Part shown: piece by piece, positions 1 to 64,000 of the stretch | How positions within the stretch are numbered: the stretch's first letter is position 1 | How the letters are laid out: every line of letters starts with the position of its first letter | NCBI GenBank assembly: GCA_036338435.1 | Contig: JAYZCG010000037.1 | Coordinates: 6,179-70,178 of the forward strand | Length of the DNA stretch: 64,000 nucleotides | Reading direction: 5' to 3' | Source of the DNA: Acidobacteriota bacterium | GTDB taxonomy: Bacteria; Acidobacteriota; UBA6911; RPQK01; JADFOI01 | Position numbers and translations under genes: made by a program | The notes under the pieces: model-generated | The model's input: the letters and a program-made list of their open reading frames with translations, nothing else | Database searches by the model: none | What the model was told of the DNA's origin: nothing

Positions 1-903
1 TTGGACAGTAGTGCCAATACGCCATTGATCCTCTATCTGTTCCGGTGCGATGGTTGTTTCGAACAACTGTTTGTTGCGCTGAATTACAAATTCCAAGGGG
101 ACTCCCTCGCTATTGTTGATCAATTCAGCGCTACTACTGAATCCTTTACCTATCTTCTTTCCAATGCTGACCTGGATAATTTCATCACCCACTTGAAGAC
201 CCGCTTTGGCCGCTGGGGTGTTCGCTTCTAAGTCTGCAACGATGTATGGAATAAAAGGCCCCACACCTATAGTGCCAGTCTCGATTCCTTCTCTGATCGT
301 GGTAGTTACCAATTGATCGAAAACGTTATCGTCACGCTTAATCGAGAATAGTAGCTCCTGGTCGGGACTAATGCTAATTTGCAATTCGGCCTCCTGCCAG
401 GTGGGGATAGATTCTTGATCGATTGCTATTATAGTATCTCCGAGCTGCAGGCCGGCTTGTTGTGCAGGGGAGCCGTCTGCAATGCTCCCGATGATGGCAG
501 GTTGTCGCGAGTATTTTGCAACGGGAATTCCTAGCATGAAAGTCGCAGCTACTAATATGAGGGCCAGGCCAATATTCATAAGAGGTCCCGCCACTGCTAC
601 TGCGAATCTATTACTTTTAGAATGTGACATAAATTCCCCAGGGTCACCTGACAGTTTGTCGTCATAGTTTTCCCCGGCCATCTTGACGTAGCCTCCTAAA
701 GGTAGGAGGCAAATTCGGTAATCGGTGTCGCCCTTTTTAAATCCAACCAAGCGACGGCCAAATCCTAGCGAAAAAACTTCAACCCTAATGCCGAGAAACT
801 TAGCAACAGCGTAGTGTCCGAGCTCGTGAATGAAGATCATGACTCCAAGCACAAATAGAAAAGATATGATGCTAAAGCCGATGGAATTGAGTATCGTCAA
901 ATT
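1..903 (-). CDS. rseP: RIP metalloprotease RseP (site-2 protease), C-terminal part truncated by the window edge
   Basis: My own minus-strand translation from the TTG at 903..901 gives LTILNSIGFSIISFLFVLGVMIFIHELGHYAVAKF... This has the HExxH zinc motif followed by PDZ-like sequence (IAIDQESIPTWQEAE...). GGAGG lies 10 nt upstream of the TTG. The ORF is missing from the ORF track because it lacks an ATG start and runs off the window. Canonical uppS-cdsA-dxr-rseP synteny. Confidence 0.7.
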
Positions 904-987
904 AGTCGAACCTCCTCAGAATTATAATATCGGGGCCATTGTCCGTCGGTTATCAGATTCTTGTCAAATTAAGCTCCCAGCCAAGGG

Positions 988-2163
988 TTAGGCTGGCTTT
1001 ACCCCTTTGACGGTGTTTTCAGCTTTTTGGCGAGCTAGATGATCAACCTCTAATACTGTTTCCAGGTCATTCATTGGAATGGGTTGGTGCTGATTCAAAA
1101 CTTTCTCGACGACCTCTGGAATAGATGAAAATGGTAAAGATCCACTTAGGAAAGAGTGAACGGCTACTTCATTGGCTGCATTTAGAGCAGTGGGATACGT
1201 CTGCCCACTCTCTAATGCCTGATAGGCCAATCGGATACAAGGGAATTTGTTCCAATCGGGCGGATGGAATTCCAGTGCCGAGAGAGAAAGTAGATCTAGT
1301 CGGGGTAAATGCGAGTCCCATCGTTCTGGATATGCAAGGGCGTAGAGGATCGGAGATCTCATGTCCGGGGTGCTCATCTGTGCAAGTACTGTCCCATCTA
1401 CAAATTCTACTAGCGAATGGATGATAGATTGAGGATGAACAACAATAGATATGTGATTGTGGTGGATGCCGAATAGGTGGTGGGCTTCGATAACTTCCAG
1501 TCCTTTGTTCATCAGGGTGGCTGAGTCAATGGTGATCTTGGGTCCCATGGTCCATGTTGGGTGATCCAGAGCCTCTTCAATCGTGACCTCGTTAAGGTGT
1601 TCTGGACTACTGTCAAAGAAAGGGCCCCCTGAAGCCGTTAGAACTAACCGGTGAACCTCTTCATTTTCTGCTCCTCGTAAGCACTGGTGCAGGGCAGAGT
1701 GTTCGCTATCAACGGGGAGCAGAGTGACCTTTTTATCCCGTACAATAGACATTATTAACTCGCCTGCCATCACCAAAGTCTCTTTATTGGCTATCGCAAT
1801 ATCTTTCTTCCCGAGCAAGGCGTGATAGGTCGGCACTAAGCCTGCAGCGCCTTCGATGGCGGCGACCACCATATCTACATCGGAGTGTGTGGCGACTTGG
1901 GTTACACCCTTTTCTCCAGACAAGACTTCAATCGTGGGGAGCCGTTCTCGTAGTTCCTGAGCAGCTTGTTCATTCCACAGAGCAATTGCCTGGGGACGAT
2001 ATTTGAGTGCTTGATCGTATAAAGTATCGACACTCTTCCGGGCGGCTAATGTAGAGACCTGGAAGCGATCAGGATAAAGATCAACGAGGTCTAAAGTACT
2101 TTTGCCAACGGAGCCAGTGGATCCCAAGATTGATAGTTTTTTCAAATCGTCCCATTCTACCAA
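988..2163 (-). CDS. dxr: 1-deoxy-D-xylulose 5-phosphate reductoisomerase
   Basis: 391 aa. N-terminal LSILGSTGSVGKSTLD NADPH-binding motif, with LPVDSEHSA and full-length Dxr-like sequence. Confidence 0.93.
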   Translation of the reverse strand: MVEWDDLKKLSILGSTGSVGKSTLDLVDLYPDRFQVSTLAARKSVDTLYDQALKYRPQAIALWNEQAAQELRERLPTIEVLSGEKGVTQVATHSDVDMVVAAIEGAAGLVPTYHALLGKKDIAIANKETLVMAGELIMSIVRDKKVTLLPVDSEHSALHQCLRGAENEEVHRLVLTASGGPFFDSSPEHLNEVTIEEALDHPTWTMGPKITIDSATLMNKGLEVIEAHHLFGIHHNHISIVVHPQSIIHSLVEFVDGTVLAQMSTPDMRSPILYALAYPERWDSHLPRLDLLSLSALEFHPPDWNKFPCIRLAYQALESGQTYPTALNAANEVAVHSFLSGSLPFSSIPEVVEKVLNQHQPIPMNDLETVLEVDHLARQKAENTVKGVKPA

Positions 2164-2936
2164 ATCAGAAGGAAGTGATAGGCTGGAAGAGCAACAAAGA
2201 GACTGTCAAGACGATCAAGTACGCCGCCGTGACCTGGCAGTAAATTGGAGCTATCTTTGAAATTTGCTGAGCGCTTTATTGTGGACTCGAACAAATCACC
2301 CAGCATACCCGCTGCTGCTAGAACGAGTCCGCTTAGTAGTAGATATAGCATGGACCAGGTTGGCAGAAAATAGTACCCAAATACTATAGCAACGAGAACC
2401 GAACCCAGTAGTCCAGCTAGGTATCCTTCAAGGGATTTGTGCGGGCTAATTTTTTTGATGACTTTGTGTTGTCCCCATTTTCGACCTACTAAATAGGCAA
2501 CTGTATCACCGGCCCAAATTACCGAAAGGATTAGCAACAATTCCTCCCATCGTCCGTTTTTGTGCAGACTTCCAGCAATGGACACGGGAACACTTATGTA
2601 GACGATAGCTAGTAGGTTAGCTGACGCTGAGATGAATCCGCCCTTATCTTTACCAAATTGCAGCACACTATTGCCTATACAGATTAGAGTCGTGAGTATA
2701 AGAAAATTTATTAGCCAGACAGGGGAAAGGATCCATATCCAAGATAGTAATATGGCTAATACAAAGGTGAGTCGGTGTCCTTTAACATTGTGGATGGCTA
2801 GAAGTTTAAAGAGTTCAACAAGGCTCAGAAGGATGATGATATCGAGCAATACGAGGAAAAGATAAAAAGGGAGATAGCGTATAGCAATTATAACTAGGGG
2901 AATCAGCAACCCTGCGGTGGTGACTCGGCGTATCAT
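2157..2936 (-). CDS. cdsA: phosphatidate cytidylyltransferase (CDP-diglyceride synthase)
   Basis: 259-aa polytopic membrane protein lying between uppS and dxr. The C-terminal region GHGGVLDRLDSL matches the CTP-transferase signature. 7-nt overlap with dxr. Confidence 0.8.
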   Translation of the reverse strand: MIRRVTTAGLLIPLVIIAIRYLPFYLFLVLLDIIILLSLVELFKLLAIHNVKGHRLTFVLAILLSWIWILSPVWLINFLILTTLICIGNSVLQFGKDKGGFISASANLLAIVYISVPVSIAGSLHKNGRWEELLLILSVIWAGDTVAYLVGRKWGQHKVIKKISPHKSLEGYLAGLLGSVLVAIVFGYYFLPTWSMLYLLLSGLVLAAAGMLGDLFESTIKRSANFKDSSNLLPGHGGVLDRLDSLFVALPAYHFLLIW

Positions 2937-3724
2937 GATGTACTCTGCAGGGAGGTAAGGCGAATTCCTCCATAACGGCGTTCACGGCTTTGGAATTCCA
3001 CTATTGCTTCAAGTAAATGCCTTCCACGAAAGTCTGGCCAGAGTACCTCGGTAACCGAGATTTCCGCATAGGCAATCTGCCACAGAAGAAAGTTACTAAT
3101 GCGCATCTCTCCACTGGTACGGATCAACAGGTCAGGTTCGGGGAGTCCCTTTGTGTAAAGACTACGTTCTATGTCCTCTTCGCTGATGGGGAAGGTTGTT
3201 GAGTTTTCTAGTAAGCGATTGAAAGCATCCACAAGTTCAGTACGACCGCTATAGTTTAAGGCAACGACCATTCTTGTCCCACCATTTCCACGGGTTTCTT
3301 CTTCTGCATTTTTCAACTCCTTGCGAACTGATGATGGCAGTTCGTCTACACGTCCTATTGCTTGGAACCTAAGATTGTTTTTGTGTATGTTGGGCAGTTC
3401 CATTCGAATGTATTCCTTGAGTAGGCGCATGAGTTGACTAACTTCTCTCTGAGGTCGTTTCCAGTTTTCAGCTGAAAAGGCATAGAGTGTAAGCACTGGA
3501 ATCAATAGCCGAGCAGCAGTTTCGACGACCGCTCTAACTGCAGCAATGCCGGCCCGATGTCCTGCCATGCGTGGCAAATGGCGTTGCTTTGCCCACCGGC
3601 CGTTTCCGTCCATTATTACTGCAACATGCTGAGGGAGTTTGTGGGGGTCAATGCGTTCTAAAAGTTCTATTTCAGGGCTGTGAGGGTCGAATATTCCCTC
3701 AAACTCTTTTGTTAGCTCTTTCAT
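2933..3724 (-). CDS. uppS: isoprenyl transferase (undecaprenyl-diphosphate synthase)
   Basis: HVAVIMDGNGRWA and LTLYAFSAENWKRP motifs. Start moved to the internal MKELTKEF; the ORF-track N-terminal extension is likely non-coding. 4-nt overlap with cdsA. Confidence 0.88.
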   Translation of the reverse strand: MKELTKEFEGIFDPHSPEIELLERIDPHKLPQHVAVIMDGNGRWAKQRHLPRMAGHRAGIAAVRAVVETAARLLIPVLTLYAFSAENWKRPQREVSQLMRLLKEYIRMELPNIHKNNLRFQAIGRVDELPSSVRKELKNAEEETRGNGGTRMVVALNYSGRTELVDAFNRLLENSTTFPISEEDIERSLYTKGLPEPDLLIRTSGEMRISNFLLWQIAYAEISVTEVLWPDFRGRHLLEAIVEFQSRERRYGGIRLTSLQSTS

Positions 3725-3840
3725 TGAGTTGACGGTCACTTTACCATATCTGCATTGACTCAGAAAACTCGGTCTGTATATCACACAGAAGGGTTTGAGG
3801 AAGACACCGATTTTTTGCCGCGTTTATAGTCAATGGAGTA

Positions 3841-4575
3841 TTAGTACCAGGTTTTCATCAGATACAGCCCCTGGGGCGGCGCTGTGGGGCCGGCTGTTTT
3901 GCGATTCTTAGATTTTAAGATTTTGGGGATGTCATCCGATGGTCTTTTGCCGGAGCCAATTTGTAGAAGCGTTCCTACGATATTACGTACCATGTGGTGG
4001 AGAAAACCGTTTGCTTCGACACGGTACGTTATATGGGATCCACATGTTTTGATCTGTGAGAGATGGATTTGGCGGATTCGACTCTTGACTCGCGTGGCTG
4101 CAGCAGCAAATCCTGTGAAATCATGGGCCCCATATAGGTATTGTGTGGCTTTCTGCATAGAACCAACGTCGAGGGGATGCCTCACATGAAGGATGTATCC
4201 GTGGAGGAATGGGGATAACGTAGGGCCGTTGTATATCTGATATTCGTACCGTTTTTTGATGGCATTCTTCTGAGCATGAAAGTTTGACGGAACAGGACTC
4301 AAGTGAATGACTCTAATGTCCCAAGGTAGGATGCCGTTGAGGGAGAGAATAAGTTTTTTTCGAGGAATTGGTTGATCGAGGCTGAAGTGAGCAACCTGTG
4401 CCATGGCGTGTACACCAGAATCAGTTCGACCAGCACCGACTATACTAATGGGATGTCCTGTAATGGTGTTGAGAGCATCCCGCAGCTGGCCCTGGACAGT
4501 ATCCTGATTTTTCTGAATCTGCCAGCCTGCATATCTAGTCCCTACATATTTCAATGTTACTTTATACTTGGCCAT
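3841..4575 (-). CDS. truA: tRNA pseudouridine(38-40) synthase
   Basis: MAKYKVTLKYVGTRYAGWQIQ... GAGRTDSGVHA contains the catalytic Asp motif. Start taken at the internal Met. Confidence 0.85.
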   Translation of the reverse strand: MAKYKVTLKYVGTRYAGWQIQKNQDTVQGQLRDALNTITGHPISIVGAGRTDSGVHAMAQVAHFSLDQPIPRKKLILSLNGILPWDIRVIHLSPVPSNFHAQKNAIKKRYEYQIYNGPTLSPFLHGYILHVRHPLDVGSMQKATQYLYGAHDFTGFAAAATRVKSRIRQIHLSQIKTCGSHITYRVEANGFLHHMVRNIVGTLLQIGSGKRPSDDIPKILKSKNRKTAGPTAPPQGLYLMKTWY

Positions 4576-4691
4576 CGCACCCGCTCCTGCTTGGACGATC
4601 CTATGTAGATGATTAGGTGTCAGCAACTTACTCTGACTGTCCATGTTACAATACACCTCTTACTATACTGGCAAGGGAACACAAAAATATC

Positions 4692-5444
4692 ATGTCAGGA
4701 CATTCCAAGTGGCATTCCATAAGGCACAAGAAGGCTAGTGCCGATTCCAAGAGAGGGAAACTTTTTACTCGCCTAATCAAAGAGATAAGTGTCGCTGCTC
4801 GTCTTGGTGGAGGCGAACTGGATGCCAATCCTAGACTACGGGCAGCTGTGCAGTCAGCCAAAGATGCAAATATGCCTCAGAACAACATCAAACGTGCCAT
4901 TATGAAGGGGACAGGGGAATTGCCAGGTCAAAATTATGAGTCGGTTTCTTATGAGGGATACGGACCTGGAGGTGTGGCTATCCTTGTAGAGGCTCTTACT
5001 GACAACAAGAATCGAACAGTAGCTGAATTGCGCCATATTTTCTCCAAACAAGGGGGGAATTTGGCTGAAACTGGGAGTGTACAGTGGATCTTTGAAAGAA
5101 AAGGATACATTCTTGTGGATTCGGAAAAGGTTACCGAGGAGCAGTTGCTAGAAGTGGCTCTGGAAGCAGGTGCTGAAGATCTGAAATTTGAGGGAAGCAC
5201 TTTTTATATCTACACTGCCATGGAGCATTTTGAGGCGGTCAAACAGGGTCTCGAAGTTGCAGGCATTGCAATCGAATCTGCTACCCTAACGATGGTTTCC
5301 CAGACCGATGTGCGGTTAGCAAACAAACAGGCAGAGCAAATGTTAAAGATCATGGATGCTTTGGATGATCATGAAGATGTGGCCAACACATATGCTAATT
5401 TTGATATTGACGAAGCCCAGATGGAGATATTAGCAGGGACTTGA
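4692..5444 (+). CDS. yebC: YebC/PmpR family DNA-binding transcriptional regulator
   Basis: MSGHSKWHSIRHKKASADSKRGKLFTRL... is a highly characteristic YebC N-terminus. Start moved to the internal Met. Confidence 0.9.
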   Translation: MSGHSKWHSIRHKKASADSKRGKLFTRLIKEISVAARLGGGELDANPRLRAAVQSAKDANMPQNNIKRAIMKGTGELPGQNYESVSYEGYGPGGVAILVEALTDNKNRTVAELRHIFSKQGGNLAETGSVQWIFERKGYILVDSEKVTEEQLLEVALEAGAEDLKFEGSTFYIYTAMEHFEAVKQGLEVAGIAIESATLTMVSQTDVRLANKQAEQMLKIMDALDDHEDVANTYANFDIDEAQMEILAGT

Positions 5445-5467
5445 TAAATGGAGCGGTCAGCGTTTAG

Positions 5468-5992
5468 TTGTATCATGATTCGGTGGTTATTCTAGGAGTT
5501 GATCCCGGTAGTCAAGTGACCGGATACGGACTCATCGACGTTGAAGGGAATCATATCGCCTGTATCGGATACGGAGGTATTGCAGGTACTGTCAAAGGTC
5601 AGTCTAATCTTTTCTCCGATCGGCTGAAACGGATTTATGCAGGGCTGTGCGAGCTATTAAAGCGGCACACTCCAGCCGTGGTGGCGGTAGAAGGCGTCTT
5701 TCATGCCGTGAATGCCAAAAGTGCCCTGAAACTGGGTCAGACCAGAGGCGTTGTCCTGTTAGCTGTGGGACAGTTTGAGATCCCTTTAGTCGAGTACATG
5801 CCTCTGGCCGTCAAGAAAGCAGTGGTTGGGTATGGGAGGGCCAGCAAGGGACAGATTCAAATGATGGTACGCACTCTACTCAATCTCCGAGAAGAACCTC
5901 AGCCCCATGATGCCGCAGATGCCCTTGCCATTGCTTTGTGTCATGCCTTCACTGCTAAAGGAACACAGTCTCTACAGTCTAATCTCAGGTAA
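5468..5992 (+). CDS. ruvC: crossover junction endodeoxyribonuclease RuvC
   Basis: VILGVDPGSQVTGYGLID... carries the RNase H-fold catalytic Asp. Putative TTG start. ruvAB are not adjacent. Confidence 0.88.
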   Translation: MYHDSVVILGVDPGSQVTGYGLIDVEGNHIACIGYGGIAGTVKGQSNLFSDRLKRIYAGLCELLKRHTPAVVAVEGVFHAVNAKSALKLGQTRGVVLLAVGQFEIPLVEYMPLAVKKAVVGYGRASKGQIQMMVRTLLNLREEPQPHDAADALAIALCHAFTAKGTQSLQSNLR

Positions 5993-6085
5993 AGTGATTT
6001 GCGCATTTTCCTTTCCTCCTTTTCCTGTACTTGAGGTTCCACAGTGTTTAATGCATACTTGCCAAAGTCTTGATGAGCTTGGATT

Positions 6086-6820
6086 ATGCATAAATTTTAT
6101 GGTGGGTTTCTGAAGTCATTGGGCCAAAGGTTCTTGTGCTCAGCTAACCCACTTCATGAGGTCTCCAGCGTACGGTCAACTCTGTTTGTGGTGGGGCTTG
6201 TTTTTATTCCTTCCGGTTGTGCGGTTTCTCCAGAAGTGAGTGAGAGTGTTGATGAATCTGTGATAGTTGAAGAAGAGCTAGATGTTCCGGGTGAACCGCA
6301 TGCTGTTCTAGTAACGGATCGGGGTAATCTTGTAATTCAATTATTGCCAGAGCTAGCACCTAAAACTGTAGAGAACTTTGTAGAACTGGCGGAAACAGGT
6401 TTTTACGCTCGTACCGTATTTCACCGGATAATACCTAACAAAATGGTTCAGGGAGGCGATCCTAATTCCAAGGATAACGATCCTTACAACGACGGTCAGG
6501 GGAATAGTGGAAAATTCCTTAAGGCTGAGTTTAGTTCATACCCTTTTTCTCGCGGAATGGTTGCCATGGCTCGCCAGCCAGGGGATCCCAATTCTTCTAG
6601 TAGTCAATTTTTCATTGTCCTAGAACGTTCTCCCGAGTGGGATGGTGACTACACGATATTCGGAAAGGTGGTTGAGGGGATCGATGTAGCTGATCAGATT
6701 TCAAGAATCCCCTTATCCAATGATGTGAGGTTGCGAGGACGGCCCGCTGTGTCCATCCGTATTAGACGGATCATGATCGAATCTAGAGTAGTTGAGGAAG
6801 AGTCTAAAGAGGCAGAGTAG
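6086..6820 (+). CDS. peptidyl-prolyl cis-trans isomerase, cyclophilin type, secreted
   Basis: N-terminal hydrophobic signal region followed by a cyclophilin core (FHRIIPNKMVQGGDP... MVAMARQPGDPNSSSSQFFIV). The exact start is uncertain. Confidence 0.85.
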   Translation: MHKFYGGFLKSLGQRFLCSANPLHEVSSVRSTLFVVGLVFIPSGCAVSPEVSESVDESVIVEEELDVPGEPHAVLVTDRGNLVIQLLPELAPKTVENFVELAETGFYARTVFHRIIPNKMVQGGDPNSKDNDPYNDGQGNSGKFLKAEFSSYPFSRGMVAMARQPGDPNSSSSQFFIVLERSPEWDGDYTIFGKVVEGIDVADQISRIPLSNDVRLRGRPAVSIRIRRIMIESRVVEEESKEAE

Positions 6821-6877
6821 CGTCCGATAGGGTGTGGGGCATTTCCGTCAAGAACTTGTCGAGGGAATTGTGGGTTT

Positions 6878-7516
6878 CTAGTCTTCTTTTTCCAAGCGTT
6901 GATCGCCTCGGTACTGGCCAATCCGAACACGTGCAGGACGGAGCACTTGATCATCCCATCGAAATCCGGCCTGTAGTACTTCCGTGACGTGGGAGTCAAG
7001 TGTTGGGTCATCTACGGGAACTGTTCCGACAGCTTCGGACTCGTGTGGATTGAACGGTTGATGGAGCACTTCCATAGGTTCAATCCCAATGAATTTCAAC
7101 TTGCTCAGGAGGAGATCTAAGTTAAGCTGAACACCCTCTCTCAGATTTTCCGGAGTAGATGCTTTGTCAGCCGACTGGAGAGCTCGTTCAAAATTGTCAA
7201 TAATCTCCAAAAAGTTGTGAAAAAGGTCAAGTTTCTCTTGGGTTAATTGACGTTCGAAATCCTTTTGGAGTCGTGCCCTATAGGCTTCGTTTTCCTCGTC
7301 TATCTGTGTGAGCTTTTCCTTGAGTGTGTGCTCAGCCAGTTCGGTCCTTGCCTTGAGTTCTTCGACTATAGTTGGATATTTTTTATGCGATTCGGAAGCC
7401 TCTTCGACTGTAGACTCTTCTTGAGCCCAGAAGCGACGATCCGTTACACGCATTCTGGGAGTTGTCTCAGTATCTTCTTTAGATTCTGGAAGTTTGCTCG
7501 GTTTTTGCTTTGTCAT
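6878..7516 (-). CDS. grpE: nucleotide exchange factor GrpE
   Basis: Coiled-coil N-terminal region followed by a GrpE C-terminal beta-domain (GIEPMEV... VLQAGFRWDDQVLRPARVRI). dnaK lies 32 kb away rather than adjacent. Confidence 0.85.
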   Translation of the reverse strand: MTKQKPSKLPESKEDTETTPRMRVTDRRFWAQEESTVEEASESHKKYPTIVEELKARTELAEHTLKEKLTQIDEENEAYRARLQKDFERQLTQEKLDLFHNFLEIIDNFERALQSADKASTPENLREGVQLNLDLLLSKLKFIGIEPMEVLHQPFNPHESEAVGTVPVDDPTLDSHVTEVLQAGFRWDDQVLRPARVRIGQYRGDQRLEKED

Positions 7517-7653
7517 ATTTACATGCTCTCTAGACGAATATAAGATTTGAATGATCCTGGGTCAAACTTAGCACAGGGATAGGGTGGATCTATCGTGGAT
7601 TCATGGACAGAGTTGATCTCTATAGATAGAGTTGGCCTGATCGAAGGCCCGCT

Positions 7654-9018
7654 CTATTTTTTCTTCATTAAATACAGCACCCGCTCACTCTCAGCAATGG
7701 GAGCCGATGCTTCAATCGTGAATGTTTCCCGGAACTCCCGTTCAAATCCTTGCTGGGTGTAGTCGGGGAAAATGTCCTCTCGTGTGGACAGGAGTCGCTT
7801 CACCTGGGAGTCGGTCTTGGGAACAAACTCAATAATGAGATGTTTGCAGATTTGTCCCAGGAAGGCTGAGATGTGGGCGAAAGGAAGGTTGTTTGAGATG
7901 GCCAGATGGTGAATGAGGGCCAAGGCCAAAACCGTATCGGCTGGCCCACGCTCGATCAGCGAAGTTCTCTCTTGGTTGCCCCAGCCGATTCCCGGACTCG
8001 GGTTGGTCAAATCGAGCAACAGGGGAAGGATCTCGGTTTCTCCCCGCTTGACGCTTTCCCGGTAATGGTTCTCGACGGCCCACGAATCGATATCGAAGCA
8101 AACAGTCAGGTGATTTCGTTCGGCGGCCAAGCGAGCAAACAATCCCGTATTAGTCCCCAGATCCCAAGCCATTCCCGGCCTGATTCTATCCAGAAACTTA
8201 CCCACCAGCCGCTTCTTCTCCTCCAGGGCTACCGAGGAGTAGTTGGTTGCATCGTAATAGTCGGCCCATTCGGTCGAATCGCCCTTCCATCTCAGCCGTT
8301 TCACGATGGTCTGCAGGTTGTCCACTATTCCGAGAAGAGCGGTGCGGCTGACATGGCGTTTGGTGGGGACTTGCTTGCTGGAGAAGTATTTTTGGCTCTT
8401 GGCATGAAGGTGAATATGAACCCATAGGGAAGGCCTGAGAAGAGTGGTGATGGGCAGCAGGGATCTCGCCAGGTCCAGCGGGACTCCATCGATGTGAATG
8501 CGAAGCAGTTGGCTCAGGCGGATGTCGCGGTAGACCATCAATAGGAGCGGTGCGAGAAAGTGCTGGCAAAACTGTCGGTAGGCTACCCATGGCTCTCCTT
8601 CTAGATATTTTTCAAAAGAAAGCGTGTCGATTAGCAGCGCAGACCCCTCCTTGAACTGAATGTTGTAGGCGCTGCTGTCCTTCAGGGTCATTCCAAAATC
8701 GAGTGCTCGGGCCTGAATTTCGAGGGTCGTTAAGGCTGCCTCCTTCAACTGGCTGAAGCACCACTCATAGGGGTAGGAGATAAAAGGGATCCGCTCGGGT
8801 GCCAGGATCCTATGGAACTCGGAATGATCTTTTTCCAGAGGAATGTCGACTTCCCGGTGAGGAATCAAAAGCTTGCTCTCGACCAGCGCGTCGTATAGCC
8901 CTGAGGACATCAACAGGTCGTAGTGGTCCCCATAAACCGGGTTGACCTGGCGGTAGAGCTGATGATCGCGAGAGAAGAGAAAGCCGCTGGGGTCCCGGAA
9001 AGAGGCCGGAAGTTTCAT
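7654..9018 (-). CDS. two-domain enzyme: N-terminal atypical protein-kinase-like/phosphotransferase-like domain fused to a C-terminal class I SAM-dependent methyltransferase
   Basis: C-terminal MAWDLGTNTGLFARLAA (motif I), VCFDID (motif II) and LALALIHHL are a classical Rossmann methyltransferase. The N-terminal ~290 aa contain LKDSSAYNIQF (D-x4-N catalytic-loop-like) and LLIDTLSFE (DFG/IDxE-like), resembling APH/Kdo-kinase folds. Start placed at MKLPASFRDPSGFLF (9018), which overlaps the upstream small ORF's stop by ATGA. Function is inferred. Confidence 0.6.
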   Translation of the reverse strand: MKLPASFRDPSGFLFSRDHQLYRQVNPVYGDHYDLLMSSGLYDALVESKLLIPHREVDIPLEKDHSEFHRILAPERIPFISYPYEWCFSQLKEAALTTLEIQARALDFGMTLKDSSAYNIQFKEGSALLIDTLSFEKYLEGEPWVAYRQFCQHFLAPLLLMVYRDIRLSQLLRIHIDGVPLDLARSLLPITTLLRPSLWVHIHLHAKSQKYFSSKQVPTKRHVSRTALLGIVDNLQTIVKRLRWKGDSTEWADYYDATNYSSVALEEKKRLVGKFLDRIRPGMAWDLGTNTGLFARLAAERNHLTVCFDIDSWAVENHYRESVKRGETEILPLLLDLTNPSPGIGWGNQERTSLIERGPADTVLALALIHHLAISNNLPFAHISAFLGQICKHLIIEFVPKTDSQVKRLLSTREDIFPDYTQQGFEREFRETFTIEASAPIAESERVLYLMKKK

Positions 9019-9245
9019 GGGTCCTTGTCTTCTGGGCTGGTGGAGAAAAGTGCGGTGAAAAAGAGCTTGATCCTTCTCCAATAGACCTTGATCGCCAGAA
9101 AAAACGCAAAGAAGGCGGCCACCATCGCCTGAACCACCATACTGCCAGTGCCGGGGTCGAGGTAGGCGTGAACGGTGGGGGGATAGAGCACAAAGGTCAC
9201 TCCCAGCAAAAGGACAAGTTTGGTCGAGGTTTTCCAAGCTTTCAT
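9015..9245 (-). CDS. small membrane protein (76 aa), translationally coupled to the downstream kinase-like/methyltransferase gene
   Basis: MKAWKTSTKLVLLLGVTFVLYPPTVHA reads as a signal-peptide/TM-like segment. It is followed by YLDPGTGS, a second hydrophobic helix and a basic WRRIK cluster. AGGAGA lies 11 nt upstream of the ATG. Its stop shares ATGA with the next gene's start. Confidence 0.45.
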   Translation of the reverse strand: MKAWKTSTKLVLLLGVTFVLYPPTVHAYLDPGTGSMVVQAMVAAFFAFFLAIKVYWRRIKLFFTALFSTSPEDKDP

Positions 9246-9729
9246 GGATCGATGCTTCTCCTGTTGCCTGTAATGATTATCCTCTTTTCATGAGAAGTTG
9301 GCAAGCCTCAGACTCCCAGGAAAAAGTGTCATTTGTCCCGGATACTCAGAGCAGAGGAAGGTCAATCTAAACCCGAGACTTTCTCTTTTTGAATGGTCCA
9401 CAAATGTGGGAGCTGGCCATTCACCTGTCCCAAAAGGATGTGCGAGCGACGATTATCTGCACGCTTGGCATCGCGTCTGCATGATCACTATCAGTGGGTG
9501 GCAACGTTCTCTGTTAAGTTCTCCCCATTGCCCTCACATGGATTGTCCACCCACACCCTGTTCATATCCACCGACACTGACTCCACCGCCCATGAAGCGT
9601 TTCTTAACTTCTTTTCTCCCTGACAATACTTCGGTCCAGAGAAGGAAATCCCTGTGCACTCGGCGATGCTGAGTATTCCATAGTTTGCATGCCCCTTGTC
9701 CAACTGATTTTAGTGAGTAGAATGTAGGA

Positions 9730-12700
9730 ATGGGGACGAGACCAAATTTTATCACGCATGCCCTTCACCTCTTCATTCTAGTCGCTTTTGCAATCGCACA
9801 ACCTGTGTTCGACTTACTGTCTAGCAACGCAGAGTTTTTTGTTGCCCGGCAATCTAAACCGATCGACATTATTCTTCTGATCTTGATCGTCTGTCTTCTT
9901 CTCCCTTTACTACTAATTCCTTTAGAGGCAATCGCCGCTCTGGTTGGTCGTCAGTTCCAGAAATGGGTGCACGGTATTTTGGTAGCCCTCCTCCTGGCGG
10001 CAATCTGCCTTCAAATTCTGAAGCTGATTCCGGGTGTGCCCGGTGCTGCACTGGTCATTGGAGCATTGTGTGCAGGCTCAGCAATCTCGGTCGTCTACTC
10101 GAATTTCCATCTTGCTCAGACGTACGTCAGCGTGCTATCGCCCGCTATTTTGATTTTCGCTTCGCTGTTTTTATTGGATTCACAGATTTACAAGATCGTG
10201 TTTGAAGTCCAAGACACGGAGGTCACCTATCCGGACATTGACGCCACTGCTCCTGTGGTCATGATAGTTTTCGACGAATTTCCTCTGATTTCATTGTTAG
10301 ATGAGAACCGTCAGATCGATGGAGTCCGATACCCGAATTTTGCGGCTCTGGCGAGAGAATCGCACTGGTTTAGAAATGCAACTACGGTCAGCGAGGGAAC
10401 CCTAATCTCAATTCCTGCCATGTTAAATGGTCTTTACCCCAATTTTGAAAATCCTCGGTTGCCGATCTTGAGTGACCATCCCCATAACCTCTTCACGTTG
10501 ATGGGTGGTTCCTACGACCTTCACACCCTTGAAAATAGTACGCAATTGTCCCCAGAGAAATCATTCCTCAATCGACAGACGCTGGCCGAACGGATGAGCG
10601 CCCTACTGTCAGACTTGACCATTGTATATCTACATCTTCTCTTGCCAGCGGACTTGGTCAGCGACCTGTCCCGAATCACGGAGTCCTGGAAGGACTTCAG
10701 ATCCCCCAATACGGAGGAGAGGAAGAGGTGGGAGGACTTCGAAACTGACTGGTCAAGACGTCAACTGAAATTCTTGGAGTTTGTCGATTCCATTCATGAT
10801 ACCGGACAGCCCACTTTGCATTTTTTCCACTCCATGCTGCCTCATGCGAGCTGGAAATACCTCCCCAGTGGAAAGCTCTATACGTTATATGAGAGACCAG
10901 GAGTCAAAGGAGTGATCGGACCGAATAATGTAGGCGAAGACGTCAATCGATGGCGGAACGACGACTGGCTTGTTACTCAAGGTCATCAGCGACATCTTCT
11001 TCAGGTTGGTTTCGTGGACAAGCTGCTAGGAGTGTTCGTCTCTAAACTAAAGAAAGCTGGTGTTTATGATTCGTCCCTGATTGTGATCACCGCCGACCAT
11101 GGAGCTAGCTTTCGGGCCAACGATTCACGGAGATCCGTGACCAAGACGAACTACGCCGATATTATGTCGATCCCCCTATTCATTAAGGCGCCTTACCAAA
11201 AGGAAGGGGTAACGAATGATCGCAATGTGGAAACAATCGACATCCTTCCCACAGTCGCTGACGTTCTTGACATTCCTTTTCCGTGGAAGGTCGATGGGCA
11301 TTCAATGCTGGATAACTCTCAGCCGGAAAGAAGGGAGAAGCTTATTTTTTCCGATCGGGGCGAGAAGTTCGCATTCGATGCAAGACTCGAAGTCAAGTAT
11401 GAGAGCCTGAAGAGAAAACTGGTACGTTTTAACTCAGGACCTTGGGATCGACTATTCACAATCGGTCCCTATCCAGACCTGGTTGGAAAGAGGGTTGCAG
11501 AAATAGATGTGTCAGGAACGGCTGGCATGACAGTGGAAGTTAATGGGAAAAGTTTTTTTAATCACGTTGATGTCGACTCCTCGTTTGTCCCTGCTCAGAT
11601 CACAGGCCGAATAGTTTCGAACTCCGATTCCAAGCACTCACTTGACCTAGCGATCTCTGTCAATAACACGATTCGGGCAATTACACGCAGTTCGTCTCAA
11701 TTCGCCGCTGACGAGGAGTTCTCCGCAGTTGTTCCGGAGTCAGCTTTTCGAAGTGGAGAAAACGATGTGGAGGTCTTTGTGGTGATCGACGTGAATGGAA
11801 AACCTTGGCTGGCCAGCACGAAGGAGGCTCCGGAGGTGGAATTCTCAATTTCGTTGTCAGATCAGCTTGGTGAGATGCTGATTTCTTCAAACGGGAAACG
11901 CATACCCGTTAAAGTGAAGGACCTTTCAGGATGGGTTGGGGCCAGGATCGATGATGAGACAGACCGAGTGGAAATACGGGGTTGGGCCGTAGATCAAAAG
12001 CAGTTGAGTGTCCCAAGTGTCATTCTGGTTTTCAGGGATGAAGAGCTTCTCTATTCAGGAAAGACCAGTGTGGCAAGACCTGAAATTGCGACTGAATTCG
12101 GTTCCGAAGCGCTTTTGAATTCGGGATTTCTGTACGAGTTCCCCGTAGAAGAGTTCGACGAGCTTGCCCATACGGAACTCCGAGTTTTCGCGGTGTCCGA
12201 TCGAGATTCCGCTTCAGAATTAGGTCATCCTGAAAAAAACACCTCATTCTGGCCTTTTGGACCCAACCCGGAAGCTTCTGGGAAAGTGTCTCAATATGAT
12301 TGGGATTCAACGATTCGATTTGGCGCTGGTGGAAATGCGCGGCAATATCAGGGTCGTGGTTGGTCTGTTGCGGGGGAGGGGCATACGTGGACTGTTGGAC
12401 CAGAAGCTTCGCTCGTCCTGGCAGCCTCCGAACCTGAGTCTTCCGTGCTCTTGAAGGCCTTGGTGAAAGCCTTCCTAGTGTCGGAACGGCTCAATGAGCA
12501 GAGAGTGCGTGTTTCAGTTAATGGCCAGATGGTGGGGGAGTGGACGATTGCTGGTTCCGAGTTCGAGGAGCGAACAGTCCTTGTGCCTGCGGGACTGCTG
12601 ACCGAACCGGAAAAGACAGTTATTGTGTTCGAGACACCTGACTCGTCCATTCCCGCCCAACTCGGACTTGGTTCTGACAAGCGGAAACTGGGAATTGCCT

Positions 12701-12738
12701 TCCACCAAATCAGTTTAGTTCAACATCAGGACCGCTGA
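9730..12738 (+). CDS. membrane-anchored sulfatase-like (alkaline-phosphatase superfamily) hydrolase/transferase with ~450-aa C-terminal domain of unknown function
   Basis: 1002 aa. About 5 N-terminal TM helices, then a sulfatase-like core (VMIVFDEFP...ITADHGASF). This is the LtaS/OpgB/EptA-type architecture. The C-terminal half (aa ~550-1002) has no family I can name. Divergent from the 9015-9245 operon across a 484-bp intergenic region. Confidence 0.72.
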   Translation: MGTRPNFITHALHLFILVAFAIAQPVFDLLSSNAEFFVARQSKPIDIILLILIVCLLLPLLLIPLEAIAALVGRQFQKWVHGILVALLLAAICLQILKLIPGVPGAALVIGALCAGSAISVVYSNFHLAQTYVSVLSPAILIFASLFLLDSQIYKIVFEVQDTEVTYPDIDATAPVVMIVFDEFPLISLLDENRQIDGVRYPNFAALARESHWFRNATTVSEGTLISIPAMLNGLYPNFENPRLPILSDHPHNLFTLMGGSYDLHTLENSTQLSPEKSFLNRQTLAERMSALLSDLTIVYLHLLLPADLVSDLSRITESWKDFRSPNTEERKRWEDFETDWSRRQLKFLEFVDSIHDTGQPTLHFFHSMLPHASWKYLPSGKLYTLYERPGVKGVIGPNNVGEDVNRWRNDDWLVTQGHQRHLLQVGFVDKLLGVFVSKLKKAGVYDSSLIVITADHGASFRANDSRRSVTKTNYADIMSIPLFIKAPYQKEGVTNDRNVETIDILPTVADVLDIPFPWKVDGHSMLDNSQPERREKLIFSDRGEKFAFDARLEVKYESLKRKLVRFNSGPWDRLFTIGPYPDLVGKRVAEIDVSGTAGMTVEVNGKSFFNHVDVDSSFVPAQITGRIVSNSDSKHSLDLAISVNNTIRAITRSSSQFAADEEFSAVVPESAFRSGENDVEVFVVIDVNGKPWLASTKEAPEVEFSISLSDQLGEMLISSNGKRIPVKVKDLSGWVGARIDDETDRVEIRGWAVDQKQLSVPSVILVFRDEELLYSGKTSVARPEIATEFGSEALLNSGFLYEFPVEEFDELAHTELRVFAVSDRDSASELGHPEKNTSFWPFGPNPEASGKVSQYDWDSTIRFGAGGNARQYQGRGWSVAGEGHTWTVGPEASLVLAASEPESSVLLKALVKAFLVSERLNEQRVRVSVNGQMVGEWTIAGSEFEERTVLVPAGLLTEPEKTVIVFETPDSSIPAQLGLGSDKRKLGIAFHQISLVQHQDR

Positions 12739-13076
12739 GGTTGAGATCCCGGTCGGGCAGACGTCGGTAAATCTAGTCAACTCAGGTTGGGAAGCAGGAT
12801 CTTCTCACGCCGTTGAACTGGTTTACAAAGATGCGAAGGGCAACACCAATTCTGTAAGCGGGGGTCATTTACGTCCGGTAGAGTCCAACTGAATGATGGA
12901 ACTTCACTCGGCACGAGAAAACAGCTATTGACCATATACTGACCACCCAAAATCACAACGAACCACAACCATTCGATTTGAGTGACTTTGCCGAGAGGCA
13001 ATGAAAGTAATGAGAAGCCTGATAAACCGTTAATAATAATGGGGTTTAACCCTGTTTTGTGCTTTCTCAAAGTAGA

Positions 13077-14606
13077 TTATGAATCGGGGATGAGCAGGAC
13101 TTGGCCCCGGAGGATTCGGTGAGGATTTTTAATGTGGTTGGCTTGTTGTAGTTGCCATATGGAAATGCCGAATCGAGTGGCAATCCTTTCCAATGTGTCG
13201 CCCCGCCTTACTTGATATTGGTCAGGTCTAGATGGATTGTCTGTAGTTCCGGTAACATAAAGTAACTGATCCGGATATATTCGGTTGGCATTGGAGATGT
13301 TGTTGTCCTGCTGTAACAGACGGATGGATGTTCCCAGATTTTTAGCGATATAGCTTAAGGTGTCTCCATACTGAACACGGTAGGCTACCGAACCATTAGC
13401 AGTCACGAAGGTCTGGGTTGACAATGTGGTGGCTGAGTCCAAAGCCATTTGCACAGTCTCTCTCATACCTTTTGGAAGCCGTAGGGTAAGACCGCGCGGG
13501 AGAATTTTGGATTTTTGCCAGATGGGCTGGCGAATCTGGGGATTGTATTCTTGGATTATTTCTTCACTCAAATCGGGGATGCTGGTGATGTGGATAAGGT
13601 GATGGGATCGATCAAGAACTAGGCTATCAAATTGTATCGGTTCAGCAATATTCAAGTGGCCAAAGTAGTCGTTGTAATTACGGGCTACGTCTACGGCAGC
13701 AAGGAATTCAATGTAAAAATTTTTACTGGCATATCCAAAGGTTGGAGATGTGTAGTGGTTGATGATCATTTCAAGATCATTACCGTAAAGCCTCTTAGCC
13801 CTTGCCATTCCGTTACGACCATGGTTGAAAGCTGTGATGGCCAGTGGCCAACTCCCTAGGGTTTTGTAGTTCTGCTGTAGCAAACGTGCGGCAGCCTCAG
13901 TTGCTTTTAATGGATCGAGTCGTTCGTCAACGTAGCTATTGATGGTCATGTATTGGCGCCCAGTGCTGCGAATGAATTGCCAAATCCCAGCTGCTCCTCG
14001 TTTAGAATAGGCACCGTGATCAAAAGATGACTCCACGTGTGGAAGTAGAGCTAACTCTTTTGGAACGTTGTGTTGCTCGAGAATTTTTTCAATGCTATCG
14101 AGATATTTACCCGAACGGATAAGACTTTCTCTGAATTTTTCTTTGATACCGCGCTGAGAGTGGATATTGCGTATTAATCGTTCAAGTTCTGCCGATGTAG
14201 GGGTGTACCCGTGAGACTTTAAAATCCTAATAATCCGTTTATGTTCCTCAGTGAGCCGATTGGAAGTAGATCCCCATTTGCGAATATCATCCATGATTGT
14301 CTGGAGTTCTCGTTCCCTTGTTTCAAGTTCTCTCTTTTGACGTTCGGATGCGACGTTATCATTGGGAACACTCTTACCAACCTGTGCCACATCGTAGATC
14401 AGTTGGAGATCATTCTGATCGTGGAAAACGACCTCTCCCTCTCCATAGTGAGTGAAGATTGCTTTCCAGAACTCTAGTTTTTCCTCAAGTCCTTCAAGAG
14501 GGAACTGATCAGAAATTTGTTCTAGTTGAAAAGATCCGAGGAAAAGGCCCGATGGTAGGGAGAGAAGTAGGCATAAAAACCTGAACATGAGGGGTGATGT
14601 TAGCAA
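13077..14606 (-). CDS. mltD: lytic transglycosylase (MltD-like) with two C-terminal LysM domains
   Basis: Signal peptide, an SLT catalytic region (LPHVESSFD... AAGIWQF) and two LysM repeats (YRVQYGDTLSYIAKNLG..., YQVRRGDTLERIATRFG...). Confidence 0.85.
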   Translation of the reverse strand: MLTSPLMFRFLCLLLSLPSGLFLGSFQLEQISDQFPLEGLEEKLEFWKAIFTHYGEGEVVFHDQNDLQLIYDVAQVGKSVPNDNVASERQKRELETRERELQTIMDDIRKWGSTSNRLTEEHKRIIRILKSHGYTPTSAELERLIRNIHSQRGIKEKFRESLIRSGKYLDSIEKILEQHNVPKELALLPHVESSFDHGAYSKRGAAGIWQFIRSTGRQYMTINSYVDERLDPLKATEAAARLLQQNYKTLGSWPLAITAFNHGRNGMARAKRLYGNDLEMIINHYTSPTFGYASKNFYIEFLAAVDVARNYNDYFGHLNIAEPIQFDSLVLDRSHHLIHITSIPDLSEEIIQEYNPQIRQPIWQKSKILPRGLTLRLPKGMRETVQMALDSATTLSTQTFVTANGSVAYRVQYGDTLSYIAKNLGTSIRLLQQDNNISNANRIYPDQLLYVTGTTDNPSRPDQYQVRRGDTLERIATRFGISIWQLQQANHIKNPHRILRGQVLLIPDS

Positions 14607-14638
14607 AACCGTCCGACCATGAGAAAGACTGATGTCCT

Positions 14639-15157
14639 TTACTTCTTTATACTGCGCAGTTTGTTCTGAATCTTCTGGACAATCTGATCAGGTGACTTCT
14701 GCGCCACTTCAACGTGGATATCGGCTAGTCTATATTGCATCTCACGGAACTGGAAAAGGGATTCCCACTGATCGAGATTCTTTGACAGGGGGCGATTTTG
14801 GGAGTTCTCACAACGTTCTTTTGCTAATTGAAGGGGCAGCTTCAACCAGACCGAGATTCCATGTTTGGCAATGAAGCTCTGATTGGACTTACTAATAAAT
14901 GCCCCACCTCCAAGGGCCATTACGCAGGGCTCGCGACATTGACTTTGTAGGAGACTATGCGATTCCAACTTTCTGAAAAACTGTTCTCCTTCGGTCTTAA
15001 AGATAGTCGTAATTGTCTTGTTGTGTTCTTTTTCGATCATTACATCCAAATCATAAAAGGGGCGCTTCATCTCATGGGCAAGGACTGGACCGATGGTAGA
15101 TTTGCCACTACCCATAAATCCGACAAGATAGATATGTTTGGTCATTGTACGATTCAT
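14639..15157 (-). CDS. aroK: shikimate kinase
   Basis: IYLVGFMGSGKSTIG Walker A. 172 aa. 4-nt overlap with aroA. Confidence 0.9.
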   Translation of the reverse strand: MNRTMTKHIYLVGFMGSGKSTIGPVLAHEMKRPFYDLDVMIEKEHNKTITTIFKTEGEQFFRKLESHSLLQSQCREPCVMALGGGAFISKSNQSFIAKHGISVWLKLPLQLAKERCENSQNRPLSKNLDQWESLFQFREMQYRLADIHVEVAQKSPDQIVQKIQNKLRSIKK

Positions 15158-16440
15158 AAATAAAGAGATTTTAATTGTTCGAAAAAATCTGGGAATGAGA
15201 TAGAGACACAGGCAGGTTGGTCTAGTTCAACCGGTTCTTTTGCTATGAGGCCTGCGATTGCAAAAGCCATAGCAATGCGGTGATCCCCAAAGGTTTGAAC
15301 CGTCCCTCCTTGAATGGTTTGGTTCGGGGGTATATCAAATCCATCAGGTAATTCTTCTACTTGGATCCCTAGGTTTCTTAAGTTGACAACTACCGAGTTG
15401 ATCCGATCAGATTCTTTCTTCCTGAGTTCTTCACCTCCACGGACACTAAGCCCATTGTGCAGGCGTGTCCCTAAAATCGCCAGAACGGGGATTTCATCAA
15501 TCATGCTGGCAAGACATTGCCCACTGAGTTCACGTGGAAATCTCCTGAGTACTTCTGGACTGAACTGAATGGTGAGATCACACATCGGTTCAGCGTTAAA
15601 CTTCCTCGGATTAGCTCGCTCAACCTTTGCCCCGGATTGTTCGAGCAACGTCAGAAGGGCGGTGCGGGAAGGGTTTATTCCTACACCACGTAAGCACAGG
15701 CGTGAATTTGGAAGTAAGAGTGTTGCGATGATGAAAAATACTGCAGCTGAAAAATCTCCTGGGATTTGCATTGTGGTGGCATCCAGGGAGGCGGGTCCTG
15801 TTACCATAAGGCGTTGATCGGTTTTTGTACACTGGATATTGAAAAAAGGTAGAGCCCGTTCGGTGTGGTCACGGGAGGGCATATTTTCGACCACCGTGGT
15901 TTTTCCACAGGCCATTAGTCCTGCCAGTAGAATGCAGGATTTAACCTGTGCGCTGGCAACAGGTAACGGGTACTCAATTCCAGTAAGTTGGGTGCCGGAC
16001 ACACTTAAAGGTAGAAATTGTTCATCTCTAGCTTGAATGCTCGCTCCCATCTGGCTCAAAGGACTAATGATGCGGCGCATGGGCCTACGATTCAACGACT
16101 CATCCCCTTGTATGGTGGAAGTAAAAGGAGATCCGGCCAACAGAGCTGAAAGCAGGCGGATGGTGGTTCCGCTGTTTCCTGCATCAAGTATTGTACGGGG
16201 TTGGTGAAAATTTCCCCAACCCAAGCCTTGAATTTCAATTCCTTTTTCCGATTGTTGGATTTCAATTCCTAGCTTTCGCAAGCAATTGAGGGTCGACGCA
16301 CAATCATGGCTTTGTGAGAAGCCTTCAATAGAAGTGGTTCCGTGGGCCATGGCACCCAGAATTGCATAACGGTGGGAAATAGATTTGTCGCCTGGAAGGC
16401 TAATGGCTCCTTCTATCGAAGGGGTTGGTTCTATACGCAT
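15154..16440 (-). CDS. aroA: 3-phosphoshikimate 1-carboxyvinyltransferase (EPSP synthase)
   Basis: LPGDKSISHRYAILGAMA and a full-length EPSPS-like sequence. Start chosen at the internal MRIEP to avoid overlap with uvrB; it may instead be 16482. Confidence 0.88.
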   Translation of the reverse strand: MRIEPTPSIEGAISLPGDKSISHRYAILGAMAHGTTSIEGFSQSHDCASTLNCLRKLGIEIQQSEKGIEIQGLGWGNFHQPRTILDAGNSGTTIRLLSALLAGSPFTSTIQGDESLNRRPMRRIISPLSQMGASIQARDEQFLPLSVSGTQLTGIEYPLPVASAQVKSCILLAGLMACGKTTVVENMPSRDHTERALPFFNIQCTKTDQRLMVTGPASLDATTMQIPGDFSAAVFFIIATLLLPNSRLCLRGVGINPSRTALLTLLEQSGAKVERANPRKFNAEPMCDLTIQFSPEVLRRFPRELSGQCLASMIDEIPVLAILGTRLHNGLSVRGGEELRKKESDRINSVVVNLRNLGIQVEELPDGFDIPPNQTIQGGTVQTFGDHRIAMAFAIAGLIAKEPVELDQPACVSISFPDFFEQLKSLYL

Positions 16441-16453
16441 CTTAAGTCCAATT

Positions 16454-18538
16454 TTAGTGAGTGGGCCTTGGACCCGTATCACTGGAAAATCCCAGCAGCA
16501 AATCCATTTCTCTTAAACGCTTAATTGTATCTCTGAAATCTGCTGCTTTCTCAAATTCGAATCGTTGTGCTGCCTTTTTCATCTGAGATTCCAAGTTTTT
16601 GATCTCTTGGTGGATCTCCTCGGCAGAGGAATATTGTTCAATATTCTCAGTGATAGCAGGAATCTCATAGTAGTCCAATTGTGTCATCTCCAGCAGGTTT
16701 TTGTTAATGGGTTTCAAAATAGTTGTCGGTGTAATTCCATGCTGCTTGTTGTACTGTTGTTGGATTACGCGACGACGTTCCGTTTCTTCGAGCGCCATTT
16801 TCATGGATCGGGTGATGATGTCAGCGTACATAATAACCTTGCCGTTGATGTTTCTCGCAGCTCTTCCAGCTGTCTGAATAAGGGAGGTACTACTTCGTAA
16901 AAATCCCTCCTTATCGGCATCTAGAATGGCCACTAGGGACACTTCCGGCAGATCTAGACCTTCTCGTAAGAGGTTGACTCCAATTAGCACATCAAACTTG
17001 CCCATGCGAAGATAGTTCAGGATCTTGACGCGATCCAATGTGTTGATCTCAGAGTGTAGATAACAAACGGCAATGCCCAATTCCGTGTAATATTCACAGA
17101 GGTCCTCCGACATTCTCTTTGTAAGGGTCGTCACTAGGATACGTTCCTTTTGTGCAGTTCTTTTGCGGATTTCCTCCAGTAAATCTTCTATTTGTCCCTG
17201 TACGGGCCTCACTTCTATGTCCGGATCCATCAGGCCGGTGGGACGGATGATTTGTTCGGTTACTTGGTGGTTAGATTGATCCAGTTCATAGGATCCAGGA
17301 GTCGCCGACACAAATAGTGTTTGGGGAAAGCGTTCTTCAACTTCAGCAAAGTTAAGAGGCCGATTATCTAAAGCAGATGGCAACCGGAATCCATATTTGA
17401 CCAAATTGAGTTTCCGGGAGCGGTCTCCCTTGTACATACCTCGCAACTGTGGAATGGAGACGTGACTTTCATCAATAAATATCATGGAGTCTTCCGGTAG
17501 ATAGTCCACTAAGGTAGGGGGTGGGTCTCCTGGTAGTCGACCCGTGAGGTGTCTAGAGTAATTTTCGATCCCCTTGCAGTAGCCTACGGATTTAATCATT
17601 TCCAAATCAAACATTGTTCTTTGGTATATCCGTTGAGCCTCTAAAAGCAAACCCTGCTTCTCTAGTTGAACGTGGTGTTCCTCAAGCTCTTCTTGAATGC
17701 TCTCGAATGCTGATTCCCACTGCCCTCTGGGTATGACATAGTGAGATGTAGGATAGATGGGAACGCGTAAATGGCTCTTGATGAGTTCTCCTGTGAGAGG
17801 ATCAAACTGATGTATTCCATCAATCTCATCGCCAAACAGCTCAATTCTAATCCCGTAGTCACCGTAGGCAGGCACGACCTCTACGACATCGCCTCGTACA
17901 CGAAACATTCCTCGAGTCAGCTCACTATCACTCCGATCATACTGGATTTCAACTAGCTTCCGTAGGATTTCTTGGCGTGTGATCCGTTGACCTTTTTCCA
18001 GCATCAACAGCATACCGTAGTAAGCCTCTGGTGAACCGAGTCCATAGATGCAGCTGACACTTGCCACGATCAGGCAATCACGTCTTTCGAAGAGCGATCT
18101 GGTTGCTGAATGACGTAGACGATCAATCTCATCATTGATTAACGCATCTTTCTCAATATAGGTGTCACTGGCAGGTAAGTAGGCTTCGGGCTGATAGTAG
18201 TCATAATAACTGACGAAATATTCCACAGCGTTGTGCTGAAAGAAATTTTTGAATTCTTGGTACAGCTGTGCAGCGAGGGTTTTGTTGTGACTCAGAACCA
18301 GTGTCGGACGGTTAAGCTTCTCGATAATTTTGGCCATAGTGAACGTTTTTCCTGATCCCGTAACGCCCAGCAAGGTGAGATGTTGCTGACCATCGTCGAT
18401 TTTGGTTACCAGTTCATCGACAGCCTTACTTTGATCAGGACTTGGATGGAAGCTGCTGACTAACTGGAATTCTGCAGACTCAGACCAAGCCTGTCCGTAC
18501 GAGACACCGGAATAAGAGGGGCCCTTTGCGCTGGCCAT
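16454..18538 (-). CDS. uvrB: excinuclease ABC subunit B
   Basis: 694 aa. [14 protein letters not shown] Walker A, helicase motifs and a C-terminal UvrB/UvrC interaction coiled coil. Confidence 0.95.
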
Positions 18539-18646
18539 AACTCTCTATTATATGACAACAGATGTCTATGTAAGTTCATCGGAGAATTTATCCTAATTTT
18601 ACGACTCGTATCATCCAAGAGCGTCATTGAGGTGACGTACACTGAA

Positions 18647-18742
18647 ATGGTGAGTTCGGTTATTTGCCCCAACTGTGGACATTCCATGTCAGAACGGCGT
18701 TGCAAGTTCATTTGTCCTAACTGCCGATATACGGAGACGTGA
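18647..18742 (+). CDS. possible 31-aa zinc-ribbon peptide (CxxC...CxxC)
   Basis: MVSSVICPNCGHSMSERRCKFICPNCRYTET, found by manual reading of the 500-bp uvrB/galE divergent intergenic region. Too short for the ORF track. Weak RBS. Confidence 0.25.
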   Translation: MVSSVICPNCGHSMSERRCKFICPNCRYTET

Positions 18743-19034
18743 AGTGATCTTGTCCTGCCGGTTCTGGTAGGCGAAGAAACACCCGAAGAAACCCACAAGG
18801 ACCTTGAGCAAGCCTGATGTTTGTCTGGTTTTTGTCCGGGCATTCTGGATTATGAATCCTGTCTTTTATCCTGTTAAACTGAGGGAGAATCAGGCAATAC
18901 TCTCGAGAAACTTAGGATGTGCCAATGAGGAGTTGTGAAGATGGGTACGGGTTTTAGAAGGTAGCGGTGTACAACGATGTAAAGCAGTTGAGCTGTATGT
19001 TTTTGATAAGATCAGATGCTAACGGTCGGATTAA

Positions 19035-20012
19035 ATGAAGTCTATCTTGGTTACCGGAGGTGCCGGCTATATTGGTAGCCATACTGTACGCGAACTTGCG
19101 TGCAACGGCTATCGTCCTATCAGTCTCGACAATCTTAGCAAAGGACATGAACGGGCTGTTGTTGCTGGGGATTTGGTTAAGGGTGAGTTAGCAGATGAGG
19201 AATTACTGGAATCGATTTTTCAGAAATATTCGGTAGATGCGGTGATGCACTTTGCTGCGTTGTGTGAAGTGGGCGAGTCAGTTGAGCATCCTCGTCTTTA
19301 CTATGAGCAGAACATGGTTAACTCATTGACCCTTCTACGGGTTATGCTTCGCCATGATGTCCGAAAATTTATTTTGTCGTCTACTTGTGCTACCTATGGG
19401 GATCCTCAACGTATTCCAATCGATGAGCTACACCCTTTACAACCAATCAATCCGTACGGGGCGAGTAAGGTAATGGTTGAAGAGGTGCTCAAGGAATATG
19501 ATAGGGCCTATGGGCTCAGCTTTGTTTCTTTGCGCTACTTCAATGCGGCCGGAGCCAGTCTGGATGCAAGGTTAGGTGAGTCCCATAATCCCGAAACTCA
19601 TTTGATTCCACGGATTCTGAAAGTAGCAACAGGCGAGCTGGCAATGGTTCAGGTGTTCGGCAATGACTACCCGACTGTAGATGGAACTTGTATTCGAGAT
19701 TATGTCCATGTTCTGGATCTGGCTTCCGGACATGTGGCTGCATATCAGTGGCTGTGTGAGGGAGGAGATAGCGAAGTCTTTAATCTGGGTACAGGCCAGG
19801 GGTGCAGTGTGATGGAACTTGTTGAGGATGTACGTCAGCTTACCGGTCGGAAGATCTCATTGGAAGTGTCTGGTCGTCGGTTGGGGGACCCTCCTTGTCT
19901 GGTGGCCAATTCCGACAAGGCACACCAAATATTAAAATGGAGACCTGAACACTCGGACATAGAGACAATACTTTCCACAGCTTGGGCTTGGGAACAGGAC
20001 AGAAAGTATTAG
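19035..20012 (+). CDS. galE: UDP-glucose 4-epimerase
   Basis: VTGGAGYIGSH NAD-binding motif, YxxxK, and 325 aa with the GalE-like C-terminus. Confidence 0.85.
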   Translation: MKSILVTGGAGYIGSHTVRELACNGYRPISLDNLSKGHERAVVAGDLVKGELADEELLESIFQKYSVDAVMHFAALCEVGESVEHPRLYYEQNMVNSLTLLRVMLRHDVRKFILSSTCATYGDPQRIPIDELHPLQPINPYGASKVMVEEVLKEYDRAYGLSFVSLRYFNAAGASLDARLGESHNPETHLIPRILKVATGELAMVQVFGNDYPTVDGTCIRDYVHVLDLASGHVAAYQWLCEGGDSEVFNLGTGQGCSVMELVEDVRQLTGRKISLEVSGRRLGDPPCLVANSDKAHQILKWRPEHSDIETILSTAWAWEQDRKY

Positions 20013-20192
20013 ATAGTGAACGTGAAGCTAGCAACAGATCCAAACAAAGAATCTACAACCGGCGTTGTGGAAATCAATGCAGATCACAATTATAGTATTT
20101 AAACATGTAAAGTAGCACAATAGGCAGGAGGTTATGCGGTCAGTCTGGGTGAATTTTAAAATTAGACTCCTGGTTTCTTTTGTTGAGATGTT

Positions 20193-21125
20193 ATGCGTAT
20201 TTTAGTAACGGGTGGAGCCGGCTTCATTGGTAGCCACCTATGTAAGTCTTTTATCGAACAGGGCCACGAGGTTTTGTGTCTCGACAACCTCTTTTCCGGA
20301 TCCAAAATCAATGTCCAGTCCTTCTTAGACCATGCGTCTTTTGAGTTTGTCCGTCATGACATTATTGAGCCGATTCTCCTAGAAGTTGAGCGTATCTACA
20401 ATCTAGCGTGTCCTGCATCGCCCGTCCATTATCAGTACAATCCGGTTAAGACGGTCAAAGCTAATGTTATAGGTACCATAAATATGCTCGGCATGGCCAA
20501 GCGGGTTAAGGCTCGTATTCTTCAAGCCAGCACGTCGGAAGTTTATGGAGATCCGCAGGTGCAACCTCAACGGGAAAGTTATTGGGGAAATGTTAATCCT
20601 ATCGGATTACGCAGTTGTTATGACGAAGGGAAACGGGTCGCTGAGACTTTAATGATGGATTATCATCGGCAGAATCAGGTAGACATCCGAATAGCACGAA
20701 TCTTCAACACCTATGGCCCGCAAATGTCGATTAATGATGGCCGGGTTGTCAGCAACCTCATTGTACAGTCTCTTCAGGGTAAACCGCTTACTATCTACGG
20801 AGATGGCTCCCAAACACGCTCTTTTTGCTATGTCTCTGACATGGTTCTGGCATTGGAGCAATTGATGGCCTGCGATGGTGTACACCATCCCGTCAATTTG
20901 GGTAATCCTGCAGAATCAACAATCCTATCTTTGGCTGAACTGATTTGTGAATTAACAGGTACCCGGTCGGACATCCAGTTCAAGCCTCTTCCAGAAGATG
21001 ATCCCGTGCGACGTAGGCCTGACATTTCTGAAGCGCACAAGCTACTGGGATGGAAACCGGAGGTCGACCTGAAGACAGGGTTATGCAGGACAATCGAGTA
21101 TTTTGACAATCTTTTGCGAGAGTAA
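20193..21125 (+). CDS. uxs: UDP-glucuronate decarboxylase (UDP-xylose synthase) family SDR
   Basis: [15 protein letters not shown]... [17 protein letters not shown]... [11 protein letters not shown] is nearly identical to the UXS consensus. Confidence 0.88.
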
Positions 21126-21216
21126 AGAAACATGATATTTTTCGCAGGCAGTGCCATTTGCTAAAATGGCTTGCTCTAGCGAAGTTCAATCATTAGGCTG
21201 TTAGTGGAGGTGTAAA

Positions 21217-21573
21217 GTGTTAGCGTCGTACGTCCCGATTTTGATTTTTATAGTAATTGCCTTGTCACTTCCTGTTGTGGGCCTGACTGTCGGCTGGATG
21301 GTGCGTCCCCAAAAGCCCAATGCGTCCAAGTTGATGCCTTACGAATGTGGGGTTGATCCCGAAAGCGACGCTCGAGATCGATTCTCAGTTCGCTTCTATA
21401 TCATTGCGATCCTTTTTGTGGTGTTTGACGTTGAGACCATTTTTCTATTCCCATGGGCGATCATTTATAGTCAACTCCCAGTTTTTCTTTTTATTGAAAT
21501 GGTAGTGTTTTTGGGTATTTTAATTGTGGGATATTTTTACGTGTGGAAGAAAGGTGCCTTGGAATGGGTATAG
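21217..21573 (+). CDS. nuoA: NADH-quinone oxidoreductase subunit A
   Basis: 118 aa with 3 TM helices. PYECG and [12 protein letters not shown] motifs. GTG start preceded by GGAGG. Confidence 0.9.
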
Positions 21574-22064
21574 TTGAAAATCGAATGCACGAGAACATTG
21601 TGACGACGACTGTTGATTCAGTTTTTAATTGGGCCAGAAAATCTTCCCTCTGGCCTATGACGTTTGGATTGGCCTGTTGCGCGATTGAGATGATGGCAGC
21701 TGGCGCCTCCCGATTCGACATGGATCGATTTGGTGCGGGAATTTTCCGTCCTTCTCCCAGGCAATCTGATCTAATTATAATTGCGGGGACGGTTACCCTC
21801 AAAATGGCTGAGGTTATTCAGCGCCTGTATGACCAGATGCCGGATCCCAAGTGGGTTATCTCCATGGGTGCTTGCTCGAGTGCAGGTGGACCTTTTGATA
21901 CGTATTCTACTCTTCAGGGTGTCGACAAAGTCATTCCAGTTGATGTCTATATTCCCGGGTGCCCACCTCGTCCTGAAGCGTTGTTGTACGGTTTAATGAG
22001 ACTTCAAGACAAGATCGATCAAATGACCATTTCCAAAAGTACCGAGAAACGTCAGGCAAGCTAG
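21564..22064 (+). CDS. nuoB: NADH-quinone oxidoreductase subunit B
   Basis: [29 protein letters not shown] and PGCPPRP supply the N2 cluster cysteines. Start placed at the internal MGIVENR. Confidence 0.93.
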
Positions 22065-22123
22065 CCCGATATTAGTACACTCGGACAAGAGCTATACATA
22101 CAATTACTATTCCGTAGGATGAA

Positions 22124-22852
22124 ATGAGCGAAGAGGACAAAACACAAGAACCCCCGAAATCCGAAGAGGGAGCAGTTCAAGAGTCGGAAAGTCAGGAGGA
22201 CAAGCAGTCAGGGGAATCAGAGGAGAAGAAGGTGTCTACTGACTCGGTAAAGCCGGACCGGTCTGTCACGACTCAAAAGACAGCTGGCGCTCCACCGACC
22301 AAGGTTGCTAAGAAGGTTGCTAAGAAGAAGGGCCCGACCTATGAGGATTTGGTCGATAATGCCCTCCTCAACGGACTACAAGAGAAGTTTCCCAAAGGGG
22401 TGCTATCAGGCCAATCCTTTTTGGATCAAGTTACGTATACGGTTACGCTAGATGTACTGTATGACGTCCTACTATATCTTCGGGATGATACAGATGCAGA
22501 CTATGACTATTTGGTTGACCTCACGGCATTAGACCATCTAGATAATGAAGAACGGTTTTGTTTGGTCTATCACCTTTATTCTCACAAGAAAAAGAGTTTT
22601 ATCCGTGTTCGGTGTGCCGTAGATGAAAGCGAGTCTGCCCCTTCAGTTGTTGCCGTATGGAAGACTGCCGACTGGATGGAGCGGGAAGTATACGATCTTT
22701 TTGGGATTAAATTTATGGGTCACCCTGACTTGAAACGTATTCTTTTGCCCGACGATTGGCACGGTTATCCTCTGAGAAAAGATTATGACATCAAGCTACA
22801 AGACCAGGCATGGATCGGTAAACACTTGCGAATTACAAGGACTCCAGAATGA
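22124..22852 (+). CDS. nuoC: NADH-quinone oxidoreductase subunit C with ~75-aa low-complexity N-terminal extension
   Basis: NuoC core ([11 protein letters not shown]... [21 protein letters not shown]) preceded by an acidic, then Lys-rich segment ([13 protein letters not shown]). Confidence 0.88.
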
Positions 22853-23970
22853 ATTCAATAGAAGAACCCACTGTTCTTGATACTAGAGTACTTGAAGTCA
22901 ACATGGGGCCGCAGCATCCATCCACTCACGGTGTGTTGCGAGTCAAGTTGAAATTGGATGGTGAGAAAGTTGTGGATGCTGAGTGCATTATCGGATATCT
23001 CCATCGGGGCATTGAAAAGATCAGCGAAAATCGTTCCTACATAGAGTGCGTTCCATATTACGATCGAACTGACTACATCGCTGCTGTTTCTAATGTCTAT
23101 GGCTACCTTTTGGGCGTGGAAAAGATGATGGGGATTGAGGTTCCGGATCGAGGTCGCTATATCCGGATCATGATGGTGGAATTGAATCGTATTGCGAGCC
23201 ATCTGCTATGGTTGGCAACTCATGCCATCGACATCGGGGCCATGACGGTCTTTCTATATTGTTTTCGGGAGCGCGAAGAAATCCTCAAGCTGTTCGAAGC
23301 TCTTTTCGGTGCACGATTGACCACTCATGCTTTCCGTGTAGGGGGGCTTTGGAAAGATCTACCTTCTGGGTTTGAACGTGAAGTAGGTAAATTTGTCGAC
23401 GAATTTCCAGCCCACATCGATGAATATGAGCAACTACTAACCGAGAATCGAATCTGGTTAGCCAGAACTAAGGGCGTTGGCGTGATTTCCGGAGAAGAAG
23501 CAATCGAATGGGGTTTAACAGGACCTCCACTGCGTGGTTCTGGCGTGGATTATGACTTGCGGAAGGCGCGACCCTATGGAGGCTATGATGAGTTCGACTT
23601 TGACGTACCTCTCGGGGAGAATGGTGATACATATGATCGCTATGTAGCGCGCGTTGAAGAAATGCGCCAAAGTCTGCGTATCATTCAGCAGGTGTTGGAT
23701 CGGTTACCTGATGGTCCTGTGCGAGGAAAGGCACCGAAAATAGTCAAGCCGCCTGTAGGAGAATATTATTCTGGAATCGAAAGTCCCCGCGGAGAGTTGG
23801 GGTACTACATCGTAAGTGACGGTTCAGCTCGGCCGTTTCGAGTGCGGATTCGGCCTCCTACATTTATTGGTCTGCAGGCGTTACGTAGGTTAGTTAAAGG
23901 ACATCTCATGGCAGACGTTATCGCCATTATAGGGACGTTGGATATTGTCCTGGGCGAGGTAGATCGATGA
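22849..23970 (+). CDS. nuoD: NADH-quinone oxidoreductase subunit D
   Basis: [15 protein letters not shown]... 373 aa of 49-kDa subunit sequence. Confidence 0.95.
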
Positions 23971-25073
23971 CCGAACTCTTACTTATTTACGCTATTATTC
24001 CTCTTATCAAGATCGGAGCCATTGTACTGATTTTGTCGGGAGCGATTGCCTATCTAACTTTACTTGAGAGGAAACTCATTGCACACATACAAGTTCGCCT
24101 AGGACCCATGCGGGTGGGATGGCACGGTCTCTTGCAGCCGATTGCCGATGGTCTCAAGTTTATCCTCAAGGAGGACATCGTGCCTTCCAAGGCCGACTCC
24201 CTCATTTTCACTATTGCACCAATGATCTCATTGATTCCTGCTTTCGTAGTTTTTGCCGTAGTTCCATTTGGTCCTCCCGAGATGTTCGCGGGAGTACTTC
24301 ACACAATCTTAAGTTGGTTCCTAGAGCCGTCTAGTGTGGATACGGTCATTAAAAGCTCGATTGCTTCCGGAGGCTTTGTAACCGACATCAACATTGCCGT
24401 GTTATTTGTTTTATCTGTTTCATCAGTGGGTATTTTGGGCGTTATCCTAGGAGGATGGGCTTCCAACAGTAAGTATCCACTGCTAGGGGCACTACGATCT
24501 TCAGCTCAGATGGTGAGTTACGAGGTCGCTCTTGGATTTTCAATTATCAGTGTTCTGTTGTATGCAGGATCTTTGAGTCTGGTGGAAATTGTACAACAGC
24601 AACAGACGGCCGGAGTGTGGTACATCTTCTATCAGCCGGTGGCATTTTTCTTGTTCTTGGTGTGTGGTTTAGCTGAAACCAATCGTCTCCCCTTTGACCT
24701 TCCCGAGGCAGAAACCGAGCTGGTGGGAGGGTTTCATACCGAATATAGTGGGTTCCGTTTTTCCCTTTTCTTTTTGGCTGAATATGCCAATATGATTACG
24801 GTGTCGGCAATAGGCGTCACCCTTTTCTTGGGAGGGTGGTTGCCGCCATTCCCAAACGTTGCGTGGCTCGATTTCTTGGGCATTCTTCCTTCTGTAGTGT
24901 GGTTTTTGGTCAAGGTTTTCCTGATTCTATACCTCTTTATTTGGATACGGGGAACTCTACCACGTTTTCGTTTTGACCAACTTATGAGCTACGGTTGGAA
25001 AGTGTTGTTACCTATGGCACTTGGGCATTTGATTGTTTACGCTGCTATTAAGGCAATGTGGGAAACATTATGA
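23967..25073 (+). CDS. nuoH: NADH-quinone oxidoreductase subunit H
   Basis: Polytopic ND1-like protein with [25 protein letters not shown]. Confidence 0.93.
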
Positions 25074-25531
25074 ATTTTCTAAAGCGAATTTTTTTGGTAG
25101 ATATTTTAAAGGGGATGGCGGTAACTTTTCGTTACACCTACAAGAGTGTCTACACGGAACAGTATCCCAAAGAGAAGCCTAAACTGGCCGGAAGGTATAA
25201 GGGGGCCCCACGCCTGAATAATGACCCTGAAACAGGAGAGACCCTTTGCATTGCCTGTGATCTTTGTGCTGAAATTTGTCCCGAAAATCTCATAGTGGTA
25301 GGCTCCCAGCGTGATCCGGAAAGTAGGAAGAAAGTGCTGACCCACTACACATTTGACACCTCACGATGTCTTTTTTGTGGGTTATGTCAGGAAGTGTGTC
25401 CCACGAATGCTGTCGAACTTACCCAGGACTTTGAATTAGCAACCTACAGTCGCAAGTCCATGGTATGGGACCGCAAGCGGTTGGAGAAGGGCTGGGATCG
25501 TATTGAATTTGGCAAGAATTACCATAAATAG
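25070..25531 (+). CDS. nuoI: NADH-quinone oxidoreductase subunit I
   Basis: Two 4Fe-4S ferredoxin motifs, [12 protein letters not shown] and [12 protein letters not shown]. Start at MNFLK shares ATGA with the nuoH stop. Confidence 0.92.
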
Positions 25532-25630
25532 GTTTTGACAGTATTTAAGTTGGAAAAAGACCATGATGTGAGGATCATCAATATAGATCCCACAATTATG
25601 GAAGTATGAACTAGAATCTATAACATAAGT

Positions 25631-26143
25631 ATGGAATCCATTCTTTTTTACATTTTGGCAGGGATATTGGTTGTTTTTGCCATTCTCACGGTGACGGCAC
25701 ACAATCCAGTACGAAGTGCTGTCTACCTGATCTCAGCCCTCTTGGCTACAGCAGGACTCTTCTTTTTGTTGGAAGCAGAATTTTTGGGGGCCGTCCAGAT
25801 TTTGGTGTATGTAGGGGGGATAATGGTCCTGTTCCTCTTTGTCATTATCCTGGTTAACGTGCGTGAGATGGAAGCGCAGCGAAGAGCAAGTCGACAGTGG
25901 AAAACTGCTGTGGTGTTGGGGGTGGTACTATCTTGTGAGTTCATTATCTTTGTGGTGCGAGGGGCTGATATCTTTTCAGCAGAAGCGATGAACTCATCTC
26001 TGGTCGTTGGGACGCAAACTCACAACACAGAATCAGTCGGTAGACTTCTTTATAGCACCTATCTTTTACCTTTTGAAATAGCTTCTATTTTGTTATTGGT
26101 GGCCATGGTGGGTGCTGTGGTCTTGACCATGAAGGAACACTAG
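25631..26143 (+). CDS. nuoJ: NADH-quinone oxidoreductase subunit J
   Basis: 170-aa ND6-like membrane protein in operon position. A 100-nt gap precedes it. Confidence 0.85.
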
Positions 26144-26148
26144 CAAGT

Positions 26149-26451
26149 ATGGTGGATATTGGGCACTATCTAATTTTAAGTACCGTTGTTTTCACTATCG
26201 GCGTGATCGGAGTGTTGACGAGACGCAATGTAATTATCATTTTGATGTCCATTGAGTTGATGCTTAACGCCGTCAACTTGAATCTGATTGCTTTTTCTGA
26301 CCACCTTCACAGTCTTTCGGGTCAAGTATTTGCAGTTTTTGTCATTACAGTGGCCGCTGCTGAGGCAGCCGTGGGGTTAGGTATTGTGATTGCGCTTTTC
26401 AGCAACAAAGAGACGGTCAATGTCGACGAAATAGATTTGATGAAAGGATAG
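26149..26451 (+). CDS. nuoK: NADH-quinone oxidoreductase subunit K
   Basis: 100-aa, 3-TM ND4L-like protein with a conserved Glu in TM2/3. Confidence 0.9.
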
Positions 26452-26454
26452 TGG

Positions 26455-28524
26455 ATGCTCGAATATCTATGGCTTATTCCCGTTCTGCCTCTCTTGGGGT
26501 TTGCCGTCAACGGGCTGGTAGGGCTTTGGAAAGTGTCCCGGACCGGGAAACCACAATCTAAGCCATTTGTTTATTCTGTAGCCTGTGGGAGTGTGTTTTT
26601 GGCTTTTTCTCTCGCAGTGGGATGTTTTTGGAGCCTAATCCAGCTCGATCCTCACGACCGGATTATCGAGCAAGACCTTTTTACCTGGATTACCGGGGGA
26701 GCAGTGCGAACTATGAGCGGTGATCTGGCCAACCTTCACATCAATTGGGGCATGCAGCTCGACCCCTTGTCTGCGGTGATGATTTTGGTGGTGACCGGGG
26801 TTGGATTTCTCATTCACGTGTATGCCATCGGCTACATGGCTGACGACGAAGAAGGATTTTATCGCTTTTTTTCTTATATGAACTTGTTCATGTTCATGAT
26901 GTTGACATTAGTTTTGTCCAACAATTTTCTGGTTATGTTCGTGGGATGGGAAGGGGTTGGTCTTAGTTCCTATCTTTTAATCGGCTATTACATTCACAAA
27001 AAGAGTGCTGGCGATGCCGCCAAGAAGGCATTTGTAGTAAATCGCATTGGTGATTTTGGTTTTATCATTGCCATCATGATGATTTTTTCCTATTTTGGCA
27101 CGGTAGATTTTACTGAAGTCTTTGAGGGTGTAGAGGCTATTTTTCCTACTCCGGAATTAATGTGGGGACCGCTCAGTTGGATCGCGTTACTCCTTTTTGT
27201 TGGCGCCATGGGGAAGAGTGCCCAGATCCCGCTCTATGTATGGTTGCCCGATGCCATGGAAGGCCCGACTCCGGTAAGTGCACTCATCCATGCCGCCACC
27301 ATGGTCACGGCTGGTGTTTACATGGTGGCACGCTCCAGTGCCATTTACAGTCGTGCTCCTGACGTACTTTTAATTGTGGCGGGCATTGGGATTTTTACAG
27401 CCCTTGTAGCCGCCACGATTGCCATGTTTCAACAGGACATAAAGAAGGTTTTGGCTTACTCCACTGTAAGCCAGCTAGGCTACATGTTTGCAGCCTTGGG
27501 TGTGGGTGCTGTTGCTGCTGGTGTTTTCCATCTCATGACCCATGCCTTTTTCAAAGCCCTTCTCTTTCTGGGATCCGGAAGTGTGATTGTTGCTCTGCAT
27601 CATGAGCAGGATATGAGAAAGATGGGGGGGCTCAAAAAATACCTTCCCACCACTTGGTGGACCATGGGAATCGCTACATTAGCTATTGCAGGTGTTCCAG
27701 GATTATCTGGCTTCTTTTCTAAGGACGAGATTTTGTGGCGATCCTTCAGTAATCCTCAAGGTCACATATTGATCTGGATAGTGGGGGTACTGGTGGCGGG
27801 GATGACTGCGTTTTATATGATGCGGATGATGTTCCTTACCTTCCATGGGGAGGAGCGGCTCTTGCCAAAGGTGGCTCATCACGTTCAGGAATCTCCCCTT
27901 GTGATGACCGTCCCATTGATGATTTTGGCTGTGGGATCAGCCATTGTAGGATTTTTAGGCCTGCCGGCTTGGTTGGGCCCGAACATATTCGAACATTTTC
28001 TGGAACCAGCCTTTGCAACCCATTATCAGGCTACTGAGGAAGTTCATCACTATGCCCACTCTACGGAAATTCTCTTAACCGTTTTTTCCGTGACCTTGGC
28101 AGCAATGGGGATTTATATTGCCTACTATTTCTTTATTCGGCACAAAGAGAAGTCAACTTGGTGGGTGGAAAAATTTCGCGGGGTTCACCAGCTGGTCTAC
28201 AACAAATACTACGTGGATGAGACCTACGATCTTTTGTTTGTCAACCGGGCCAAGGATACGGGACGATTCCTTTCTGCTTTTGATAGTAATGTCGTAGATG
28301 GGTTTGTCAATGGAAGTGCAACGATCACTCGGATTTCAGCTTGGATTTCAGGTCAGGCTGATATCCATATTGTAGATCGGATCGTCAATCTAATAGCCGA
28401 GATCTTTGAGTATTCGAGCTCTCTACTTCGCAAGGTCCAGACAGGGCTGGTGCAGCGGTATGCCCTCTTTTTCGTGATAGGCATCATTCTGGTGATCAGT
28501 CTTTATCTCTACTTAGGAGTTTAG
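26455..28524 (+). CDS. nuoL: NADH-quinone oxidoreductase subunit L
   Basis: 689-aa antiporter-like subunit with a C-terminal long helix region. Confidence 0.93.
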   Translation: MLEYLWLIPVLPLLGFAVNGLVGLWKVSRTGKPQSKPFVYSVACGSVFLAFSLAVGCFWSLIQLDPHDRIIEQDLFTWITGGAVRTMSGDLANLHINWGMQLDPLSAVMILVVTGVGFLIHVYAIGYMADDEEGFYRFFSYMNLFMFMMLTLVLSNNFLVMFVGWEGVGLSSYLLIGYYIHKKSAGDAAKKAFVVNRIGDFGFIIAIMMIFSYFGTVDFTEVFEGVEAIFPTPELMWGPLSWIALLLFVGAMGKSAQIPLYVWLPDAMEGPTPVSALIHAATMVTAGVYMVARSSAIYSRAPDVLLIVAGIGIFTALVAATIAMFQQDIKKVLAYSTVSQLGYMFAALGVGAVAAGVFHLMTHAFFKALLFLGSGSVIVALHHEQDMRKMGGLKKYLPTTWWTMGIATLAIAGVPGLSGFFSKDEILWRSFSNPQGHILIWIVGVLVAGMTAFYMMRMMFLTFHGEERLLPKVAHHVQESPLVMTVPLMILAVGSAIVGFLGLPAWLGPNIFEHFLEPAFATHYQATEEVHHYAHSTEILLTVFSVTLAAMGIYIAYYFFIRHKEKSTWWVEKFRGVHQLVYNKYYVDETYDLLFVNRAKDTGRFLSAFDSNVVDGFVNGSATITRISAWISGQADIHIVDRIVNLIAEIFEYSSSLLRKVQTGLVQRYALFFVIGIILVISLYLYLGV

Positions 28525-28527
28525 CCG

Positions 28528-30087
28528 ATGAGTTTTTTTATGGAAAACATTTTAACCATAGTGTGTTTTTTCCCGCTACTCGGAGTAGCACTCATTGTAG
28601 TGTGGCCCAAGGGAAAGGAACATGACCAAAGTATCAAGTGGATAGCCAATCTCGTGGCTCTCATTGGTTTCTTCATTTCGCTACCGCTGATAACTGAGTT
28701 CAACAATGTTCAGTACATCGACTCGGAAACCGGGATGAGGTTTGTGTTCAAAGCGGATTGGATTCCCACCATTGGGGCACAGTACTCTTTTGGTATTGAT
28801 GGAATCAGTATGTTACTGATTCTGTTGACAACACTTATGGGGTTTATTGCTATTCTTTCTTCCTGGACTGCCGTAACTGAACGGGTCCGGGAGTACTATT
28901 GTTATTTTCTATTGTTACAAGTAGGAATGCTCGGTGTTTTTATGGCACTGGACTTCTTTCTCTTCTACGTTTTTTGGGAAGTAATGTTGGTGCCCATGTA
29001 TTTCATCATTGGAGTATGGGGGGGACCCAGAAGACTTTATGCCGCGATCAAGTTCTTTCTTTACACTTTAGCTGGATCGGTTCTTCTTCTGCTTGGCATT
29101 CTAGCGCTTTATTTTTACCAGCACAGTGTAACCGGTGTCTGGTCCTTCGATGTATTGGCCATGCAACAGTTAAACATCCCCATGGGTCTCCAGACCTGGA
29201 TTTTTCTAGCTATGTTTTTTGGGTTTGCCATTAAGGTACCCATGTTTCCCTTTCACACTTGGCTTCCCGATGCACATGTAGAGGCTCCTACGGCTGGTTC
29301 TGTAATTCTGGCTGCCATCCTGCTAAAAATGGGAACCTATGGGTTTGTGCGCTTTAGCCTACCCATTCTTCCTGAAGCCACCATGTTTTTTCTCTACCCT
29401 TTGCTAGTTTTGTCGGTTATCGGAATCATCTATGGTGCTCTGGTGGCCATGATGCAAAAGGATATGAAGAAACTCGTGGCATATTCTTCGGTAAGTCACT
29501 TGGGGTTTTGCATGCTGGGAGTTTTTGTTGCTACCCCGGTGGCATTGGAAGGGGGCATCCTGCAAATGATAAACCATGGAGTTTCCACCGGAGCTCTTTT
29601 TCTGATTGTGGGTATCATTTATGAAAGGCGGCACACACGCATGATTGCCGATTTTGGAGGCCTTTCCCTTATCATGCCAGTTTACGCTACTGTTTTTCTG
29701 ATTATGACTCTTTCATCCATTGGCATGCCTACGCTGAACGGATTTATTGGGGAATTTATGGTTTTGCAAGGCGTTTTTGCTGATCCCACCTATAGGCTGT
29801 GGGCTGTATGGGGTGCGGTAGGCATAGTTTTAGGGGCAGCCTATATGTTGTGGCTCTACCAGCGGGTAATGTTCGGCAAGTTGGAGCATGAGGAGAACCG
29901 GAATCTTCCCGATCTTAATTGGCGTGAGATGGCAACGTTTGTTCCGCTGATTATCCTGGCGTTCTGGATCGGTCTTTACCCAAAGACTTTCTTAGATTAT
30001 CTGCATGAGCCGGTAAATCAAATCGTTGAGAGGGTACGTCCTAATGAATTTTCACCTTTGCCGGCACAGGCTTTCTTGAGGGAATAA
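28528..30087 (+). CDS. nuoM: NADH-quinone oxidoreductase subunit M
   Basis: 519-aa antiporter-like ND4 homolog. Confidence 0.93.
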   Translation: MSFFMENILTIVCFFPLLGVALIVVWPKGKEHDQSIKWIANLVALIGFFISLPLITEFNNVQYIDSETGMRFVFKADWIPTIGAQYSFGIDGISMLLILLTTLMGFIAILSSWTAVTERVREYYCYFLLLQVGMLGVFMALDFFLFYVFWEVMLVPMYFIIGVWGGPRRLYAAIKFFLYTLAGSVLLLLGILALYFYQHSVTGVWSFDVLAMQQLNIPMGLQTWIFLAMFFGFAIKVPMFPFHTWLPDAHVEAPTAGSVILAAILLKMGTYGFVRFSLPILPEATMFFLYPLLVLSVIGIIYGALVAMMQKDMKKLVAYSSVSHLGFCMLGVFVATPVALEGGILQMINHGVSTGALFLIVGIIYERRHTRMIADFGGLSLIMPVYATVFLIMTLSSIGMPTLNGFIGEFMVLQGVFADPTYRLWAVWGAVGIVLGAAYMLWLYQRVMFGKLEHEENRNLPDLNWREMATFVPLIILAFWIGLYPKTFLDYLHEPVNQIVERVRPNEFSPLPAQAFLRE

Positions 30088-30090
30088 TTA

Positions 30091-31593
30091 ATGTCCGAAC
30101 TTCCACAGATCACAAATCTTTTGGAGTTCTTTCTCTTTAACGGAAGGGCTATCGGTCCTCAGCTACATCTGATTCTCTGGGGATTGGGGTTGTTGTGTGT
30201 AGATTTCCTGATTCCCAAGAACAAAAGTCGTGTTGGGGCATTTTTTGCCACAGGCGGGATTGTGATGTCGGCAATTCATCTCTATAGACTTTGGGGTGAC
30301 ACCCAGCCTTCGGCTTTTTACGGGATGGTTACGCTCGATTCTTTTGCCATCTTCTTCAACATGCTCTTTCTGGTATCCGCTTTGTTAACAGTGGTGATGT
30401 CTTACCGGTACATGGAGGTGGAAGAGGAACAACGTACGGAATACTATGCATTAATTCTTTTTGCCACCTCCGGAATGATGTTTATGGCGGGTGCGATTGA
30501 TCTAATCAGTCTCTTTATTGGACTTGAACTGATGTCAATTGCTACATACATTTTGGTGGGATTTCTGCGGCGGAATAAACGATCTAATGAGGCTTCTATA
30601 AAGTACTTTCTATTGGGGGCTTTCTCAAGCGGTGTCATCTTGTATGGGATGTCTCTACTGTACGGACTAGGGGGTAGTACCAACTTAAGTGAAATTGCTT
30701 CACAGATCGCTGGGCTGCAGGATAATACACTCCTTTACTTGGCTACTTTTTTAATAATAGCGGGTCTGTGTTTTAAGATTGCTGCCGTTCCATTTCATAT
30801 GTGGGTTCCTGATGCATATGAAGGTGCACCAACTTCGATAACGGCGTTTATGTCGGTGGCTGTTAAAGCAGCAGCCTTTGCTATTTTCCTGCGCATTATC
30901 TTTGTGGTTTTTGCGGACTCGCGGGAGATGTACAGCTTTGTTTTGGCTGTGATTGCGATGATTACCATAACTTGGGGAAATGTGGCTGCCATAATCCAGC
31001 CAAATATAAAGCGCTTGCTGGCGTATTCTAGTATCGCCCATGCTGGATTCATTCTCATGGGGGTAGTAGTGGGAACCAGATCCGGAGTAACGGCTGTTGC
31101 TATCTATCTTTTGGCGTATACCTTCATGAATCTAGGTGCTTGGGCAGTAATGATTTTGCTGCGGCGCCAGGATATTTCAGGAGAAAGATTGGAAGATTTT
31201 AACGGTCTTTTTTTTAAGCACCCGGCCATTGCAATACTCATGTTGATATTTTTTCTTTCCCTGGCAGGGATTCCTCCCTTTGCCGGATTTGTCGCTAAGT
31301 ATTTTGTTTTTGCGTCAGTGATAGAAAGCATTTTTACAGAAGGCGGAGGTAATACTTCTATTTTGATATGGTTGGTTTTGGTGGCTGCTCTCAATGTAGT
31401 AGTTTCCCTGTACTACTACTTCCGCATTGTGGTGGCTATGTTTGTCAAGGAGGATTACTTGCCAGTTGGTGTGAGTTTCTCGGGAGGGCTAGTGTTAGTA
31501 TTGGTCATTACGGGCTCTCTAACGGTTCTGATCGGGATTTATCCACAGCCTTTTATTGACCTGGCTCGCGAGGCTAGTCAGTCCTTTCTTTGA
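30091..31593 (+). CDS. nuoN: NADH-quinone oxidoreductase subunit N
   Basis: 500-aa antiporter-like ND2 homolog. Last gene of the nuo operon. Confidence 0.92.
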   Translation: MSELPQITNLLEFFLFNGRAIGPQLHLILWGLGLLCVDFLIPKNKSRVGAFFATGGIVMSAIHLYRLWGDTQPSAFYGMVTLDSFAIFFNMLFLVSALLTVVMSYRYMEVEEEQRTEYYALILFATSGMMFMAGAIDLISLFIGLELMSIATYILVGFLRRNKRSNEASIKYFLLGAFSSGVILYGMSLLYGLGGSTNLSEIASQIAGLQDNTLLYLATFLIIAGLCFKIAAVPFHMWVPDAYEGAPTSITAFMSVAVKAAAFAIFLRIIFVVFADSREMYSFVLAVIAMITITWGNVAAIIQPNIKRLLAYSSIAHAGFILMGVVVGTRSGVTAVAIYLLAYTFMNLGAWAVMILLRRQDISGERLEDFNGLFFKHPAIAILMLIFFLSLAGIPPFAGFVAKYFVFASVIESIFTEGGGNTSILIWLVLVAALNVVVSLYYYFRIVVAMFVKEDYLPVGVSFSGGLVLVLVITGSLTVLIGIYPQPFIDLAREASQSFL

Positions 31594-31823
31594 CTGTTTG
31601 ATCAGACATTAATTCTTCTGCTAAATGCGTGGCACACGACCATATTAGAACACGATATTGAGGGTTCTTTGGACCCATTGCCATTGTGCATCTTTCTTGT
31701 TATGATCCACCCTTCTTCCGGCTCGGGGAAGCTAAGGTCGGGATGCTGATTTTTTGTTGGGAGCGAAGTGATCTCCCCTGAGTGTAGTGGTAGGGGACAG
31801 ACTTTTGGTAGGTTGTTTTCATT

Positions 31824-32066
31824 ATGTCCGGTCGGCGCGACGAATTTCTTGCGAAATCTTTCCAATATATGCAAGACAGCATCCGTAGAGCAGGACCAGC
31901 GGTTTCCGCTGGGTACACTCTGGTAGGAGCAATTCTTTTGTTGGGTGGTGTCGGATATCTGATTGACTGGTGGTGGTTTAACAGCCCCTCCTGGTTTTTA
32001 GTGGGGGGATTAATGCTGGGTATTGTCATCGGGTTCTACGAACTGGCCAAAGCTGTCTTTAGATAA
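31824..32066 (+). CDS. atpZ: AtpZ/AtpR-family small membrane protein (ATPase_gene1)
   Basis: 80 aa. Basic N-terminus, then 2 TMs with the GYLIDWWW motif. Located immediately upstream of atpI. Confidence 0.7.
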   Translation: MSGRRDEFLAKSFQYMQDSIRRAGPAVSAGYTLVGAILLLGGVGYLIDWWWFNSPSWFLVGGLMLGIVIGFYELAKAVFR

Positions 32067-32428
32067 TGAATTTCTTGTATTGCATCGTCGTGTCGTGTTT
32101 GGGTTCCTGGGGACTTGTCTCATTGGTGGTTTTTCCTGATGTGTTGGTAGAGACATTCCTTGGCATGGTGGCCCCATTGCTGTTGGCTATCGTGACGGTG
32201 CTCCTGGTGGAAAGGACTTATTCTCGAGAACCAGCCAAGCTTACAGTGCGTATGACAAAGGCATTTTTGGGTAAGATGCTTTTCTATGGTATTTACATCT
32301 CACTGGTTTTAGGCGTTTTTCTATTTCAGGCAACACCATTTATCATCAGTTTCACTGTATATTTTTTGGGACTTCATCTGGCCGAGGCTCTACATTTCCG
32401 TGTTCTCTTCCAGACCTGTTCAGATTAG
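32066..32428 (+). CDS. atpI: ATP synthase protein I
   Basis: 120-aa, 4-TM protein preceding atpB. Confidence 0.65.
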   Translation: MNFLYCIVVSCLGSWGLVSLVVFPDVLVETFLGMVAPLLLAIVTVLLVERTYSREPAKLTVRMTKAFLGKMLFYGIYISLVLGVFLFQATPFIISFTVYFLGLHLAEALHFRVLFQTCSD

Positions 32429-32441
32429 GGATGCAATGATG

Positions 32442-33362
32442 AACATAGAGACAGTTGAGATGGTCCAACATACTGAGGGATTTGATGCGGGGACAATGAT
32501 TATTGAGCATATTGCCAATAGCTCCATCGATCATCCAATTATCCACTTGCCCCAGGTGCTTGGTATTGATTTTTCTGTCACAAAGCATGTCCTGATGTTG
32601 TGGGTTGTTGCAGCTTTTCTATTCGTCGTTATAACTTGGACAACCCGAAGATATCTGCGACAGGATCGACCGGTACCTACCGGGTTTATGAATGGCCTGG
32701 AAATGGTTGTGCAGGGTATTCGTGACTCTATCGTTCGTCCGAATGTGGGGGACAAGTTCGTGAATACCTGGACTCCTCTTGTACTGACATTTTTTGTTTT
32801 CATTCTGAGTGCCAACGCAGTTGGATTAATTCCCATTTTTGAAATCATTGGCCTTCTGGATCGTTTTGTTTTGCACACAGCTCATGGGTCTTTTATTAAC
32901 AGCGTGTTGCATGGAGGGACGACAATCACAGCCAACTTTAATGTCACGGCTGCCTTGGCCACGATCACTTTTTTTTCTATCATCATTGCGGGAACAAAAG
33001 CCCATGGGTTTCTCCAACATTGGAAGAATCTAGCCCCGGGTGGTCTTGCTTGGCCCATTTATATTATTTTAATTCCGATCGAAATTATGGGAATGCTAGT
33101 GAAGCCTTTTGCGTTAACTATGAGGTTGGCGGCTAACATGACAGGAGGGCATATAGCCATTCTTTCCATTCTTTCTTTTGTTTTTATATTCAGCGAGTTG
33201 TTTCAAACTGCTCTGGCCGGGGTGGGCGTTGGTCTATTCGTGTCGATTCCTTTGGCTGTAGCTATTTCCGCTTTGGAGATCATCGTTGTGTTGGTTCAGG
33301 CGTATGTCTTTACTCTTTTGACGGCTGTGTTTATCGGTATGGTAATTAACGTTCACCACTAA
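32442..33362 (+). CDS. atpB: F0F1 ATP synthase subunit a
   Basis: C-terminal LRLAANMTGGH contains the essential Arg of subunit a. Polytopic. Start placed at MMNIE. Confidence 0.9.
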   Translation, partial: NIETVEMVQHTEGFDAGTMIIEHIANSSIDHPIIHLPQVLGIDFSVTKHVLMLWVVAAFLFVVITWTTRRYLRQDRPVPTGFMNGLEMVVQGIRDSIVRPNVGDKFVNTWTPLVLTFFVFILSANAVGLIPIFEIIGLLDRFVLHTAHGSFINSVLHGGTTITANFNVTAALATITFFSIIIAGTKAHGFLQHWKNLAPGGLAWPIYIILIPIEIMGMLVKPFALTMRLAANMTGGHIAILSILSFVFIFSELFQTALAGVGVGLFVSIPLAVAISALEIIVVLVQAYVFTLLTAVFIGMVINVHH

Positions 33363-33386
33363 AATAGAAATTAGGAGGTTACCTTA

Positions 33387-33611
33387 ATGGAAGTTTTGCA
33401 TTATTTCGGTGCTGCTATAGGACTTGGTTTAATTGTGATCGGTGCTGGTCTGGGAATTGGTAGGTTTACCGCCGCCGCCGCTGAAAGTATTGCCCGTCAG
33501 CCTTCGGCCGCCGATAAGATTACCGGGGCTGTTAATTTGCCACTTTTTCTACTCGAAGGGGTCGCCATTTTAGCGGAGGTATTTGTTCTGTTGGTTGTCC
33601 TTATGAAGTGA
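33387..33611 (+). CDS. atpE: F0F1 ATP synthase subunit c
   Basis: 74-aa hairpin protein with an ion-binding Glu in LLEGVAIL. GGAGG RBS. Confidence 0.93.
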   Translation: MEVLHYFGAAIGLGLIVIGAGLGIGRFTAAAAESIARQPSAADKITGAVNLPLFLLEGVAILAEVFVLLVVLMK

Positions 33612-33662
33612 CCGATACTAGTTATGATGAACTGTTTTTAAATAGATCGGACGGAGAGTGTT

Positions 33663-34166
33663 ATGGATAATCCTCTGGTTCAGCTAGATCCGGGGTTGTT
33701 TATTTGGACAATTTTAACTTTTCTAGTGCTCCTGGCGTTGTTGGGTAAATTTGCCTGGAAACCCCTTCTTGCAGCGTTGGATAGGCGTCATGAGATGATC
33801 AATGATGCCTTGGACAATGCGGAAAAGGCGAAACAGGAGTTAGGACAACTTCAGCAAGATTCAGCAAAGATTGTCTCCGAAGCCAGAACTGAGGCCCAGG
33901 AAATCGTGGGGAAGAGCAGAGTTGAGGCAGAAAAGCTAAAAGGGGACATGGTGGAAAAGGCGAGAGAGGAAGCTGATTTCATCGTGCGTAATGCGGAAAA
34001 GAAAATTGAATTGGAGATGGCAAAGGCTCTCGCAGAACTTCGTAACGAAGTAGCGGACTTGTCACTTCTGGTTGCCTCCAAGCTGATTCAAAAGAATCTT
34101 TCAAAAGAAGAGAATCAAGTACTCATCGAGGAGTCTCTCAAGAAGATCGAAGCCTATCGAACTTAA
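33663..34166 (+). CDS. atpF: F0F1 ATP synthase subunit b
   Basis: N-terminal TM followed by a long charged helix. 167 aa. Confidence 0.88.
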   Translation: MDNPLVQLDPGLFIWTILTFLVLLALLGKFAWKPLLAALDRRHEMINDALDNAEKAKQELGQLQQDSAKIVSEARTEAQEIVGKSRVEAEKLKGDMVEKAREEADFIVRNAEKKIELEMAKALAELRNEVADLSLLVASKLIQKNLSKEENQVLIEESLKKIEAYRT

Positions 34167-34285
34167 ACGGATCAATTGATTTTATGAGAGATGTTTCTAT
34201 CTTCAAACCGATTTTGCTTCTACAACGAATTCATAGCTGATAAGATCGCACAAGAATTTGTTGAAGAGATGAACGGAGTAATATC

Positions 34286-34723
34286 ATGCCTCGTCTAAAG
34301 TTTGTCGTTGCTGGAGGGCTTATACTTGGGGCCATAACCTATCTGATGTTCAGTGGGATCAGCGATTCTATGGTCTATTACTATACGGTTTCCGAGGCTT
34401 TGGAATTGGCCCAGGAGGATGCCGGAAAAGGAATTCGTGTCAGTGGTTATGTCTCTTCTGGCACTATTGAAAGAGAAGAAAGTGAATCTAGGGTGGGGTT
34501 TTTAGTCTATGATAGGGATGGTGCACATACTTTACCTGTTGTCTATCAGGGTATTATCCCTGACACTTTCAAAGATGATGCTGAGGTGGTGGTGGAAGGC
34601 AACTACGACCTAGAGGAGGAAGTCTTTCATGCAAATGTGCTACTGGCTAAGTGTCCTTCCAAGTATGAAGCTATGGGCGACGAACATCCCGAAGACATTT
34701 CCTTGGCTGAAGAAGCCAATTGA
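34286..34723 (+). CDS. ccmE: cytochrome c maturation heme chaperone CcmE, CxxxY variant
   Basis: N-terminal TM and OB-fold region. The C-terminal LAKCPSKYE replaces the canonical LAKHDEXY: Cys at 34652-34654 and Tyr at 34664-34666. Confidence 0.85.
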   Translation: MPRLKFVVAGGLILGAITYLMFSGISDSMVYYYTVSEALELAQEDAGKGIRVSGYVSSGTIEREESESRVGFLVYDRDGAHTLPVVYQGIIPDTFKDDAEVVVEGNYDLEEEVFHANVLLAKCPSKYEAMGDEHPEDISLAEEAN

Positions 34724-34732
34724 GTAAAGTCG

Positions 34733-36715
34733 ATGGTCAATCTGGGCCATTATTGTCTGATAGCATCTTTCGTTGTTTGTAGCTATGGGATCCTTGCGTC
34801 TGTCTGGGGGGGCATCAAGAACCACCTTCCCTCCGTCCGTAGTGCAGAAAACAGTGTAATTGCCAATTTTGCTTTCATAGTAGTAGCTTCTATCTGTCTC
34901 TGGTATCTGCTCCTTACGGATCAGTTCCAAGTTGAATATGTAGCTGGCTACAGTGCAACCGATATTCCAAATCGGTTTAAATTTACTGCCTTTTGGGGGG
35001 GTCAAAAAGGTAGTCTCCTTCTCTGGTCTTTGGTGTTGTCACTGTTTTCGTTCGTTCTTGTAGTTCAGAATAGGTACCGCTATCGAGATTTGATGCCTTA
35101 TGCCACGGCCGTTCTCTTAGGCATAAATTTATTTTTTGTGCTTGTATTGAATTTTGCCACCAATCCTTTTGAGGTTATGGATTTTGCACCGGCTGACGGG
35201 CAGGGACTCAACCCATTGCTTCAAAACTGGTACATGATTATTCACCCCCCGAGTTTGTTTTTAGGCTATGTTGGCGTGGCTGTTCCCTTTGCTTTGACCA
35301 TGGGCGCCCTTATCGTTGGGCGTTTGGATACCTCATGGGTGCGTACCACGCGTCGTTGGGCTCTTGTGGCCTGGATTTTCCTCACCTTTGGGCTGACGTT
35401 GGGTGGTAGATGGGCTTACGAAGAACTGGGATGGGGAGGCTATTGGGCATGGGATCCGGTTGAAAACGCATCATTGATGCCCTGGCTTGTTACTACGGCA
35501 TTTCTCCATTCTGTAATGATCACAGAGAAAAAGGGGATGCTCAAGGTCTGGAATTTCACGCTTGTTTTACTGGCCTTCGAACTTTCCATCTTCGGGACTT
35601 TCATTACCCGTAGCGGAATAGTTTCCTCGGTTCATTCCTTTGCTCTGTCAAATCTCGGGCCGTTTTTTTTAGTTTTTCTGATCACAAGTACACTTTTTGG
35701 TCTTTTCTGGATCTTCTATCGTTCATCGGAGTTGCAGAGCGAACAGAGGATGAGGTCTTTCCTTTCCAGAGAGGCATCCTTTCTACTCAACAACCTTTTA
35801 TTTGTAGGCATTTGCTTCACTGTTTTTTGTGGAACGGTATTTCCAATTATTTCGGAGTTGGTCACAGGTGAGAAGATTTCAGTCTCGATACCGTTTTTCA
35901 ATACCGTCAACATGCCATTGGGTCTAGCACTATTGATTTTAACCGGAATATGCCCACTCATAGCTTGGCGAAAAGCCTCATGGAAAAATTTTCGGAGAAA
36001 CTTTGTAGTCCCTCTGACGATAGGTCTAGCGACCGGTGGCATTCTTTTCATGTTGGGTGTACGCGAGTTCATTCCATTAATATTCTTCTGTTCCTGTGGA
36101 TTTGTCACCACGACAATGGTGTATGAATTTTATAAAGGTGCACGTGCTCGCCAAACCATTAGACCTTCGGGTTTTCTAGTGGCTTTGACCGACCTTACCC
36201 TAATGAACAAACGCCGTTACGGGGGCTTTATTATTCACGTAGGGGCAGTTCTTGTATTTGCTGGCATTGTTGGTAGTTCTTTCTTCAAGAGTGAGGGGCT
36301 CTTCACTGTGGTTGCTGGAGAGGAGTTTACACTAGGCGATTATACCGGCCGATTTTTAGATATAACTTCAAGAAGTGATCCAGAGAAAGATGTGGTGTCA
36401 GCACGTTTAGAGATCTTGAAGGGAGGAGTGAGCAAAGGCCAATTGACCCCGGAAAAACACTTCCATCACAAAAATGAGCAACCAATGACGGAGGTGAAGA
36501 TCCACTCGACCTTAATGGAGGATCTTTATGTAGTTTTGTCGGGTTGGGATGATCAGCAACGGGTTACCTTTAATGTTTTTATCAATCCGATGGTTCAGTG
36601 GATCTGGATTGGCATTGGTGTCATGGTGCTCGGGGGTGTATTTGTTCTCTTGCCCAACAAGAAGGTGGTCGTTTTAAAGAGATCTATGCAGGAGGTCGGA
36701 GATGGGGGTGCTTAA
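34733..36715 (+). CDS. ccmF: cytochrome c-type biogenesis protein CcmF (heme lyase subunit)
   Basis: 660 aa. WGGYWAWDPVENASLMPWL is the WWD domain. Multiple TM helices. Confidence 0.93.
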   Translation: MVNLGHYCLIASFVVCSYGILASVWGGIKNHLPSVRSAENSVIANFAFIVVASICLWYLLLTDQFQVEYVAGYSATDIPNRFKFTAFWGGQKGSLLLWSLVLSLFSFVLVVQNRYRYRDLMPYATAVLLGINLFFVLVLNFATNPFEVMDFAPADGQGLNPLLQNWYMIIHPPSLFLGYVGVAVPFALTMGALIVGRLDTSWVRTTRRWALVAWIFLTFGLTLGGRWAYEELGWGGYWAWDPVENASLMPWLVTTAFLHSVMITEKKGMLKVWNFTLVLLAFELSIFGTFITRSGIVSSVHSFALSNLGPFFLVFLITSTLFGLFWIFYRSSELQSEQRMRSFLSREASFLLNNLLFVGICFTVFCGTVFPIISELVTGEKISVSIPFFNTVNMPLGLALLILTGICPLIAWRKASWKNFRRNFVVPLTIGLATGGILFMLGVREFIPLIFFCSCGFVTTTMVYEFYKGARARQTIRPSGFLVALTDLTLMNKRRYGGFIIHVGAVLVFAGIVGSSFFKSEGLFTVVAGEEFTLGDYTGRFLDITSRSDPEKDVVSARLEILKGGVSKGQLTPEKHFHHKNEQPMTEVKIHSTLMEDLYVVLSGWDDQQRVTFNVFINPMVQWIWIGIGVMVLGGVFVLLPNKKVVVLKRSMQEVGDGGA

Positions 36716-37163
36716 CGCGTCTTTTCTGGGACTCGTTTTGTCTAGTTCCTTGATCTGGGCTCAGGTTTCTCCTAGGGAGGAAATTGTCAATAGGGCCATC
36801 GAAAATCTGATGTGCACTTGTGGGTGTCCACATCTGATTGGTCAATGTGGGGATGAATGTGGTGTGGCTCCTCAATTGATTAATGAAATCTCAGCTCTCG
36901 TGGATAGAGGAAGTACGGAAGACGAAGTTTATGCTGCATTTGAAGCCAAATACGGACTGGTCGTTCTTGCCGTTCCCAGGATGGAGGGGTTTAATATGTT
37001 GCTCTGGATATTACCCTTCCTAGGTATATTTATAGGAGCCGTCGTCGTGTTCGTAGTATTCAAGCGCTTGAAGCCTAGTGGTAGAGATGATGGAAGGCAG
37101 AGAGGGGAAACACACATTAGTAGTGAATACCGTGAGCTCATCGACAGGGAAGTGGGGCGTTAG
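36702..37163 (+). CDS. ccmH: cytochrome c-type biogenesis protein CcmH/NrfF family
   Basis: Signal peptide, redox-active Cys cluster (LMCTCGCPHLIGQC) and a C-terminal TM anchor. Confidence 0.75.
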   Translation: MGVLNASFLGLVLSSSLIWAQVSPREEIVNRAIENLMCTCGCPHLIGQCGDECGVAPQLINEISALVDRGSTEDEVYAAFEAKYGLVVLAVPRMEGFNMLLWILPFLGIFIGAVVVFVVFKRLKPSGRDDGRQRGETHISSEYRELIDREVGR

Positions 37164-37475
37164 ATGGCTTTGTTGATTGCTCCAATCTTGTTGATTACAG
37201 CAGTTTTGTATATTGCCTATCCTCTTCTCAAGGAGGAGAGTGAACCTGAAGATCAGATGGCCGACGAAAGGAATGCCGAAGACCAAGCCCTTCAGAATAG
37301 GAGTGATATTATCGCTGTCCTAAAGGACATTGATATGGATTATCGCATGGGTAAACTGTCTAAACACGACTATGAAACTCTGAAGGGTGATTTTGAGAAC
37401 CGTGCTGTAGAGGCATTTCAGCGACTCAAATCGTTTCAGACAAAGGGTGGTCAATCCGAGAAGATAAAGTCCTGA
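37164..37475 (+). CDS. short CcmI/CycH-like membrane protein (TM + charged helix, no TPR region)
   Basis: N-terminal TM followed by DIIAVLKDIDMDYRMGKLSKHDYETLKGDFENR. This resembles the segment after the TM in the CcmI portion of E. coli CcmH. Confidence 0.5.
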   Translation: MALLIAPILLITAVLYIAYPLLKEESEPEDQMADERNAEDQALQNRSDIIAVLKDIDMDYRMGKLSKHDYETLKGDFENRAVEAFQRLKSFQTKGGQSEKIKS

Positions 37476-37477
37476 AA

Positions 37478-38206
37478 ATGTTGGATTCCCCTATTTCTCT
37501 TTTACAACTTTCTCGAGTCACTAAAACATTCGGGCCGGTCAAAGCCGTCTTGAATGTTGACTTAGAAATCTGTGTGGGAGACTTCTTAGCTATTTTTGGA
37601 CCCAATGGAGCAGGCAAAACGACCCTGTTAAAAGTAATAGCTGGGTTGACTCAACCAACCAGTGGAACGGTTCAATTTGCATTACAGAACTACAAAATTG
37701 GACGAGAAAAGGTAGGTTACGTCTCCCACCAGAGTTTTCTCTACAATGAACTTACGGGAACTGAAAACCTCAAGTTTTATGGACACTTATATGGGGTTAG
37801 TGATACCACTGGACGGGCCAACACGATGCTTGACAAGATGGGGCTTCGGGATGCTTGTAGTCAGAGGGTTCGTGGATATTCACGGGGTATGAAACAGAGG
37901 CTGACTCTGGCCCGTGCGCTTTTAAACGAACCTGATCTCCTCTTACTTGACGAGCCTTATACAGGGTTGGACCACCATGGCAGTCAACTTCTCACTGAAG
38001 TGTTATACGGTCTTAAGGAAGAAGGACGAACTATTTTGCTCATTACACATAATCTGCGTGCAGGACTGGAATTGTGTAGTAGAGTTGTCATTCAGAATAG
38101 AGGGGAAATAGTCTTTCAGGGATTGCGTCAGCAAGTTGATGTGGCTGAGTTTGAGAAGCTCTACTTTCAAGTGGTCGAAGATAGCAAAGGGCCACGAAGG
38201 ACATAA
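37478..38206 (+). CDS. ccmA: heme exporter ATP-binding protein CcmA
   Basis: GPNGAGKTTLL Walker A, ABC signature YSRGMKQRL, Walker B LLLLDEP. Confidence 0.88.
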   Translation: MLDSPISLLQLSRVTKTFGPVKAVLNVDLEICVGDFLAIFGPNGAGKTTLLKVIAGLTQPTSGTVQFALQNYKIGREKVGYVSHQSFLYNELTGTENLKFYGHLYGVSDTTGRANTMLDKMGLRDACSQRVRGYSRGMKQRLTLARALLNEPDLLLLDEPYTGLDHHGSQLLTEVLYGLKEEGRTILLITHNLRAGLELCSRVVIQNRGEIVFQGLRQQVDVAEFEKLYFQVVEDSKGPRRT

Positions 38207-38217
38207 CGGAAGGCAGA

Positions 38218-38895
38218 ATGAATCAAGCTATTCTCACTTGGATATTGGCAGAAAAGGATCTCAAGGTAGAATGTCGGTCACCTCAAGCTTTTTTGACCAC
38301 GATTTTCTTTGCTGTACTAATCTTAGTGGTTTTTAATTTCGCCTTCGATCCCGGTAGTCAGGCTACCCGGGAAGCGACCCCAGGAATCCTATGGGTGGCA
38401 TTACTTTTTCCTGGCATTATTCAACTAAATCGTTCTTTTCAGAGCGAGATGGAAGAGGGCACTCTGTATGGCTTGACTTTATCACCGATCGATCGCGGAC
38501 TCTTGTATATGGGCAAACTTCTTGCCAACTGGGCTTTTTTAGTAGTGGTGGATCTTTTGGTTCTCGTGGTATTTATCATTTTCTACAATTTCAGTTTCTC
38601 AGTTCAGATGCTTTGGGTGGCTCTGATTATCGTTTTGGCAAGTGTCGGTTTCACAGCTGTTGGCACCATTTTTGCCGCAATGCTTTGTAGCATGCGTACC
38701 AGGGAAGTGTTGCTGCCCATTTTACTCTTTCCAATAATCATCCCTATAATTCTAGCAGCGGTCAATGGGACCCAGGAGGTGCTTATCTTGGGAGAGACTG
38801 AGTTTCTTAAGAGATGGCTTCAGTTATTGATTTCATTCGATGTTATTTTCGTAGCTACAGGATTTTTACTATTTGACTATGTCGTTGCAGATTGA
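38218..38895 (+). CDS. ccmB: heme exporter protein CcmB
   Basis: 225-aa, 6-TM permease in ccmA-B-C order. Confidence 0.85.
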   Translation: MNQAILTWILAEKDLKVECRSPQAFLTTIFFAVLILVVFNFAFDPGSQATREATPGILWVALLFPGIIQLNRSFQSEMEEGTLYGLTLSPIDRGLLYMGKLLANWAFLVVVDLLVLVVFIIFYNFSFSVQMLWVALIIVLASVGFTAVGTIFAAMLCSMRTREVLLPILLFPIIIPIILAAVNGTQEVLILGETEFLKRWLQLLISFDVIFVATGFLLFDYVVAD

Positions 38896-39616
38896 TCAGC
38901 ATTCTCGGAAACTTGCCAGGCGGTATATCCAAGTGGCTACTGGACTTCTGATTCCGCTATATGTGTTGATTGCAGTAGCTCTCTATGGGATATTTATTTA
39001 TGCTCCCACCGAGAGGGAGATGGGCGATGTGCAACGGATCTTTTACTTCCATATGGGCACTGCCTGGAATGCTTTCCTCACTTTCTTCGGTGTTTTTGTG
39101 GCTGGGATAGCCTATCTTGTCACTCGCAAAGCATGGTGGGATAGTCTTGCAGCTGCGTGTGCTGAAATAGGTATGGTTTTCACCTCAATTGTTATGATAA
39201 CCGGGTCGATCTGGGCCAAGCCAATCTGGAATACCTGGTGGGCATGGGGTGATCCTCGGTTGATGACCACAATGGTTTTGTGGCTCATTTATGCGGCCTA
39301 CTTCCTTCTTCGGTCTAGCTTCCCGGAGGGTGATAAAAAGTATAAATATTGTGCTGTGTTCGGGATCATTGGTTTTCTAGATGTCCCGCTTGTTTGGATG
39401 TCTATCCGTTGGTGGAGAACCATCCATCCGGTTGTGATAACAGGGGATGGAGCAGAACTGGCGTCGGAGATGATACATGTATTGATTATCTCTTTGATCG
39501 CAACGACCGTTCTCTGCATCACGTTGGTAGCATTGCGAATGGCTATGCGTTTAAATGCTAGTGTGGTTGATGAGATCGTTCAGAAATTTGAACGGCGGGG
39601 GGTTACGAGATCATGA
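38873..39616 (+). CDS. ccmC: heme exporter protein CcmC
   Basis: WNTWWAWGDPRL WWD motif, with conserved His residues. Confidence 0.9.
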   Translation: MTMSLQIDQHSRKLARRYIQVATGLLIPLYVLIAVALYGIFIYAPTEREMGDVQRIFYFHMGTAWNAFLTFFGVFVAGIAYLVTRKAWWDSLAAACAEIGMVFTSIVMITGSIWAKPIWNTWWAWGDPRLMTTMVLWLIYAAYFLLRSSFPEGDKKYKYCAVFGIIGFLDVPLVWMSIRWWRTIHPVVITGDGAELASEMIHVLIISLIATTVLCITLVALRMAMRLNASVVDEIVQKFERRGVTRS

Positions 39617-39747
39617 ACTTTCTTTTTGCAGGGTATCTTGCGGTGTGGACAATTCTATTCGTTTATCTTGCTTACCTTATGAAAAGTCAAAAGCAGGTTA
39701 ATGCTAAGTTAGAGAAACTCTTAGACAAACTGGACAATGAACATTGA
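39613..39747 (+). CDS. ccmD: heme exporter protein CcmD (44 aa)
   Basis: MNFLFAGYLAVWTILFVYLAYLMKSQKQVNAKLEKLLDKLDNEH, found manually. ATGA overlap with the ccmC stop. Typical single-TM CcmD. Below the ORF-track size cutoff. Confidence 0.7.
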   Translation: MNFLFAGYLAVWTILFVYLAYLMKSQKQVNAKLEKLLDKLDNEH

Positions 39748-39887
39748 TCGTATCGTGTGAATGAGAGATGGTCTGTGCAACAAAAGGTTGTGCGCTGGCC
39801 TCTTTCCAATCCCCAGGATGTTCTAGAATTTTTAAATAGCCCATCACTATTCTCTTACTCCGTTGTGGCCGTACGGTATTGCGTTCC

Positions 39888-39916
39888 TTGACACAAGTAT
39901 ATCCAGATCTTATAGA
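39888..39916 (+). promoter_or_regulatory. possible sigma70-type promoter upstream of dnaK (TTGACA-17 nt-TATAGA)
   Basis: Perfect -35 hexamer at 39888-39893, a 17-nt spacer and a weak -10 at 39911-39916, about 60 nt upstream of the dnaK GTG. No CIRCE element is present. Confidence 0.2.
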
Positions 39917-39977
39917 AATGACGGGTCACACGTGCAGGTGAAGGCGCGGGGTAAGTGAGTCAAACTAGGAGGAAGCT

Positions 39978-41960
39978 GTGAGTAAAATTATTGGAATTGA
40001 CTTGGGAACAACCAACTCGGTGGTTGCCTTGATGGAGGGTGGAGAACCAACAGTAATTACTAATACTGAAGGTGGACGCCTTACTCCTTCGATTGTAGCC
40101 GTTACTAATAATGATGAGCGATTAGTGGGGCAGGTGGCCAAGCGCCAAGCGGTAACAAATCCTGACAATACGGTCTACTCGATCAAACGTTTCATGGGTC
40201 GAAAATACGGTGAGGTAAAGGAAGAGATTACGATGGTGCCCTATCAAATTGAAAAGTCTTCCAATGGAGATGCATGGGTTAAGTTTGGTGGCAAAGACGT
40301 TTCTCCTCCAGAAATTGCAGCTATGATTCTGCAAAAGTTAAAGGCCGCTGCGGAAGAGTATCTAGGCGATACGGTCACTCAGGCGGTGATTACGGTTCCG
40401 GCTTATTTTAATGATTCTCAACGTCAAGCTACTAAGGATGCAGGAAAGATCGCAGGGCTTGAGGTTCTAAGACTAGTGAATGAACCAACGGCAGCCGCTT
40501 TGGCTTACGGGTTGGACACGAACAAAGATCAGACAATTGCTGTATTTGATTTTGGTGGAGGAACCTTTGATATCTCAATTCTTGAGATAGGCGATGAAGT
40601 GGTTGAGGTGAAGTCAACCAATGGCGATACTCATCTGGGTGGCGACAATCTAGATCAGCAAGTGATCGATTGGATTGCCGAAGAATTTCAAAAGGATCAG
40701 GGGATCGATCTTTCACAGGATAAGATGGCCTTGCAGCGTCTCAGAGAAGCCGCGGAAAAGGCTAAGATGGAACTGTCGACTACCCAAGAAACAGATATAA
40801 ACCTACCTTTCGTAACGGCTGATGCAAGTGGACCAAAACATCTGAATATGAAACTTACAAGGGCCAAGTTTGAACAGCTCGTAGAAGATGTTCTTCAGCG
40901 GACTTTGCCTCCCTGCAAACAGGCCCTTGAAGATGCGGGATTAGAGCCGGGAGAGATCGATGAAGTAGTCCTTGTGGGCGGGTCTACTCGTATACCTCGA
41001 GTTCAAGAAATAATTAAAGATTTCTTTGGTCGGGAGCCTCATAAAGGAGTAAATCTCGATGAAGTGGTTGCAGTTGGAGCCGCAGTCCAGGCGGGTATTT
41101 TGGGTGGGGATGTAAAGGATTTACTCCTATTGGATGTAACACCACTTTCCCTAGGGATTGAAACTCTTGGAGGGGTAGATACGATATTAATATCTAAAAA
41201 CTCTACGATTCCAACAAAGAAAACGCAGGTTTTTTCGACAGCAGCGGACAATCAAACTTCTGTGGAGATCCATGTGTTGCAGGGAGAACGTCCAATGGCA
41301 AAGGATAATAAATCATTGGGTACATTCCACCTTACTGACATCCCTTCGGCACCCCGCGGGCTCCCACAAATTGAGGTGACCTTTGATATGGATGCAAACA
41401 GCATTCTCAAGGTTAGCGCAAAAGATCTTGGAACTGGAAAAGAACAGGACATTACTATTACCAGTTCTAGTGGCTTGGACGAAGAAGAAATCAAGAAAAT
41501 GGTTGAGGAAGGGGAGGAGAATGCTGCAGACGACCTTCTCAAGAAGGAAGAGATTGAAGCCCGAAATCAAGCTGACAACTTAGTGTATAACACTGAAAAA
41601 CTACTCAATGAAAATCGTGACAAAATCAGTGAAGCTGATGCCAAAACGATAGAGGATGCCCTGGCTGAAACAAAAAAAGCGGTCGAGGAAGGTGGTGTCG
41701 AGCAAATCAATCAAGCCACTGAAAAGTTAACTCAGGCATCCCATCGGCTGGCAGAGGCTATGTACCAGACCACCCAGGAGCAGAGTGGCGGAGATCCATC
41801 GCAGGCTTCTACGGAAACGACTGCCGACGAGAAACAGGGAGATGCTGACGTTATTGATGCCGAGTATGTCGATGTCGATGCGGATGACGCGAAGGATGCG
41901 GATGACGCGAAGGATGCGGATGACTCGAATGATGCGGATGACTCGAAGGATGGGGAATAA
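39978..41960 (+). CDS. dnaK: molecular chaperone DnaK
   Basis: [21 protein letters not shown] and full Hsp70 sequence. GTG start with an AGGAGG RBS. Acidic repetitive C-terminal tail. Confidence 0.96.
41877..41948 (+). repeat. 4 x 18-bp in-frame tandem repeat (gatgcggatgacgcgaag / ...tcgaat / ...tcgaag) encoding (DADDAK)n in DnaK tail
   Basis: Direct reading of 41877-41948. Units 1 and 2 are identical; units 3 and 4 differ at 2-3 nt. Confidence 0.9.
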
Positions 41961-42093
41961 GCACGATTGTCATCGGTAACCTGAACATATCTAGCAAATG
42001 ACGGGAAGAGCCTAAGACATAACATGGTGTCCGAGTGCTGTTCTGCCGCTTGTCAGGTAAATCGACTCTTACAGCCACTGTATCCAAGAACAA

Positions 42094-42561
42094 TTAAGAT
42101 CCAGACAGGGTTGATTGAGTATTTCTCTCTGCTTTTTTCAGGCTATGTCGAATTCTTTTGTAAATATTCCTCAGCTTGGACTGATAGATTCTGTGGGGAT
42201 GATTCTCGTCGTGAAGGAGCGTTTTAATCTGCTTTAGACTTCGTTCCAATTCTGGCACTACAAGAGTGGTGTGGGTGGGATCATAAGGAGTGCAAATAGA
42301 AGGCATTCCCAGTTCCATAAAGACCTTTAAATAACGGGCAGTACGCATATCAGGGCAGGTGATTCTTCTGTGAGCGGCTTTGAGTTCATAGCCCAGAAAA
42401 GTATCAACAATTTGCGGTTTGCATTTACGTCCTGGTAGGACCACCACTCGTGTTTTGAGGGGCAGTACTTCGAGGGCGTAGATATCACTCAGTTTCTTGA
42501 TTTCTTGCTGGATAGTTGTGTTAGCACTTACCACTTGCATTGTTTTAATCCTGGGAATCAT
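42094..42561 (-). CDS. hypothetical protein (~155 aa)
   Basis: ORF 42094-42744. The 5' part overlaps the divergent DedA gene start, so the start is placed at the internal Met (MIPRIKTMQVV). I recognise no family. Confidence 0.4.
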   Translation of the reverse strand: MIPRIKTMQVVSANTTIQQEIKKLSDIYALEVLPLKTRVVVLPGRKCKPQIVDTFLGYELKAAHRRITCPDMRTARYLKVFMELGMPSICTPYDPTHTTLVVPELERSLKQIKTLLHDENHPHRIYQSKLRNIYKRIRHSLKKAERNTQSTLSGS

Positions 42562-42720
42562 ACCTGAGTTTGTTCTTCTGTGCTTTCGTACGTTTTTGCT
42601 GCAGTGATTTGAGCTACCAGATTGTATTTCCCCCATCCTGGAACATTTTCCAGTAATCCTATCTCCACGTTGTGGGGAAGGGGAATATGGTACGATGGGG
42701 GATTCTAGATAAGTAATGCA

Positions 42721-43371
42721 ATGCTCCTCATGACCACGGAACAATTCTGGGCTTACTTTGAAGTTTTAATCAGACACACGTATGAATTCATTGAAGGTCT
42801 GGGAGGGATAGGTCTGTTCGTTATTGCTCTCGCAGATTCTTCATTTTTGTCCTTGCCGGAAGGAAATGATGTGCTGATTGTTGTGCTTTCCACGGGGGGG
42901 ACATGGGGGTTGATGGCTTACTATGTTGTTATGACTACGGCCGGTTCCGTTTGTGGATGTAGCATTCTTTACTTGGGCGGATATCGAGGCGGGAAGTTTC
43001 TGAAGAAACGCCTAAAAGGGGGGATGGCAGAAGATATGAAACGTCTCTATAGACGTTGGGGAATGTGGGCTATCTTGATCCCCAGCATTTTACCTCCTCC
43101 CACACCGTTTAAGATCTTTGTGCTCTCTGCTGGATTGTTTCGGGTACCTTTCTCCAAGTTTCTACTCTCTGTTGTAGTTGGTAGGAGCATACGATATTTC
43201 ACATGGGGAATTCTGGCCGTACTATACGGAGAAGTGATTAAAAGATTCATCGAAGGGAATTTACGTGTAGTAGGAACTGTTATTTTTGCTTGTTTGACCA
43301 TCATTGGTGTTAGTTATGCGATAAAGTTGATTCGAGAAAAAAAGAAATTACCTCAGCACGAAGTAACATGA
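42721..43371 (+). CDS. DedA/YqaA (SNARE-associated, TVP38/TMEM64) family membrane protein
   Basis: 216 aa. GIGLFVIALADSSFLSLPEGNDVLIVVL and GRSIRYFTWG are typical of the YqaA/DedA family. Confidence 0.75.
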   Translation: MLLMTTEQFWAYFEVLIRHTYEFIEGLGGIGLFVIALADSSFLSLPEGNDVLIVVLSTGGTWGLMAYYVVMTTAGSVCGCSILYLGGYRGGKFLKKRLKGGMAEDMKRLYRRWGMWAILIPSILPPPTPFKIFVLSAGLFRVPFSKFLLSVVVGRSIRYFTWGILAVLYGEVIKRFIEGNLRVVGTVIFACLTIIGVSYAIKLIREKKKLPQHEVT

Positions 43372-44240
43372 AAAAAATCTTTGTTATTGTCTGGGCGCTC
43401 GTCTTGGTAGGTTGTGGCGCCGTTAAAAAAAGAACTATTGTCGAGATTCCGTCTGCTTATGCTGATGCTCAACGGGCCAATCTTGATGAGCTTGTAGAAC
43501 TTATCAATGGCGGTTACGCAGTTACCAAAACTCTTTCTGCTTCTAGCCTTGAGGTGGAATTTACTGGAGGATCTGTTGGGACCGGACAGATGGAAAAATA
43601 TCGTAGTGCCAAGGGCTATTTGGTCGCACAATGGCCTGATTCTATGTACTTTAACATTCTAAACCCCCTAACCAGTTCCACTTTGGTGGTGATGGCTACA
43701 GTTGGGAAAACTTTTCAGGTCTGGGTTCCGGGAGACAATAAGTATCTGACAGGAAGTACAGATGTGGTGCTAAAAGAAGAAAATCCCCTTTTAAATGTCC
43801 GTCCCCATCACCTTATGAAGGGGATTTTGGTAGAGCAGATCCCCGTCAATAGTTCCCGCTACCGTTCTTTTCTAGAGGAGGAAGAGGATGAGAGATTCAA
43901 ATATTATGTCGTTGGAGTCATTGATCTCGAGGGGAATGCACAGTCTGTTCAACTGGTGAGAAAGCTCTGGATCGAGCGGAGTACTATGCACCTAGTTCGT
44001 CAACAATATTACGAAGCAGGATCTCTAGTGAGTTCTGTTATTTATGAGAGGCCAAGTGAAGTTGACGGAGTATTGATCAACTCAGACATTAGAATTGAAA
44101 GGAAACGAGAAAGTTATAGCATAAGACTGAGACTGTCTCCCGAAGGGATCAGGATCAATCCATCTGTGAGAGAAGGTGTTTTTGACCTGCCGGTACCGCC
44201 CGGAGCTGAACTGTCAGTGGTAGGTGAGACAACTGGTTAA
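43368..44240 (+). CDS. LolA/LolB-fold lipoprotein (outer-membrane lipoprotein-sorting protein-like)
   Basis: Lipobox LVGC. The C-terminal GVFDLPVPPGAELSVV resembles the LolA-family 'FxFxPPxGxxV' terminus. 290 aa. Confidence 0.55.
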   Translation: MKKIFVIVWALVLVGCGAVKKRTIVEIPSAYADAQRANLDELVELINGGYAVTKTLSASSLEVEFTGGSVGTGQMEKYRSAKGYLVAQWPDSMYFNILNPLTSSTLVVMATVGKTFQVWVPGDNKYLTGSTDVVLKEENPLLNVRPHHLMKGILVEQIPVNSSRYRSFLEEEEDERFKYYVVGVIDLEGNAQSVQLVRKLWIERSTMHLVRQQYYEAGSLVSSVIYERPSEVDGVLINSDIRIERKRESYSIRLRLSPEGIRINPSVREGVFDLPVPPGAELSVVGETTG

Positions 44241-44298
44241 GAGCTGGAACTCCATCAGCGCTGTTAAAATTCGGCAAACCTGCTAGAATTCGAAGGTA

Positions 44299-45390
44299 AT
44301 GTTTAGACTAATTCTTCAGAACCTAAGACAACGTCCTACCAGAACCTTGGTCAGTGTTGTGGCGGTGGCTCTTGGAGTCATGTTGTTGCTGGTTAGTCTG
44401 GGATTGTCCTATGGCCAGCTGATGGATACTACCCAGCGAACGAAGGGTATTGGGGGGGATTTCATTCTTCAACCCTCAGATGCTTCTCTCTTCTTTGCGC
44501 TCAACAGCGGTACTTTACCGGTGAGAGTGCAGAGGGTGATTGAGAAGGTGGAGGGGGTTGCGGCAGTGACTCCCGTTCTGGCTAAATTTCTAGGCGATCA
44601 GTTTCATTTGGTTTTTGGCATCGATCCGGATAGCTTTGCTCAGGTCAATAAGGGGCTCACCTTTGTGGCGGGGGAGCGATTCTCCGGTCCCCGTGAAGTT
44701 ATCATTGACACCATTTATGCCAACTCAAAACAACTCAGTGTAGGGGACTCCCTGCAACTCCTAGGAAATGAATTTGTGGTTGCAGGCGTTTTTTTGCAAG
44801 GTACGGGAGCGCGGGTACTGTTGCCCTTAAGTACTTTACAAGAGCTGAACGGGACCCCGGAGAAGGCAACGATGTTTTTTATACGGGCCAAAGCTGGCAC
44901 CTCATTGGAGCAAGTATATGACTCATTGCAGGAGAGGTTTGCGAACTACAAGATAACTAAAGCATCGGAATTACAGGCTATGATCATGGACAACACACCA
45001 GCCTTCAAGCAGTTTGTTTCAGCAATGGTTTTCATTTCCGTAACGATTAGTTTTTTGATCATTTTGCTATCAATGTACAGTACTATCACTGAGAGGACTC
45101 GAGAGATCGGGATTCTGAAGTCATTGGGTGCGTCTAGGGCCTACATCATAAGGCTTATACTGAATGAGTCCTTGATAATTTGTGTGGCAGGAGTAGGTCT
45201 GGGATTTGCGTTGACCTATGTAATGATTCAGGCTATTTTTTCAGCATTTCCAAGTATGCCGGTCACGATTACATTGTTTTGGAGGGTAACTTCGGCAATA
45301 GTAGCACTGGCAGGCGGTATACTGGGAGCGCTTTATCCAGCGGTTAAAGCATCACATATGGATCCTGTGAGAGCACTGGGATATGAATAG
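44299..45390 (+). CDS. FtsX-like ABC transporter permease (LolC/E/MacB family)
   Basis: N-terminal TM, a ~220-aa periplasmic domain and a C-terminal 3-TM FtsX domain ([16 protein letters not shown]). Confidence 0.8.
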
Positions 45391-46108
45391 GAATCCAATT
45401 AGTCATAAGAAAGTCGTGGTGGCCATTCAAGATCTACAGATGGTTTACCAGGTGGGCAAAGTAGAAGTCCCAGCACTACGGGGAGTTGATTTTACTGTGC
45501 GGGAAGGTGAGTTTGTCGCTGTCACGGGACCAAGTGGTTGTGGGAAATCTACTCTACTGCATCTCATGGGAGGCCTTTTAAAACCCAGTTCTGGACGTAT
45601 TTTGATAGACGGTACTGATATCGGTTCTGTAAGTGACGTGAAGCGCACTGAAATCCGACGCCGAAAGATGGGGTTTGTTTTCCAAAGCTATAATCTGCTT
45701 TCCACGCTAACTGCTAAGAATAATATCGATCTTGCCAAACAAATTCAGGGTTCTTCCCACCACGAACCGGGAAGTACTCGTGAGATTCTCCGATTACTGG
45801 GTCTGGAGGACAAGATGAATCATACTCCTTCGGAGCTTTCTGGGGGAGAACAACAGCGTGTTGCTATTGCTAGGGCGGTAGTTAGTAGGCCTTCTATTTT
45901 GTTGGCCGATGAACCCACTGGAAGTCTTGACTCTGACAATTCGCGTATGGTTTTGGATATGCTGCAGGGCCTCAACAAGATGCACGGTCAGACAATTATT
46001 ATCATCACACATGATTCGGAGGCAGCTGCAACGGCCAGCCGCACGATCGAAATGAGTGATGGTAAAATTGTCAATGGGGCACCGAATGTCTTATATGCAA
46101 TGGAGTAA
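45383..46108 (+). CDS. ABC transporter ATP-binding protein (LolD/MacB-type)
   Basis: [25 protein letters not shown] and [12 protein letters not shown]. 8-nt overlap with the permease. Confidence 0.88.
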
Positions 46109-46119
46109 AAGTATTTTCA

Positions 46120-46338
46120 ATGCTGGCAAATTTTGCACATGCTACATTTAGAATATTGTTCTGGACTTATCCGCGTGGTTGTTGGCAATACGATATTGTT
46201 TGTGGGGTGATTCTGGCATTTATCTTTCTGGTCCCCAATACCATTTTCGATGGTTCTGTATTGCACCAAGAACAAAAAGTTGCAGCTAGTGTAAGCGAGG
46301 AGAGAGTTAGCATCTCCGCGGATGACGAAATTGAGTGA
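46120..46338 (+). CDS. possible small membrane protein (72 aa)
   Basis: ORF with a single hydrophobic helix (IVCGVILAFIFLV). No clear RBS. Lies between the ABC ATPase and the second LolA-like gene. Confidence 0.25.
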   Translation: MLANFAHATFRILFWTYPRGCWQYDIVCGVILAFIFLVPNTIFDGSVLHQEQKVAASVSEERVSISADDEIE

Positions 46339-46397
46339 CTGGGATATCGGCTCAGGATCCAATCAAGATCACTTCTTCATACTATTCTTGGGGGAAG

Positions 46398-47108
46398 GAA
46401 GCTTTGTTGTCGAAAGCTAGAAGCCTAGAGTTCTGTGGGTATTTTGCTCTGTTTGTGCTGATCTCATGTTGCGCATCTGGAACGGTGTTGCAGGCTTTGA
46501 CTCTGGAGGAAATTCTTACAAAGATAGATCAGAGAGGGGCAACTCTGAGATCCATGAGCGCCTCGATCAGTCAGAGAAAATGGACAGATATTTTGGAGGA
46601 ATTCGATCAAGGTGAAAGTGGTCGGTTCGATTTTCTGAAAGTTGCGGGAAAGATTTATCTGAGACGAGATATCATTAAACCTCAGAAGAATAGTCTCGTC
46701 ATTGGAGATGGGAAAATATCGTTTTATCAACCCAGTATCAAACAATTACAGAGGTATGATCTCGGGCAAAGACGCGACCGGGTAGAATTTCTCCTTCTTG
46801 GATTTGGTTCCAGCAAAGAGGCCTTGCGAGAAGTCTATGACATCCAGTTGGGTGAACAAGAAATTGTCGAGGGTCGTGAAACCTATCCTTTGTCACTGAA
46901 TCCCAAATCAGAACAGGTGTCCGCTCATTTTAGTCAGATTGTTCTATGGATTGACACCGAGTTGTGGGTCCCTATTCAGCAGAAACTCGTGGAGCCAACT
47001 CGGGATTATTTGTTGATTCGTTTCGATGATATTGATTTGAATCCAATGATCACAAAATCAAGGTTTGATTTGAAGATCGCTGATGATGTGCAGGTGGTTG
47101 GATCCTGA
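46398..47108 (+). CDS. LolA-family outer-membrane lipoprotein carrier-like lipoprotein
   Basis: Probable TTG start after GGGGGAAGGAAG. Signal peptide with lipobox LISC. LolA-like core (DFLKVAGKIYLRRD... ISFYQPSIKQLQRYDL...) and a C-terminal RFDLKIADDVQVV. Confidence 0.6.
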   Translation, partial: EALLSKARSLEFCGYFALFVLISCCASGTVLQALTLEEILTKIDQRGATLRSMSASISQRKWTDILEEFDQGESGRFDFLKVAGKIYLRRDIIKPQKNSLVIGDGKISFYQPSIKQLQRYDLGQRRDRVEFLLLGFGSSKEALREVYDIQLGEQEIVEGRETYPLSLNPKSEQVSAHFSQIVLWIDTELWVPIQQKLVEPTRDYLLIRFDDIDLNPMITKSRFDLKIADDVQVVGS

Positions 47109-47203
47109 TCGTGAAGAATCCGCATAGTGTGGGATTTGAGCTTCCTGAGTCCCACTCCAGCGCAAAAAACTCTACGGTTTAGGGCAATGGGAGTTAGCGC
47201 TTG

Positions 47204-47875
47204 TCATTCCGTTTTAGAATCTGGGTGTTGAATGGCAGGTTCTGGGCTGTAGACTTCTTGTTCTTTTTCAGACTGCCGATTAGATATGACCCAGGTGGAT
47301 TTTCCCGTCATGCAGGCCCGGGTATATAAAATCCTATGGATAACAGTCCAGTTTGAGAGGACGGCGATGACCCAAATAACAGGATCCATGCTGTAAAAGG
47401 AACCAATTATGAGCAGGACAATTCTCTCAGGTCTTTCCAGAAAACCAACTTTGCATTTTGGAATTAAAGATTCAGCGCGTGCCCGTGCATAACTGGTTAG
47501 CACTGACCCCATCATTACTATGCCCACCAAAACAACATAGGTCATTCTATCTTCACGACCGTACCAGATGATCAGTCCTAAATACATGATCAGATCTGAA
47601 TACCTATCCATGATCGAATCAAAGAAGGCTCCAAAACGAGTCTCGTTGTTGGTCATCCGAGCCACAATCCCATCGACCATATCAAATAGTCCGGCTATGA
47701 TTAGAATAATTCCCGCGGCTGAAAAGTGACCCTGTGAAAAGGTGTAAGCCGTGACAATGCTCATCAAAAATCCCAAGAAAGTCAGATGATTGGGTGTGAT
47801 CCGTAAAAAAACAAGTGCTTTGACAATACCTCTCAGCAGGATTTCAGCACTCTCTCCAATCTTGTGGGAAATCAT
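47204..47875 (-). CDS. pgsA: CDP-alcohol phosphatidyltransferase (PgsA-like)
   Basis: D-G-x2-A-R-x8-G-x3-D-x3-D motif (DMVDGIVARMTNNETRFGAFFDSIMDRYSD). 223-aa polytopic protein. Confidence 0.8.
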   Translation of the reverse strand: MISHKIGESAEILLRGIVKALVFLRITPNHLTFLGFLMSIVTAYTFSQGHFSAAGIILIIAGLFDMVDGIVARMTNNETRFGAFFDSIMDRYSDLIMYLGLIIWYGREDRMTYVVLVGIVMMGSVLTSYARARAESLIPKCKVGFLERPERIVLLIIGSFYSMDPVIWVIAVLSNWTVIHRILYTRACMTGKSTWVISNRQSEKEQEVYSPEPAIQHPDSKTE

Positions 47876-47888
47876 AAGATGATAAGTT

Positions 47889-49298
47889 CTAGAAGAGCTC
47901 TAATTTAATGGTTAAGAATTCTTTTGGGTTTTCCCGAAAATCATAGAGTAGCTTAAGCATTTCAGCTGAGACTGCATTGAGATTCTGGTAGAGTTGCTCG
48001 TCGTTGGCTAAGCGCCCCAAAGTACCTTTACCTTGCTGCATATTTTCGACAAGTACTGCAATTTGATCAAGTGATTGGCTCAGATTTTGGTACAGTTGGT
48101 CATCCTTTGCCAATTTCCCCAAGGTTCCCTTACCTTCTTCGATGCGCTGAGTGATGGTTACAATATTCTCCACCAGATTGTCACTCTTGTCATATATGGA
48201 GGAATCGTTGACCAATTTACCCAAGGTTCCCTCGCTTTGATCAATTTGGACCAGGATATCTCGCAAACGGCCTGTTGATTCGCTGATTTCATCATAAACT
48301 TCGTGTTTCTGGATTAATTGGGCAAGGGTTCCCTCTCCTTCTTTGAAGTCGCGAACCAACTGTGTAGTTTGTTCCACTGTTTGAATAGCACTCACTAGTG
48401 CCCGATTTAAATTGTCATAGAATGCAGAGTCATTGAAGAAGGTTCCTACCGAACCTTGACCCTCAGCTAGAGGCTGAAAAATCTGGGTTAGTTTGTCGGA
48501 AAGGCCAGACAGGTTTGCTAGGACGTCGTCTGCTCCCGTTATGATCTCCTGGAAACCAGGTTGGCTGGTTCCGGTGATTAAAACAACCTCACGTACTGTA
48601 GTACCTATTAATCCTTCAATGGTTTCTTCAACTACGATGGGCGGACCATCACTTCTTCCCAGAGATATCTCAATGTATTTATCTCCGAGCAGGCCAATGG
48701 ATCCGAGAGAGATATGACTATCTTTTTTGATCCAATCACGATACTCAGATCTAATTTCAGCCGACACAATAATATTTTGGAGGTTGGAGCGATCCTTTAT
48801 AATTTCTTCGCGTATACTTCCCAAGTTACCTTTTTGGCGTCTAAGTTGTCGCTCGAGTTCCTCGACTTTGTCCTTGGCAATTCTAGTTGGGTGAGTCTTA
48901 TCTCCCTGCTCTTGTAGAACTTGAGCATATTCTTGTTGTGCCTGGATCAGGAGCTCTTCACTTGCCGGAATTTCCATCTCCAGTTCTTGTATTTGCTGAG
49001 TTTTGAGATCAATTTGTTCGAGAAGTATTTGGTTGGATTGAATATCGGGGATTTCGCTATTCCGAGAAATCTGAACATCGACGACATTGCCCACTTCGAC
49101 GCCTGCCAGCAACACAATATCACCGGGTTTTAATCCCGAGACGTTGTTCAAGTAGGTTTTAGCGTAAAACGTGTCCTCCAGTAGGCCCACCTGTGTTCCA
49201 ATGGTAAAGATAGCGGTGCCTAAAATAATACAGGTGACCAAGATGAAGATTCCCACCTTGAGTTCTGAAAAATTTGGTCTACTATCTTGTGAGTTCAT
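47889..49298 (-). CDS. mlaD: MlaD/Mce-family protein with long repetitive C-terminal extension
   Basis: N-terminal TM and MCE domain (NVSGLKPGDIVLLAGVEVGNVVDV). About 280 aa of coiled-coil with four ~26-aa repeats (GKGTLGKLAKDDQLYQNL... / GKGTLGRLANDEQLYQNL...). Confidence 0.85.
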   Translation of the reverse strand: MNSQDSRPNFSELKVGIFILVTCIILGTAIFTIGTQVGLLEDTFYAKTYLNNVSGLKPGDIVLLAGVEVGNVVDVQISRNSEIPDIQSNQILLEQIDLKTQQIQELEMEIPASEELLIQAQQEYAQVLQEQGDKTHPTRIAKDKVEELERQLRRQKGNLGSIREEIIKDRSNLQNIIVSAEIRSEYRDWIKKDSHISLGSIGLLGDKYIEISLGRSDGPPIVVEETIEGLIGTTVREVVLITGTSQPGFQEIITGADDVLANLSGLSDKLTQIFQPLAEGQGSVGTFFNDSAFYDNLNRALVSAIQTVEQTTQLVRDFKEGEGTLAQLIQKHEVYDEISESTGRLRDILVQIDQSEGTLGKLVNDSSIYDKSDNLVENIVTITQRIEEGKGTLGKLAKDDQLYQNLSQSLDQIAVLVENMQQGKGTLGRLANDEQLYQNLNAVSAEMLKLLYDFRENPKEFLTIKLELF

Positions 49299-50140
49299 TG
49301 GTTCACCTCACCGTTTGACCCTTCATCTGGGTAGAAGGTCCATGACAGGAAATCCTGAATATATGAATCTTCTGAATTTTGAAGCATTTCATTGTTCCCC
49401 TCAAAAACCGTAGCGCCATCTTTCAACATCACAAAACGAGTATTTGAGGGACGAAAATCTTTGTCATTATCAGTTCTAAAGACTACCTCCCGATCAGCTT
49501 GGAGATCTGCAGATTCCCTGGCCAGTGTGATGGCCATGTGCAAGTCATGTGTAACAACAATGGAAGAAACATCCTCTAGATCACGAAGCTTCATGATTAG
49601 TTCGCAAATGGTGCGGCTCGTAATGGGATCTAGTCCGGCCGTAGGAGCATCATAGAGCAGAATGGGAGGATTTTCCACTAGAGCTCGTGCAATTCCTACC
49701 CGCTGAATCATTCCCCCAGAAAGTTCGGAAGGGAATTTGTCGATTGCATTTTCCAGTCCTATGAATCCAAGCAATCGGTGCACTGTGTCATCTATGTCCT
49801 TCTCCCCGTATGTTGCACTTTCTCGCATGCGGTAGGAGACGTTCTCACCTACTGTCAAGGAATCAAACAGTGCTCCCTCCTGGAAAATAATGCCGATGGT
49901 TTTGCGGATGTCCATTAACTCCAATTCTGACAGACTGGTTATCTCTTTGTCTCCAACAAACACTCGGCCTGAGTCTGGTTTAATCAAACCCAAGACCATC
50001 CGGAGAAGAGTTGTTTTTCCTGAGCCTCCTTTCCCCAGCACAACCTTTGTTTCACCAGACTGTACGTCTAAGTTGAAGTCCTTGAACACCACACGTTCAC
50101 CAAAGGATTTGTACACGTGCTCAAAGCGGATGACACTCAT
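49295..50140 (-). CDS. mlaF: phospholipid ABC transporter ATP-binding protein MlaF
   Basis: LGKGGSGKTTLL, LSGGMIQRVGIARA and ILLYDAPTAGLD. Confidence 0.88.
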   Translation of the reverse strand: MSVIRFEHVYKSFGERVVFKDFNLDVQSGETKVVLGKGGSGKTTLLRMVLGLIKPDSGRVFVGDKEITSLSELELMDIRKTIGIIFQEGALFDSLTVGENVSYRMRESATYGEKDIDDTVHRLLGFIGLENAIDKFPSELSGGMIQRVGIARALVENPPILLYDAPTAGLDPITSRTICELIMKLRDLEDVSSIVVTHDLHMAITLARESADLQADREVVFRTDNDKDFRPSNTRFVMLKDGATVFEGNNEMLQNSEDSYIQDFLSWTFYPDEGSNGEVNQ

Positions 50141-50896
50141 TTATCTAAGCTCCATCATTAGTCTGCTGATAAAAAAATCTGTGATGATCACGAGTACAGA
50201 GGAGATCACCACTGCTCGAGTCGTGGATCGACCCACTCCACGAGTACCCCCAACCGTGTACAAGCCATGGTAGCAGCCAATAATTCCAATGATAAATCCG
50301 AAAGCCAATGGTTTCAGCAGTCCCTCAAGGGCATCATTGTAGGTCAACGAGCGTAGGGCAATACTCCAGTATAGAGAAGTATTGAGATGCAATGTGTAGA
50401 GGGACACAAGCCACCCTCCAATCAACCCAAAAAGATCAGCCACCACTGTGAGCAATGGGACCATCATGGTAGTGGCAATCAGTCGTGGAGCTACAAGTTT
50501 TTTGATAGGATCAGTCCCTAAAGCCCTCATGGCATCAACCTGGTGGGTAACGACCATGGAGCCTAGTTGAGACGCAATGCCTGAACCTACACGACCGGCA
50601 AGCATCAATCCTGTTACGACCGGTCCTAGCTCTCGGATTAAAGACAAAGAAACCAACTGTCCTGTAAGATTAATGGCTCCAAATGACTTCAGTGATTTTG
50701 CAGACTGGAGCGATAGGACTCCCCCGGTGAAATAACCTGTCAGCATGATGATAAGTATAGAACCGATACCGATCACCTCCATCTGTCTCAGGATGTCATC
50801 AAAGTAACGGGGCTTTCGTCCCAGACTGGTCACAGCGCGATATGATAGGAGGGTAACTTCCTGGATTTCCCTCAGTGCTTGGTATAATAATCTCAT
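50141..50896 (-). CDS. mlaE: phospholipid ABC transporter permease MlaE
   Basis: 251-aa MlaE-like polytopic permease. First gene of mlaEFD-pgsA. Confidence 0.85.
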   Translation of the reverse strand: MRLLYQALREIQEVTLLSYRAVTSLGRKPRYFDDILRQMEVIGIGSILIIMLTGYFTGGVLSLQSAKSLKSFGAINLTGQLVSLSLIRELGPVVTGLMLAGRVGSGIASQLGSMVVTHQVDAMRALGTDPIKKLVAPRLIATTMMVPLLTVVADLFGLIGGWLVSLYTLHLNTSLYWSIALRSLTYNDALEGLLKPLAFGFIIGIIGCYHGLYTVGGTRGVGRSTTRAVVISSVLVIITDFFISRLMMELR

Positions 50897-50996
50897 CTAC
50901 CCTAGTATTGTAGACTGATGGGGAAAACGGGCTCAACTATTCAAGTAAGATAGTGCTAAACTAAATCTTTCAACTTTGAGCTAATAGGCGGACAAA

Positions 50997-52166
50997 ATGC
51001 TTCGATTTTTTACATCCGGGGAGTCACATGGCCAGGCACTTGTTTCTATTGTAGAGGGATTTCCGGCCAACGTATCACTAGACGTGGGCTTTATTAACGC
51101 TGAATTGAAGCGCAGAATGGGAGGATACGGGCGAGGGGCCCGGATGAAAATTGAGAGTGATGAGATTGAGATTTTAGCTGGAGTCAGACACGGTTACACA
51201 CTCGGATCTCCTATTGCATTTGTAATTCGCAACCGCGACTGGGTGAACTGGATAGGGACCATGTCGTCAGAGCCAGATCCCGAAGGGGCTAAGAAACGCC
51301 GTGTCACCCGTCCTCGCCCAGGTCATGCAGATTTAGTAGGGACCCAAAAGTACCAGTTTAAGGATATGAGAAATGTCTTGGAACGTTCCAGTGCTAGGGA
51401 GACTACTTCCCGTGTAGGGGTGGGGGCCTTGTGTAAACTTTTATTGAAGGAACTTGGAATAGTCGTTTACAGTCATACCATTAGCATCAAGGCAGTACAT
51501 CTTTCTGACGAGGGGCTGGAGAAGGTATCCAAGGACTCAATCCCACAAATCGAATCTTCCGAGATGCGTTGTGTGGATCCCTCTCTGGATGAAGAAATGA
51601 AAAGAGCGGTTGATCAGGCTATTGAGAAGGGCGAAACGGTGGGAGGAACTTTTGAAATAAGGGTTATAGGAGTGCCCCCAGGTGTTGGAAGTTATGTTCA
51701 CTGGGATCGAAAACTGGATGGGCAACTTGCCCAGGCCATCATGTCGATTAATGCAATAAAGGGAGTTGATGTGGGTAGCGGGTTAGAAGCAGACCCATAT
51801 GGAAGTCAGTTCCACGATGAAATTTTTTATGATGGGAAAGCTCGACAATTTTATCGAAAGACGAACCATGCGGGAGGGATCGAAGGAGGAACCTCGAACG
51901 GTGAAGAAATAATTGTTCGAGGCACTGTTAAGCCAATTCCCACATTGCGTAAGCCTTTGATGTCTGTTGACTTTGAGAGTAAGGAACCCTTTGAAGCACA
52001 GTATGAGCGTTCCGACACCTGTATTGTTCCGGCTGCAGGAGTCGTTGGAGAGGCTATGGTTAGTATCGTTTTGGCACAGGCTATCCAGGAGAAGTTTGGA
52101 GGAGATACCATCCAAGAAATCCAGACAAATCTCACGAGCTATCGTAATACCCTGCGGGAAATGTAG
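50997..52166 (+). CDS. aroC: chorismate synthase
   Basis: MLRFFTSGESHGQAL... GGYGRGARMKIE... RPGHADL signatures. Confidence 0.95.
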   Translation: MLRFFTSGESHGQALVSIVEGFPANVSLDVGFINAELKRRMGGYGRGARMKIESDEIEILAGVRHGYTLGSPIAFVIRNRDWVNWIGTMSSEPDPEGAKKRRVTRPRPGHADLVGTQKYQFKDMRNVLERSSARETTSRVGVGALCKLLLKELGIVVYSHTISIKAVHLSDEGLEKVSKDSIPQIESSEMRCVDPSLDEEMKRAVDQAIEKGETVGGTFEIRVIGVPPGVGSYVHWDRKLDGQLAQAIMSINAIKGVDVGSGLEADPYGSQFHDEIFYDGKARQFYRKTNHAGGIEGGTSNGEEIIVRGTVKPIPTLRKPLMSVDFESKEPFEAQYERSDTCIVPAAGVVGEAMVSIVLAQAIQEKFGGDTIQEIQTNLTSYRNTLREM

Positions 52167-52174
52167 AAGTCTAA

Positions 52175-52684
52175 ATGATTCGTACCATCCTTAAATACGG
52201 AGCCCCCGAACTTGGCACTGAAAGTCGTCCCATTACCCAGGTCAACAATGAAGTCAAGGCCCTGGCGAAGGACATGTTGGAAACGATGTATGCAGCTCCG
52301 GGCGTTGGTCTCGCAGCGCCTCAGGTAGGAGTTAATGTTCGTTTGATTGTTGTTGATATCTCAGGAGGAGAGGAGAAAGGCCATCAGGTCGTTCTCATGA
52401 ACCCAGAAATTATCAAGCAGGAGGGGAGTCAAGAAGGGGAAGAGGGATGTCTAAGTATTCCTGGATTTACTGCGGTGATTGAGCGTCCTAGCAGTGTAGT
52501 CGTTTCGGCTCAGGATCTTGAAGGAAATCCGCGCGAAATAGAAGCTGATGGGCTTTTGGCACGTGTTTTGTGTCATGAAGTAGATCACCTGAATGGCATT
52601 CTTTACCTGGATCTTATATCGAAATTGAAGCGAGATCTGATTAAAAGAAAAATCAAAAAACTTATTCGTGCTGGGGAGTGGTAA
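52175..52684 (+). CDS. def: peptide deformylase
   Basis: GVGLAAPQVG, EGCLSIPG and HEVDHLNG motifs. Confidence 0.95.
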   Translation: MIRTILKYGAPELGTESRPITQVNNEVKALAKDMLETMYAAPGVGLAAPQVGVNVRLIVVDISGGEEKGHQVVLMNPEIIKQEGSQEGEEGCLSIPGFTAVIERPSSVVVSAQDLEGNPREIEADGLLARVLCHEVDHLNGILYLDLISKLKRDLIKRKIKKLIRAGEW

Positions 52685-53643
52685 TGCGTGTGGTGTTCCT
52701 GGGGACACCAGGTTTCGCTGTTCCTTCTCTTCGTGCACTGCACAGCTGCACTGAGCCTGTCTGTGAACTAGTGGGTGTTGTCACTCAGCCTGATCGTCCT
52801 GCGGGACGGGGACAGAAGCTAACTCCCTCACCCGTGAAGATGCTGGCGACAGAATATGGCATACCTGTTTTCCAGCCTGAGTGTCTGCGCAGCGGTGATG
52901 TCGCACAGAAATTTGTAGAACAAGTCAATCCTCACTTAATGATCGTGGTCGCCTTTGGTCAGATCTTAGAGCCTGAGTTGTTTAGTTATCCTCCATTAGG
53001 AACTCTGAACGTTCATGCTTCTCTACTTCCTAAGTATCGGGGTGCTGCCCCGGTCGTTCATGCTCTCTTAAATGGAGAGCATGAAACCGGCGTCACGATC
53101 ATGAAAATTAACGAAGGCATGGATACCGGAGCAATCCTGTCCCAGTCTACGGTAAAAGTGGGAAGTGACACCAACGCTGCAGAACTGGAAAAAGTTTTGG
53201 CGCATCAGGGAGCTGAATTGTTAATACAAACTATTTCGGGCTATGCAACTGGGGAAATCAACCCTGTTTTTCAGAACAGTGAACAAGTAACGTATGCCCC
53301 TCGAATTGGAAAAGGAGATGTTCGGATTGATTGGAGTTGGGATTCCTTGCAAATTCACAACAGGGTTAGAGCCCTGAATCCACGCCCAGTGGCAACTACA
53401 AACTTCCGTGGTAAGACGGTCAAGATTTGGCGAACGTCGATGGTCCAGGAGAAAGTAAAGGACCTTGATGGATGTCACTCTCCGGGGGTTATCTTGAGTC
53501 TTGACCGCCAGAAGCTACTTGTGGCTTGTGGTGGAGGGTGTTGTGTGTTGATTGAGGAACTCCAAATGCCAAATCGGAGACGTATTTCTGCTGGTGAATT
53601 TATTAATGGGATGACGCCTGAGGTAGGGGAGGCCTTTACTTGA
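52684..53643 (+). CDS. fmt: methionyl-tRNA formyltransferase
   Basis: MRVVFLGTP..., SLLPKYRGAAP and HALLNG. ATG at 52684 chosen over the upstream GTG. Confidence 0.93.
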   Translation: MRVVFLGTPGFAVPSLRALHSCTEPVCELVGVVTQPDRPAGRGQKLTPSPVKMLATEYGIPVFQPECLRSGDVAQKFVEQVNPHLMIVVAFGQILEPELFSYPPLGTLNVHASLLPKYRGAAPVVHALLNGEHETGVTIMKINEGMDTGAILSQSTVKVGSDTNAAELEKVLAHQGAELLIQTISGYATGEINPVFQNSEQVTYAPRIGKGDVRIDWSWDSLQIHNRVRALNPRPVATTNFRGKTVKIWRTSMVQEKVKDLDGCHSPGVILSLDRQKLLVACGGGCCVLIEELQMPNRRRISAGEFINGMTPEVGEAFT

Positions 53644-54914
53644 AAAGTACCCCCCGCTCTCTCGCTGTAGGTTTCTTGACTGATCTTTTCAACGATCACA
53701 GGCATCTTGATTCTCTAAGCCAAAACACTGAATTCCTAGATTTTGATTCGCGCGATCGTCGTTTTGTAACCGAATTAGTCTACGGAGTGTTGAGAAATCT
53801 CAAACTACTGGATCATTACCTGGAAAGCTTGTCACACACAACATTAAAAGAATTGGACGCGACCGTACTGTGGATATTAAGGGTGGCTCTGTATCAAATA
53901 GAGTTTCTGCGCACTCCAAATCATGCTGTAGTGAATGAGGCTGTTGAGACATGTCGCCGATTCCGCAAGGCATCTGCCCATAGCTTTGTGAACGCAATTT
54001 TGAGAGGCTTCTTACGTGAGAGAATCCCACTCCCAAAAGGTGAGTCTAGTAGTGATTTAGCAGTGCGTTTCAGTCATCCTGAATGGCTCGTCAAGCGATT
54101 TTTAAACCGATATGGCATCAAGCAAACCATAGCTTTACTCAAGCGGAACAATCAGCCGCCTTCATCAGTACATTGGGTCAACGTCTTCATGACTGATTTG
54201 CCGTCTCTTTGCAAGGAGCTTGAAGAAGACCAGATTACCTACGAGGTACATTCCTATTTACCTAACTGTATAAGTATCCAATCCTCGGGGTTTGTCGAAC
54301 ATCCAGCTTATCAGGAGGGACGATGTTTCCGTATGGATGCAGCCAGTCAGGAGGTGGCCTACCTAGAAAATCTAACTAATCGGAAGGTGCTGGGGGATTT
54401 CTGCTGTGCCCCAGGGGGTAAGTCCTTTCTGATCGCTTCCCAGATGGAGGATGGGGCCAAGTTATTTTGTTGTGAGGTGAATTTTTCACGTCTCCTGGAG
54501 ACGGACAATCGAGCGCAATTTCTCAATGTCCCTAATCTGAATCTGATCAATGCGGATCTCAGCGTTCACCCCCCTTTTAAGGAGATATTTGATTTTGTCC
54601 TTTTGGATGTCCCTTGTAGTGGGATTGGTACGTTACGTTCCAATCCTGACATTCGGTGGAAAATTCTTGAAAAGGACCTGAATCGATTCCATGACTTGCA
54701 GGTGTCTATACTCCAGAATGGGTTTTCCTCTATCCGTCCTGGTGGACAACTTACCTATTCCACCTGTTCGACTGAGCCTGAGGAAAACGAATGTGTTATT
54801 GAGGAATTCCTGGCCCACGAGAAAAGAGCGTTAGCAATCGGAGAGTTTCATCGAACTTTTCCAGAGCCGCACCTGGGAGATTGTTTCTTTGCAGCACGTA
54901 TTAGACACATATGA
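53640..54914 (+). CDS. rsmB: 16S rRNA (cytosine967-C5)-methyltransferase RsmB (Sun)
   Basis: NusB-like N-terminal domain and MTase core (DFCCAPGGKS... LDVPCSGIGT... TYSTCS). TTG start is uncertain. Confidence 0.88.
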   Translation: MKSTPRSLAVGFLTDLFNDHRHLDSLSQNTEFLDFDSRDRRFVTELVYGVLRNLKLLDHYLESLSHTTLKELDATVLWILRVALYQIEFLRTPNHAVVNEAVETCRRFRKASAHSFVNAILRGFLRERIPLPKGESSSDLAVRFSHPEWLVKRFLNRYGIKQTIALLKRNNQPPSSVHWVNVFMTDLPSLCKELEEDQITYEVHSYLPNCISIQSSGFVEHPAYQEGRCFRMDAASQEVAYLENLTNRKVLGDFCCAPGGKSFLIASQMEDGAKLFCCEVNFSRLLETDNRAQFLNVPNLNLINADLSVHPPFKEIFDFVLLDVPCSGIGTLRSNPDIRWKILEKDLNRFHDLQVSILQNGFSSIRPGGQLTYSTCSTEPEENECVIEEFLAHEKRALAIGEFHRTFPEPHLGDCFFAARIRHI

Positions 54915-54989
54915 AACTAATTTGCTAGATTAACTCTGTGCGGTACTGCATTTTAAATGTTAGATCGATGATGTAAGGGGTTAAGTATT

Positions 54990-55733
54990 TTGATACTCAA
55001 GGCAAGTAACAATTTCCAGGAGCGACTGTTGCATGCAGGTAAGTTAATGGTTTTGTTTGGGATTCTTGTTGCTGTAGGGCTTTTTAGTGCCTATGTGGGA
55101 ATGCGCATTGCCGTGCGGGGTACAGAAGTTCAAGTGCCTGCCGTTTTGGGACAGTCAGTGGGAGAGGCAGGTCAGTTGTTAAAAGAGGTACACTTGCAAA
55201 ATGAGGTTATCGGAGAGCGATTTGACCCTGAGTTTCCAAAGGGAACCATTATTTCCCAGCATCCGCAACCGGGGGGGAGAATGAAGGCTCAGGGTAGGGT
55301 CCAACTGATTATTAGTTTGGGTAAGAAAACAAATCCAGTACCTGATCTGACGGGGGCTTCTTTGCGGGTGGCACGTTTGCTTGCAAGACAGGCTGGATTT
55401 GAGTTCGGTAACATTAGTGAGATCTCTGCTGTGGGGGTCGAAGCGGATCATATTGTTGAGCAATTTCCACCTCCTCAGTCAAGAGATTTTCTGAGTCCTA
55501 GGATTGACATCCTGGTCAGCAAAGGAGATTTGTCTCGTTATGTGATGCCTGATGTGGTGGGGCAGAGTATGAACAAAGTATTACCTTTTTTTAAGAGTAA
55601 CAAGTTTGCGTTGGAAAATATCCGATATGTTTCGCTTGCCAATGTTTCTGCTGGGCTAGTCATTAAGCAATTTCCGGAACCTGGCTACCTTTTGATGGGC
55701 AAAGATTCGATTAATCTGGAGGTGTCGCGCTGA
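54990..55733 (+). CDS. membrane-anchored protein with three PASTA domains and no kinase domain
   Basis: 18-aa cytoplasmic N-terminus, TM, then 3 PASTA repeats (VPAVLGQSVGEAGQLL.., VPDLTGASLRVARLL.., VMPDVVGQSMNKVL..). Occupies the position that prkC holds in def-fmt-sun...prkC...rpe clusters of Firmicutes. Confidence 0.7.
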   Translation: MILKASNNFQERLLHAGKLMVLFGILVAVGLFSAYVGMRIAVRGTEVQVPAVLGQSVGEAGQLLKEVHLQNEVIGERFDPEFPKGTIISQHPQPGGRMKAQGRVQLIISLGKKTNPVPDLTGASLRVARLLARQAGFEFGNISEISAVGVEADHIVEQFPPPQSRDFLSPRIDILVSKGDLSRYVMPDVVGQSMNKVLPFFKSNKFALENIRYVSLANVSAGLVIKQFPEPGYLLMGKDSINLEVSR

Positions 55734-56395
55734 TGGGTCTAGTGGCTCCTTCGATTCTTTCTGCAGATTTCCTGAATTTGGGTAGTGACGTACGCGTTAT
55801 GGAGAAGGCAGGAGCCCAGATGCTCCATGTGGATGTTATGGATGGACATTTCGTCCCCAATTTGAGTATTGGAATCCCGGTTATTAAAGAACTCAGGCGG
55901 AGCACAGATCTGCTTTTAGACGTACACTTGATGATTTCCAATCCCGAAGAAATGTTTTCCCAATATATCAGCGCTGGAGCAGATTATCTCAGTGTGCACT
56001 ACGAGGCCACCAATCATCTGGATCGTTTGGTGGAAAGTATACGAGAAAATGGGGCCCAACCTGGTGTAGTGCTAAATCCCCATACTCCAATCTCGGTATT
56101 GGATGAAATTCTTCCGAAATGTCATCATGTATTGATTATGTCAGTAAACCCAGGATTTGGTGGGCAAGAATTTATTACTAGTAGCTTCAACAAAGTGAGA
56201 AAATTAAAGGAATTGATTAGTTCGAAGAATCTAGAGATTAAGATCGAGATCGATGGTGGAATGGGACCTGAGAATACTCAGGAGGCCGTTGAGGCTGGGG
56301 TTGACATAGTCGTGGCAGGGTCAGCAATATTCGGATCTAAAAGTCCTGAGAAAGCTTTTCACAAAATGCAACAGGTTGTTGGTAGTTCTACTTAG
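55733..56395 (+). CDS. rpe: ribulose-phosphate 3-epimerase
   Basis: APSILSADF, HVDVMDGHFVPN and VDGG motifs. ATG overlaps the preceding TGA. Confidence 0.95.
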   Translation: MGLVAPSILSADFLNLGSDVRVMEKAGAQMLHVDVMDGHFVPNLSIGIPVIKELRRSTDLLLDVHLMISNPEEMFSQYISAGADYLSVHYEATNHLDRLVESIRENGAQPGVVLNPHTPISVLDEILPKCHHVLIMSVNPGFGGQEFITSSFNKVRKLKELISSKNLEIKIEIDGGMGPENTQEAVEAGVDIVVAGSAIFGSKSPEKAFHKMQQVVGSST

Positions 56396-56401
56396 GTAAC
56401 A

Positions 56402-57394
56402 ATGCAATTTCTATTTAGAGTGGCAGTGCTGAGTTTGACGGTTGTGTTGCTTACTTCCTGTGGCCAGAAAAGTGCAGGCCTTCAGGAGGGAGCGGTTGCG
56501 CCTGATCAGCAGCTGTTTGAGACCGGAATGCAATACTTAGAAAAGAATCAGTTTATAAAGGCTCGGTTGGCCTTTCAGACTCTTGTCAACACTTACCCTG
56601 ATAGCGAGCATACGCCGGCCTCATTTCTTGCTATAGCTGACTCCTTCTACAAGGAGGCAGGAACTACCAATTTATTGCAGGCCGAGACCCAGTACAAAGA
56701 TTTCATCATCTTCTATCCTACACATCAGATTGCCGATGATGCGCAAATGAAGATAGCTGCTGTTAATGTCCGTCTGATGAGAGAGCCCGACCGTGATTCC
56801 ACCTATGCCATCAAGGCCGAAAAAGAATTAGACAAGTTCCTGGAAATTTATCCTGACAGTGAGTTAGCCCCCACAGCGGAAGAGTTTCTATGGGAAGTCC
56901 AGGAAAATATGGCTGATGGACTTCAAGGTGTTGGAGACTTTTATTTTGAGAAGGATTCCTATCTGGCCTCTGAAAGTAGATATCAAGAAGTACTCGACCG
57001 GTATCCTGAATACAGCAGAGTAGGCACTACGTTGTACCGTCTGGGTCAGTCACTGGAAAACTTGGGCCGTATTGAGGAAGCCGCTGTGTACTATTCAAGA
57101 TTAGTTTCTGAGTATCCATTTAGTGACTACGAAGGGTCGGCAAGAGAACGCTTAGTTCTCCTTGAAAGACCAGTGCCCAAGGTAGACATCAGGCAAGCTG
57201 CAACTAACGAGAGAAAACATGATCGAAGAGTTGACAAAGGATTTTCTGTGCTAGATCCAATTCGCGGTGTTTGGCATATCTTTACCAGTGGACCGGATCC
57301 ATATGAAGTGGCTCGTCAGCGTGCAGAAGAACGGAAGCAACGGGAACAGGTTGCCTCTCAACGGAATCCAACCTCCGACAACAAAAATAATTAA
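56402..57394 (+). CDS. bamD: outer membrane protein assembly factor BamD (TPR lipoprotein)
   Basis: Lipobox LTSC, TPR-like repeats and a BamD-like sequence pattern. Confidence 0.78.
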   Translation: MQFLFRVAVLSLTVVLLTSCGQKSAGLQEGAVAPDQQLFETGMQYLEKNQFIKARLAFQTLVNTYPDSEHTPASFLAIADSFYKEAGTTNLLQAETQYKDFIIFYPTHQIADDAQMKIAAVNVRLMREPDRDSTYAIKAEKELDKFLEIYPDSELAPTAEEFLWEVQENMADGLQGVGDFYFEKDSYLASESRYQEVLDRYPEYSRVGTTLYRLGQSLENLGRIEEAAVYYSRLVSEYPFSDYEGSARERLVLLERPVPKVDIRQAATNERKHDRRVDKGFSVLDPIRGVWHIFTSGPDPYEVARQRAEERKQREQVASQRNPTSDNKNN

Positions 57395-57448
57395 CTCGCG
57401 TTATGCATGAGTTTTTTGTTGCAATCTAGAAACCATCAATCCTGACTA

Positions 57449-60115
57449 ATGGCTGATAATAGATCGATTCCTAAATTATATGACCCAGTTGCTGTGGAAG
57501 AGAAATGGTGTAGTTGGTGGGAGGAGCATGGGTTTGCCCGTGCTGAAATTGATGCCAGCAAGCCCTACTACTCCATAGTATTACCGCCTCCCAACGTCAC
57601 TGGCAGTTTGCACATGGGGCATGCTCTCAATATCACTTTGCAGGATGTACTTATTCGCTGGAAGAGGATGCAGGGCTTTGATGTGCTCTGGTTGCCAGGT
57701 ACCGATCATGCCGGTATTGCTACACAGAACGTTGTGGAACGTCGTTTGGCTGAAGAAGGGAGACAGAGGACTGATCTAGGACGGGAGCAGTTTGAAAAAA
57801 TAGTTTGGGATTGGAAGGATAAAGCTGAAGAGGACATTCTGAATCAGGTTAGGCGACTGGGTTGTTCATGTGACTGGAGTCGTCAGAGATTCACTTTAGA
57901 TGAAGGGCTTTCACGTGCAGTTCGAGAAGTATTTGTCCGACTCTATGAGGACGGTTTGATTTACCGGGGGGAATATCTTGTCAACTGGTGCCCACGCTGT
58001 ACTACTGCCATCTCCGATTTGGAAGTAGAATATAAACCAGTTCCGGGAAAGCTCTGGTACATACGGTATCCACTTGAAATGAGTGGTGATGTGTTGGTGG
58101 TAGCGACCACCCGTCCGGAGACGATGCTAGGCGATACTGCTGTTGCAGTTCACCCCCATGATGAGAGATATAAACGGCTGGTGGGTAGCACCGTTGTCTT
58201 GCCACTGGTAGATCGCAAGATTCCGGTCATCGCTGATGATTTCGTAGATCAAGAGTTCGGCACGGGTACTGTTAAGATCACTCCTGGCCATGACCCCAAT
58301 GATTTTGAGGCAGGTAGACGCCATCAACTTCCCATTGTAAAGGTTATTGGGGAGGACGGTTGCATGACTCAAGAAGCAGGAGTTTATGCGGGGATGGATC
58401 GCTACGAAGCCCGGGACAAGATCATTACAGATTTGCAGGGCCAAGAGTTGATCGAGCAAGTTCAGGAATATGATCACAATGTTGGCCAATGTCAAAGATG
58501 TGAAACCGTTGTCGAACCACTAGTTTCGAAACAGTGGTTCGTAAAGGCAAAGCCCCTTGCCGAGGTCACTGTTGAGGCAGTGAAAGCAAAACGAACTGTT
58601 TTTGTTCCTGAAAACTATGAGCGTATTTACTTCGAGTGGATGAACAACATTCATGATTGGTGCATCAGTCGCCAACTCTGGTGGGGACATAGGATTCCTG
58701 CTTGGTATTGTGGTGATTGCCAAAAGTTGACAGTTGCACGTGAAGTTCCGAGTAACTGTGAGTACTGCCAGAGTAACTCTTTGGAGCAAGAAACCGATGT
58801 TCTGGATACGTGGTTCAGCTCTGCTTTGTGGCCATTTTCTACCATGGGTTGGCCAGATCAGACCACAGATCTGGAGAGATATTATCCCACCACCACTTTG
58901 GTAACAGGGTTTGACATCATCTTTTTTTGGGTTGCACGAATGATGATGATGGGACTGAAATTCATGAATGATGTTCCTTTTCGCACCGTTCACATCAACG
59001 GACTAGTCCGGGATGAAAAGGGAAAGAAAATGTCCAAATCACGAGGGAATGTGATTAATCCACTACAGGTTATGGATGAATATGGGACGGATGCCATGCG
59101 TTTTACCCTGGCGGTCATGGCCACTCCTGGCACAGATATTCCTTTTTCTATTTCTCGGATGGCAGGATATAGAGCATTTTGTAACAAAATTTGGAATGCT
59201 GGCCGGTTTTTGTTGTTAAACCTTGAAAGCCAGGAGCCTACCTCAAAAGATGAGATGGACACTCTTAAGAAAAGCAAGCAACTAAATTTGGGTGAACGTT
59301 GGATTCTGAGCCGCTTGCAAAGAGTCATTTCAGATACAAATGACAATCTTGAAAAGTTCCGATTTCATGAAGTTAGCAATGCACTTTATCATTTCTTTTG
59401 GCACGATTTTTGTGACTGGTTTGTGGAATACGCCAAGCTGAATATGACTAGTGTGGATCTGGAGAAGAAGAATAGAACCTGTCGAGTTGCCCTATATGTT
59501 CTAGAAGAAAGCTTGAAGTTGCTACATCCGTTTATACCCTTTATCACTGAAGAACTGTGGCATGCGCTGCCTCATTCCGGCGACTCTTTAATGCAAACTC
59601 GGTATCCAGTTGCTTGTTCTCAATGGGTAGATGTGGAAGCTGAAGAGCAGATGGTAGGCTTTCAGGAATTAGTCACAAAGATCCGCACTGCTCGCTCTGA
59701 GAACAACATCGATCCTCGGAAGAGAATCCCCATAGAGTTGGCATGCCAACAGGAGTCTAAGAGTTTTCTCGAATGGCAAATCGATCCGATCAAGAGTCTG
59801 GCCCACTTGGACCAGGTTGAGTTGGTTTCCCATCTGACAATTCAGGAAGGACAAATCCGCGGGGTTTCCCAACTGGCCGATTTTGCACTGACTCTGGGCG
59901 ACATTATCGATGTGAAATCTGAGCGTCACAGGCTTACCCAGCAAATCAGCCGTAATGAAGACAATGTGCAGCGTCTTCAGAAGCAGTTGCAGAATTCGGA
60001 GTTTGTTAACAAAGCCCCGGAGAACGTAGTTGCGACTGTTCGAGAACGACATGCTGAGACAGTTGAACAACTTGAGAAACTGCGGGAGAAACTCGATGAA
60101 CTTCCTCAGTCTTGA
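57449..60115 (+). CDS. valS: valine--tRNA ligase
   Basis: PPPNVTGSLHMGHAL (HIGH), KMSKSRGN (KMSKS) and a C-terminal coiled coil. 888 aa. Confidence 0.96.
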   Translation: MADNRSIPKLYDPVAVEEKWCSWWEEHGFARAEIDASKPYYSIVLPPPNVTGSLHMGHALNITLQDVLIRWKRMQGFDVLWLPGTDHAGIATQNVVERRLAEEGRQRTDLGREQFEKIVWDWKDKAEEDILNQVRRLGCSCDWSRQRFTLDEGLSRAVREVFVRLYEDGLIYRGEYLVNWCPRCTTAISDLEVEYKPVPGKLWYIRYPLEMSGDVLVVATTRPETMLGDTAVAVHPHDERYKRLVGSTVVLPLVDRKIPVIADDFVDQEFGTGTVKITPGHDPNDFEAGRRHQLPIVKVIGEDGCMTQEAGVYAGMDRYEARDKIITDLQGQELIEQVQEYDHNVGQCQRCETVVEPLVSKQWFVKAKPLAEVTVEAVKAKRTVFVPENYERIYFEWMNNIHDWCISRQLWWGHRIPAWYCGDCQKLTVAREVPSNCEYCQSNSLEQETDVLDTWFSSALWPFSTMGWPDQTTDLERYYPTTTLVTGFDIIFFWVARMMMMGLKFMNDVPFRTVHINGLVRDEKGKKMSKSRGNVINPLQVMDEYGTDAMRFTLAVMATPGTDIPFSISRMAGYRAFCNKIWNAGRFLLLNLESQEPTSKDEMDTLKKSKQLNLGERWILSRLQRVISDTNDNLEKFRFHEVSNALYHFFWHDFCDWFVEYAKLNMTSVDLEKKNRTCRVALYVLEESLKLLHPFIPFITEELWHALPHSGDSLMQTRYPVACSQWVDVEAEEQMVGFQELVTKIRTARSENNIDPRKRIPIELACQQESKSFLEWQIDPIKSLAHLDQVELVSHLTIQEGQIRGVSQLADFALTLGDIIDVKSERHRLTQQISRNEDNVQRLQKQLQNSEFVNKAPENVVATVRERHAETVEQLEKLREKLDELPQS

Positions 60116-60950
60116 CCCTTTGTTGCGGCAGGCCTTAGCTGAGGACCTGGGAAGAGGAGATGTCACCACTGATGCAATTTTAGGGCTGACGGATATCTCA
60201 AAATTGGATGTAACAAGATTTCAGGCGACTTTGACGGCCAAGGAAGAGCTTGTTCTTGCCGGATGGCCTATCTTCGTTAGGATATTTGAACTTTTGGGAA
60301 AGGTCAAAGCTCAAACTCGTTTTGAGGAAGGAGCCACAGTATCCTCGGGAGACATCGTGGGAACATTGGAGGGAGCGGGTTCTTTGTTGCTGACGGGCGA
60401 GCGTGTAGCCCTGAACTTTTTGCAGCGGATGTGTGGAATTGCCACATTGACTCAAGACTATGTTAAACGAGTTGCGCATACTCAGACCAAACTTTTGGAT
60501 ACACGTAAAACTACGCCTTTGTGGAGAGTGTTAGAAAAGTATGCAGTCAGAATCGGTGGAGGGCACAATCATAGATCTGGTCTAGATGACGGGATTCTCA
60601 TTAAGGAAAATCATGTAACTGTTGCAGGAGGGATAAAAGAGGCCATTGAGGCCTGTCGCAATTCTGTGCATCATCTCCAGAAGATCGAAGTCGAGGTAAG
60701 GAACTCTGAGGAGATAATGCAAGCTCTTAGTTCAGGAGCAGATATTTTACTTCTGGACAATATGACGCCAGAACAGGTTCATGAAGCAGTGAAGATGGTT
60801 AAGTCACGTTGTGTAATTGAGATCTCGGGAGGAGTTAATACAGACAACGTTGTACGGTATGCTGAAGCAGGAGCTGACTTTGTTTCCTTGGGGATTTTAA
60901 CGCATTCATCTCCTTCATCAGATCTAAGTCTTATTCTGGAAATCAGATGA
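60093..60950 (+). CDS. nadC: nicotinate-nucleotide diphosphorylase (carboxylating)
   Basis: LRQALAEDLGRGDVTTDAI and a QPRTase fold. Start placed at MNFLSLD, overlapping the valS end by 23 nt. Confidence 0.88.
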   Translation, partial: SMNFLSLDPLLRQALAEDLGRGDVTTDAILGLTDISKLDVTRFQATLTAKEELVLAGWPIFVRIFELLGKVKAQTRFEEGATVSSGDIVGTLEGAGSLLLTGERVALNFLQRMCGIATLTQDYVKRVAHTQTKLLDTRKTTPLWRVLEKYAVRIGGGHNHRSGLDDGILIKENHVTVAGGIKEAIEACRNSVHHLQKIEVEVRNSEEIMQALSSGADILLLDNMTPEQVHEAVKMVKSRCVIEISGGVNTDNVVRYAEAGADFVSLGILTHSSPSSDLSLILEIR

Positions 60951-61567
60951 AAACTGTGACACAGGGGATCGGTCCGTTCTTCAAGAAGTTTGACTATCTC
61001 GAAAGCATCGATTCGACCAACGAATATTTGAAGTCTTATGTAGCTGAAGGGGAGCCGAGGATTGTAGTGGCAGGAGAGCAAACGGCCGGGAAAGGACGGT
61101 ATTCTCGCAGATGGTATTCTCCGCTTGGAAAGGGGTTGTATGTGTCGTATTTACTGTACCCTGGATGGCATATTGGTCGGATTCCTTTCCTAGAGATGTT
61201 AGCGGGATTGGCGGTTGTCGGTGCCGTTGTAAAAACAGCACCGACCACTTTTTCAGTCAAACTCAAGCGTCCCAATGATGTCTACATTTCAGGGAAAAAA
61301 GTCTGTGGGGTTCTAACTGAAACAAGCACATCCCAGAATCAGATTTTATGGGCCATCATTGGGATTGGAGTTAATCTCTATCAGAAGGAATTTCCAGGAG
61401 ATTTAGACCGAACGGCCACCTCACTGAGAGCACAAGGTTTGAGTGTAAATGACCCTCTCGATTTCTGCGAAATTCTGACTCAAGAATTGCAACATCTGTA
61501 TGGAGAACTGACAGAAGGGCGATGGAAACATCTTCAGGACAAATTCGAAAACTTGCTTTTAAGTTAA
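60947..61567 (+). CDS. birA: biotin--[acetyl-CoA-carboxylase] ligase (class I, no HTH domain)
   Basis: GEQTAGKGRYSRRWYSPLGKGLYVS matches the BPL GRGRxGRxW-type motif. Confidence 0.85.
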   Translation: MKTVTQGIGPFFKKFDYLESIDSTNEYLKSYVAEGEPRIVVAGEQTAGKGRYSRRWYSPLGKGLYVSYLLYPGWHIGRIPFLEMLAGLAVVGAVVKTAPTTFSVKLKRPNDVYISGKKVCGVLTETSTSQNQILWAIIGIGVNLYQKEFPGDLDRTATSLRAQGLSVNDPLDFCEILTQELQHLYGELTEGRWKHLQDKFENLLLS

Positions 61568-61574
61568 CAGGAAT

Positions 61575-62519
61575 ATGAATGTTTTTAGCCATTGGGAATC
61601 AAGTTACTATAAGCGGCTGAAGAAAGCACTTGCAGTCACCAAGGACACGATAAGTCAGCAAATAAGCGGAATAATAGGTGGGGCGGATAGTCCTATCACC
61701 GCAAGTCATCTAGAAGAGCTAGAAAACATCTTGATTGGTGCCGACATCGGAGTTCAGACTAGCCTAGCAATACTTGAAGAAATCCGAGAAAAAGTTCGTG
61801 GGATGACGGCTATATCAGAAAATCAAGTAAGAAGAATGATCCAAGATCAGATTTTGAACATTCTCAAGACTGTGCAGAACGTAGATACAGAAAACATACA
61901 GACAATTCGACCCCACGTGGTCTTTGTAGTGGGTGTCAACGGTGTTGGCAAAACGACGACGGTTGGCAAACTAGCACATCTCTTTCAACAGGAGGGGAAA
62001 AATGTATTGGTGTGTGCGGCAGATACTTTTCGTGCAGCTGCAACCGAACAGTTGGAAATATGGGCCGACCACACCGGGGCTGATATTGTGAAACAAGATG
62101 AAGGGACTGATCCATCTGCAGTTCTTTTTGATGCAATGGCGGTGGCTCGTGCCAGAGATAAGGACGTGCTGGTTGTGGACACTGCTGGGCGTCTTCATAC
62201 CAATACAAATCTACTGGAGGAGCTAAAGAAAATGCGGCGTGTAGCCGCTCGGGAAATTAATGGAGCTCCTCATGAGGTATACCTAGTTTTGGATGCTACG
62301 ACAGGACAAAATGGTCTGAGTCAGGCTCGAGAGTTTTTCAAGCAGATTGGAATCACAGGGATTATTGTTGCTAAGTTAGATGGTACTGCCAAGGGAGGTA
62401 TCGTCATTGCCATTGCCCGAGAACTCAAAATTCCAATCTGCTACGTGGGCATAGGGGAACAGCAAGAAGATCTGATCCCATTTTCAGGAGAAGCTTTCGC
62501 CAGGTCCCTGGCCTTTTAG
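61575..62519 (+). CDS. ftsY: signal recognition particle-docking protein FtsY (NG domain)
   Basis: VVGVNGVGKTTTVGKLA (G1), DTAGR and KLDGTAKGG. 314 aa. Confidence 0.92.
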   Translation: MNVFSHWESSYYKRLKKALAVTKDTISQQISGIIGGADSPITASHLEELENILIGADIGVQTSLAILEEIREKVRGMTAISENQVRRMIQDQILNILKTVQNVDTENIQTIRPHVVFVVGVNGVGKTTTVGKLAHLFQQEGKNVLVCAADTFRAAATEQLEIWADHTGADIVKQDEGTDPSAVLFDAMAVARARDKDVLVVDTAGRLHTNTNLLEELKKMRRVAAREINGAPHEVYLVLDATTGQNGLSQAREFFKQIGITGIIVAKLDGTAKGGIVIAIARELKIPICYVGIGEQQEDLIPFSGEAFARSLAF

Positions 62520-62594
62520 CCGGTAAAAATATGCCTTCTCGTAGTAGCACTCTCTTACAGCATATCTGAGCGGAATGGACGGTGTGTTTGTGCC

Positions 62595-63281
62595 CTATCT
62601 TTGTCGGGGTCGGTTGCTGAATAATGCGATCAAAAAGATGCCCGAAATGAATCCTCCAATGTGAGCCCACCAGGCTACTCCACCCATTACATTGGTGGCC
62701 GATCCGATCGCTGCTGTTCCGTTAAAGAGTTGGACAACAAACCAAAATCCTAGGACCAATATGGCTGGGAGTTCTACCACTGGCCAGATGATGAAGAAAG
62801 GCAACAGCGTGAGGACACGTGCAAATGGATAGCTAATCAGATAGGCACCTAGGATACCCGCTACAGCACCACTTGCTCCGATTGTGGGAACTGGGCTGTC
62901 AATGTTGAAAATAATGTGTGTAACACCAGCTAGAATACCGCACAAAAGATAGAAAAACAGAAACCTAATCGGGCCCATTCGGTCTTCTACATTGTCGCCG
63001 AATATCCACAAAAACCATATGTTGCCTAGTAGATGAACAAAACCCGCATGTAGAACGATCGAAGTCAATATTGAGATAGTTACCTCTGTCAAGACCACTG
63101 GAGGGTTGTGTCCGACCAGCTGGAGTTTAGAGGGGATGACACCATAAGTGCCAATCAGGTTGTTGAATCCCTCCCGGGACAGAGACAACTCGTATATGAA
63201 GACCACCACATTGGCCAGGATAAGCGTAATCGTCATTAGGGGGAAGCGACGTGAGGGAACACTGTCCTTAAAGGGGATCAT
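62595..63281 (-). CDS. rhomboid family intramembrane serine protease
   Basis: 6-7 TM helices. GASGAVAGILGAY contains the catalytic GxSG, with a downstream His in a TM helix. Confidence 0.82.
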   Translation of the reverse strand: MIPFKDSVPSRRFPLMTITLILANVVVFIYELSLSREGFNNLIGTYGVIPSKLQLVGHNPPVVLTEVTISILTSIVLHAGFVHLLGNIWFLWIFGDNVEDRMGPIRFLFFYLLCGILAGVTHIIFNIDSPVPTIGASGAVAGILGAYLISYPFARVLTLLPFFIIWPVVELPAILVLGFWFVVQLFNGTAAIGSATNVMGGVAWWAHIGGFISGIFLIALFSNRPRQR

Positions 63282-63307
63282 TGTTCAAAAGGAGCTGGTC
63301 TTGCTTC

Positions 63308-64000
63308 CTATAGGTGGATGAGCTGGGTAAACTTTATGGCTGGGATATTATGTATTTTCTCTAATGTATCTTCCGGTATTTCACCGTCTGTGTTGACGAC
63401 TCCTATGGCGTGAGATTGATCACCATCTCGTCCCAAAACAAAGGAGGCGATGTTGATCTTTGCATTTCCCAGGATCATACCAACCTGTCCAATGACTCCG
63501 GGAGTGTCTTCGTTGCGGATAAAGAGAATTTGGTTGCCAAGCTCAGTTTCCACAGGGATACCATCAATCGAGACCAAACGAAGATTGCCCCGATGTAATA
63601 TAGCTCCTTCGATCCACTCGGTCTTTTCATGTGATCGTAACTGGATGCTAATCAGATTGCTGTAACTACGCTGTCGACTACTCACGGTCTCAATGATGGA
63701 AATACCACGTTCCTTTGCATGATTCCGAGCGTTGATTAGGTTAATCTCCTCCGAGAGCATAGGGTTTAGGAGTGCCTTTAAAATATAATTGCTGATGGGT
63801 TTGTAATTTAATTGTGCTAGGTTACCGTAGTATCGAATGCCTACCTCGGAAATTCTGATTTCTGAAATCTGCGAGATGAAAGAACCCAGTTTTTCTCCCA
63901 AACTGACATATGGTTGGATCTGATCCAGTTCTTTGCCGCTCATTGAGGGGAAATTGACCGCATTCAGAATCACTTTTTGCTGTAAATAAGTGGTCACCTG
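63308..64000 (-). CDS. serA: D-3-phosphoglycerate dehydrogenase, C-terminal ASB+ACT domains (N-terminal part beyond the window end)
   Basis: C-terminus LFIRNEDTPGVIGQVGMILGNAKINIASFVLGR is an ACT domain. The ORF is open to the window edge. Confidence 0.8.
   Translation of the reverse strand, partial: QVTTYLQQKVILNAVNFPSMSGKELDQIQPYVSLGEKLGSFISQISEIRISEVGIRYYGNLAQLNYKPISNYILKALLNPMLSEEINLINARNHAKERGISIIETVSSRQRSYSNLISIQLRSHEKTEWIEGAILHRGNLRLVSIDGIPVETELGNQILFIRNEDTPGVIGQVGMILGNAKINIASFVLGRDGDQSHAIGVVNTDGEIPEDTLEKIHNIPAIKFTQLIHL

Follow-up and report, generated by a model that had tools for sequence, protein, structure and literature searches.

The genes noeA and noeB were first found as host-range nodulation genes of Sinorhizobium (Ardourel et al. 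1995, cited in PMC9758233 and PMC4053727). A family of proteins in which a kinase-like domain is fused to a methyltransferase was later described from ~1,200 species, together with a small upstream gene and an alkaline-phosphatase-fold neighbour (neighbour frequencies of 65% and 38%; PMC9758233, Sci Rep 2022, 12:21782). That study, which analysed the Legionella anisa cluster Lani_1193-Lani_1194-Lani_1195 and treated its proteins as possible secreted effectors, leaves the function and site of action of the family open. A further point of comparison is WbdD of E. coli O9a, a bifunctional kinase-methyltransferase that makes a methyl-phosphate on the glycan end, acting at the cytoplasmic face of the membrane (PMC3482155).

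The locus described here lies in a 64,000-nucleotide stretch of contig JAYZCG010000037.1 from an Acidobacteriota bacterium (the window). It comprises a gene for a small membrane peptide (76 aa; 9015..9245, minus strand), a NoeA-like gene (454 aa; 7654..9018, minus strand) encoding a soluble kinase-like domain and a class I SAM methyltransferase, and a long-form NoeB-like gene (1002 aa; 9730..12738, plus strand) encoding a membrane-anchored enzyme of the alkaline phosphatase superfamily. The window sequence confirms the domain calls of an earlier note on this DNA, and with them its three ORFs, the divergent spacer of 484 bp and the ATGA overlap. We conclude that the trio is the widespread peptide-NoeA-NoeB cassette in a copy acquired by horizontal transfer, with the NoeB gene turned round to give divergent units. 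Its identity as this cassette is close to certain, because the NoeA-like protein matches over its full length, S. meliloti carries the same trio, and the family and its two neighbours have already been described (PMC9758233); the earlier note, which knew of no described equivalent, was wrong on this point.

On S. meliloti pSymA, the gene order is nodL, a 71-aa peptide (AHAYLDPGTGSM), noeA and noeB. The likeness to the window extends to the peptide, with its AHA/YLDPGTGSM sequence, and to NoeB, which combines a multi-TM anchor, a Pfam Sulfatase domain (2e-10) and a Thr nucleophile. The S. meliloti genes are co-directional, follow a nod box together with nodL, and encode a short-form NoeB (553 aa), whereas the window NoeB gene is divergent, its 1002-aa product carries three extra beta-sandwich domains, and no acetyltransferase is present; the rhizobial or plant context does not apply. 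The L. anisa cluster and its family are likewise similar in a small hypothetical protein upstream, an EptA/YejM-like alkaline-phosphatase-fold neighbour, a spread over many phyla and some archaea, and, in the Lani_1194 family, a class I methyltransferase joined to an atypical kinase that has Arg in the place of the catalytic Lys and retains Asp/Asn/Asp. To this published description (PMC9758233) the present analysis adds the motif of the peptide, the catalytic residues of NoeB and its split into long and short forms, and the lack of phylum signal.

Within the minus-strand unit, the peptide stop and the NoeA-like start overlap as ATGA (9015..9018; the plus strand reads tcat), which we take as translational coupling of the two genes; in most other loci the gap between them ranges from -5 to about +25 nt. 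The longest open frame of the 454-aa gene reaches a TTG at 9237, and its start was set at the MKLPASFRDPSG position, where every homologue begins, giving a gene that runs from ATG at 9018 to a stop at 7654. The divergent intergenic region (9246..9729) holds promoter-like sites for both units: a -35/-10 match (10/12) at 9304-9276 on the minus strand, ~30 nt 5' of the peptide ATG, and a second match (9/12) at 9696-9723 on the plus strand. This spacer yielded no Rfam match or RNA element, and an ORF inside it (9298-9672) no Pfam match. The context of the cassette in the window is one of plain housekeeping genes, with flanking Pfam assignments of GrpE, SLT+LysM (a lytic transglycosylase), AroK, AroA and UvrB, and two NAD-dependent epimerase/dehydratase genes lie at 19035-21125.

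The 454-aa protein is 34% identical to S. meliloti/S. medicae NoeA at 100% coverage (E 8e-59; tblastn, annotated noeA on pSymA/pSMED plasmids) and 58% identical to a copy on Singulisphaera pSINAC01 (tblastn). Homologue searches returned >8000 matches, with 2605 clusters at 50% identity for E<=1e-30; Pfam and NCBIfam gave nothing above threshold, and a PDB sequence search gave no match. A protein-kinase-like fold (aa ~1-215; 8374..9018, minus strand) is followed by a class I SAM-dependent methyltransferase fold (aa ~262-454; 7657..8235, minus strand), in a structure model of only moderate quality (pLDDT 65), and no TM segment is predicted. The kinase site is atypical in that Arg replaces the catalytic Lys, the Asp-x4-Asn and the second Asp being kept (L-K-D114-S-S-A-Y-N119 ... 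I-D131-T-L-S-F; 8626-8679, minus strand). R23, D114, N119, D131 and methyltransferase motif I do not vary among the sequences compared (77/77), S. meliloti NoeA included. Judged by sequence, NoeA is a soluble two-domain enzyme in which every predicted catalytic residue is kept.

The presence of kinase and methyltransferase in one polypeptide recalls WbdD (PMC3482155), a comparison also drawn in PMC9758233, and NoeA could similarly act as a chain terminator, phosphorylating and then methylating the non-reducing end of a lipid-linked glycan at the cytoplasmic face, with NoeB as a separate processing enzyme or irrelevant. We consider this improbable. WbdD has the opposite domain order (methyltransferase-kinase), carries a C-terminal coiled-coil ruler and has WbdA and an ABC transporter as partners, whereas no coiled coil appears in the predicted secondary structure of NoeA, the cassette has no conserved association with an ABC transporter or a polymerising glycosyltransferase, and searches detected no sequence relationship between WbdD and NoeA. 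Glycosyltransferase, NTP-transferase and Wzy_C genes do occur near some loci, STT3/AglB and sugar genes adjoin the Dehalococcoidia copies, and epimerase genes are found near 7-10 of 92 loci; the cassette nevertheless also occurs in CPR bacteria, in methanogens and in housekeeping contexts such as the window. The functional link that the earlier note drew to galE and uxs is weakened by the same low epimerase count, and by the four unrelated genes that intervene in the window. Methyltransferase motif IV (N-P-S-P) likewise speaks against a WbdD-like role, being closer to N-methyltransferase motifs than to that of a phosphate O-methyltransferase.

The 1002-aa protein has 2381 homologues, and its identical NCBI entry is named 'sulfatase-like hydrolase/transferase [Acidobacteriota bacterium]'. 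Its pairwise BLASTP match to S. meliloti NoeB is weak (E 7e-4, 140 aa, 21% identity); long and short NoeB forms fall in one BLAST cluster and share catalytic columns. The structure model (pLDDT 85) and sequence predictions delineate an N-terminal membrane domain of about five TM helices (aa 1-158; 9730..10203, plus strand), an acidic linker, an alkaline-phosphatase-fold catalytic domain (aa ~170-580; 10237..11469, plus strand) and three C-terminal beta-sandwich domains (aa ~590-700, 705-835 and 855-1002; 11497..12735, plus strand). These last domains, all-beta and modelled with pLDDT 80-93, are kept in six long-form homologues and absent from short forms (~510-540 aa), as well as from EptA/LtaS/OpgB/BcsG/PbgA/GacH-type enzymes. 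Beyond aa ~535 no Pfam family passes threshold; for the beta domains there was no PDB sequence match, and CBM60 appeared only below threshold (Pfam, E 0.099).

The catalytic domain matches Pfam Sulfatase (PF00884; aa 201-515, E 4e-21), and the best structural matches of the model are S1 sulfatases, slightly above membrane-anchored transferases, so that the protein could be read as a true sulfatase, or as a hydrolase in the catabolism of sulfated polymers, with the divergent units as unrelated neighbours. The opposite orientation of the gene, its separate promoter-like site, a composition closer to that of the host, and close homologues that stand alone (L002, L170/171) would all suit such a reading, which we nonetheless hold to be very improbable given the active site. 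The nucleophile position reads T224-L-I-S-I (T224 codon at 10399-10401, plus strand), and Thr or Ser stands there in 76 of 78 family members (71 T, 5 S); the C/S-x-P-x-R motif was not found, Pro(+2) and Arg(+4) being absent from all family members shown. The remaining columns (n=78) are strongly conserved: D182 (74 D, 4 E), D456 (78/78), H457 (69 H, 8 E) and H372 (77/78). Because Thr stands where sulfatases have Cys/Ser-x-P-x-R (in the register taken for the PF00884 motif), the protein is probably a phosphotransferase or phosphodiesterase rather than a sulfatase. The 'sulfatase-like' label of the earlier note holds for the fold and does not extend to the catalytic position. Also against a catabolic sulfatase, its N-terminal 5-TM anchor resembles those of LtaS, EptA or PbgA; the same long form shares an operon, and so its transcription, with the peptide and NoeA in L003, L172, L173, L014 and others; and no anSME/FGE maturase gene was seen nearby.

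NoeB, by its predicted topology, is a polytopic membrane protein whose alkaline-phosphatase-fold domain keeps the metal ligands and has a predicted Thr nucleophile. Its sequence likeness to EptA/MCR-1/EptC, LtaS/LtaP, OpgB, BcsG, PbgA (YejM) and GacH is confined to the DHG region: in an hhalign comparison of the NoeB profile with E. coli EptA, the DHG motif alone was aligned, and the nucleophile was not placed against EptA.

The window peptide has nothing above threshold in Pfam or NCBIfam. Hydropathy predicts a signal-peptide-like N-terminus (aa 1-27, ending in VHA before the Tyr), a predicted mature N-terminus formed by the motif Y-L-D-P-G-T-G-S (aa 28-35; 9141..9164, minus strand), a single TM helix (aa ~36-55) and a basic tail on the cytoplasmic side. 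By this predicted topology the peptide is a bitopic membrane protein, and the 8 residues at its N-terminus form an invariant motif. YLDPGTGS occurs only once within the window; across loci the consensus is A-x-A/Y[LI]DPG[TS]GS, with Y1, D3, G5, G7, S8 and Q12 invariant in 30 diverse peptides. A profile search retrieved 3944 small proteins, the top 120 of which are 52-93 aa long and without Pfam assignment.

That the peptide, NoeA and NoeB form one functional module, as the earlier note had proposed, is supported by their arrangement elsewhere: the peptide lies directly 5' of the NoeA-type gene in ~69 of 85 loci, and a NoeB-type gene directly 3' of NoeA in 51 loci by one clustering, or 49 short-form plus 10 long-form by neighbour clustering. 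These linkages, from a sample of the cosmopolitan clade, are higher than the frequencies reported in PMC9758233. The peptide is tied to NoeA more closely than to NoeB: some loci carry the peptide and NoeA without a nearby NoeB (L001, L076-L079), so that NoeB may not be obligatory. No fourth conserved gene was found; upstream neighbours are mixed (largest Pfam count 6/125), and glycosyltransferase-like genes form one further neighbour cluster (10 loci).

A role in decorating the envelope or a secreted molecule, also envisaged in the earlier note, is plausible, and our best guess is that the cassette brings about phospho-decoration of an extracytoplasmic acceptor. At the cytoplasmic face, NoeA, held at the membrane by the basic tail of the peptide, would draw on ATP and SAM in making a phospho-donor or acceptor bound to the membrane, or in modifying or recycling one, whether by phosphorylating and then methylating, as WbdD does, by methylating a phospholipid head group, or by re-phosphorylating the lipid left behind. 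At the outer face, NoeB would transfer the phospho-substituent through a phospho-Thr intermediate to a glycan, lipid or protein outside the cytoplasm, in the manner of EptA, LtaS, OpgB or BcsG, and the three beta-sandwich domains of long NoeB would probably bind a polymeric acceptor. Taken together, the cassette identity and this phospho-decoration mechanism are on balance, and by a slight leaning, our best explanation of the locus; the two-compartment mechanism by itself is tentative, a possible rather than a probable account.

The acceptor might instead be the peptide itself, its YLDPGTGS stub (Ser8, Tyr1) being phospho-modified outside the membrane by NoeB, as PptA and EptC modify pilin and FlgG; Ser and Thr residues of proteins are established acceptors for enzymes of the EptC/PptA type. 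The peptide could even serve as an anchor or primer for a phospho-polymer, with NoeA acting on its cytoplasmic tail or preparing the donor. Such a role would fit the near-invariance of the 8-residue ectodomain across phyla, where signal peptide and tail vary, the existence of peptides that begin directly with M-YLDPGTGS (as in L042), the translational coupling with NoeA, and the frequent FS[KR] motif in the tail. The same stub could equally have been kept as a docking element for NoeB, however, and the loci with a peptide and no nearby NoeB, together with an Ala at motif position 6 in L025, speak against modification of the peptide, which we regard as unlikely. Slightly less likely again is the fuller version, in which the peptide is an encoded membrane-anchored acceptor whose stub is phospho-modified or polymer-extended by NoeB outside while NoeA prepares or recycles the donor inside; if true, this would parallel lipoteichoic-acid or phosphoethanolamine decoration with a peptide as the anchor, present in bacteria and archaea and spread horizontally.

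Returning to phospho-decoration by the cassette more generally, its chemistry, once solved, would explain a rhizobial host-range determinant known since 1995 as well as the Legionella cluster, and might bring a general envelope modification to light. The window alone adds little to this, namely a cassette among housekeeping genes and a long NoeB with three putative binding domains; the invariant peptide stub, the Thr-type active site and the long NoeB do lead to concrete, testable hypotheses.

The view that the cassette is an accessory module moved by horizontal transfer, and not a core locus, is supported by its deviant composition, by the absence of grpE or mltD alongside it in all homologous loci (0/92), by its absence at this site from the one syntenic relative, and by NoeA similarity that does not follow phylum; the accessory insertion suspected in the earlier note is therefore borne out. 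The GC-richness suspected there holds for the 454-aa gene, with GC 0.537 (z 3.5) and GC3 0.624 (z 4.3), the top value among the 62 ORFs of the window, and applies only mildly to the 1002-aa gene (GC3 0.522, z 1.6). The single syntenic relative (L089), reached by a metagenome search via GrpE (53% GrpE identity), is collinear on the left flank, and a ClpB-like gene there replaces the cassette and the mltD side. At the window locus itself, composition and lack of synteny alone point to horizontal acquisition: among mobile-element hallmarks, there was no tRNA in the window, there were no border repeats, and the ORFs at 5-16 kb include no integrase. Because the NoeB gene forms its own transcription unit and is closer to the host in composition, the two divergent units may have been acquired separately.

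The patchy distribution of the cassette and its horizontal transfer would also suit a Pgl/BREX-type anti-phage defence module, the kinase, methyltransferase and alkaline-phosphatase-fold protein of the trio superficially matching PglW, PglX and PglZ. This candidate was rejected and is extremely improbable: PADLOC gave no significant match, with only mad2 for NoeA (E 0.0032, 14 bits) and nothing for the peptide or NoeB, NoeB is a polytopic membrane protein and has a domain that prediction places outside the cytoplasm, the small class I methyltransferase domain lacks DNA-methyltransferase architecture, there is no ATPase partner, and the cassette is absent from the phage collections searched.

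Among homologous loci, which sit in different chromosomal contexts, on plasmids and on IS-rich contigs, NoeA identity is 0.608 within phyla and 0.596 between phyla, or ~60% across phyla, and the nearest NoeA neighbour belongs to another phylum in 47 of 73 cases. The cassette is present in at least 586 species genomes from >20 phyla, archaea included; of the small gene modules that move among uncultured anaerobic bacteria and archaea, it is one of the more widely transferred.

The cassette lies between the genes for GrpE and an SLT+LysM transglycosylase, in a neighborhood that by Pfam also encodes AroK, AroA and UvrB, with Dxr at the far left and two NAD-dependent epimerase/dehydratase genes at 19-21 kb. 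The ORF map places the three reading frames where the earlier note had put them: a 76-aa peptide (9015..9245, minus strand), a 454-aa kinase-like/methyltransferase protein (minus strand, from an ATG at 9018 to a stop at 7654), and a 1002-aa membrane protein (9730..12738, plus strand). The mechanical ORF of the 454-aa protein extends to a TTG at 9237; its start was set by the homologues, all of which begin at the MKLPASFRDPSG position. Both the overlap and the spacer proposed for this region are read directly in the sequence: tcat on the plus strand at 9015-9018 is ATGA on the minus strand, where the peptide stop overlaps the NoeA start, and 484 bp (9246-9729) separate the divergent units. This spacer carries promoter-like sites in both directions and has no match in Rfam; most of its length (9298-9672, plus strand) is taken up by a 124-aa ORF starting at TTG, which lacks a Pfam match and is probably not a gene. 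The suggestion that the region is GC-richer than its surroundings holds for the kinase/methyltransferase gene, which tops the 62 ORFs of the window (GC 0.537, z 3.5; GC3 0.624, z 4.3), but the 1002-aa gene is only mildly elevated (GC3 0.522, z 1.6).

A tblastn search of annotated plasmids with the 454-aa protein retrieved, over its full length, the ‘nodulation protein NoeA’ of S. meliloti and S. medicae (34% identity, E about 1e-58), as well as a Singulisphaera plasmid gene (58%) whose neighbor is annotated ‘LTA synthase family protein’. In S. meliloti, the gene order is nodL, a 71-aa hypothetical gene, noeA and noeB; the 71-aa product (MPIIMSVVGFLILSIVPAHAYLDPGTGSMLVQ...) contains the same motif as the window peptide, and NoeB is a 553-aa protein with a Pfam Sulfatase domain. 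The order peptide, noeA, noeB is that of the cassette, except that in the window the NoeB gene is turned round. Legionella anisa Lani_1194 and its homologue NoeA have been described as atypical kinases (Arg replacing the catalytic Lys, with Asp/Asn/Asp kept) joined to a class I methyltransferase, with homologues in about 1,200 species and 12 archaea (PMC9758233, Sci Rep 2022). Conserved neighbors are the small hypothetical gene Lani_1193, in 65% of neighborhoods, and Lani_1195 (NoeB, of alkaline-phosphatase fold), in 38%, for which HHpred points to EptA and FFAS to YejM (PMC9758233). Our literature search found no functional paper on the NoeA family after this one. The module therefore does have a described equivalent, contrary to what had been supposed; it is a new instance of the peptide-NoeA-NoeB cassette in which a long NoeB gene is divergent. 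This instance is itself ordinary; the family is a 30-year-old puzzle of very wide spread.

In domain-profile searches the 454-aa protein gave only sub-threshold methyltransferase matches, and a sequence search found no PDB relative. An AlphaFold model made from 30 homologues has a pLDDT of 65 overall and 80-96 over the N-terminal 160 residues. The kinase motif (R23, D114-x4-N119 within LKDSSAYN, and D131 within IDTLSF) and the SAM motif (D286-x-G-x-N-x-G292 with D309/D311) are invariant in all 77 family members. These invariant motifs and the absence of any hydrophobic segment argue for a soluble, probably active, bifunctional enzyme, and we place NoeA in the cytoplasm with both predicted active sites intact. 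Methyltransferase motif IV reads N-P-S-P (window:8001-8012, minus strand; NoeA aa 339-342) and is kept in 75-76 of the 77 members. Amino-group N-methyltransferases have the motif (N/D)PP(Y/F), which N-P-S-P, in our view, recalls; this likeness would favor N-methylation over phosphate O-methylation.

The 1002-aa protein matches Pfam Sulfatase at aa 201-515, and its model is good (pLDDT 85), comprising about five TM helices (aa 4-157), an alkaline-phosphatase-fold domain (aa ∼170-580) and three C-terminal beta-sandwich domains (aa ∼590-700, 705-835 and 855-1002) that matched no family in Pfam or in a PDB sequence search. In an alignment of 78 family members, long and short forms together, the metal-ligand and nucleophile columns are conserved, including D182, H372, D456 and H457. 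The nucleophile column, which we take to be in exact register with the formylglycine Cys of the sulfatase consensus, is Thr in 71 sequences and Ser in five; in the window it reads T224-L-I-S-I and lacks the C/S-x-P-x-R motif. Together with the 5-TM anchor, this column argues that ‘sulfatase-like’ is apt for the fold but not for the active site. A true sulfatase unrelated to its neighbors would account for the Pfam match, but not for the missing CxPxR motif or for operon linkage with the cassette in other loci. Active site and architecture are instead of the membrane phospho-group transferase type, and NoeB can be described as a membrane enzyme with an intact predicted Thr-type alkaline-phosphatase-superfamily site. 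The linker following the last TM helix is acidic (no K/R, five D/E), consistent with a catalytic domain that faces outward.

The 76-aa peptide consists of a signal-peptide-like N-terminus ending in VHA, the sequence YLDPGTGS, one TM helix and a basic tail. Across loci the consensus is a signal peptide ending in A-x-A, a cut, Y[LI]DPG[TS]GS, a TM helix and a basic amphipathic tail, with a few versions beginning directly at M-YLDPGTGS; Y1, D3, G5, G7, S8 and Q12 are invariant among the peptides aligned. A mature-peptide profile search retrieved 3944 small proteins, none with a Pfam domain. By these features the peptide is predicted to be a bitopic membrane protein exposing an invariant 8-residue stub and bearing a basic tail. 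One alternative makes the peptide itself the acceptor of the modification.

NoeA is very widespread, with >8000 matches in a 90%-clustered database, 2605 clusters at E<=1e-30 in a profile search of 1.84 billion representatives, and at least 586 carriers (one genome per species scanned) in more than 20 phyla, including Methanomicrobia, Methanobacteriota, Parcubacteria, Chlamydiota, Bacillota and Actinomycetota. Most matches are ∼62-66% identical whatever their named source (Chloroflexi, Planctomycetes, Eisenbacteria, an Aenigmarchaeota MAG). In a sample of the 80 best matches, where MAG binning can err, mean identity among the 73 labelled sequences was 0.608 within phyla versus 0.596 between them, and the nearest neighbor of 47 of the 73 lay in another phylum. 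Such a lack of signal for phylum suggests that NoeA is transferred often and is strongly constrained. In about 69 of 85 loci the gene immediately before NoeA encodes the peptide, and clustering places a NoeB-type gene directly after NoeA in 51. Neighbor clustering found the short form of NoeB (∼510-540 aa) in 49 loci and the long form (700-1001 aa), to which the window protein belongs, in 10. A Chloroflexi MAG locus (L010:6001-11413) carries peptide and NoeA, then long (825 aa) and short NoeB in tandem, so one form does not simply stand in for the other. Pfam and clustering analysis of neighbors revealed no fourth conserved gene, and glycosyltransferases, NTP-transferases and epimerases show no more than mild enrichment near NoeA loci.

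Across 92 loci with a NoeA or NoeB homologue, GrpE, the MltD-like protein, AroK and AroA are never nearby. The only relative with the window's left flank, L089 (GrpE 53% identical), shares the window's gene order from dxr to grpE, after which a ClpB-like gene stands where the window has the cassette and mltD. We regard the cassette as accessory and as acquired by horizontal transfer. L089 also has two DUF7450 repeat proteins between grpE and ruvC (L089:10750-11560), a place taken in the window by a cyclophilin gene (6086-6820). The closest NoeA (L001, 84% identity) lies between genes for an FAD enzyme and adenosine deaminase, with the peptide present and no NoeB visible. In one lineage (L003, L172 and L173), long NoeB homologues share an operon with the peptide and a NoeA from a divergent clade (32% identity), located each time between SerS/NTP-transferase and FBPase. 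Others stand alone (L002) or lie on IS-rich 49-kb contigs (L170 and L171). Of the two units, peptide-NoeA seems to have arrived more recently, and the divergent long NoeB may have a different history. A classical mobile island was rejected, as searches found no tRNAs in the window, no border repeats and no integrases among the ORFs at 5-16 kb; no phage carriage of the cassette was found. In L170:5001-8027 and L171:4226-7252, a window-type long NoeB (44% identical) occurs without NoeA on ∼49-kb contigs dense in integrase, resolvase, IS1595, Tn3 and DDE transposase genes, which suggests that this gene also moves alone; one record name ends in _c, and the contig may be circular. In L172, whose lineage otherwise keeps the cassette at a constant chromosomal position, a gene for a group II intron reverse transcriptase (RVT_1 + GIIM; 1760-3157) is inserted directly upstream of the peptide gene.

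The original reading is borne out in part: the module is real and accessory, with a probable role in envelope or secreted molecules, but it is not a system of a new kind, since the cassette had already been described. A Pgl/BREX-like defense module was also considered for the trio and was rejected by PADLOC. We propose that the three proteins act across the membrane, putting a phospho-substituent onto an extracytoplasmic acceptor. NoeB would transfer it via a phospho-Thr intermediate, much as EptA, LtaS, OpgB or BcsG transfer phospholipid head groups. At the inner face, the donor or acceptor would be made, methylated or recycled by NoeA, and the peptide would serve as a tether for NoeA, as a docking partner for NoeB, or as both. 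A polymeric acceptor is suggested by the three beta-sandwich domains that the long form carries. Precedent for NoeA is provided by WbdD, a kinase-methyltransferase that phosphorylates, then methylates (PMC3482155), and the NoeA-family methyltransferase domain models on phosphoethanolamine N-methyltransferase (PMC9758233). In a rival reading, NoeA would cap glycans in the manner of WbdD, with NoeB incidental. With the residue-level and peptide-motif data now available, the family is open to direct testing.

In five Anaerolineae/Chloroflexia loci (L056, L068, L076, L077 and L079; e.g. L076:7435-8424), a conserved membrane protein of ∼330 aa that lacks a Pfam match replaces NoeB after NoeA, and the peptides have acidic tails and lack a signal peptide. 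In two Dehalococcoidia loci (L004:4967-7135 and L005:4993-7446), a gene for an STT3/AglB-type oligosaccharyltransferase immediately precedes the cassette, and a nucleotide-sugar gene block (UDP-glucose dehydrogenase, aminotransferase, acetyltransferase, epimerase) follows it.

Follow-up and report, generated by a model that had tools for sequence, protein, structure and literature searches.

A kinase-like and methyltransferase fusion protein of the NoeA/Lani_1194 family and its three-gene module in an Acidobacteriota genome

NoeA is a host-specific nodulation protein that affects legume host range and is encoded by the nodL-noeA-noeB operon carried by pSymA in Sinorhizobium meliloti and Sinorhizobium medicae. 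Host-specific nodulation is the only role known for the noeA and noeB genes, and NoeA is the sole genetically studied member of its family. Ardourel et al. reportedly found in 1995 that noeA and noeB mutants show no detectable change in Nod-factor structure. The Lani_1194 kinase-methyltransferase (MTase) family, which includes NoeA and spreads widely, including in archaea, has been described by bioinformatics and presented as comprising possible Legionella effectors (Krysinska et al., Sci Rep 2022, PMC9758233). According to the same survey, its members contain a novel protein-kinase-like (PKL) domain in which K72 is replaced by Arg (R38 of Lani_1194), E91 is missing, and D166, N171, and D184 are kept; 94% of them are fused to an MTase (PMC9758233). 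The conserved neighboring genes encode a small hypothetical protein (65%) and an alkaline-phosphatase-fold (AP-fold) protein (38%), the latter exemplified by Lani_1195, which is similar to EptA and YejM (HHpred E value of 3e-27 for EptA; PMC9758233).

The pairing of kinase and MTase domains for glycan decoration has arisen repeatedly, as in the Lcin_0519 family and in ORF6-O7 of Klebsiella pneumoniae O7, the N-terminal module of which phosphorylates and then methylates an acceptor in vitro. These proteins differ from the one described here by their kinase families (AmiN-like in ORF6-O7), by an MTase located first, by coiled coils, and by their occurrence in Wzm/Wzt O-antigen loci. WbdD, the O-antigen chain terminator of Escherichia coli O9a and K. 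pneumoniae O3, carries a coiled-coil ruler at its C terminus along with a membrane helix and a region that recruits the polymerase, and is encoded in an ABC-transporter O-polysaccharide locus. WbdD and the Lani_1194 type have kinase domains that belong to different families (PMC9758233).

The window, i.e., the whole stretch of DNA that was analyzed, consists of 64,000 nucleotides of an Acidobacteriota metagenome-assembled genome (MAG). It contains a gene for a protein with two domains, as follows.

7654..9018, minus strand: gene for a kinase-like plus SAM-methyltransferase protein of 454 aa, NoeA/Lani_1194 family (from ORF, translation, homologues, and AF2 model)
8284..9018, minus strand: N-terminal protein-kinase-like domain, aa 1-245
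7654..8271, minus strand: helical linker and C-terminal class I SAM MTase domain, aa ~250-454

The open reading frame, for which the initial annotation had given no strand, is real. It runs on the minus strand from an ATG at 9018 to a stop at 7654-7656 and encodes 454 aa; the plus-strand translation of the same positions is full of stops. All five motifs quoted in that annotation were recovered in the translation, namely, LKDSSAYNIQF (aa 112-122), LLIDTLSFE (aa 128-136), DLGTNTG (aa 286-292), VCFDID (aa 306-311), and LALIHHL (aa 366-372). The protein has neither a signal peptide nor a transmembrane (TM) segment and is predicted to be cytoplasmic. In the AF2 model (pLDDT, 79; pTM, 0.84), a kinase-like core (aa ~12-245) is followed by a helical linker and by a Rossmann fold (aa ~283-453). 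The proposed fusion of a kinase-like domain to a class I SAM MTase is thus upheld, with one amendment: the N-terminal domain is kinase-like, but it ends nearer to aa ~245-250 than to the suggested limit of ~290 aa.

BLASTP alignment of S. medicae NoeA with the 454-aa protein covered its full length (157/463 identities, 34% over 454 aa; E value of 3e-78). The link was found through tblastn searches against plasmids, in which noeA matched with 100% coverage and 33.9 to 34.8% identity (E values of 8e-59 to 2e-60). Both proteins contain SFRDPSG, the invariant Arg, YPYEW, D-x4-N, ID, DLGxNxG, NPSP..GW, HHL, and EFVPK. NoeA differs in that identity is only 34% and that the rhizobial copy, a neighbor of nodL, lies under a nod box and shows a symbiotic phenotype. 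The window protein also displays all the diagnostic features of the Lani_1194 family, since it associates a kinase-like fold unseen by the Pfam kinase models, an Arg in place of Lys, no ion-pair Glu, the Asp, Asn, and Asp catalytic set, and a fused MTase. Its homology to NoeA, which belongs to that family, and these common diagnostic features place the 454-aa protein in the NoeA/Lani_1194 family. WbdD, which had been put forward as a comparator, is therefore superseded by NoeA and by a kinase-MTase family that was already published.

The family is large. More than 8000 homologues were detected at an E value of ≤1e-3 by a word-indexed search, which provides a lower bound. At 50% identity, there were 6216 clusters, at least 1885 of them at an E value of <1e-30. 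Among the best 150 of the 6216 cluster representatives, the matches were near-full-length, a few truncated or split entries aside, and the motifs were near-invariant. The number of homologues, the extent of the matches, and the invariance of the motifs indicate that neither the open reading frame nor its motifs are due to chance. An identity of 55 to 64% is shared by the copies found in Acidobacteriota, Chloroflexota, Clostridia, Gammaproteobacteria, Methanomicrobia, and Nitrosopumilaceae, and the family is found in monoderm bacteria and archaea. Database annotations of the homologues read only "SAM-dependent methyltransferase," and literature searches by module keywords and by the motif of the small protein described below returned nothing relevant.

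In the model, the kinase-like domain comprises, in order, an N-terminal loop that contains Gly (SFRDPSG), two strands, helices (aa 27-47), two further strands, a hinge (YPYEW), a helix (aa 88-107), the catalytic-loop and DFG-like strands, and a helical C-lobe. The residues of interest, for which conservation was counted in 61 representative homologues of 40 to 57% identity, are encoded at the following positions.

8950..8952, minus strand: codon for R23, an invariant Arg in the second N-lobe strand (61/61 in the alignment; strand position from the model)
8662..8679, minus strand: catalytic-loop-like D114-x4-N119, LKDSSAYN (D114, 60/61 with one Glu; N119, 61/61)
8626..8628, minus strand: codon for D131, the DFG-like metal-binding Asp, LIDTLSF (61/61)

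Protein kinases were the only matches in a fold search with the N-terminal domain. Structure prediction thus returned a kinase-like fold rather than a non-kinase domain, and the D-x4-N and ID residues turned out to be kept in the homologues (D114 in 60, N119 and D131 in all 61). Both results support the proposal that these residues are the catalytic-loop Asp and Asn and a DFG-like Asp. D114-x4-N119 sits between strands 110-112 and 120-123. D131 is located 12 residues past N119, instead of 13 in PKA and WbdD, so that the D-4-N-11-D spacing lacks one residue relative to PKA (D166/N171/D184) and WbdD (D351/N356/D369). Additional conserved residues, D9, G12, and E85, lie near the predicted nucleotide site. 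In comparison to canonical eukaryotic-like Ser/Thr/Tyr kinases, which have the VAIK Lys, an alpha-C Glu, and the HRD and APE motifs, the domain has Arg instead of Lys, LKD instead of HRD, and no conserved Glu in alpha-C. Helix 27-47 is devoid of conserved acidic residues, D34 being present in only 30/61 sequences. R23 probably corresponds to the catalytic Lys (K72 of PKA), as judged from strand order and from the survey of Krysinska et al. (2022). The combination of an Arg for the catalytic Lys and an absent ion-pair Glu is unusual among active kinases and speaks against an active kinase.

Sequence searches to identify the N-terminal domain in Pfam, NCBIfam, and PDB (phmmer and profile) returned only weak MTase matches or noise and no kinase family, and the Pfam Pkinase model did not match the 454-aa protein. 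Comparison of the N-terminal profile with single sequences of PKA, CDK2, and NPTII by hhalign was not significant (probability, <1%). The non-significant alignment with PKA placed LKD..N on RDL..N and IDT on TDF, an observation that we do not count as evidence.

The second domain has the features of class I MTases, including a Rossmann-like sheet of seven strands, in which the Gly-rich motif I follows strand 1 and an acidic residue ends strand 2.

8143..8163, minus strand: MTase motif I, DLGTNTG (D286 and G292, 61/61; G288, 59/61; N290, 60/61)

D309 (59/61), at the end of the strand following motif I, corresponds to the usual ribose-binding acidic residue of class I MTases. WbdD, BCDIN3D, and MePCE rank 2, 4, and 6 among the structural neighbors of the modeled domain, a likeness that may hint at phosphate methylation. 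The N-MTases NodS, PMT-2, and INMT are also among the top neighbors. The loop that follows strand 4, NPSPxxGW, is conserved (N339, 54/61; P340, 60/61; W346, 54/61) and modeled poorly, with a pLDDT of <50; it is reminiscent of the (D/N)PP(Y/F/W) motif of amino-group MTases. An ethanolamine-kinase and phosphoethanolamine-N-MTase-like route to phosphocholine gained no specific support, as PMT-2 is only at rank 27 of the MTase neighbors.

The gene belongs to a module that includes two partner genes and a putative promoter.

9015..9245, minus strand: partner gene for a 76-aa small membrane protein, the stop codon of which overlaps the kinase-MTase ATG (ATGA)
9276..9304, minus strand: candidate sigma-70-like promoter for the operon formed by the small ORF and the kinase-MTase gene (TTGCCA-17-GATAAT, 10/12, consensus match only)
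9730..12738, plus strand: gene for a 1002-aa membrane protein with a Sulfatase domain (PF00884), NoeB/Lani_1195-type, EptA/LtaS-like long form

The 76-aa protein, which probably corresponds to Lani_1193, has a signal-peptide-like N terminus ending in VHA, the YLDPGTGS motif, and a single TM helix followed by a tail that is basic and amphipathic. A homologue was located directly upstream of the kinase-MTase gene in 77 of the 78 loci with upstream DNA. The Y-[LI]-D-P-G-[TS]-G-S motif was found in about 75 of 76 small proteins, a signal-peptide-like AxA preceded the Tyr in 49/76, and a K/R-rich segment followed the TM helix. From these sequence features, the YLDPG(T/S)GS motif is predicted to face outward and the basic tail inward. 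The same small ORF lies between nodL and noeA in S. medicae, and the Sinorhizobium gene order (small YLDPGTGS membrane ORF, noeA, and Sulfatase-fold noeB) is that of the module. A role of the small ORF as a RiPP precursor or kinase substrate was rejected (the motif being predicted outward and the enzyme cytoplasmic), and one as a stand-alone C-terminal sorting signal of the PEP-CTERM or GlyGly-CTERM style was not supported (no NCBIfam match and no sortase-like neighbor in 84 loci).

The 1002-aa protein matched PF00884 over aa 201-515 (E value of 4e-21, versus 4e-11 for NoeB); its NCBIfam matches to LtaS, PehA, and arylsulfatases were weak and assign it to no equivalog. Similar to EptA, LtaS, and YejM, it combines an N-terminal multi-TM region with an extracytoplasmic Sulfatase-fold domain, but it is very divergent and has an unannotated C-terminal extension of ~470 aa. 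Unlike NoeB, it is twice as long and divergently transcribed with respect to the kinase-MTase gene. Orthologues of this long form adjoin kinase-MTase homologues at four loci (L030, L017, L081, and L022). Clustering of the neighbors in 84 loci revealed no recurrent genes other than those for the small protein and the AP-fold protein, an ABC ATPase being present in 8 loci. The AP-fold partner was adjacent in 52/84 loci and absent from about 40%, indicating that it is not obligatory.

The explanation that we favor, with a probability of about 0.55 as a whole, is that the protein is a cytoplasmic enzyme of the NoeA/Lani_1194 family with two active sites, which is co-translated with the tiny bitopic protein of the membrane, by translational coupling via the ATGA overlap, and acts with it and with an EptA/LtaS-like enzyme on an envelope precursor. 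The starting points are the two folds, the conserved residues, the homology with NoeA, and the three-gene module, which is conserved; from these we infer that the protein is catalytically active, in which order its two reactions occur, and what its acceptor and product are. On the inner side of the membrane, the kinase-like domain would use ATP-Mg to phosphorylate a hydroxyl group on a glycoconjugate or lipid precursor that is associated with the membrane and destined for the envelope or for secretion. The MTase domain would then methylate the product of the kinase, most plausibly on the new phosphate, by analogy with WbdD. Finally, the NoeB-like enzyme, through its extracytoplasmic catalytic domain, would handle the phospho-form on the outer face. 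Phospho-methylation would be a plausible activity of the kinase-MTase protein.

A closer parallel to WbdD, in which the protein would be a chain terminator with swapped domains that caps an ABC-transporter-exported polysaccharide with methyl-phosphate, is highly improbable. The order of the domains is indeed opposite to the MTase-kinase order of WbdD, as the initial annotation had recognized (kinase-like, aa 1-245; MTase, aa 250-454), and the independent assembly that it proposed fits the literature, in which kinase-MTase proteins form different, only remotely related families. The 454-aa protein stops at the last MTase strand (aa 447-453) and therefore has no coiled-coil ruler or membrane helix, and the polymerase-recruiting region and ABC-transporter locus of WbdD have no counterpart here. 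No Wzm/Wzt or polymerase gene was found near the kinase-MTase gene in the window, and such genes were not recurrent in the 84 loci. Membership in the WbdD family was thus rejected on the basis of reversed order, no coiled coil, and no O-antigen ABC-transporter context. Since monoderm bacteria and archaea carry the family, an O-antigen terminator role, for which the 84 loci offered no fitting context, is ruled out as a general function.

Two other explanations concern the kinase-like domain itself. It may be a dead pseudokinase that binds substrate or nucleotide, or scaffolds the MTase and the membrane partners, the protein being functionally an MTase only. R23 at the position of the canonical Lys, the missing ion-pair Glu, the lack of a kinase match by sequence in Pfam, NCBIfam, and PDB, and the MTase-only annotations are consistent with such a role. 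However, loss of the catalytic Asp, of the Asn, or of the DFG Asp is usual in pseudokinases, and all three residues are kept here across phyla and archaea, together with G12, D9, and E85. Moreover, the 2022 survey reserved the term pseudokinase for families without D166, and the Lani_1194 family is not among them (PMC9758233). We consider a dead kinase-like domain unlikely. The domain may also be active in another chemistry, such as AMPylation, transfer of a nucleotidyl or phospho-group, or phosphorylation of a small head group, for instance ethanolamine or choline, with the MTase acting on an N, O, or C atom of the acceptor. AMPylation (SelO) and glutamylation (SidJ) are known activities of the PKL fold, and an Arg at the position of the Lys could mean an altered nucleotide pose. 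The likeness of the NPSPxxGW loop to the motif of amino-group MTases, the N-MTases among the structural neighbors, and the use of phospho-alcohol head groups by EptA-like partners point in the same direction. The geometry of D-x4-N and the distal Asp is nonetheless that of ordinary phosphotransferases, and the NPSP loop is poorly modeled. Another chemistry is accordingly rather doubtful.

A broader proposal is that the small ORF, the kinase-MTase, and the AP-fold gene form a self-contained, horizontally mobile system for envelope phospho-forms in bacteria and archaea. On a lipid-linked carrier, the cytoplasmic enzyme would build a methyl-phosphodiester or a different phospho-head-group that is methylated. 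Outside the membrane, this head group would then be transferred by the EptA-like enzyme to an acceptor, possibly the YLDPG(T/S)GS ectodomain of the small protein or a glycan that this protein presents. This proposal is distinctly unlikely; if true, it would reveal, 30 years on, what NoeA and NoeB do biochemically, and surface modifications would gain a new class.

Irrespective of the function, the gene adds a member to a very large, unusually conserved, and already described family, and it opens neither a new question nor a new way to answer one. The value of the window is confirmatory, as it shows the diagnostic features and the three-gene module in a free-living soil phylum. The occurrence of the module in such a phylum, outside symbiosis and pathogenesis, favors a general function in the envelope over a Nod-factor or effector role. 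Unlike noeA, the window copy lies among housekeeping genes of the MAG, its neighbors encoding GrpE, a PPIase, RuvC, and an SLT/LysM protein.

The kinase-methyltransferase gene and two neighbors studied here map to the window as follows.
7654-9018, minus strand: kinase-methyltransferase ORF of 454 aa (translation), ATG at 9018, stop at 7654-7656
9015-9245, minus strand: small protein of 76 aa with a signal-peptide-like segment, the motif YLDPGTGS, one transmembrane helix, and a basic tail; stop codon overlapping the enzyme start
9730-12738, plus strand (divergent): alkaline-phosphatase-fold (AP-fold) partner, long form of 1002 aa, PF00884 match at E = 4e-21

Translation of the plus strand across 7654-9018 gave stops throughout. 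The enzyme ATG is preceded by AAGGA and shares bases with the TGA of the upstream 76-aa ORF (…CCATGAAA…). All peptide strings quoted in the initial annotation were recovered, namely, LKDSSAYNIQF (residues 112 to 122), LLIDTLSFE (128 to 136), DLGTNTG (286 to 292), VCFDID (306 to 311), and LALIHHL (366 to 372). A word-indexed search returned at least 8,000 candidate homologues, the best 120 being all full length and 62 to 98% identical, and an exhaustive search of 50%-identity representatives returned 6,216 matching clusters (1,885 at E < 1e-30), the best 150 of which were near-full-length matches, bar a few truncated or split entries. Both searches clearly identify the ORF as a genuine, conserved gene.

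The sole match in sequence libraries was a weak methyltransferase signal at residues ~274 to 394, seen again in 34 to 35 of 61 family members (best E = 7e-7); the N-terminal half gave no match in these searches. The full-length AlphaFold2 model, built with 54 homologues as input, was confident overall (pLDDT 79, pTM 0.84) and contained a Rossmann methyltransferase (residues ~283 to 453) preceded by an alpha+beta domain with the element order of a minimal kinase: strands 14-17 and 20-24, helices 27-47, two strands, the hinge YPYEW, helix 88-107, short strands 110-112, 120-123, 126-129, and 135-137, and a helical lobe. Foldseek comparison of a separate model of residues 1 to 250 (pLDDT 69) with the PDB returned only protein kinases among the best 50 matches, all of them weak (E = 5e-3 to 1.7e-2, probability ≤0.97). 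Conservation was evaluated in an alignment of 61 cluster representatives displaying 40 to 57% identity to the window enzyme.
G12, N-terminal SFRDPSG loop: 61/61
R23, second N-lobe strand: 61/61
E85, hinge: 60/61
W86, hinge: 61/61
D114, catalytic-loop Asp: 60 Asp and 1 Glu of 61
N119, catalytic-loop Asn: 61/61
D131, DFG-like Asp: 61/61
D286, G288, N290, G292, and D309, methyltransferase: 61/61, 59/61, 60/61, 61/61, and 59/61

PKA (D166/N171/D184) and WbdD (D351/N356/D369) each have one residue more than the D-x4-N-x11-D spacing of the window enzyme. The initial annotation, which had deduced a kinase-like domain joined to a methyltransferase from raw sequence, had made this reading depend on structure prediction and on conservation of the D-x4-N and ID residues. 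The former gave the minimal-kinase order and kinase-only best matches and the latter showed these residues to be kept; the kinase-like reading therefore stands, and the structural deduction was right.

A tblastn search of plasmids revealed 65 full-length matches, the majority on Sinorhizobium pSymA, where they are annotated noeA ("nodulation protein NoeA"). By BLASTP, the enzyme is 34% identical to S. medicae NoeA over its whole length (E = 3e-78), with the D-x4-N, ID, and other motifs all aligned. In the "Pan-kinome of Legionella" (Krysinska et al. 2022, PMC9758233), the Lani_1194 family is characterized by a protein-kinase-like domain of a new kind: "the catalytic lysine K72 is replaced by R," the ion-pair Glu is not identifiable, and the D166/N171/D184 equivalents are kept "within atypical sequence motifs." The authors report a fused class I methyltransferase in 94% of ~2,000 homologues from 1,201 species, including 12 archaea, and list NoeA among them. 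Two genes are conserved alongside: Lani_1193, encoding a hypothetical protein of ~65 aa, in 65% of neighborhoods, and Lani_1195, encoding an EptA/YejM-like NoeB homologue of alkaline-phosphatase fold, in 38%. Our independent results agree with this description feature by feature, all six defining features tested being present. We therefore assign the window enzyme to the NoeA/Lani_1194 family (probability of about 0.9), as an additional member of a family described so far by computational analysis.

Genetic context was analyzed in 84 loci (80 on one-genome-per-species contigs and 4 exact look-ups). A homologue of the small protein, which has no Pfam or NCBIfam family, lies directly upstream of the enzyme gene, mostly overlapping it, in 77 of the 78 loci with upstream DNA. 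Its core, Y-[LI]-D-P-G-[TS]-G-S, was found in ~75 of 76 small proteins and is followed by a hydrophobic segment of ~20 aa and a K/R-rich stretch (median of 5 K/R per 20 aa). An AxA-type signal-peptidase site precedes the core Tyr in 49/76, and many Anaerolineae proteins begin just a few residues ahead of the core. Based on the positive-inside rule, the small protein is predicted to be bitopic, exposing an ectodomain of 8 residues and keeping its basic amphipathic tail in the cytoplasm. The near-invariant SFRDPSG of the enzyme (9001-9018, minus strand) and YLDPGTGS (9141-9164, minus strand) have a D-P-x-G-S-like core in common, which may be meaningful or coincidental.

Next to the enzyme, 52/84 loci encode a multi-transmembrane protein carrying the Pfam Sulfatase domain of the alkaline-phosphatase superfamily, mainly directly downstream and overlapping. 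The Pfam match of the window protein is limited to residues 201 to 515, its C-terminal ~470 residues having no family match, and long-form orthologues adjoin the enzyme gene in four further loci (L030, L017, L081, and L022). Two or three tandem paralogues follow the enzyme gene in some loci (L049, 5669-10391; L041, 7370-10476; L046, 7368-10473; also L026, 3048-6154, and L015, 2499-6226), suggesting diversification of the extracytoplasmic step. Sinorhizobium has the same gene order: nodL, a small ORF (…AHAYLDPGTGS…), noeA, and noeB (PF00884, E = 4e-11). In S. medicae pSymA (L085, 7387-9047), the noeB region consists of two overlapping ORFs, a 121-aa membrane part and a 454-aa Sulfatase-fold part, and is absent from the plasmid gene table; either this strain carries a frameshifted gene or pseudogene, or the annotation is incomplete. 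No further neighbor recurred in the 84 loci, the next most frequent clusters being an epimerase, seen in 10 loci, and an ABC ATPase, seen in 8. In one Dehalococcoidia genome (L001/L002, 4967-7446 and 11659-17389), an AglB/STT3 oligosaccharyltransferase gene borders the module on one side and a nucleotide-sugar block (UDP-sugar dehydrogenase, Gfo/Idh/MocA, acetyltransferase, and aminotransferase) on the other, a setting that hints at a tie to surface glycan synthesis. The anatomy and near-universality of the YLDPG(T/S)GS partner (77/78 versus the 65% reported) and the rank of phosphate methyltransferases among structural neighbors of the methyltransferase seem to add to the published account; both are suggestive rather than decisive.

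The enzyme resembles WbdD solely in the broad sense that a kinase fold is paired with a methyltransferase. Three defining features of WbdD were sought, namely, its domain order, coiled-coil ruler, and O-polysaccharide ABC-transporter context, and none has a match. Together with the six shared NoeA/Lani_1194 features, this identifies a new member of a known family; the novelty relative to WbdD claimed in the initial annotation is superseded by the 2022 description. Architecture, context, and taxonomy all argue against a true WbdD-type terminator, which is essentially excluded.

The enzyme combines two folds, with catalytic-type residues kept in both; genetically, it is tightly linked to a small membrane protein and, in many loci, to an EptA/LtaS-like enzyme. 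Since signal peptide and transmembrane segments are absent, it is presumably cytoplasmic, and the tail of the small protein probably tethers it to the membrane. The kinase-like domain would use ATP-Mg to phosphorylate a hydroxyl on a membrane-associated precursor, with D114 as the base, the metal bound by N119 and D131, and R23 on the phosphates. We lean toward catalytic activity of this domain. A pseudokinase scaffold is the rival reading: no conserved acidic residue occurs in the would-be alpha-C helix among the 61 representatives (D34 in just 30/61), whereas the catalytic-type residues are kept. The methyltransferase would next methylate the phosphorylated product. The simplest reading is O-methylation of the phosphate, given the structural neighbors of the methyltransferase and the precedents of WbdD and the Klebsiella pneumoniae O7 system, in which phosphorylation followed by methylation has been demonstrated in vitro. 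A methyl phosphate product is nonetheless rather improbable in our estimation, different protein-kinase-like chemistry or N-methylation being the competing possibilities. The loop after strand 4 of the methyltransferase (LDLTNPSPGIGW, residues 334 to 346, window 7981-8019, minus strand) is poorly modeled (pLDDT < 50) and well conserved (N339, 54/61; P340, 60/61; G345, 60/61; W346, 54/61); it resembles the (D/N)PP(Y/F/W) motif of amino-group methyltransferases. If phosphate O-methylation does occur, the methyl phosphodiester may serve, at the outer face, as a substrate for an alkaline-phosphatase-superfamily transferase.

The window derives from an Acidobacteriota MAG, and the genes flanking the module in it have housekeeping roles (GrpE, cyclophilin, RuvC, YebC, and an SLT/LysM transglycosylase). 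The GC content of the enzyme gene (0.535 to 0.543 versus a background of 0.445 to 0.49) forms an island at 7800-9200, consistent with horizontal acquisition. Copies from archaea (Methanomicrobia, L014; Nitrosopumilaceae, L080) and more than 15 bacterial phyla (L005 to L084 in general) are 52 to 64% identical to the window enzyme, those of Methanomicrobia and Nitrosopumilaceae falling at 55 to 64%, far above the expectation for vertical descent, implying interdomain horizontal transfer and strong constraint. On the 55-kb plasmid pSINAC01 of Singulisphaera acidiphila (L086, 2744-7987), the enzyme gene is accompanied by one annotated "LTA synthase family," and an IS4 transposase lies ~900 bp upstream of the pair. 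Together, the GC contrast, the archaeal identities, and this IS4-adjacent copy indicate that the module is mobile and self-contained.

Follow-up and report, generated by a model that had tools for sequence, protein, structure and literature searches.

The locus described here raises the question of what reaction is carried out by a large membrane-anchored protein of the sulfatase fold, and whether the genes beside it take part in that reaction. Within the 64,000 nucleotides of Acidobacteriota DNA that were analyzed (hereafter, the window), positions 9730..12738 of the plus strand hold a complete gene with an ATG start, encoding a 1002-aa membrane-anchored protein of the alkaline-phosphatase (AP) superfamily. 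A first-pass annotation had proposed this open reading frame (ORF) and quoted several strings from it, all of which are present in the translation: VFDEFP at aa 180-185, ITADHGASF at aa 453-461, RGWAVDQKQ at aa 750-758, and VNGQMVGEWTI and LGLGSDKRKLGIAFHQISL close to the C-terminus. Considering that an identical protein is deposited at NCBI (MEE2822444.1, labelled “sulfatase-like hydrolase/transferase”, from an Acidobacteriota MAG), and that homologs, a good many of them full-length, make up 2381 of 8000 scored candidates, this is not a chance ORF. Its AlphaFold2 (AF2) model has a pLDDT of 90.8 and a pTM of 0.82, and the sole Pfam family found in the protein is Sulfatase (PF00884), which covers aa 201-515 with E = 4e-21 and a score of 76 bits (cut-off 25).

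The protein begins with a membrane domain (aa 1-157; 9730..10200, plus strand), for which the AF2 model and a hydropathy scan give five transmembrane (TM) helices at about aa 6-32, 44-72, 74-97, 105-125 and 127-149, together with a short interfacial helix. F36, H13, Q24 and P25 are among the residues of this domain that are invariant in the homolog alignment. Because the number of TM helices is odd, the remainder of the protein should be extracytoplasmic; from this count, and by analogy with EptA and LtaS, we infer that the catalytic and beta domains lie outside the cytoplasm. The five-helix model and the PF00884 match thus bear out the earlier description of an LtaS/EptA-type architecture, with a polytopic N-terminus followed by a sulfatase core. 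Indeed, a polytopic five-helix anchor (aa 6-149) joined to an AP domain with a Thr nucleophile is the architecture of the EptA/LtaS/OpgB/BcsG-type class. The membrane domain of EptA itself showed no detectable similarity to that of the 1002-aa protein in Pfam and NCBIfam searches at E ≤ 1.

The predicted extracytoplasmic catalytic domain spans aa ~170-580 (10237..11469, plus strand), as supported by Pfam, Foldseek and profile matches. Conservation and motif alignment to E. coli EptA mark D182/E183 (10273-10278), T224 (10399-10401, the candidate nucleophile), H372 (10843-10845) and D456/H457 (11095-11100), all on the plus strand, as candidate catalytic residues. Among 110 homologs, D182, H372 and D456 are kept in all, H457 in 109, E183 in 108 and T224 in 107. 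The nucleophile (T224), whose absence the first-pass annotation had named as the sign of a pseudo-enzyme, and the metal and substrate ligands (E183, H372, D456 and H457) are therefore retained in 107-110 of the 110 sequences, and with PF00884 above its gathering score the protein shows both marks of the superfamily. In a local alignment, T224-L-I-S-I-P-A-M-L falls residue for residue on T-A-V-S-V-P-C-M-F of E. coli EptA, giving the EptA/MCR-type nucleophile motif T-x-x-S-[VI]-P-x-M-[FL]; the Thr aligned with T224 is the one that we take to be the nucleophile of EptA and MCR-1 (T285 in MCR-1). The HxxxxH and (A/S)DHG motifs align as well, with hhalign pairing HSMLPH/ADHG with HTIGSH/SDHG of E. 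coli EptA at a probability of 6.8% and over the H...DHG segment only. The formylglycine motif C/S-x-P-x-R is absent at the nucleophile position, which reads T-L-I-S-I. Taken with the conserved metal ligands and the five TM helices, the Thr motif supports the transferase-type interpretation offered earlier.

Foldseek, run with the full model, gave a probability of 1.0 to many sulfatase-fold structures, with TM-scores of only 0.43-0.52 to sulfatases; all matches were confined to the catalytic domain, and none covered the membrane domain. When the family profile was searched against the PDB, the phosphonate monoester hydrolase (PMH) 4upk was matched at E = 2.8e-25, with 2vqr and 2w8s at about 1e-14 to 1e-15 and LtaS/LtaP structures at about 1e-7, while EptA/MCR was not among the significant matches of either the single protein or the family profile. 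Both in sequence and in structure, the catalytic fold, above all aa 420-540, is matched best by S1 sulfatases and by PMHs, which are promiscuous phosphonate monoester/phosphodiester hydrolases (4upk, 2vqr, 6pt6), and the profile scores place the domain's C-terminal part nearer to these soluble hydrolases than to LtaS. The NCBIfam models scored far below their cut-offs (LtaS 34.5 bits against 970, aligned only at aa 427-515; OpgB 17 against 572; LapC_YejM_PbgA 14.4 bits, E = 0.0087, against 825), and neither an EptA model nor the EptA N-terminal domain was matched in Pfam or NCBIfam at E ≤ 1.

The C-terminal half had been called unassigned, which holds at the Pfam level, where nothing significant was found beyond aa 540. 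It had also been treated as one module of ~450 aa; instead, the AF2 model extends the catalytic fold to about aa 580 and then shows three separate beta domains, with strands at about aa 594-699, 705-835 and 861-998. The suggestion of a beta-sandwich or CBM-like structure is borne out by the model, whose jelly-rolls can be superposed on known CBMs; this is a likeness at the level of the fold only, with 7-16% identity to CBM35, CBM36, CBM6, CBM60 and DUF7024. In the PDB, neither the single sequence nor the family profile matched any solved structure that covers aa 580-1002. Domain 1 (aa ~590-700; 11497..11829, plus strand; AF2 strands 594-699) is the most widely kept post-catalytic domain, detected by tblastn in 50 related loci, with G626, F673 and N678 invariant. 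Domain 2 (aa ~705-835; 11842..12234, plus strand; AF2 strands 705-830) carries the consensus motifs GWA.D, RP[DE], SGF and RVFA and was found by tblastn in 14 loci, in forms of ~850 aa and ~1000 aa. Both are part of the family core, and a search with the isolated C-terminal half and nine long homologs assigned neither to a Pfam family.

Domain 3 (aa ~855-1002; 12292..12735, plus strand), with the consensus GWS..E...TWT.G ... NG.....W ... P[DE]..SP..LG...D.R.LG, is limited to the ~1000-aa forms within the sulfatase-fold family. Beyond the family, a phmmer search (E ≤ 1e-3) recovered it in 3558 representative proteins, often as 2-6 tandem copies; among 73 carriers, 24 had Sulfatase and nine had DUF7024, and PMT_2 (GT-C), GT4, AlgX and GDSL also occurred. 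The window's own domain 3 gave no direct match to DUF7024 (PF22895), and the CBM60 model reached only a sub-threshold 13.6-15.7 bits (cut-off 28.2). Proteins matched by domain 3 at E values of 1e-33 to 1e-37 do hit DUF7024 at the matched positions (for example P0290, 257-381, and P0276, 911-1022), and the best DUF7024 match among the carriers has E = 1.9e-17. By these sequence relationships, domain 3 is an accessory mobile module that appears distantly related to DUF7024/CBM60. When the three domains were compared with one another by hhalign, no pair was significantly similar (highest probability 22%), and they are therefore not the product of a recent triplication.

The 484-bp divergent intergenic region (9246..9729) has promoter-like sites on both strands (TTGCCA-17-GATAAT at 9304-9276, minus strand; TTGTCC-16-TAGAAT at 9696-9723, plus strand), which are consensus matches only; positions 9000-13200 had no Rfam match at E ≤ 1, and the region thus has no known RNA element. 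The divergent pairing with a kinase/methyltransferase gene noted earlier is real, yet the start of that gene corresponds to M74 of the long ORF, and a small ORF upstream had been overlooked. This small ORF (9015..9245, minus strand; NCBI MEE2822442.1, “hypothetical protein”) heads the operon, shares 4 nt with the gene that follows, and encodes a 76-aa membrane protein with a signal-peptide-like N-terminus, a conserved AYLDPGTGS motif, one TM helix and a basic tail (WRRIK); by tblastn it matches the small ORFs that precede homologs of the kinase/methyltransferase gene. The next gene (7654..9018, minus strand) encodes a predicted cytoplasmic, WbdD-like protein of 454 aa, comprising a kinase-like part and a class I SAM methyltransferase (hereafter, kinase-MT).

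In a profile search against the PDB, the top match of the kinase-MT was WbdD (E = 1.8e-4, in three aligned stretches), where only the summed score is significant and the kinase part is not significant alone. D114, N119, D131, D286/G288/N290/G292 and H370/H371, invariant among 29 sequences, align to WbdD and comprise its kinase Asp/Asn, Mg-binding Asp, SAM motif I and His-His pair; the roles of these residues are described for WbdD, in which the His-His pair is needed for methylation of the phosphate (PMC3482155). As in WbdD, which terminates O-antigen chains in E. coli O9a, kinase and class I methyltransferase share a single chain in the kinase-MT. Unlike WbdD, it has the kinase-like part first and the methyltransferase second, lacks the C-terminal coiled-coil ruler, and lies outside any O-antigen ABC-transporter cluster, its companions being the YLDPGTGS membrane protein and a predicted periplasmic AP-superfamily enzyme. 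Around the locus, the window otherwise carries housekeeping genes (GrpE, SLT-LysM, shikimate kinase, EPSP synthase, UvrB, YebC and RuvC) that are not conserved with the family.

A kinase-MT homolog adjoins the sulfatase-fold gene in 25 of ~70 family loci, and it is the sole conserved neighbor. The trio occurs in several orientations in five phyla: Acidobacteriota, Actinomycetota, Planctomycetota, Chloroflexota and Desulfobacterota. Among eight long forms that were compared, the partner is adjacent in six (the window, L002, L169, L170, L007 and L008), in divergent, co-directional or convergent arrangement, while L001 and L168 have no kinase-MT within their flanks. Seen from the kinase-MT, a small ORF lies directly upstream in 62 of 71 metagenome loci, and a sulfatase-fold ORF lies immediately downstream in 45 of the 67 loci with enough downstream sequence; in about a third, no sulfatase-fold gene is detectable immediately downstream. 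In this conserved trio, the sulfatase-fold enzyme is the member that varies, alongside the YLDPGTGS protein and the permuted WbdD-like kinase-MT. Clustering of the neighborhoods of 70 family loci yielded no conserved glycosyltransferase (GT), transporter or regulator, with GT genes in only eight loci, so that the acceptor pathway cannot be read from context.

On the basis of these sequence features, the 1002-aa protein is most likely a phospho-group transferase that acts on an envelope glycan in an EptA/LtaS-like mode. As in EptA, LtaS, OpgB and BcsG, the active site would receive a lipid-linked phosphodiester from the membrane domain; T224 would attack the phosphorus to form a covalent phospho-enzyme, and the phospho-substituent would then be handed to a glycan hydroxyl outside the cytoplasm, with the three jelly-roll domains possibly holding or selecting this glycan. 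On the cytoplasmic side, the kinase-MT and the small protein may make the substrate ready or modify it beforehand, by phosphorylation and then methylation. We consider the balance to tip slightly in favor of this proposal as a whole, that is, of an outward-facing Thr-nucleophile transferase with CBM-like acceptor domains and with the kinase-MT and small protein as partners. It would share with LtaS/LtaP/GacH and OpgB, by analogy, the polytopic anchor, the Thr-nucleophile AP domain and the logic of lipid phosphodiester donor and glycan acceptor; it differs from LtaS and OpgB in its extra C-terminal beta domains and in an alignment limited to the D-H-G half of the catalytic domain. From the BcsG-BcsB system of pEtN-cellulose synthesis, the 1002-aa protein departs in carrying its CBM-like domains on the putative transferase chain; no cellulose synthase genes were found near the sulfatase-fold gene in the window or in the family neighborhoods.

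The affinity of the catalytic domain for PMHs (4upk, 2vqr, 2w8s) and S1 sulfatases, ahead of LtaS, allows another reading, in which a membrane-tethered periplasmic hydrolase of phosphodiesterase or PMH-like type trims a phospho-ester, for example a methyl-phosphate installed by the partner, off an exported, CBM-bound glycan. A methyl phosphodiester would carry the same charge as a PMH substrate, and one family member bears an extra GDPD phosphodiesterase domain. The matched PMHs and S1 sulfatases, however, are soluble and use a formylglycine made from C/S-x-P-x-R, which is missing here, and the Thr motif with a fused five-TM anchor is the hallmark of lipid-donor transferases such as EptA, LtaS, OpgB and BcsG (10.64898/2026.09.23.753746); a conserved polytopic domain with invariant F36, H13, Q24 and P25 would also be needless for a simple hydrolase. 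We therefore regard the hydrolase as unlikely. An outright formylglycine-dependent sulfatase acting on sulfated polysaccharides is suggested by the Pfam family name and by the top Foldseek matches, carbohydrate sulfatases with CBM-like domains appended, as many carbohydrate sulfatases have. This is extremely improbable, given the Thr at the nucleophile position in 107 of 110 homologs, the low TM-scores to sulfatases noted above, and the Ile/Ile found in place of the Pro and Arg of the motif, which means that formylglycine cannot be generated.

Two further readings draw on the membrane architecture. A lipid A/LPS-core phosphoethanolamine transferase, as an acidobacterial orthologue of EptA, EptB or EptC with extra domains, would accord with the EptA-type nucleophile motif, the five TM helices that, as in EptA and MCR-1, precede a predicted outward-facing sulfatase-fold domain, and a diderm Acidobacteriota MAG as host. 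We nevertheless give it very little credence: no EptA model was matched at E ≤ 1 and no EptA/MCR structure significantly, about 420 extra residues form the three beta domains, and the conserved partners are the YLDPGTGS membrane protein and a glycan-type, WbdD-like kinase-MT, not a PmrAB-type regulator. Moreover, the family and the module extend to Actinomycetota (including Micromonospora) and Chloroflexota, phyla without LPS. A catalytically silent sensor or regulator that binds a lipid or glycan ligand, as PbgA/YejM (LapC) would, has a similar five-helix architecture with a periplasmic sulfatase-fold domain and a weak match to the LapC_YejM_PbgA model in its favor, but that score is far under the cut-off, and homologs with an overall identity of only 40-50% still keep the nucleophile and every metal ligand in 107-110 of 110 cases. 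Such retention implies selection for catalysis, and a silent protein is accordingly most improbable.

More speculatively, the trio may form a self-contained and undescribed system of envelope decoration, in which the WbdD-like enzyme makes a methyl-phosphodiester donor for the periplasmic Thr-nucleophile enzyme; we think this quite unlikely. A membrane lipid or lipid-linked glycan would be phosphorylated and then methylated (giving, for example, lipid-O-P(O2)-OCH3), and the phosphodiester would serve as activated donor in the periplasm, where ATP is absent. Either the methyl-phosphate would be moved to CBM-bound glycans, or methanol would be displaced to ligate a phospho-glycan to the acceptor; the small YLDPGTGS protein could be a membrane scaffold or even the acceptor. 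Such a system would explain why the trio has no further conserved companion, why it is spread over monoderms and diderms, and why the catalytic domain resembles PMHs and phosphodiesterases.

Membrane-anchored AP-superfamily transferases (EptA/MCR, LtaS, OpgB, BcsG, GacH) tune envelope charge and cause polymyxin resistance, and to our knowledge all characterized members use bulk phospholipid donors and act alone or with a synthase. The family described here numbers thousands of sequences in at least five phyla, including many uncultured soil and sediment lineages, and combines three features not seen together before: EptA/LtaS catalytic logic, fused glycan-binding-like domains, and a dedicated kinase-methyltransferase with a micro-protein. 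In the literature on DUF7024, on WbdD with a sulfatase and on AP-superfamily transferases with CBMs, we found no description of the family or module. If the linkage is functional, Acidobacteriota, Actinomycetota, Planctomycetota and Chloroflexota would have an unrecognized envelope modification, possibly a phospho-methyl or other small phospho-ester. Three families labelled “sulfatase-like”, “SAM-dependent methyltransferase/PrmA” and “hypothetical” would then gain a function, and DUF7024 a context. Should the enzyme be no more than a further pEtN or GroP transferase that carries CBMs, the gain is one of routine annotation.

Finally, a BREX/Pgl-like reading of the trio (kinase, methyltransferase and PglZ) was discarded, as PADLOC returned no defence-system match and only a marginal methyltransferase hit. 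As a separate observation, some kinase-MT loci carry a different protein, of 330-350 aa with two TM helices, in place of the sulfatase-fold gene.

The target gene, at 9730-12738 (+), runs from an ATG start and encodes a protein of 1002 aa, identical in sequence to MEE2822444.1, which is named at NCBI as a "sulfatase-like hydrolase/transferase" from an Acidobacteriota MAG. Every motif quoted for it in the first-pass annotation was found in its translation, and it is the only sulfatase-fold gene within the window. A database search in which 8000 candidates were scored returned 2381 significant homologs, mainly in two length classes, one of ~840-870 aa (~83% query coverage) and one of ~1000 aa (99%), the latter referred to here as long forms. 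The protein belongs to the alkaline-phosphatase (AP) superfamily, its only Pfam match being Sulfatase (PF00884), which spans aa 201-515 and scores 76 bits (cut-off 25; E=4e-21). The AlphaFold2 model, for which 110 homologs served as input (mean pLDDT 90.8, pTM 0.82), consists of five long N-terminal helices (aa 6-149) and a short interfacial helix, an alpha/beta catalytic domain from ~176 to ~580, and three beta-rich domains, numbered 1 to 3, at ~594-699, 705-835 and 861-998; the latter were reproduced when aa 580-1002 were modelled alone (pLDDT 91.4). The C-terminal half had been described as an unassigned module of ~450 aa: indeed, no Pfam match is significant past aa 540, but the region comprises three beta domains rather than one module.

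Among the same 110 homologs, which otherwise share only ~40-50% identity with the target, hardly any variation was seen at the candidate catalytic residues: D182, H372 and D456 occur in all 110, H457 in 109 and E183 in 108, while the candidate nucleophile T224 is kept in 107 (the others have Ser twice and Asn once). A pseudo-enzyme without its nucleophile, as entertained in the first-pass annotation, is therefore not what we found, and judged by these residues the protein looks catalytically competent. In a local alignment, the target stretch F-R-N-A-T-T-V-S-E-G-T224-L-I-S-I-P-A-M-L falls on F-P-N-T-A-S-C-G-T-A-T-A-V-S-V-P-C-M-F of Escherichia coli EptA, and the EptA Thr aligned with T224 is the nucleophile of the MCR-1 family (Thr285 in MCR-1, between the disulfide-bonded Cys281 and Cys291). 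Where true sulfatases have their C/S-x-P-x-R formylglycine motif, the target reads T-L-I-S-I, and the nucleophile thus looks to be of the transferases' type rather than the sulfatases'. Using hhalign, HSMLPH372 and ADH457G were paired with HTIGSH and SDHG of EptA.

The domains of the target are layered in evolution: their retention among 83 related loci, as judged by tblastn, falls from 50 loci for domain 1 to 14 for domain 2 and only 4 for domain 3. The match to the target ends at ~aa 685 in Actinomycetota, Planctomycetota and many other loci, extends to ~835 in several loci of Acidobacteriota and Desulfobacterota, and reaches 1000 in only a few. No significant sequence similarity was found among the three domains, and no Pfam family covers domain 1 or domain 2. 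For domain 3, an exhaustive search yielded 3558 representatives at E<=1e-3, often with 2-6 tandem copies; in 73 carriers that were scanned, Pfam Sulfatase was matched in 24 and DUF7024 in 9 (best E=1.9e-17). Further carriers match PMT_2 (GT-C), AlgX-type SGNH, GDSL or a YidC-like domain, and a GT4-GT4 protein with domain 3 matches CBM60 above threshold. The target's own copy is below Pfam thresholds and close to the repeat consensus (GWS..E...TWT.G ... NG.....W ... P[DE]..SP..LG...D.R.LG). Together, the carriers' Pfam matches and the shared consensus point to domain 3 as a diverged form of a mobile module, related to DUF7024/CBM60, that accompanies membrane enzymes modifying envelope glycans. 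For the C-terminal half, the initial guess that it may bind carbohydrate is supported at the level of fold and context. One family member of 1320 aa (P0078) has a C-terminal glycerophosphodiester phosphodiesterase domain (GDPD, PF03009) in place of the domain-3 module, a hint that some members handle glycerophosphodiesters.

Divergent from the target lies the gene for a kinase-methyltransferase (kinase-MT). The long ORF at 7654-9237 (-) includes 73 codons upstream of a conserved Met74, which overlap a small ORF in another frame; the start is most likely Met74, giving 7654-9018 (-) and 454 aa. As the protein collection lacks this exact sequence, public gene calls probably use a different start. 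The small ORF (9015-9245, -; 76 aa) is directly upstream with a 4-nt overlap, is listed at NCBI as hypothetical protein MEE2822442.1, and encodes a signal-peptide-like start, an AYLDPGTGS motif, a single TM helix and a basic tail. The kinase-MT family is very large and highly conserved (proteins from Dehalococcoidia, Phycisphaerae, Eisenbacteria and Anaerolineales share ~62-66% identity), and its members carry no annotation beyond "SAM-dependent methyltransferase" or "PrmA". A profile of 29 sequences gave as best PDB match WbdD, the E. coli O9a kinase-methyltransferase (E=1.8e-4), aligned over three stretches: SAM motif I, a segment with an invariant His-His pair and, weakly, the kinase catalytic loop, where "lkD..ayN....fiDvlSf" falls on "hdD..pWN....lIDfGSi". 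In WbdD, N356 and D369 bind Mg-ATP, and H132/H133 line the phosphate site, mutation of either abolishing phosphate methylation (PMC3482155). With D114, N119, D131, D286/G288/N290/G292 and H370/H371 invariant across the family, and with WbdD as best match, the "kinase/MT" label originally given to this neighbor is reasonable. Unlike WbdD, it has the reversed domain order and no coiled-coil extension, and on sequence grounds the most fitting description is that of a WbdD-like kinase-methyltransferase in permuted form.

Across ~70 target-family loci from GTDB genomes, the kinase-MT is the only conserved neighbor family. Its homolog directly adjoins the sulfatase-fold gene in 25, in phyla that include Acidobacteriota, Actinomycetota (with a cultured Micromonospora; the carrier at L043 is Micromonospora sp. 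CPCC 205556), Planctomycetota, Chloroflexota and Desulfobacterota; of 28 loci with a kinase-MT, 21 also have a recognisable small ORF. The partner is adjacent in 6 of the 8 long-form loci inspected and absent from the flanks of the other two (L001 and L168), with arrangements that vary from divergent (the window and L170) to co-directional in the order small ORF, MT and target (L002 and L169), target first (L008) and convergent (L007). A link that is kept through rearrangement and between phyla speaks for a functional connection. In L168 (1-13027), the long form P0005 (44% identical) sits amid an integrase, a resolvase and three transposase genes, and may reflect horizontal transfer of the lone gene.

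Anchoring the comparison on the partner, we found a small D[PAS]G[TS][GS] ORF immediately upstream of the kinase-MT in 62/71 loci and, among metagenome loci that extend 600 nt or more past the kinase-MT, a sulfatase-fold ORF immediately downstream in 45/67. Most of these downstream enzymes are short (~490-550 aa), quite divergent and without beta domains. A minority of loci have in this place unrelated genes or a two-TM protein of 330-350 aa without Pfam family, which follows the small ORF and kinase-MT at L127:2086-3120, L131:5726-6715, L149:3745-4794, L155:7412-8476 and L165:7540-8538 (47-77% mutual identity) and may be an alternative third partner. On these counts, the small ORF and the kinase-MT are the core of the module, joined as a rule by a sulfatase-fold enzyme as a third, variable component, of which the target is an elaborated version. 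In locus L170, an operon (1278-4738, -) of small ORF, kinase-MT and, after the MT, a second sulfatase-fold paralog of 621 aa lies divergent from a 1018-aa long form (5001-8057, +), so that a single genome can couple the core to two distinct sulfatase-fold enzymes. In an HMM of the short type (~500 aa; e.g., L085:8386-9849), "lqADEGp" is aligned with "ITADHGA" of the target (aa 453-459), and the metal-binding His may be replaced by Glu in these partners. No anti-phage defence model matched the trio. Our literature search, which was incomplete and may have missed prior work, found no description of the target family, DUF7024 or the WbdD-like/sulfatase-like pairing, and within that search the three-gene module is previously undescribed.

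The target unites a conserved AP-superfamily active site, whose nucleophile is a Thr, with a membrane anchor of five helices, three beta domains of CBM-like type and a conserved linkage to a WbdD-like kinase-MT and a micro-protein. On balance we lean towards a transferase of phospho-groups onto an envelope glycan. By analogy with EptA, LtaS, OpgB and BcsG, whose mechanism is reviewed in the introduction of 10.64898/2026.09.23.753746, the catalytic domain would lie outside the cytoplasm, the membrane domain would deliver a lipid-linked phosphodiester, T224 would form a covalent phospho-intermediate, and the phospho-group would pass to a hydroxyl of a glycan that the beta domains hold. Compared with the membrane-anchored phospho-headgroup transferases, the target most probably works alike and adds the fused CBM-like domains. 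The partner would phosphorylate and then methylate the phosphate, chemistry that suggests, speculatively, that the phosphodiester used in the periplasm may come from the module itself. Since members of the target family are found in LPS-free phyla and have no conserved genes for glycan synthesis nearby, the acceptor is either an envelope component of wide occurrence or one that the module itself provides. If the module does install a new phospho-ester modification, the finding would be of higher interest.

As to family placement, NCBIfam models rejected the target as LtaS (34.5 bits vs 970), OpgB (17 vs 572), YejM (14.4 vs 825), PehA (49.6 vs 900) and arylsulfatase (46.7 vs 481), so that by these scores it sits in no characterised subfamily tried. 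A PDB profile search with the target family gave phosphonate monoester hydrolases (PMHs; 4upk, E=2.8e-25) and S1 sulfatases as best matches and LtaS/LtaP at ~1e-7, with EptA/MCR not among the matches listed; Foldseek with the full model listed sulfatases at target-normalised TM-scores of only 0.43-0.52. By these results, the catalytic domain is a separate clade, whose nucleophile half looks EptA-like and whose Asp-His half looks PMH/sulfatase-like. A hydrolase acting on an envelope phospho-ester, with the PMH matches on one side and the EptA-like nucleophile stretch on the other, seems to us rather unlikely. We give little weight to a true sulfatase, the fold matches standing beside the missing formylglycine motif, to a plain lipid A pEtN transferase, EptA-like at T224 in a family that extends beyond LPS-bearing phyla, or to a YejM-like silent sensor, a membrane-anchored relative with the active-site residues retained here. 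The original interpretation, that the target has the LtaS/EptA architecture of enzymes transferring onto envelope polymers, stands.

At the locus itself, the trio is surrounded by housekeeping genes. Consensus matching alone identified promoter-like hexamers on both strands of the 484-bp intergenic region, among them TTGTCC-16-TAGAAT (+), from 9696, which ends 7 nt before the target ATG (9730). No properly spaced Shine-Dalgarno was found before this ATG, and both observations are compatible with an mRNA that may be leaderless; neither the intergenic region nor the target gene has an Rfam match. Between the target stop and an SLT-LysM lytic transglycosylase gene (13077-14606, -), a 97-aa ORF (12777-13070, -) has no Pfam match and no homolog among the related loci, and may not be a gene. 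GC content differs mildly across the module (0.52/0.49 in 8001-12000, vs ~0.45-0.47 in most of the window), and at 26001-36000 a series of large ORFs on the plus strand (26455-36715) goes with a strongly negative AT skew (-0.16 to -0.24).

Follow-up and report, generated by a model that had tools for sequence, protein, structure and literature searches.

Gene content of the locus

The window, by which we mean the whole 64-kb stretch of DNA analysed here, is ordinary chromosomal DNA that carries dxr, cdsA, uppS, truA, ruvC, grpE, aroK, aroA, aroC, uvrB, def, fmt, valS and nadC among other genes. Within it lies a compact ccm operon in the order ccmE-F-H-(CcmI-N-like)-A-B-C-D (Table 1), which directly follows the nuo genes and the F0 genes atpZ/I-B-E-F and directly precedes dnaK. 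Successive ccm genes overlap by up to 23 nt or are separated by no more than 11 nt, ccmD overlapping the stop codon of ccmC by 4 nt, and these tight junctions fit a single translationally coupled operon; scans for promoter and terminator consensus sequences gave results at the level of the shuffled background and were uninformative as to where the ccm operon begins and ends.

The surroundings of the operon have some features of their own. ccmE starts 119 nt after the F0 genes, which form a split atp operon, and further upstream the stop codon of nuoD overlaps the start of nuoH, with no nuoEFG between the two; complex I is therefore of the 11-subunit type, its electron-input module being either missing or encoded elsewhere. 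On the other side, dnaK encodes a protein with an unusual acidic repeat tail at its C-terminus. Four putative ORFs of the window yielded no Pfam match at an E-value threshold of 1e-4 or, for the 216-aa ORF, of 0.01.

Table 1. Features discussed in the text; positions are those of the window unless preceded by the handle of a related locus
Feature	Position	Strand	Remarks
ORF without Pfam match	7654-9237	-	527 aa, putative
ORF without Pfam match	9298-9672	+	124 aa, putative
ORF without Pfam match	18460-18843	-	127 aa, putative
Complex I cluster	21217-31593		nuoA-B-C-D-H-I-J-(K)-L-M-N; no nuoE, F, G
Putative nuoK	~26143-26455		part of the complex I cluster
Split atp operon	31824-34166		only atpZ/I-like, atpB (a), atpE (c), atpF (b); no F1 genes here
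ccmE	34286-34723	+	145 aa, ATG start; membrane-anchored periplasmic heme chaperone, Cys type (predicted); PF03100
Cys123 codon TGT	34652-34654	+	predicted covalent heme-attachment residue; E. coli His130 position
Tyr127 codon TAT	34664-34666	+	Y of CxxxY; opposite Tyr of E. coli HDENY
His134 of CcmE	34685-34687		His at Cys+11, 'EHP' in acidic tail
ccmF	34733-36715	+	660 aa; heme lyase/holocytochrome c synthetase subunit; PF16327 208 bits, PF01578 128 bits
ccmH-family gene	36702-37163	+	153 aa; PF03918 57.6 bits (cutoff 25)
Five-Cys motif of CcmH-family protein	36813-36860	+	C38-T-C40-G-C42-x6-C49-x3-C53, replaces LRCxxC
103-aa ORF, short CcmI-N-like	37164-37475	+	TIGR03142 20.9 bits, E 3.5e-4, below cutoff 29.3
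ccmA	37478-38206	+	ABC ATPase of heme-handling CcmABCD; TIGR01189 137.4 bits (cutoff 131.6); PF00005
ccmB	38218-38895	+	ABC membrane subunit; PF03379 119.2 bits
ccmC	38873-39616	+	WWD-domain protein, presents heme to CcmE; TIGR01191 119.6 bits, below cutoff
ccmD	39613-39747	+	44 aa, one TM helix; TIGR04391 CcmD_alt_fam 41.5 bits (cutoff 24)
DnaK C-terminus	41870-41960		acidic repeat tail
ORF without Pfam match	42094-42744	-	216 aa, putative
Second CcmE-like ORF	L048:13521-13907	+	128 aa; Chloroflexota MAG
~380-400 aa gene of related loci	L085:6260-7429; L086:6075-7256; L087:5825-7000; L088:6011-7189; L089:5912-7129; L090:6033-7163; L048:12388-13524		

A cysteine in the heme-binding position of CcmE

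The product of ccmE scores 100.5 bits against the Pfam family PF03100 (CcmE), whose gathering score is 24.6. Its hydrophobic segment comprises residues 4-26, and an AlphaFold2 model (pLDDT 79) consists of an N-terminal helix (residues 2-28) and a beta-barrel (50-121), for which the best Foldseek matches are all CcmE structures, namely 8ce8_E, 1sr3, 1j6q/1lm0 and 2kct, the last of these superposing with an rmsd of 1.4 A over 77 columns at a sequence identity of only ~35%. Hydrophobicity, model and fold search together give the architecture of the CcmE family, i.e. an N-terminal TM anchor followed by a periplasmic OB-fold barrel. None of the NCBIfam CcmE equivalog cutoffs is reached by the protein (92.5 against 126 in the best case), which marks it as divergent from these curated, mostly proteobacterial models.

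A preliminary description of this gene had reported CxxxY in place of the HxxxY motif and had proposed an alignment with the E. coli and Desulfovibrio proteins as a check. Both points are borne out: HMMER alignments place Cys123, which is encoded by TGT and is the sole Cys of the protein, in the context LLAKCPSKYEA (LAKCPSKYE in the preliminary description) and at the position equivalent to E. coli His130. In particular, when the protein is aligned by HMMER with solved CcmE chains, its 'lakCpskY' lies opposite 'lakHdenY' of E. coli (8ce8_E, 1sr3_A), and Cys123 lies likewise opposite the Cys of D. vulgaris CcmE in 'mtkCp..' (2kct_A). MAFFT puts the Cys of the window in the same column as the His of E. 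coli CcmE, and the HMMER alignment to the solved chains does not depend on the E. coli sequence used there.

The column that holds a His in canonical System I is therefore occupied by Cys in the window, and the motif, C123-P-S-K-Y127, directly follows the last barrel strand: in the AlphaFold2 model Cys123 stands two residues past the end of that strand (residue 121) and opens a low-confidence tail. Cys123 is invariant in three alignments (A2, A3 and A6); Tyr127 is invariant in A3 and A6 and nearly so in A2.

These features make the window CcmE a member of an already described Cys-type variant of System I, termed System I* (Allen 2006, Goddard 2010, Stevens 2011). As in the System I* protein of Desulfovibrio desulfuricans and D. 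vulgaris (2KCT), a Cys of the C-P-x-x-Y/CPSKY type stands at the His130 position directly after the OB-fold barrel. With E. coli CcmE (1SR3; 8CE8 chain E) the protein shares its family, the membrane anchor, the OB fold, the position of the reactive residue in the tail and the frame L-A-K-x-x-x-x-Y, but it has Cys for His130, PSK for DEN, and a partner CcmH without LRCxxC. His-type and Cys-type CcmE are not interchangeable, since E. coli CcmE H130C, as stated in the passage of PMC9084895 that cites earlier work on it, retains heme binding yet is unable to hand the heme over.

One difference from Desulfovibrio CcmE is a conserved His at Cys+11 in the acidic tail of the clade to which the window protein belongs. 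This residue, His134 in the window, is conserved in 106 of 118 close acidobacterial CcmE sequences, is found in just 8 of 145 broader Cys-type representatives (27 of those 145 have a His somewhere in the 20 residues around the motif), and could act as an additional heme ligand specific to this clade.

Partners of CcmE in the operon

CcmABCD, CcmF and CcmH are the partners that the window has in common with the System I of E. coli. CcmF matches its counterpart from T. thermophilus (6zmq_A) with an E-value of 1.8e-107, the two having the same WWD core, GWGGYWAWDPVENAS, and the His residues of HPP, FLHS, SVHSFA and IIHVG lying opposite histidines of 6zmq_A. CcmC, in turn, matches E. coli CcmC (7f02_C, E 1.4e-21) with its WWD motif WNTWWAWGDPRL aligned, and retains the equivalents of the heme-ligand histidines, His60 in FYFHMG and His184 in WWRTIHP. 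With these motifs and histidines kept, the apparatus for charging CcmE with heme and for discharging it looks intact, and the WWD motifs and His ligands of CcmABC(D) and CcmF appear to be of the functional type that System I* calls for. No ORF with CxxCH was found anywhere in the 64-kb window, nor was a thioredoxin-like CcmG, a CcdA or a DsbD among its scanned ORFs; hence the cytochrome substrates, and a thiol-reducing branch if there is one, must be encoded outside the window.

The same ccm gene order recurs in many genomes. For 69 of the 80 genomes with Cys-type CcmE that were fetched, at least 3.5 kb of downstream sequence was at hand, and in these the region downstream of ccmE contains ccmF in 61 cases, a CcmH-family gene in 46 and a homolog of the 103-aa ORF in 55, 13 of the latter being without CcmH.

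The protein encoded by this 103-aa ORF begins with its only TM helix and also contains a conserved helical stretch, LKDIxMDYRMGKLS or, in a longer rendering, LKDIExDYRMGKLSxEDY. TIGR03142, the model of the CcmI N-terminal domain, is matched by 24 of 30 family members, the best of them with an E-value of 6.1e-9. Full CcmI consists of an N-terminal membrane domain and a periplasmic TPR region; the window protein, with a single TM helix and no TPR region, is best regarded as a putative partial homolog of CcmI and not as full CcmI. Distant relatives bear C-terminal zinc ribbons, thereby suggesting that the C-terminal part of the family is cytoplasmic.

Proposed role and alternative readings

Taken together, homology and gene context make it very probable that ccmE encodes the heme chaperone of a Cys-type System I* operon on the chromosome of an uncultured Acidobacteriota, and that it works as follows. 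CcmC would hold heme b at the periplasmic face by means of its WWD motif and two His ligands, and the thiol of Cys123, at the start of the flexible tail of CcmE, would react with a vinyl group of the heme and so form a covalent, presumably thioether-linked, holo-CcmE with Tyr127 near the heme iron. ATP hydrolysis by CcmAB, with CcmD, would then release holo-CcmE, which would dock on CcmF; there CcmF, the five-Cys CcmH described below and the CcmI-like protein would transfer the heme to the CxxCH motifs of apocytochromes encoded elsewhere. We infer covalent attachment via Cys123, the thioether chemistry and its reversal all by homology.

One might object that Cys123 need not bind heme covalently at all and could serve as an axial heme ligand or as a redox thiol only. 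The thioether bond to CcmE is indeed hard to break, which is chemically puzzling and an acknowledged open problem (PMC3601427, section 8). Covalent, Cys-dependent heme binding has, however, been reported for the homologs of Desulfovibrio and Methanosarcina (PMC3601427; PMC9084895), whose motif and position are identical to those of the window protein, and we consider the non-covalent role highly improbable. For Desulfovibrio, the review's treatment of System I* further states that the operon matures cytochromes c in E. coli (PMC3601427); in M. acetivorans, whose CcmABCEF likewise includes a CXXXY CcmE, it is C120 of this motif that is needed for heme attachment (PMC9084895).

The cluster could alternatively be viewed as a dedicated lyase of the Nrf type (NrfE/NrfF/NrfG-like) whose target would be an unusual heme motif, CxxCK for instance. 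As a rule, genes for Nrf lyases are found together with nrfA and come without a ccmE and ccmABCD of their own; here, ccmE and ccmABCD share the operon of CcmF, no nrfA was found among the scanned ORFs nearby, and no nearby ORF has CxxCK or CxxCH. The similarity that invites this view is that CcmF scores almost as well against the NrfE model (449.8 bits) as against the CcmF/NrfE subfamily model (460.9 bits), both values being below cutoff, and that the CcmH-like protein matches a single NCBIfam model, NrfF, with 27 bits where the cutoff is 159. All Nrf scores being far below their cutoffs, and ccmE and ccmABCD being in the operon, we rejected a dedicated Nrf lyase as having very little chance of being correct.

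A further idea is that ccmE of the window is a non-functional or neofunctionalised paralog and that a working chaperone, possibly of the His type, is encoded elsewhere. The 64 kb of the window are all that we see of the genome, so that a second ccmE may exist outside it, and CcmE-like paralogs do occur, one related locus (L048) having a second CcmE-like ORF; but ccmE heads a complete and tightly packed ccm operon in an arrangement that is conserved across phyla, and its sequence is strongly constrained (33 invariant columns among 35 sequences at 57-85% identity). With the operon intact and the sequence conserved, this reading is hardly credible. The view that the gene is a normal ccmE of the His type, altered by a mistake of sequencing or assembly, can be dismissed, its probability being negligible: the change from CAY to TGT requires two substitutions, the residues that follow are also unlike the His type (PSK instead of DEN), LAKCPSKY is present in 118 of the 120 closest homologs (57-99% identity), and the identical 145-aa protein was called on 10 independently assembled contigs, the four shown being from four different samples.

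The two exceptions among these 120 homologs look truncated (P0042, with 138 aa, matches 72% of the query only), and the named members of the set are Acidobacteriota MAGs. On the longest of the contigs with the identical protein, ccmE has the same atpE-atpF-ccmE-ccmF-ccmH-orf103-ccmA neighbourhood. The Cys of CcmE is, as far as sequence comparison goes, an ancient and conserved trait of the lineage, and neither a recent substitution nor an error.

As to the paralog in L048, a Chloroflexota MAG, the ORF lies in the same gene string as a Cys-type ccmE-F-H and its product ends in '...SLCAVCH*', which is a c-type heme-binding CxxCH motif at the place usually taken by C/HxxxY. It is the one such CxxCH-ended second CcmE-like ORF in the 80 loci.

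Distribution of Cys-type CcmE

When 1.84 billion representatives were searched exhaustively with HMMER, 3368 relatives were retrieved, and among the best 150 of their 50%-identity cluster representatives 146 have Cys at the motif column, the four exceptions looking like fragments. CPSKY, the motif of the window and the majority motif of System I* CcmE (Stevens 2011; PMC3601427, section 8), accounts for 106 of 152 aligned sequences and is followed by CPSKF, CASKY and CPSRY; the Tyr of the motif is replaced by Phe in ~12% of the broad representatives. When one genome per GTDB species is considered, a relative is present in at least 578 species genomes from at least 8 phyla, which include Acidobacteriota, Chloroflexota, Nitrospirota, Desulfobacterota, Deferribacterota, Gemmatimonadota, Latescibacterota and Elusimicrobiota. 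The best matches among those listed are Acidobacteriota MAGs, with the isolate BS1bin.18 at 85% identity, and Desulfobulbus, other 'Deltaproteobacteria' and Deferribacterales also figure among the matches listed.

Cys-type CcmE is therefore not rare and prevails in a large part of the sequence space of the family. The preliminary description had assigned CxxxY CcmE to archaea and a few bacteria; the occurrence in both is right, but 'few' has to be given up in the light of the above counts. It had further proposed the Cys as a phylogenetic marker, a use for which a trait so widespread is weakly suited. The synteny nuo-atpF0-ccm-dnaK is a sharper marker of the lineage than the Cys of CcmE: of the 66 related loci whose upstream sequence is long enough, 33 have one or more F0 atp genes no further than 4 kb upstream of ccmE, and all 33 are of the acidobacterial type (L001-L054), many of them with nuoM/N upstream and dnaK downstream.

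What these findings mean is that an uncultured Acidobacteriota lineage joins the many bacteria that mature c-type cytochromes by way of a System I* chaperone, and that the flagged Cys adds little to this picture. The groups named in the 2011 review are delta-proteobacteria, Chloroflexi and Firmicutes, Acidobacteriota not being among them (PMC3601427), and in the searchable literature a search for descriptions of ccm genes in Acidobacteria yielded that review at most.

The preliminary description had also announced a variant System I pathway, and this stands in the form of System I*, though not in that of its streamlined archetype without CcmH, as genes for a CcmH-family and a CcmI-N-like protein are present. 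The original definition of System I* had CcmH absent, and the window has a PF03918 gene; about one third of System I* bacteria have CcmH, however, and its absence is thus not characteristic (PMC3601427). In the window ccmE lies upstream of ccmF and ccmABCD, which is also the case in Deferribacterales loci of the order E-F-A-B-C-D. The experimentally tested Desulfovibrio operon is described in the review's account of it as being without CcmH and CcmG (PMC3601427), unlike the window, which has a five-Cys CcmH and the CcmI-N-like protein between ccmF and ccmA. The archaeal Ccm system is without CcmD, CcmH and CcmI; the window, in contrast, has a CcmD of the alternative family, a CcmH-family protein and the CcmI-N-like protein.

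A CcmH-family protein with five cysteines

The CcmE Cys being already known, the CcmH-family protein is the sole mildly novel lead to emerge from this locus. It is laid out as a signal or anchor segment, a periplasmic helical domain and a C-terminal TM helix, with a hydrophobic segment at residues 96-125. A search of the single sequence against PDB sequences gave no match, and a profile was needed: that of its clade retrieves 2kw0 (E. coli) with an E-value of 7e-6 and 2hl7 (P. aeruginosa) with one of 4.7e-4. A structural model of modest confidence (pLDDT 70) finds 2hl7 by Foldseek (E 1.5e-4, TM 0.77) and then 2kw0, these two being its only significant fold matches. The protein thus resembles 2HL7 and 2KW0 in belonging to PF03918, in its helical periplasmic fold, in the first active-site Cys and in the C-terminal TM helix.

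It differs from both in its redox motif. Where canonical CcmH has LRCxxC, the window protein reads LMCTCGC...C...C, so that the C-x-x-C pair gives way to C-x-C-G-C and two more Cys. Its first Cys lies opposite the leading Cys of LRCPKC in E. coli, while G41, flanked by Cys on both sides, stands opposite the second Cys of the canonical pair. G41 and all five Cys are conserved without exception in an alignment that covers Acidobacteriota, Chloroflexota, Nitrospirota, 'Deltaproteobacteria' and Gemmatimonadota.

The five-Cys motif is present in 126 of 129 collected homologs (a profile search gave 739 relatives), and it is this five-Cys form of CcmH with which Cys-type CcmE is usually paired. Among 50 CcmH-family neighbours of Cys-type CcmE, 46 have the five Cys, two have LRCPVC, both of them in Gemmatimonadota, and two have CYAC and one further Cys. 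Conversely, when six distant five-Cys CcmH were looked up, five were found near a ccmE, in every case of the Cys type (CPSKY in four, CPSRY in one), and no five-Cys CcmH was seen beside a His-type CcmE in the small sample of loci examined. Shared ancestry of the whole operon would yield the same pattern of pairing.

Tentatively, and with the reservation that we think it on the whole doubtful, we suggest that five-Cys CcmH (C-x-C-G-C-x6/7-C-x1-4-C) is a distinct subfamily that co-evolved with Cys-type CcmE, and that the additional thiols, or else a metal or a cluster that they bind, might resolve the stable thioether between the CcmE Cys and heme or might handle apocytochrome thiols without CcmG. 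If this were true, part of System I* would be a heme-ligation machine with a mechanism of its own, as opposed to a trimmed System I. The consistent pairing of Cys-type CcmE with both the five-Cys CcmH and the short CcmI-N-like protein could help to explain how thioether-linked heme is released from CcmE. We found no description of a multi-Cys CcmH in the searchable literature, which is no proof that it is undescribed.

In one locus (L089, logan SRR26074222_170357), ccmF, ccmC, ccmD and a ccmH of the five-Cys type are surrounded by genes of heme biosynthesis, namely those for ALAD and GSA aminotransferase, a siroheme-synthase-like gene and two radical-SAM/SPASM genes, with no ccmE within 10 kb. 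In other phyla, moreover, a conserved gene of ~380-400 aa lies between the CcmI-N-like gene and ccmA (Table 1), a place at which the operon of the window has none. Its product gave a weak CarboxypepD_reg match in one case, the copy in L048 has a signal peptide and a C-terminal TM helix, and the gene may encode an additional Ccm accessory protein.
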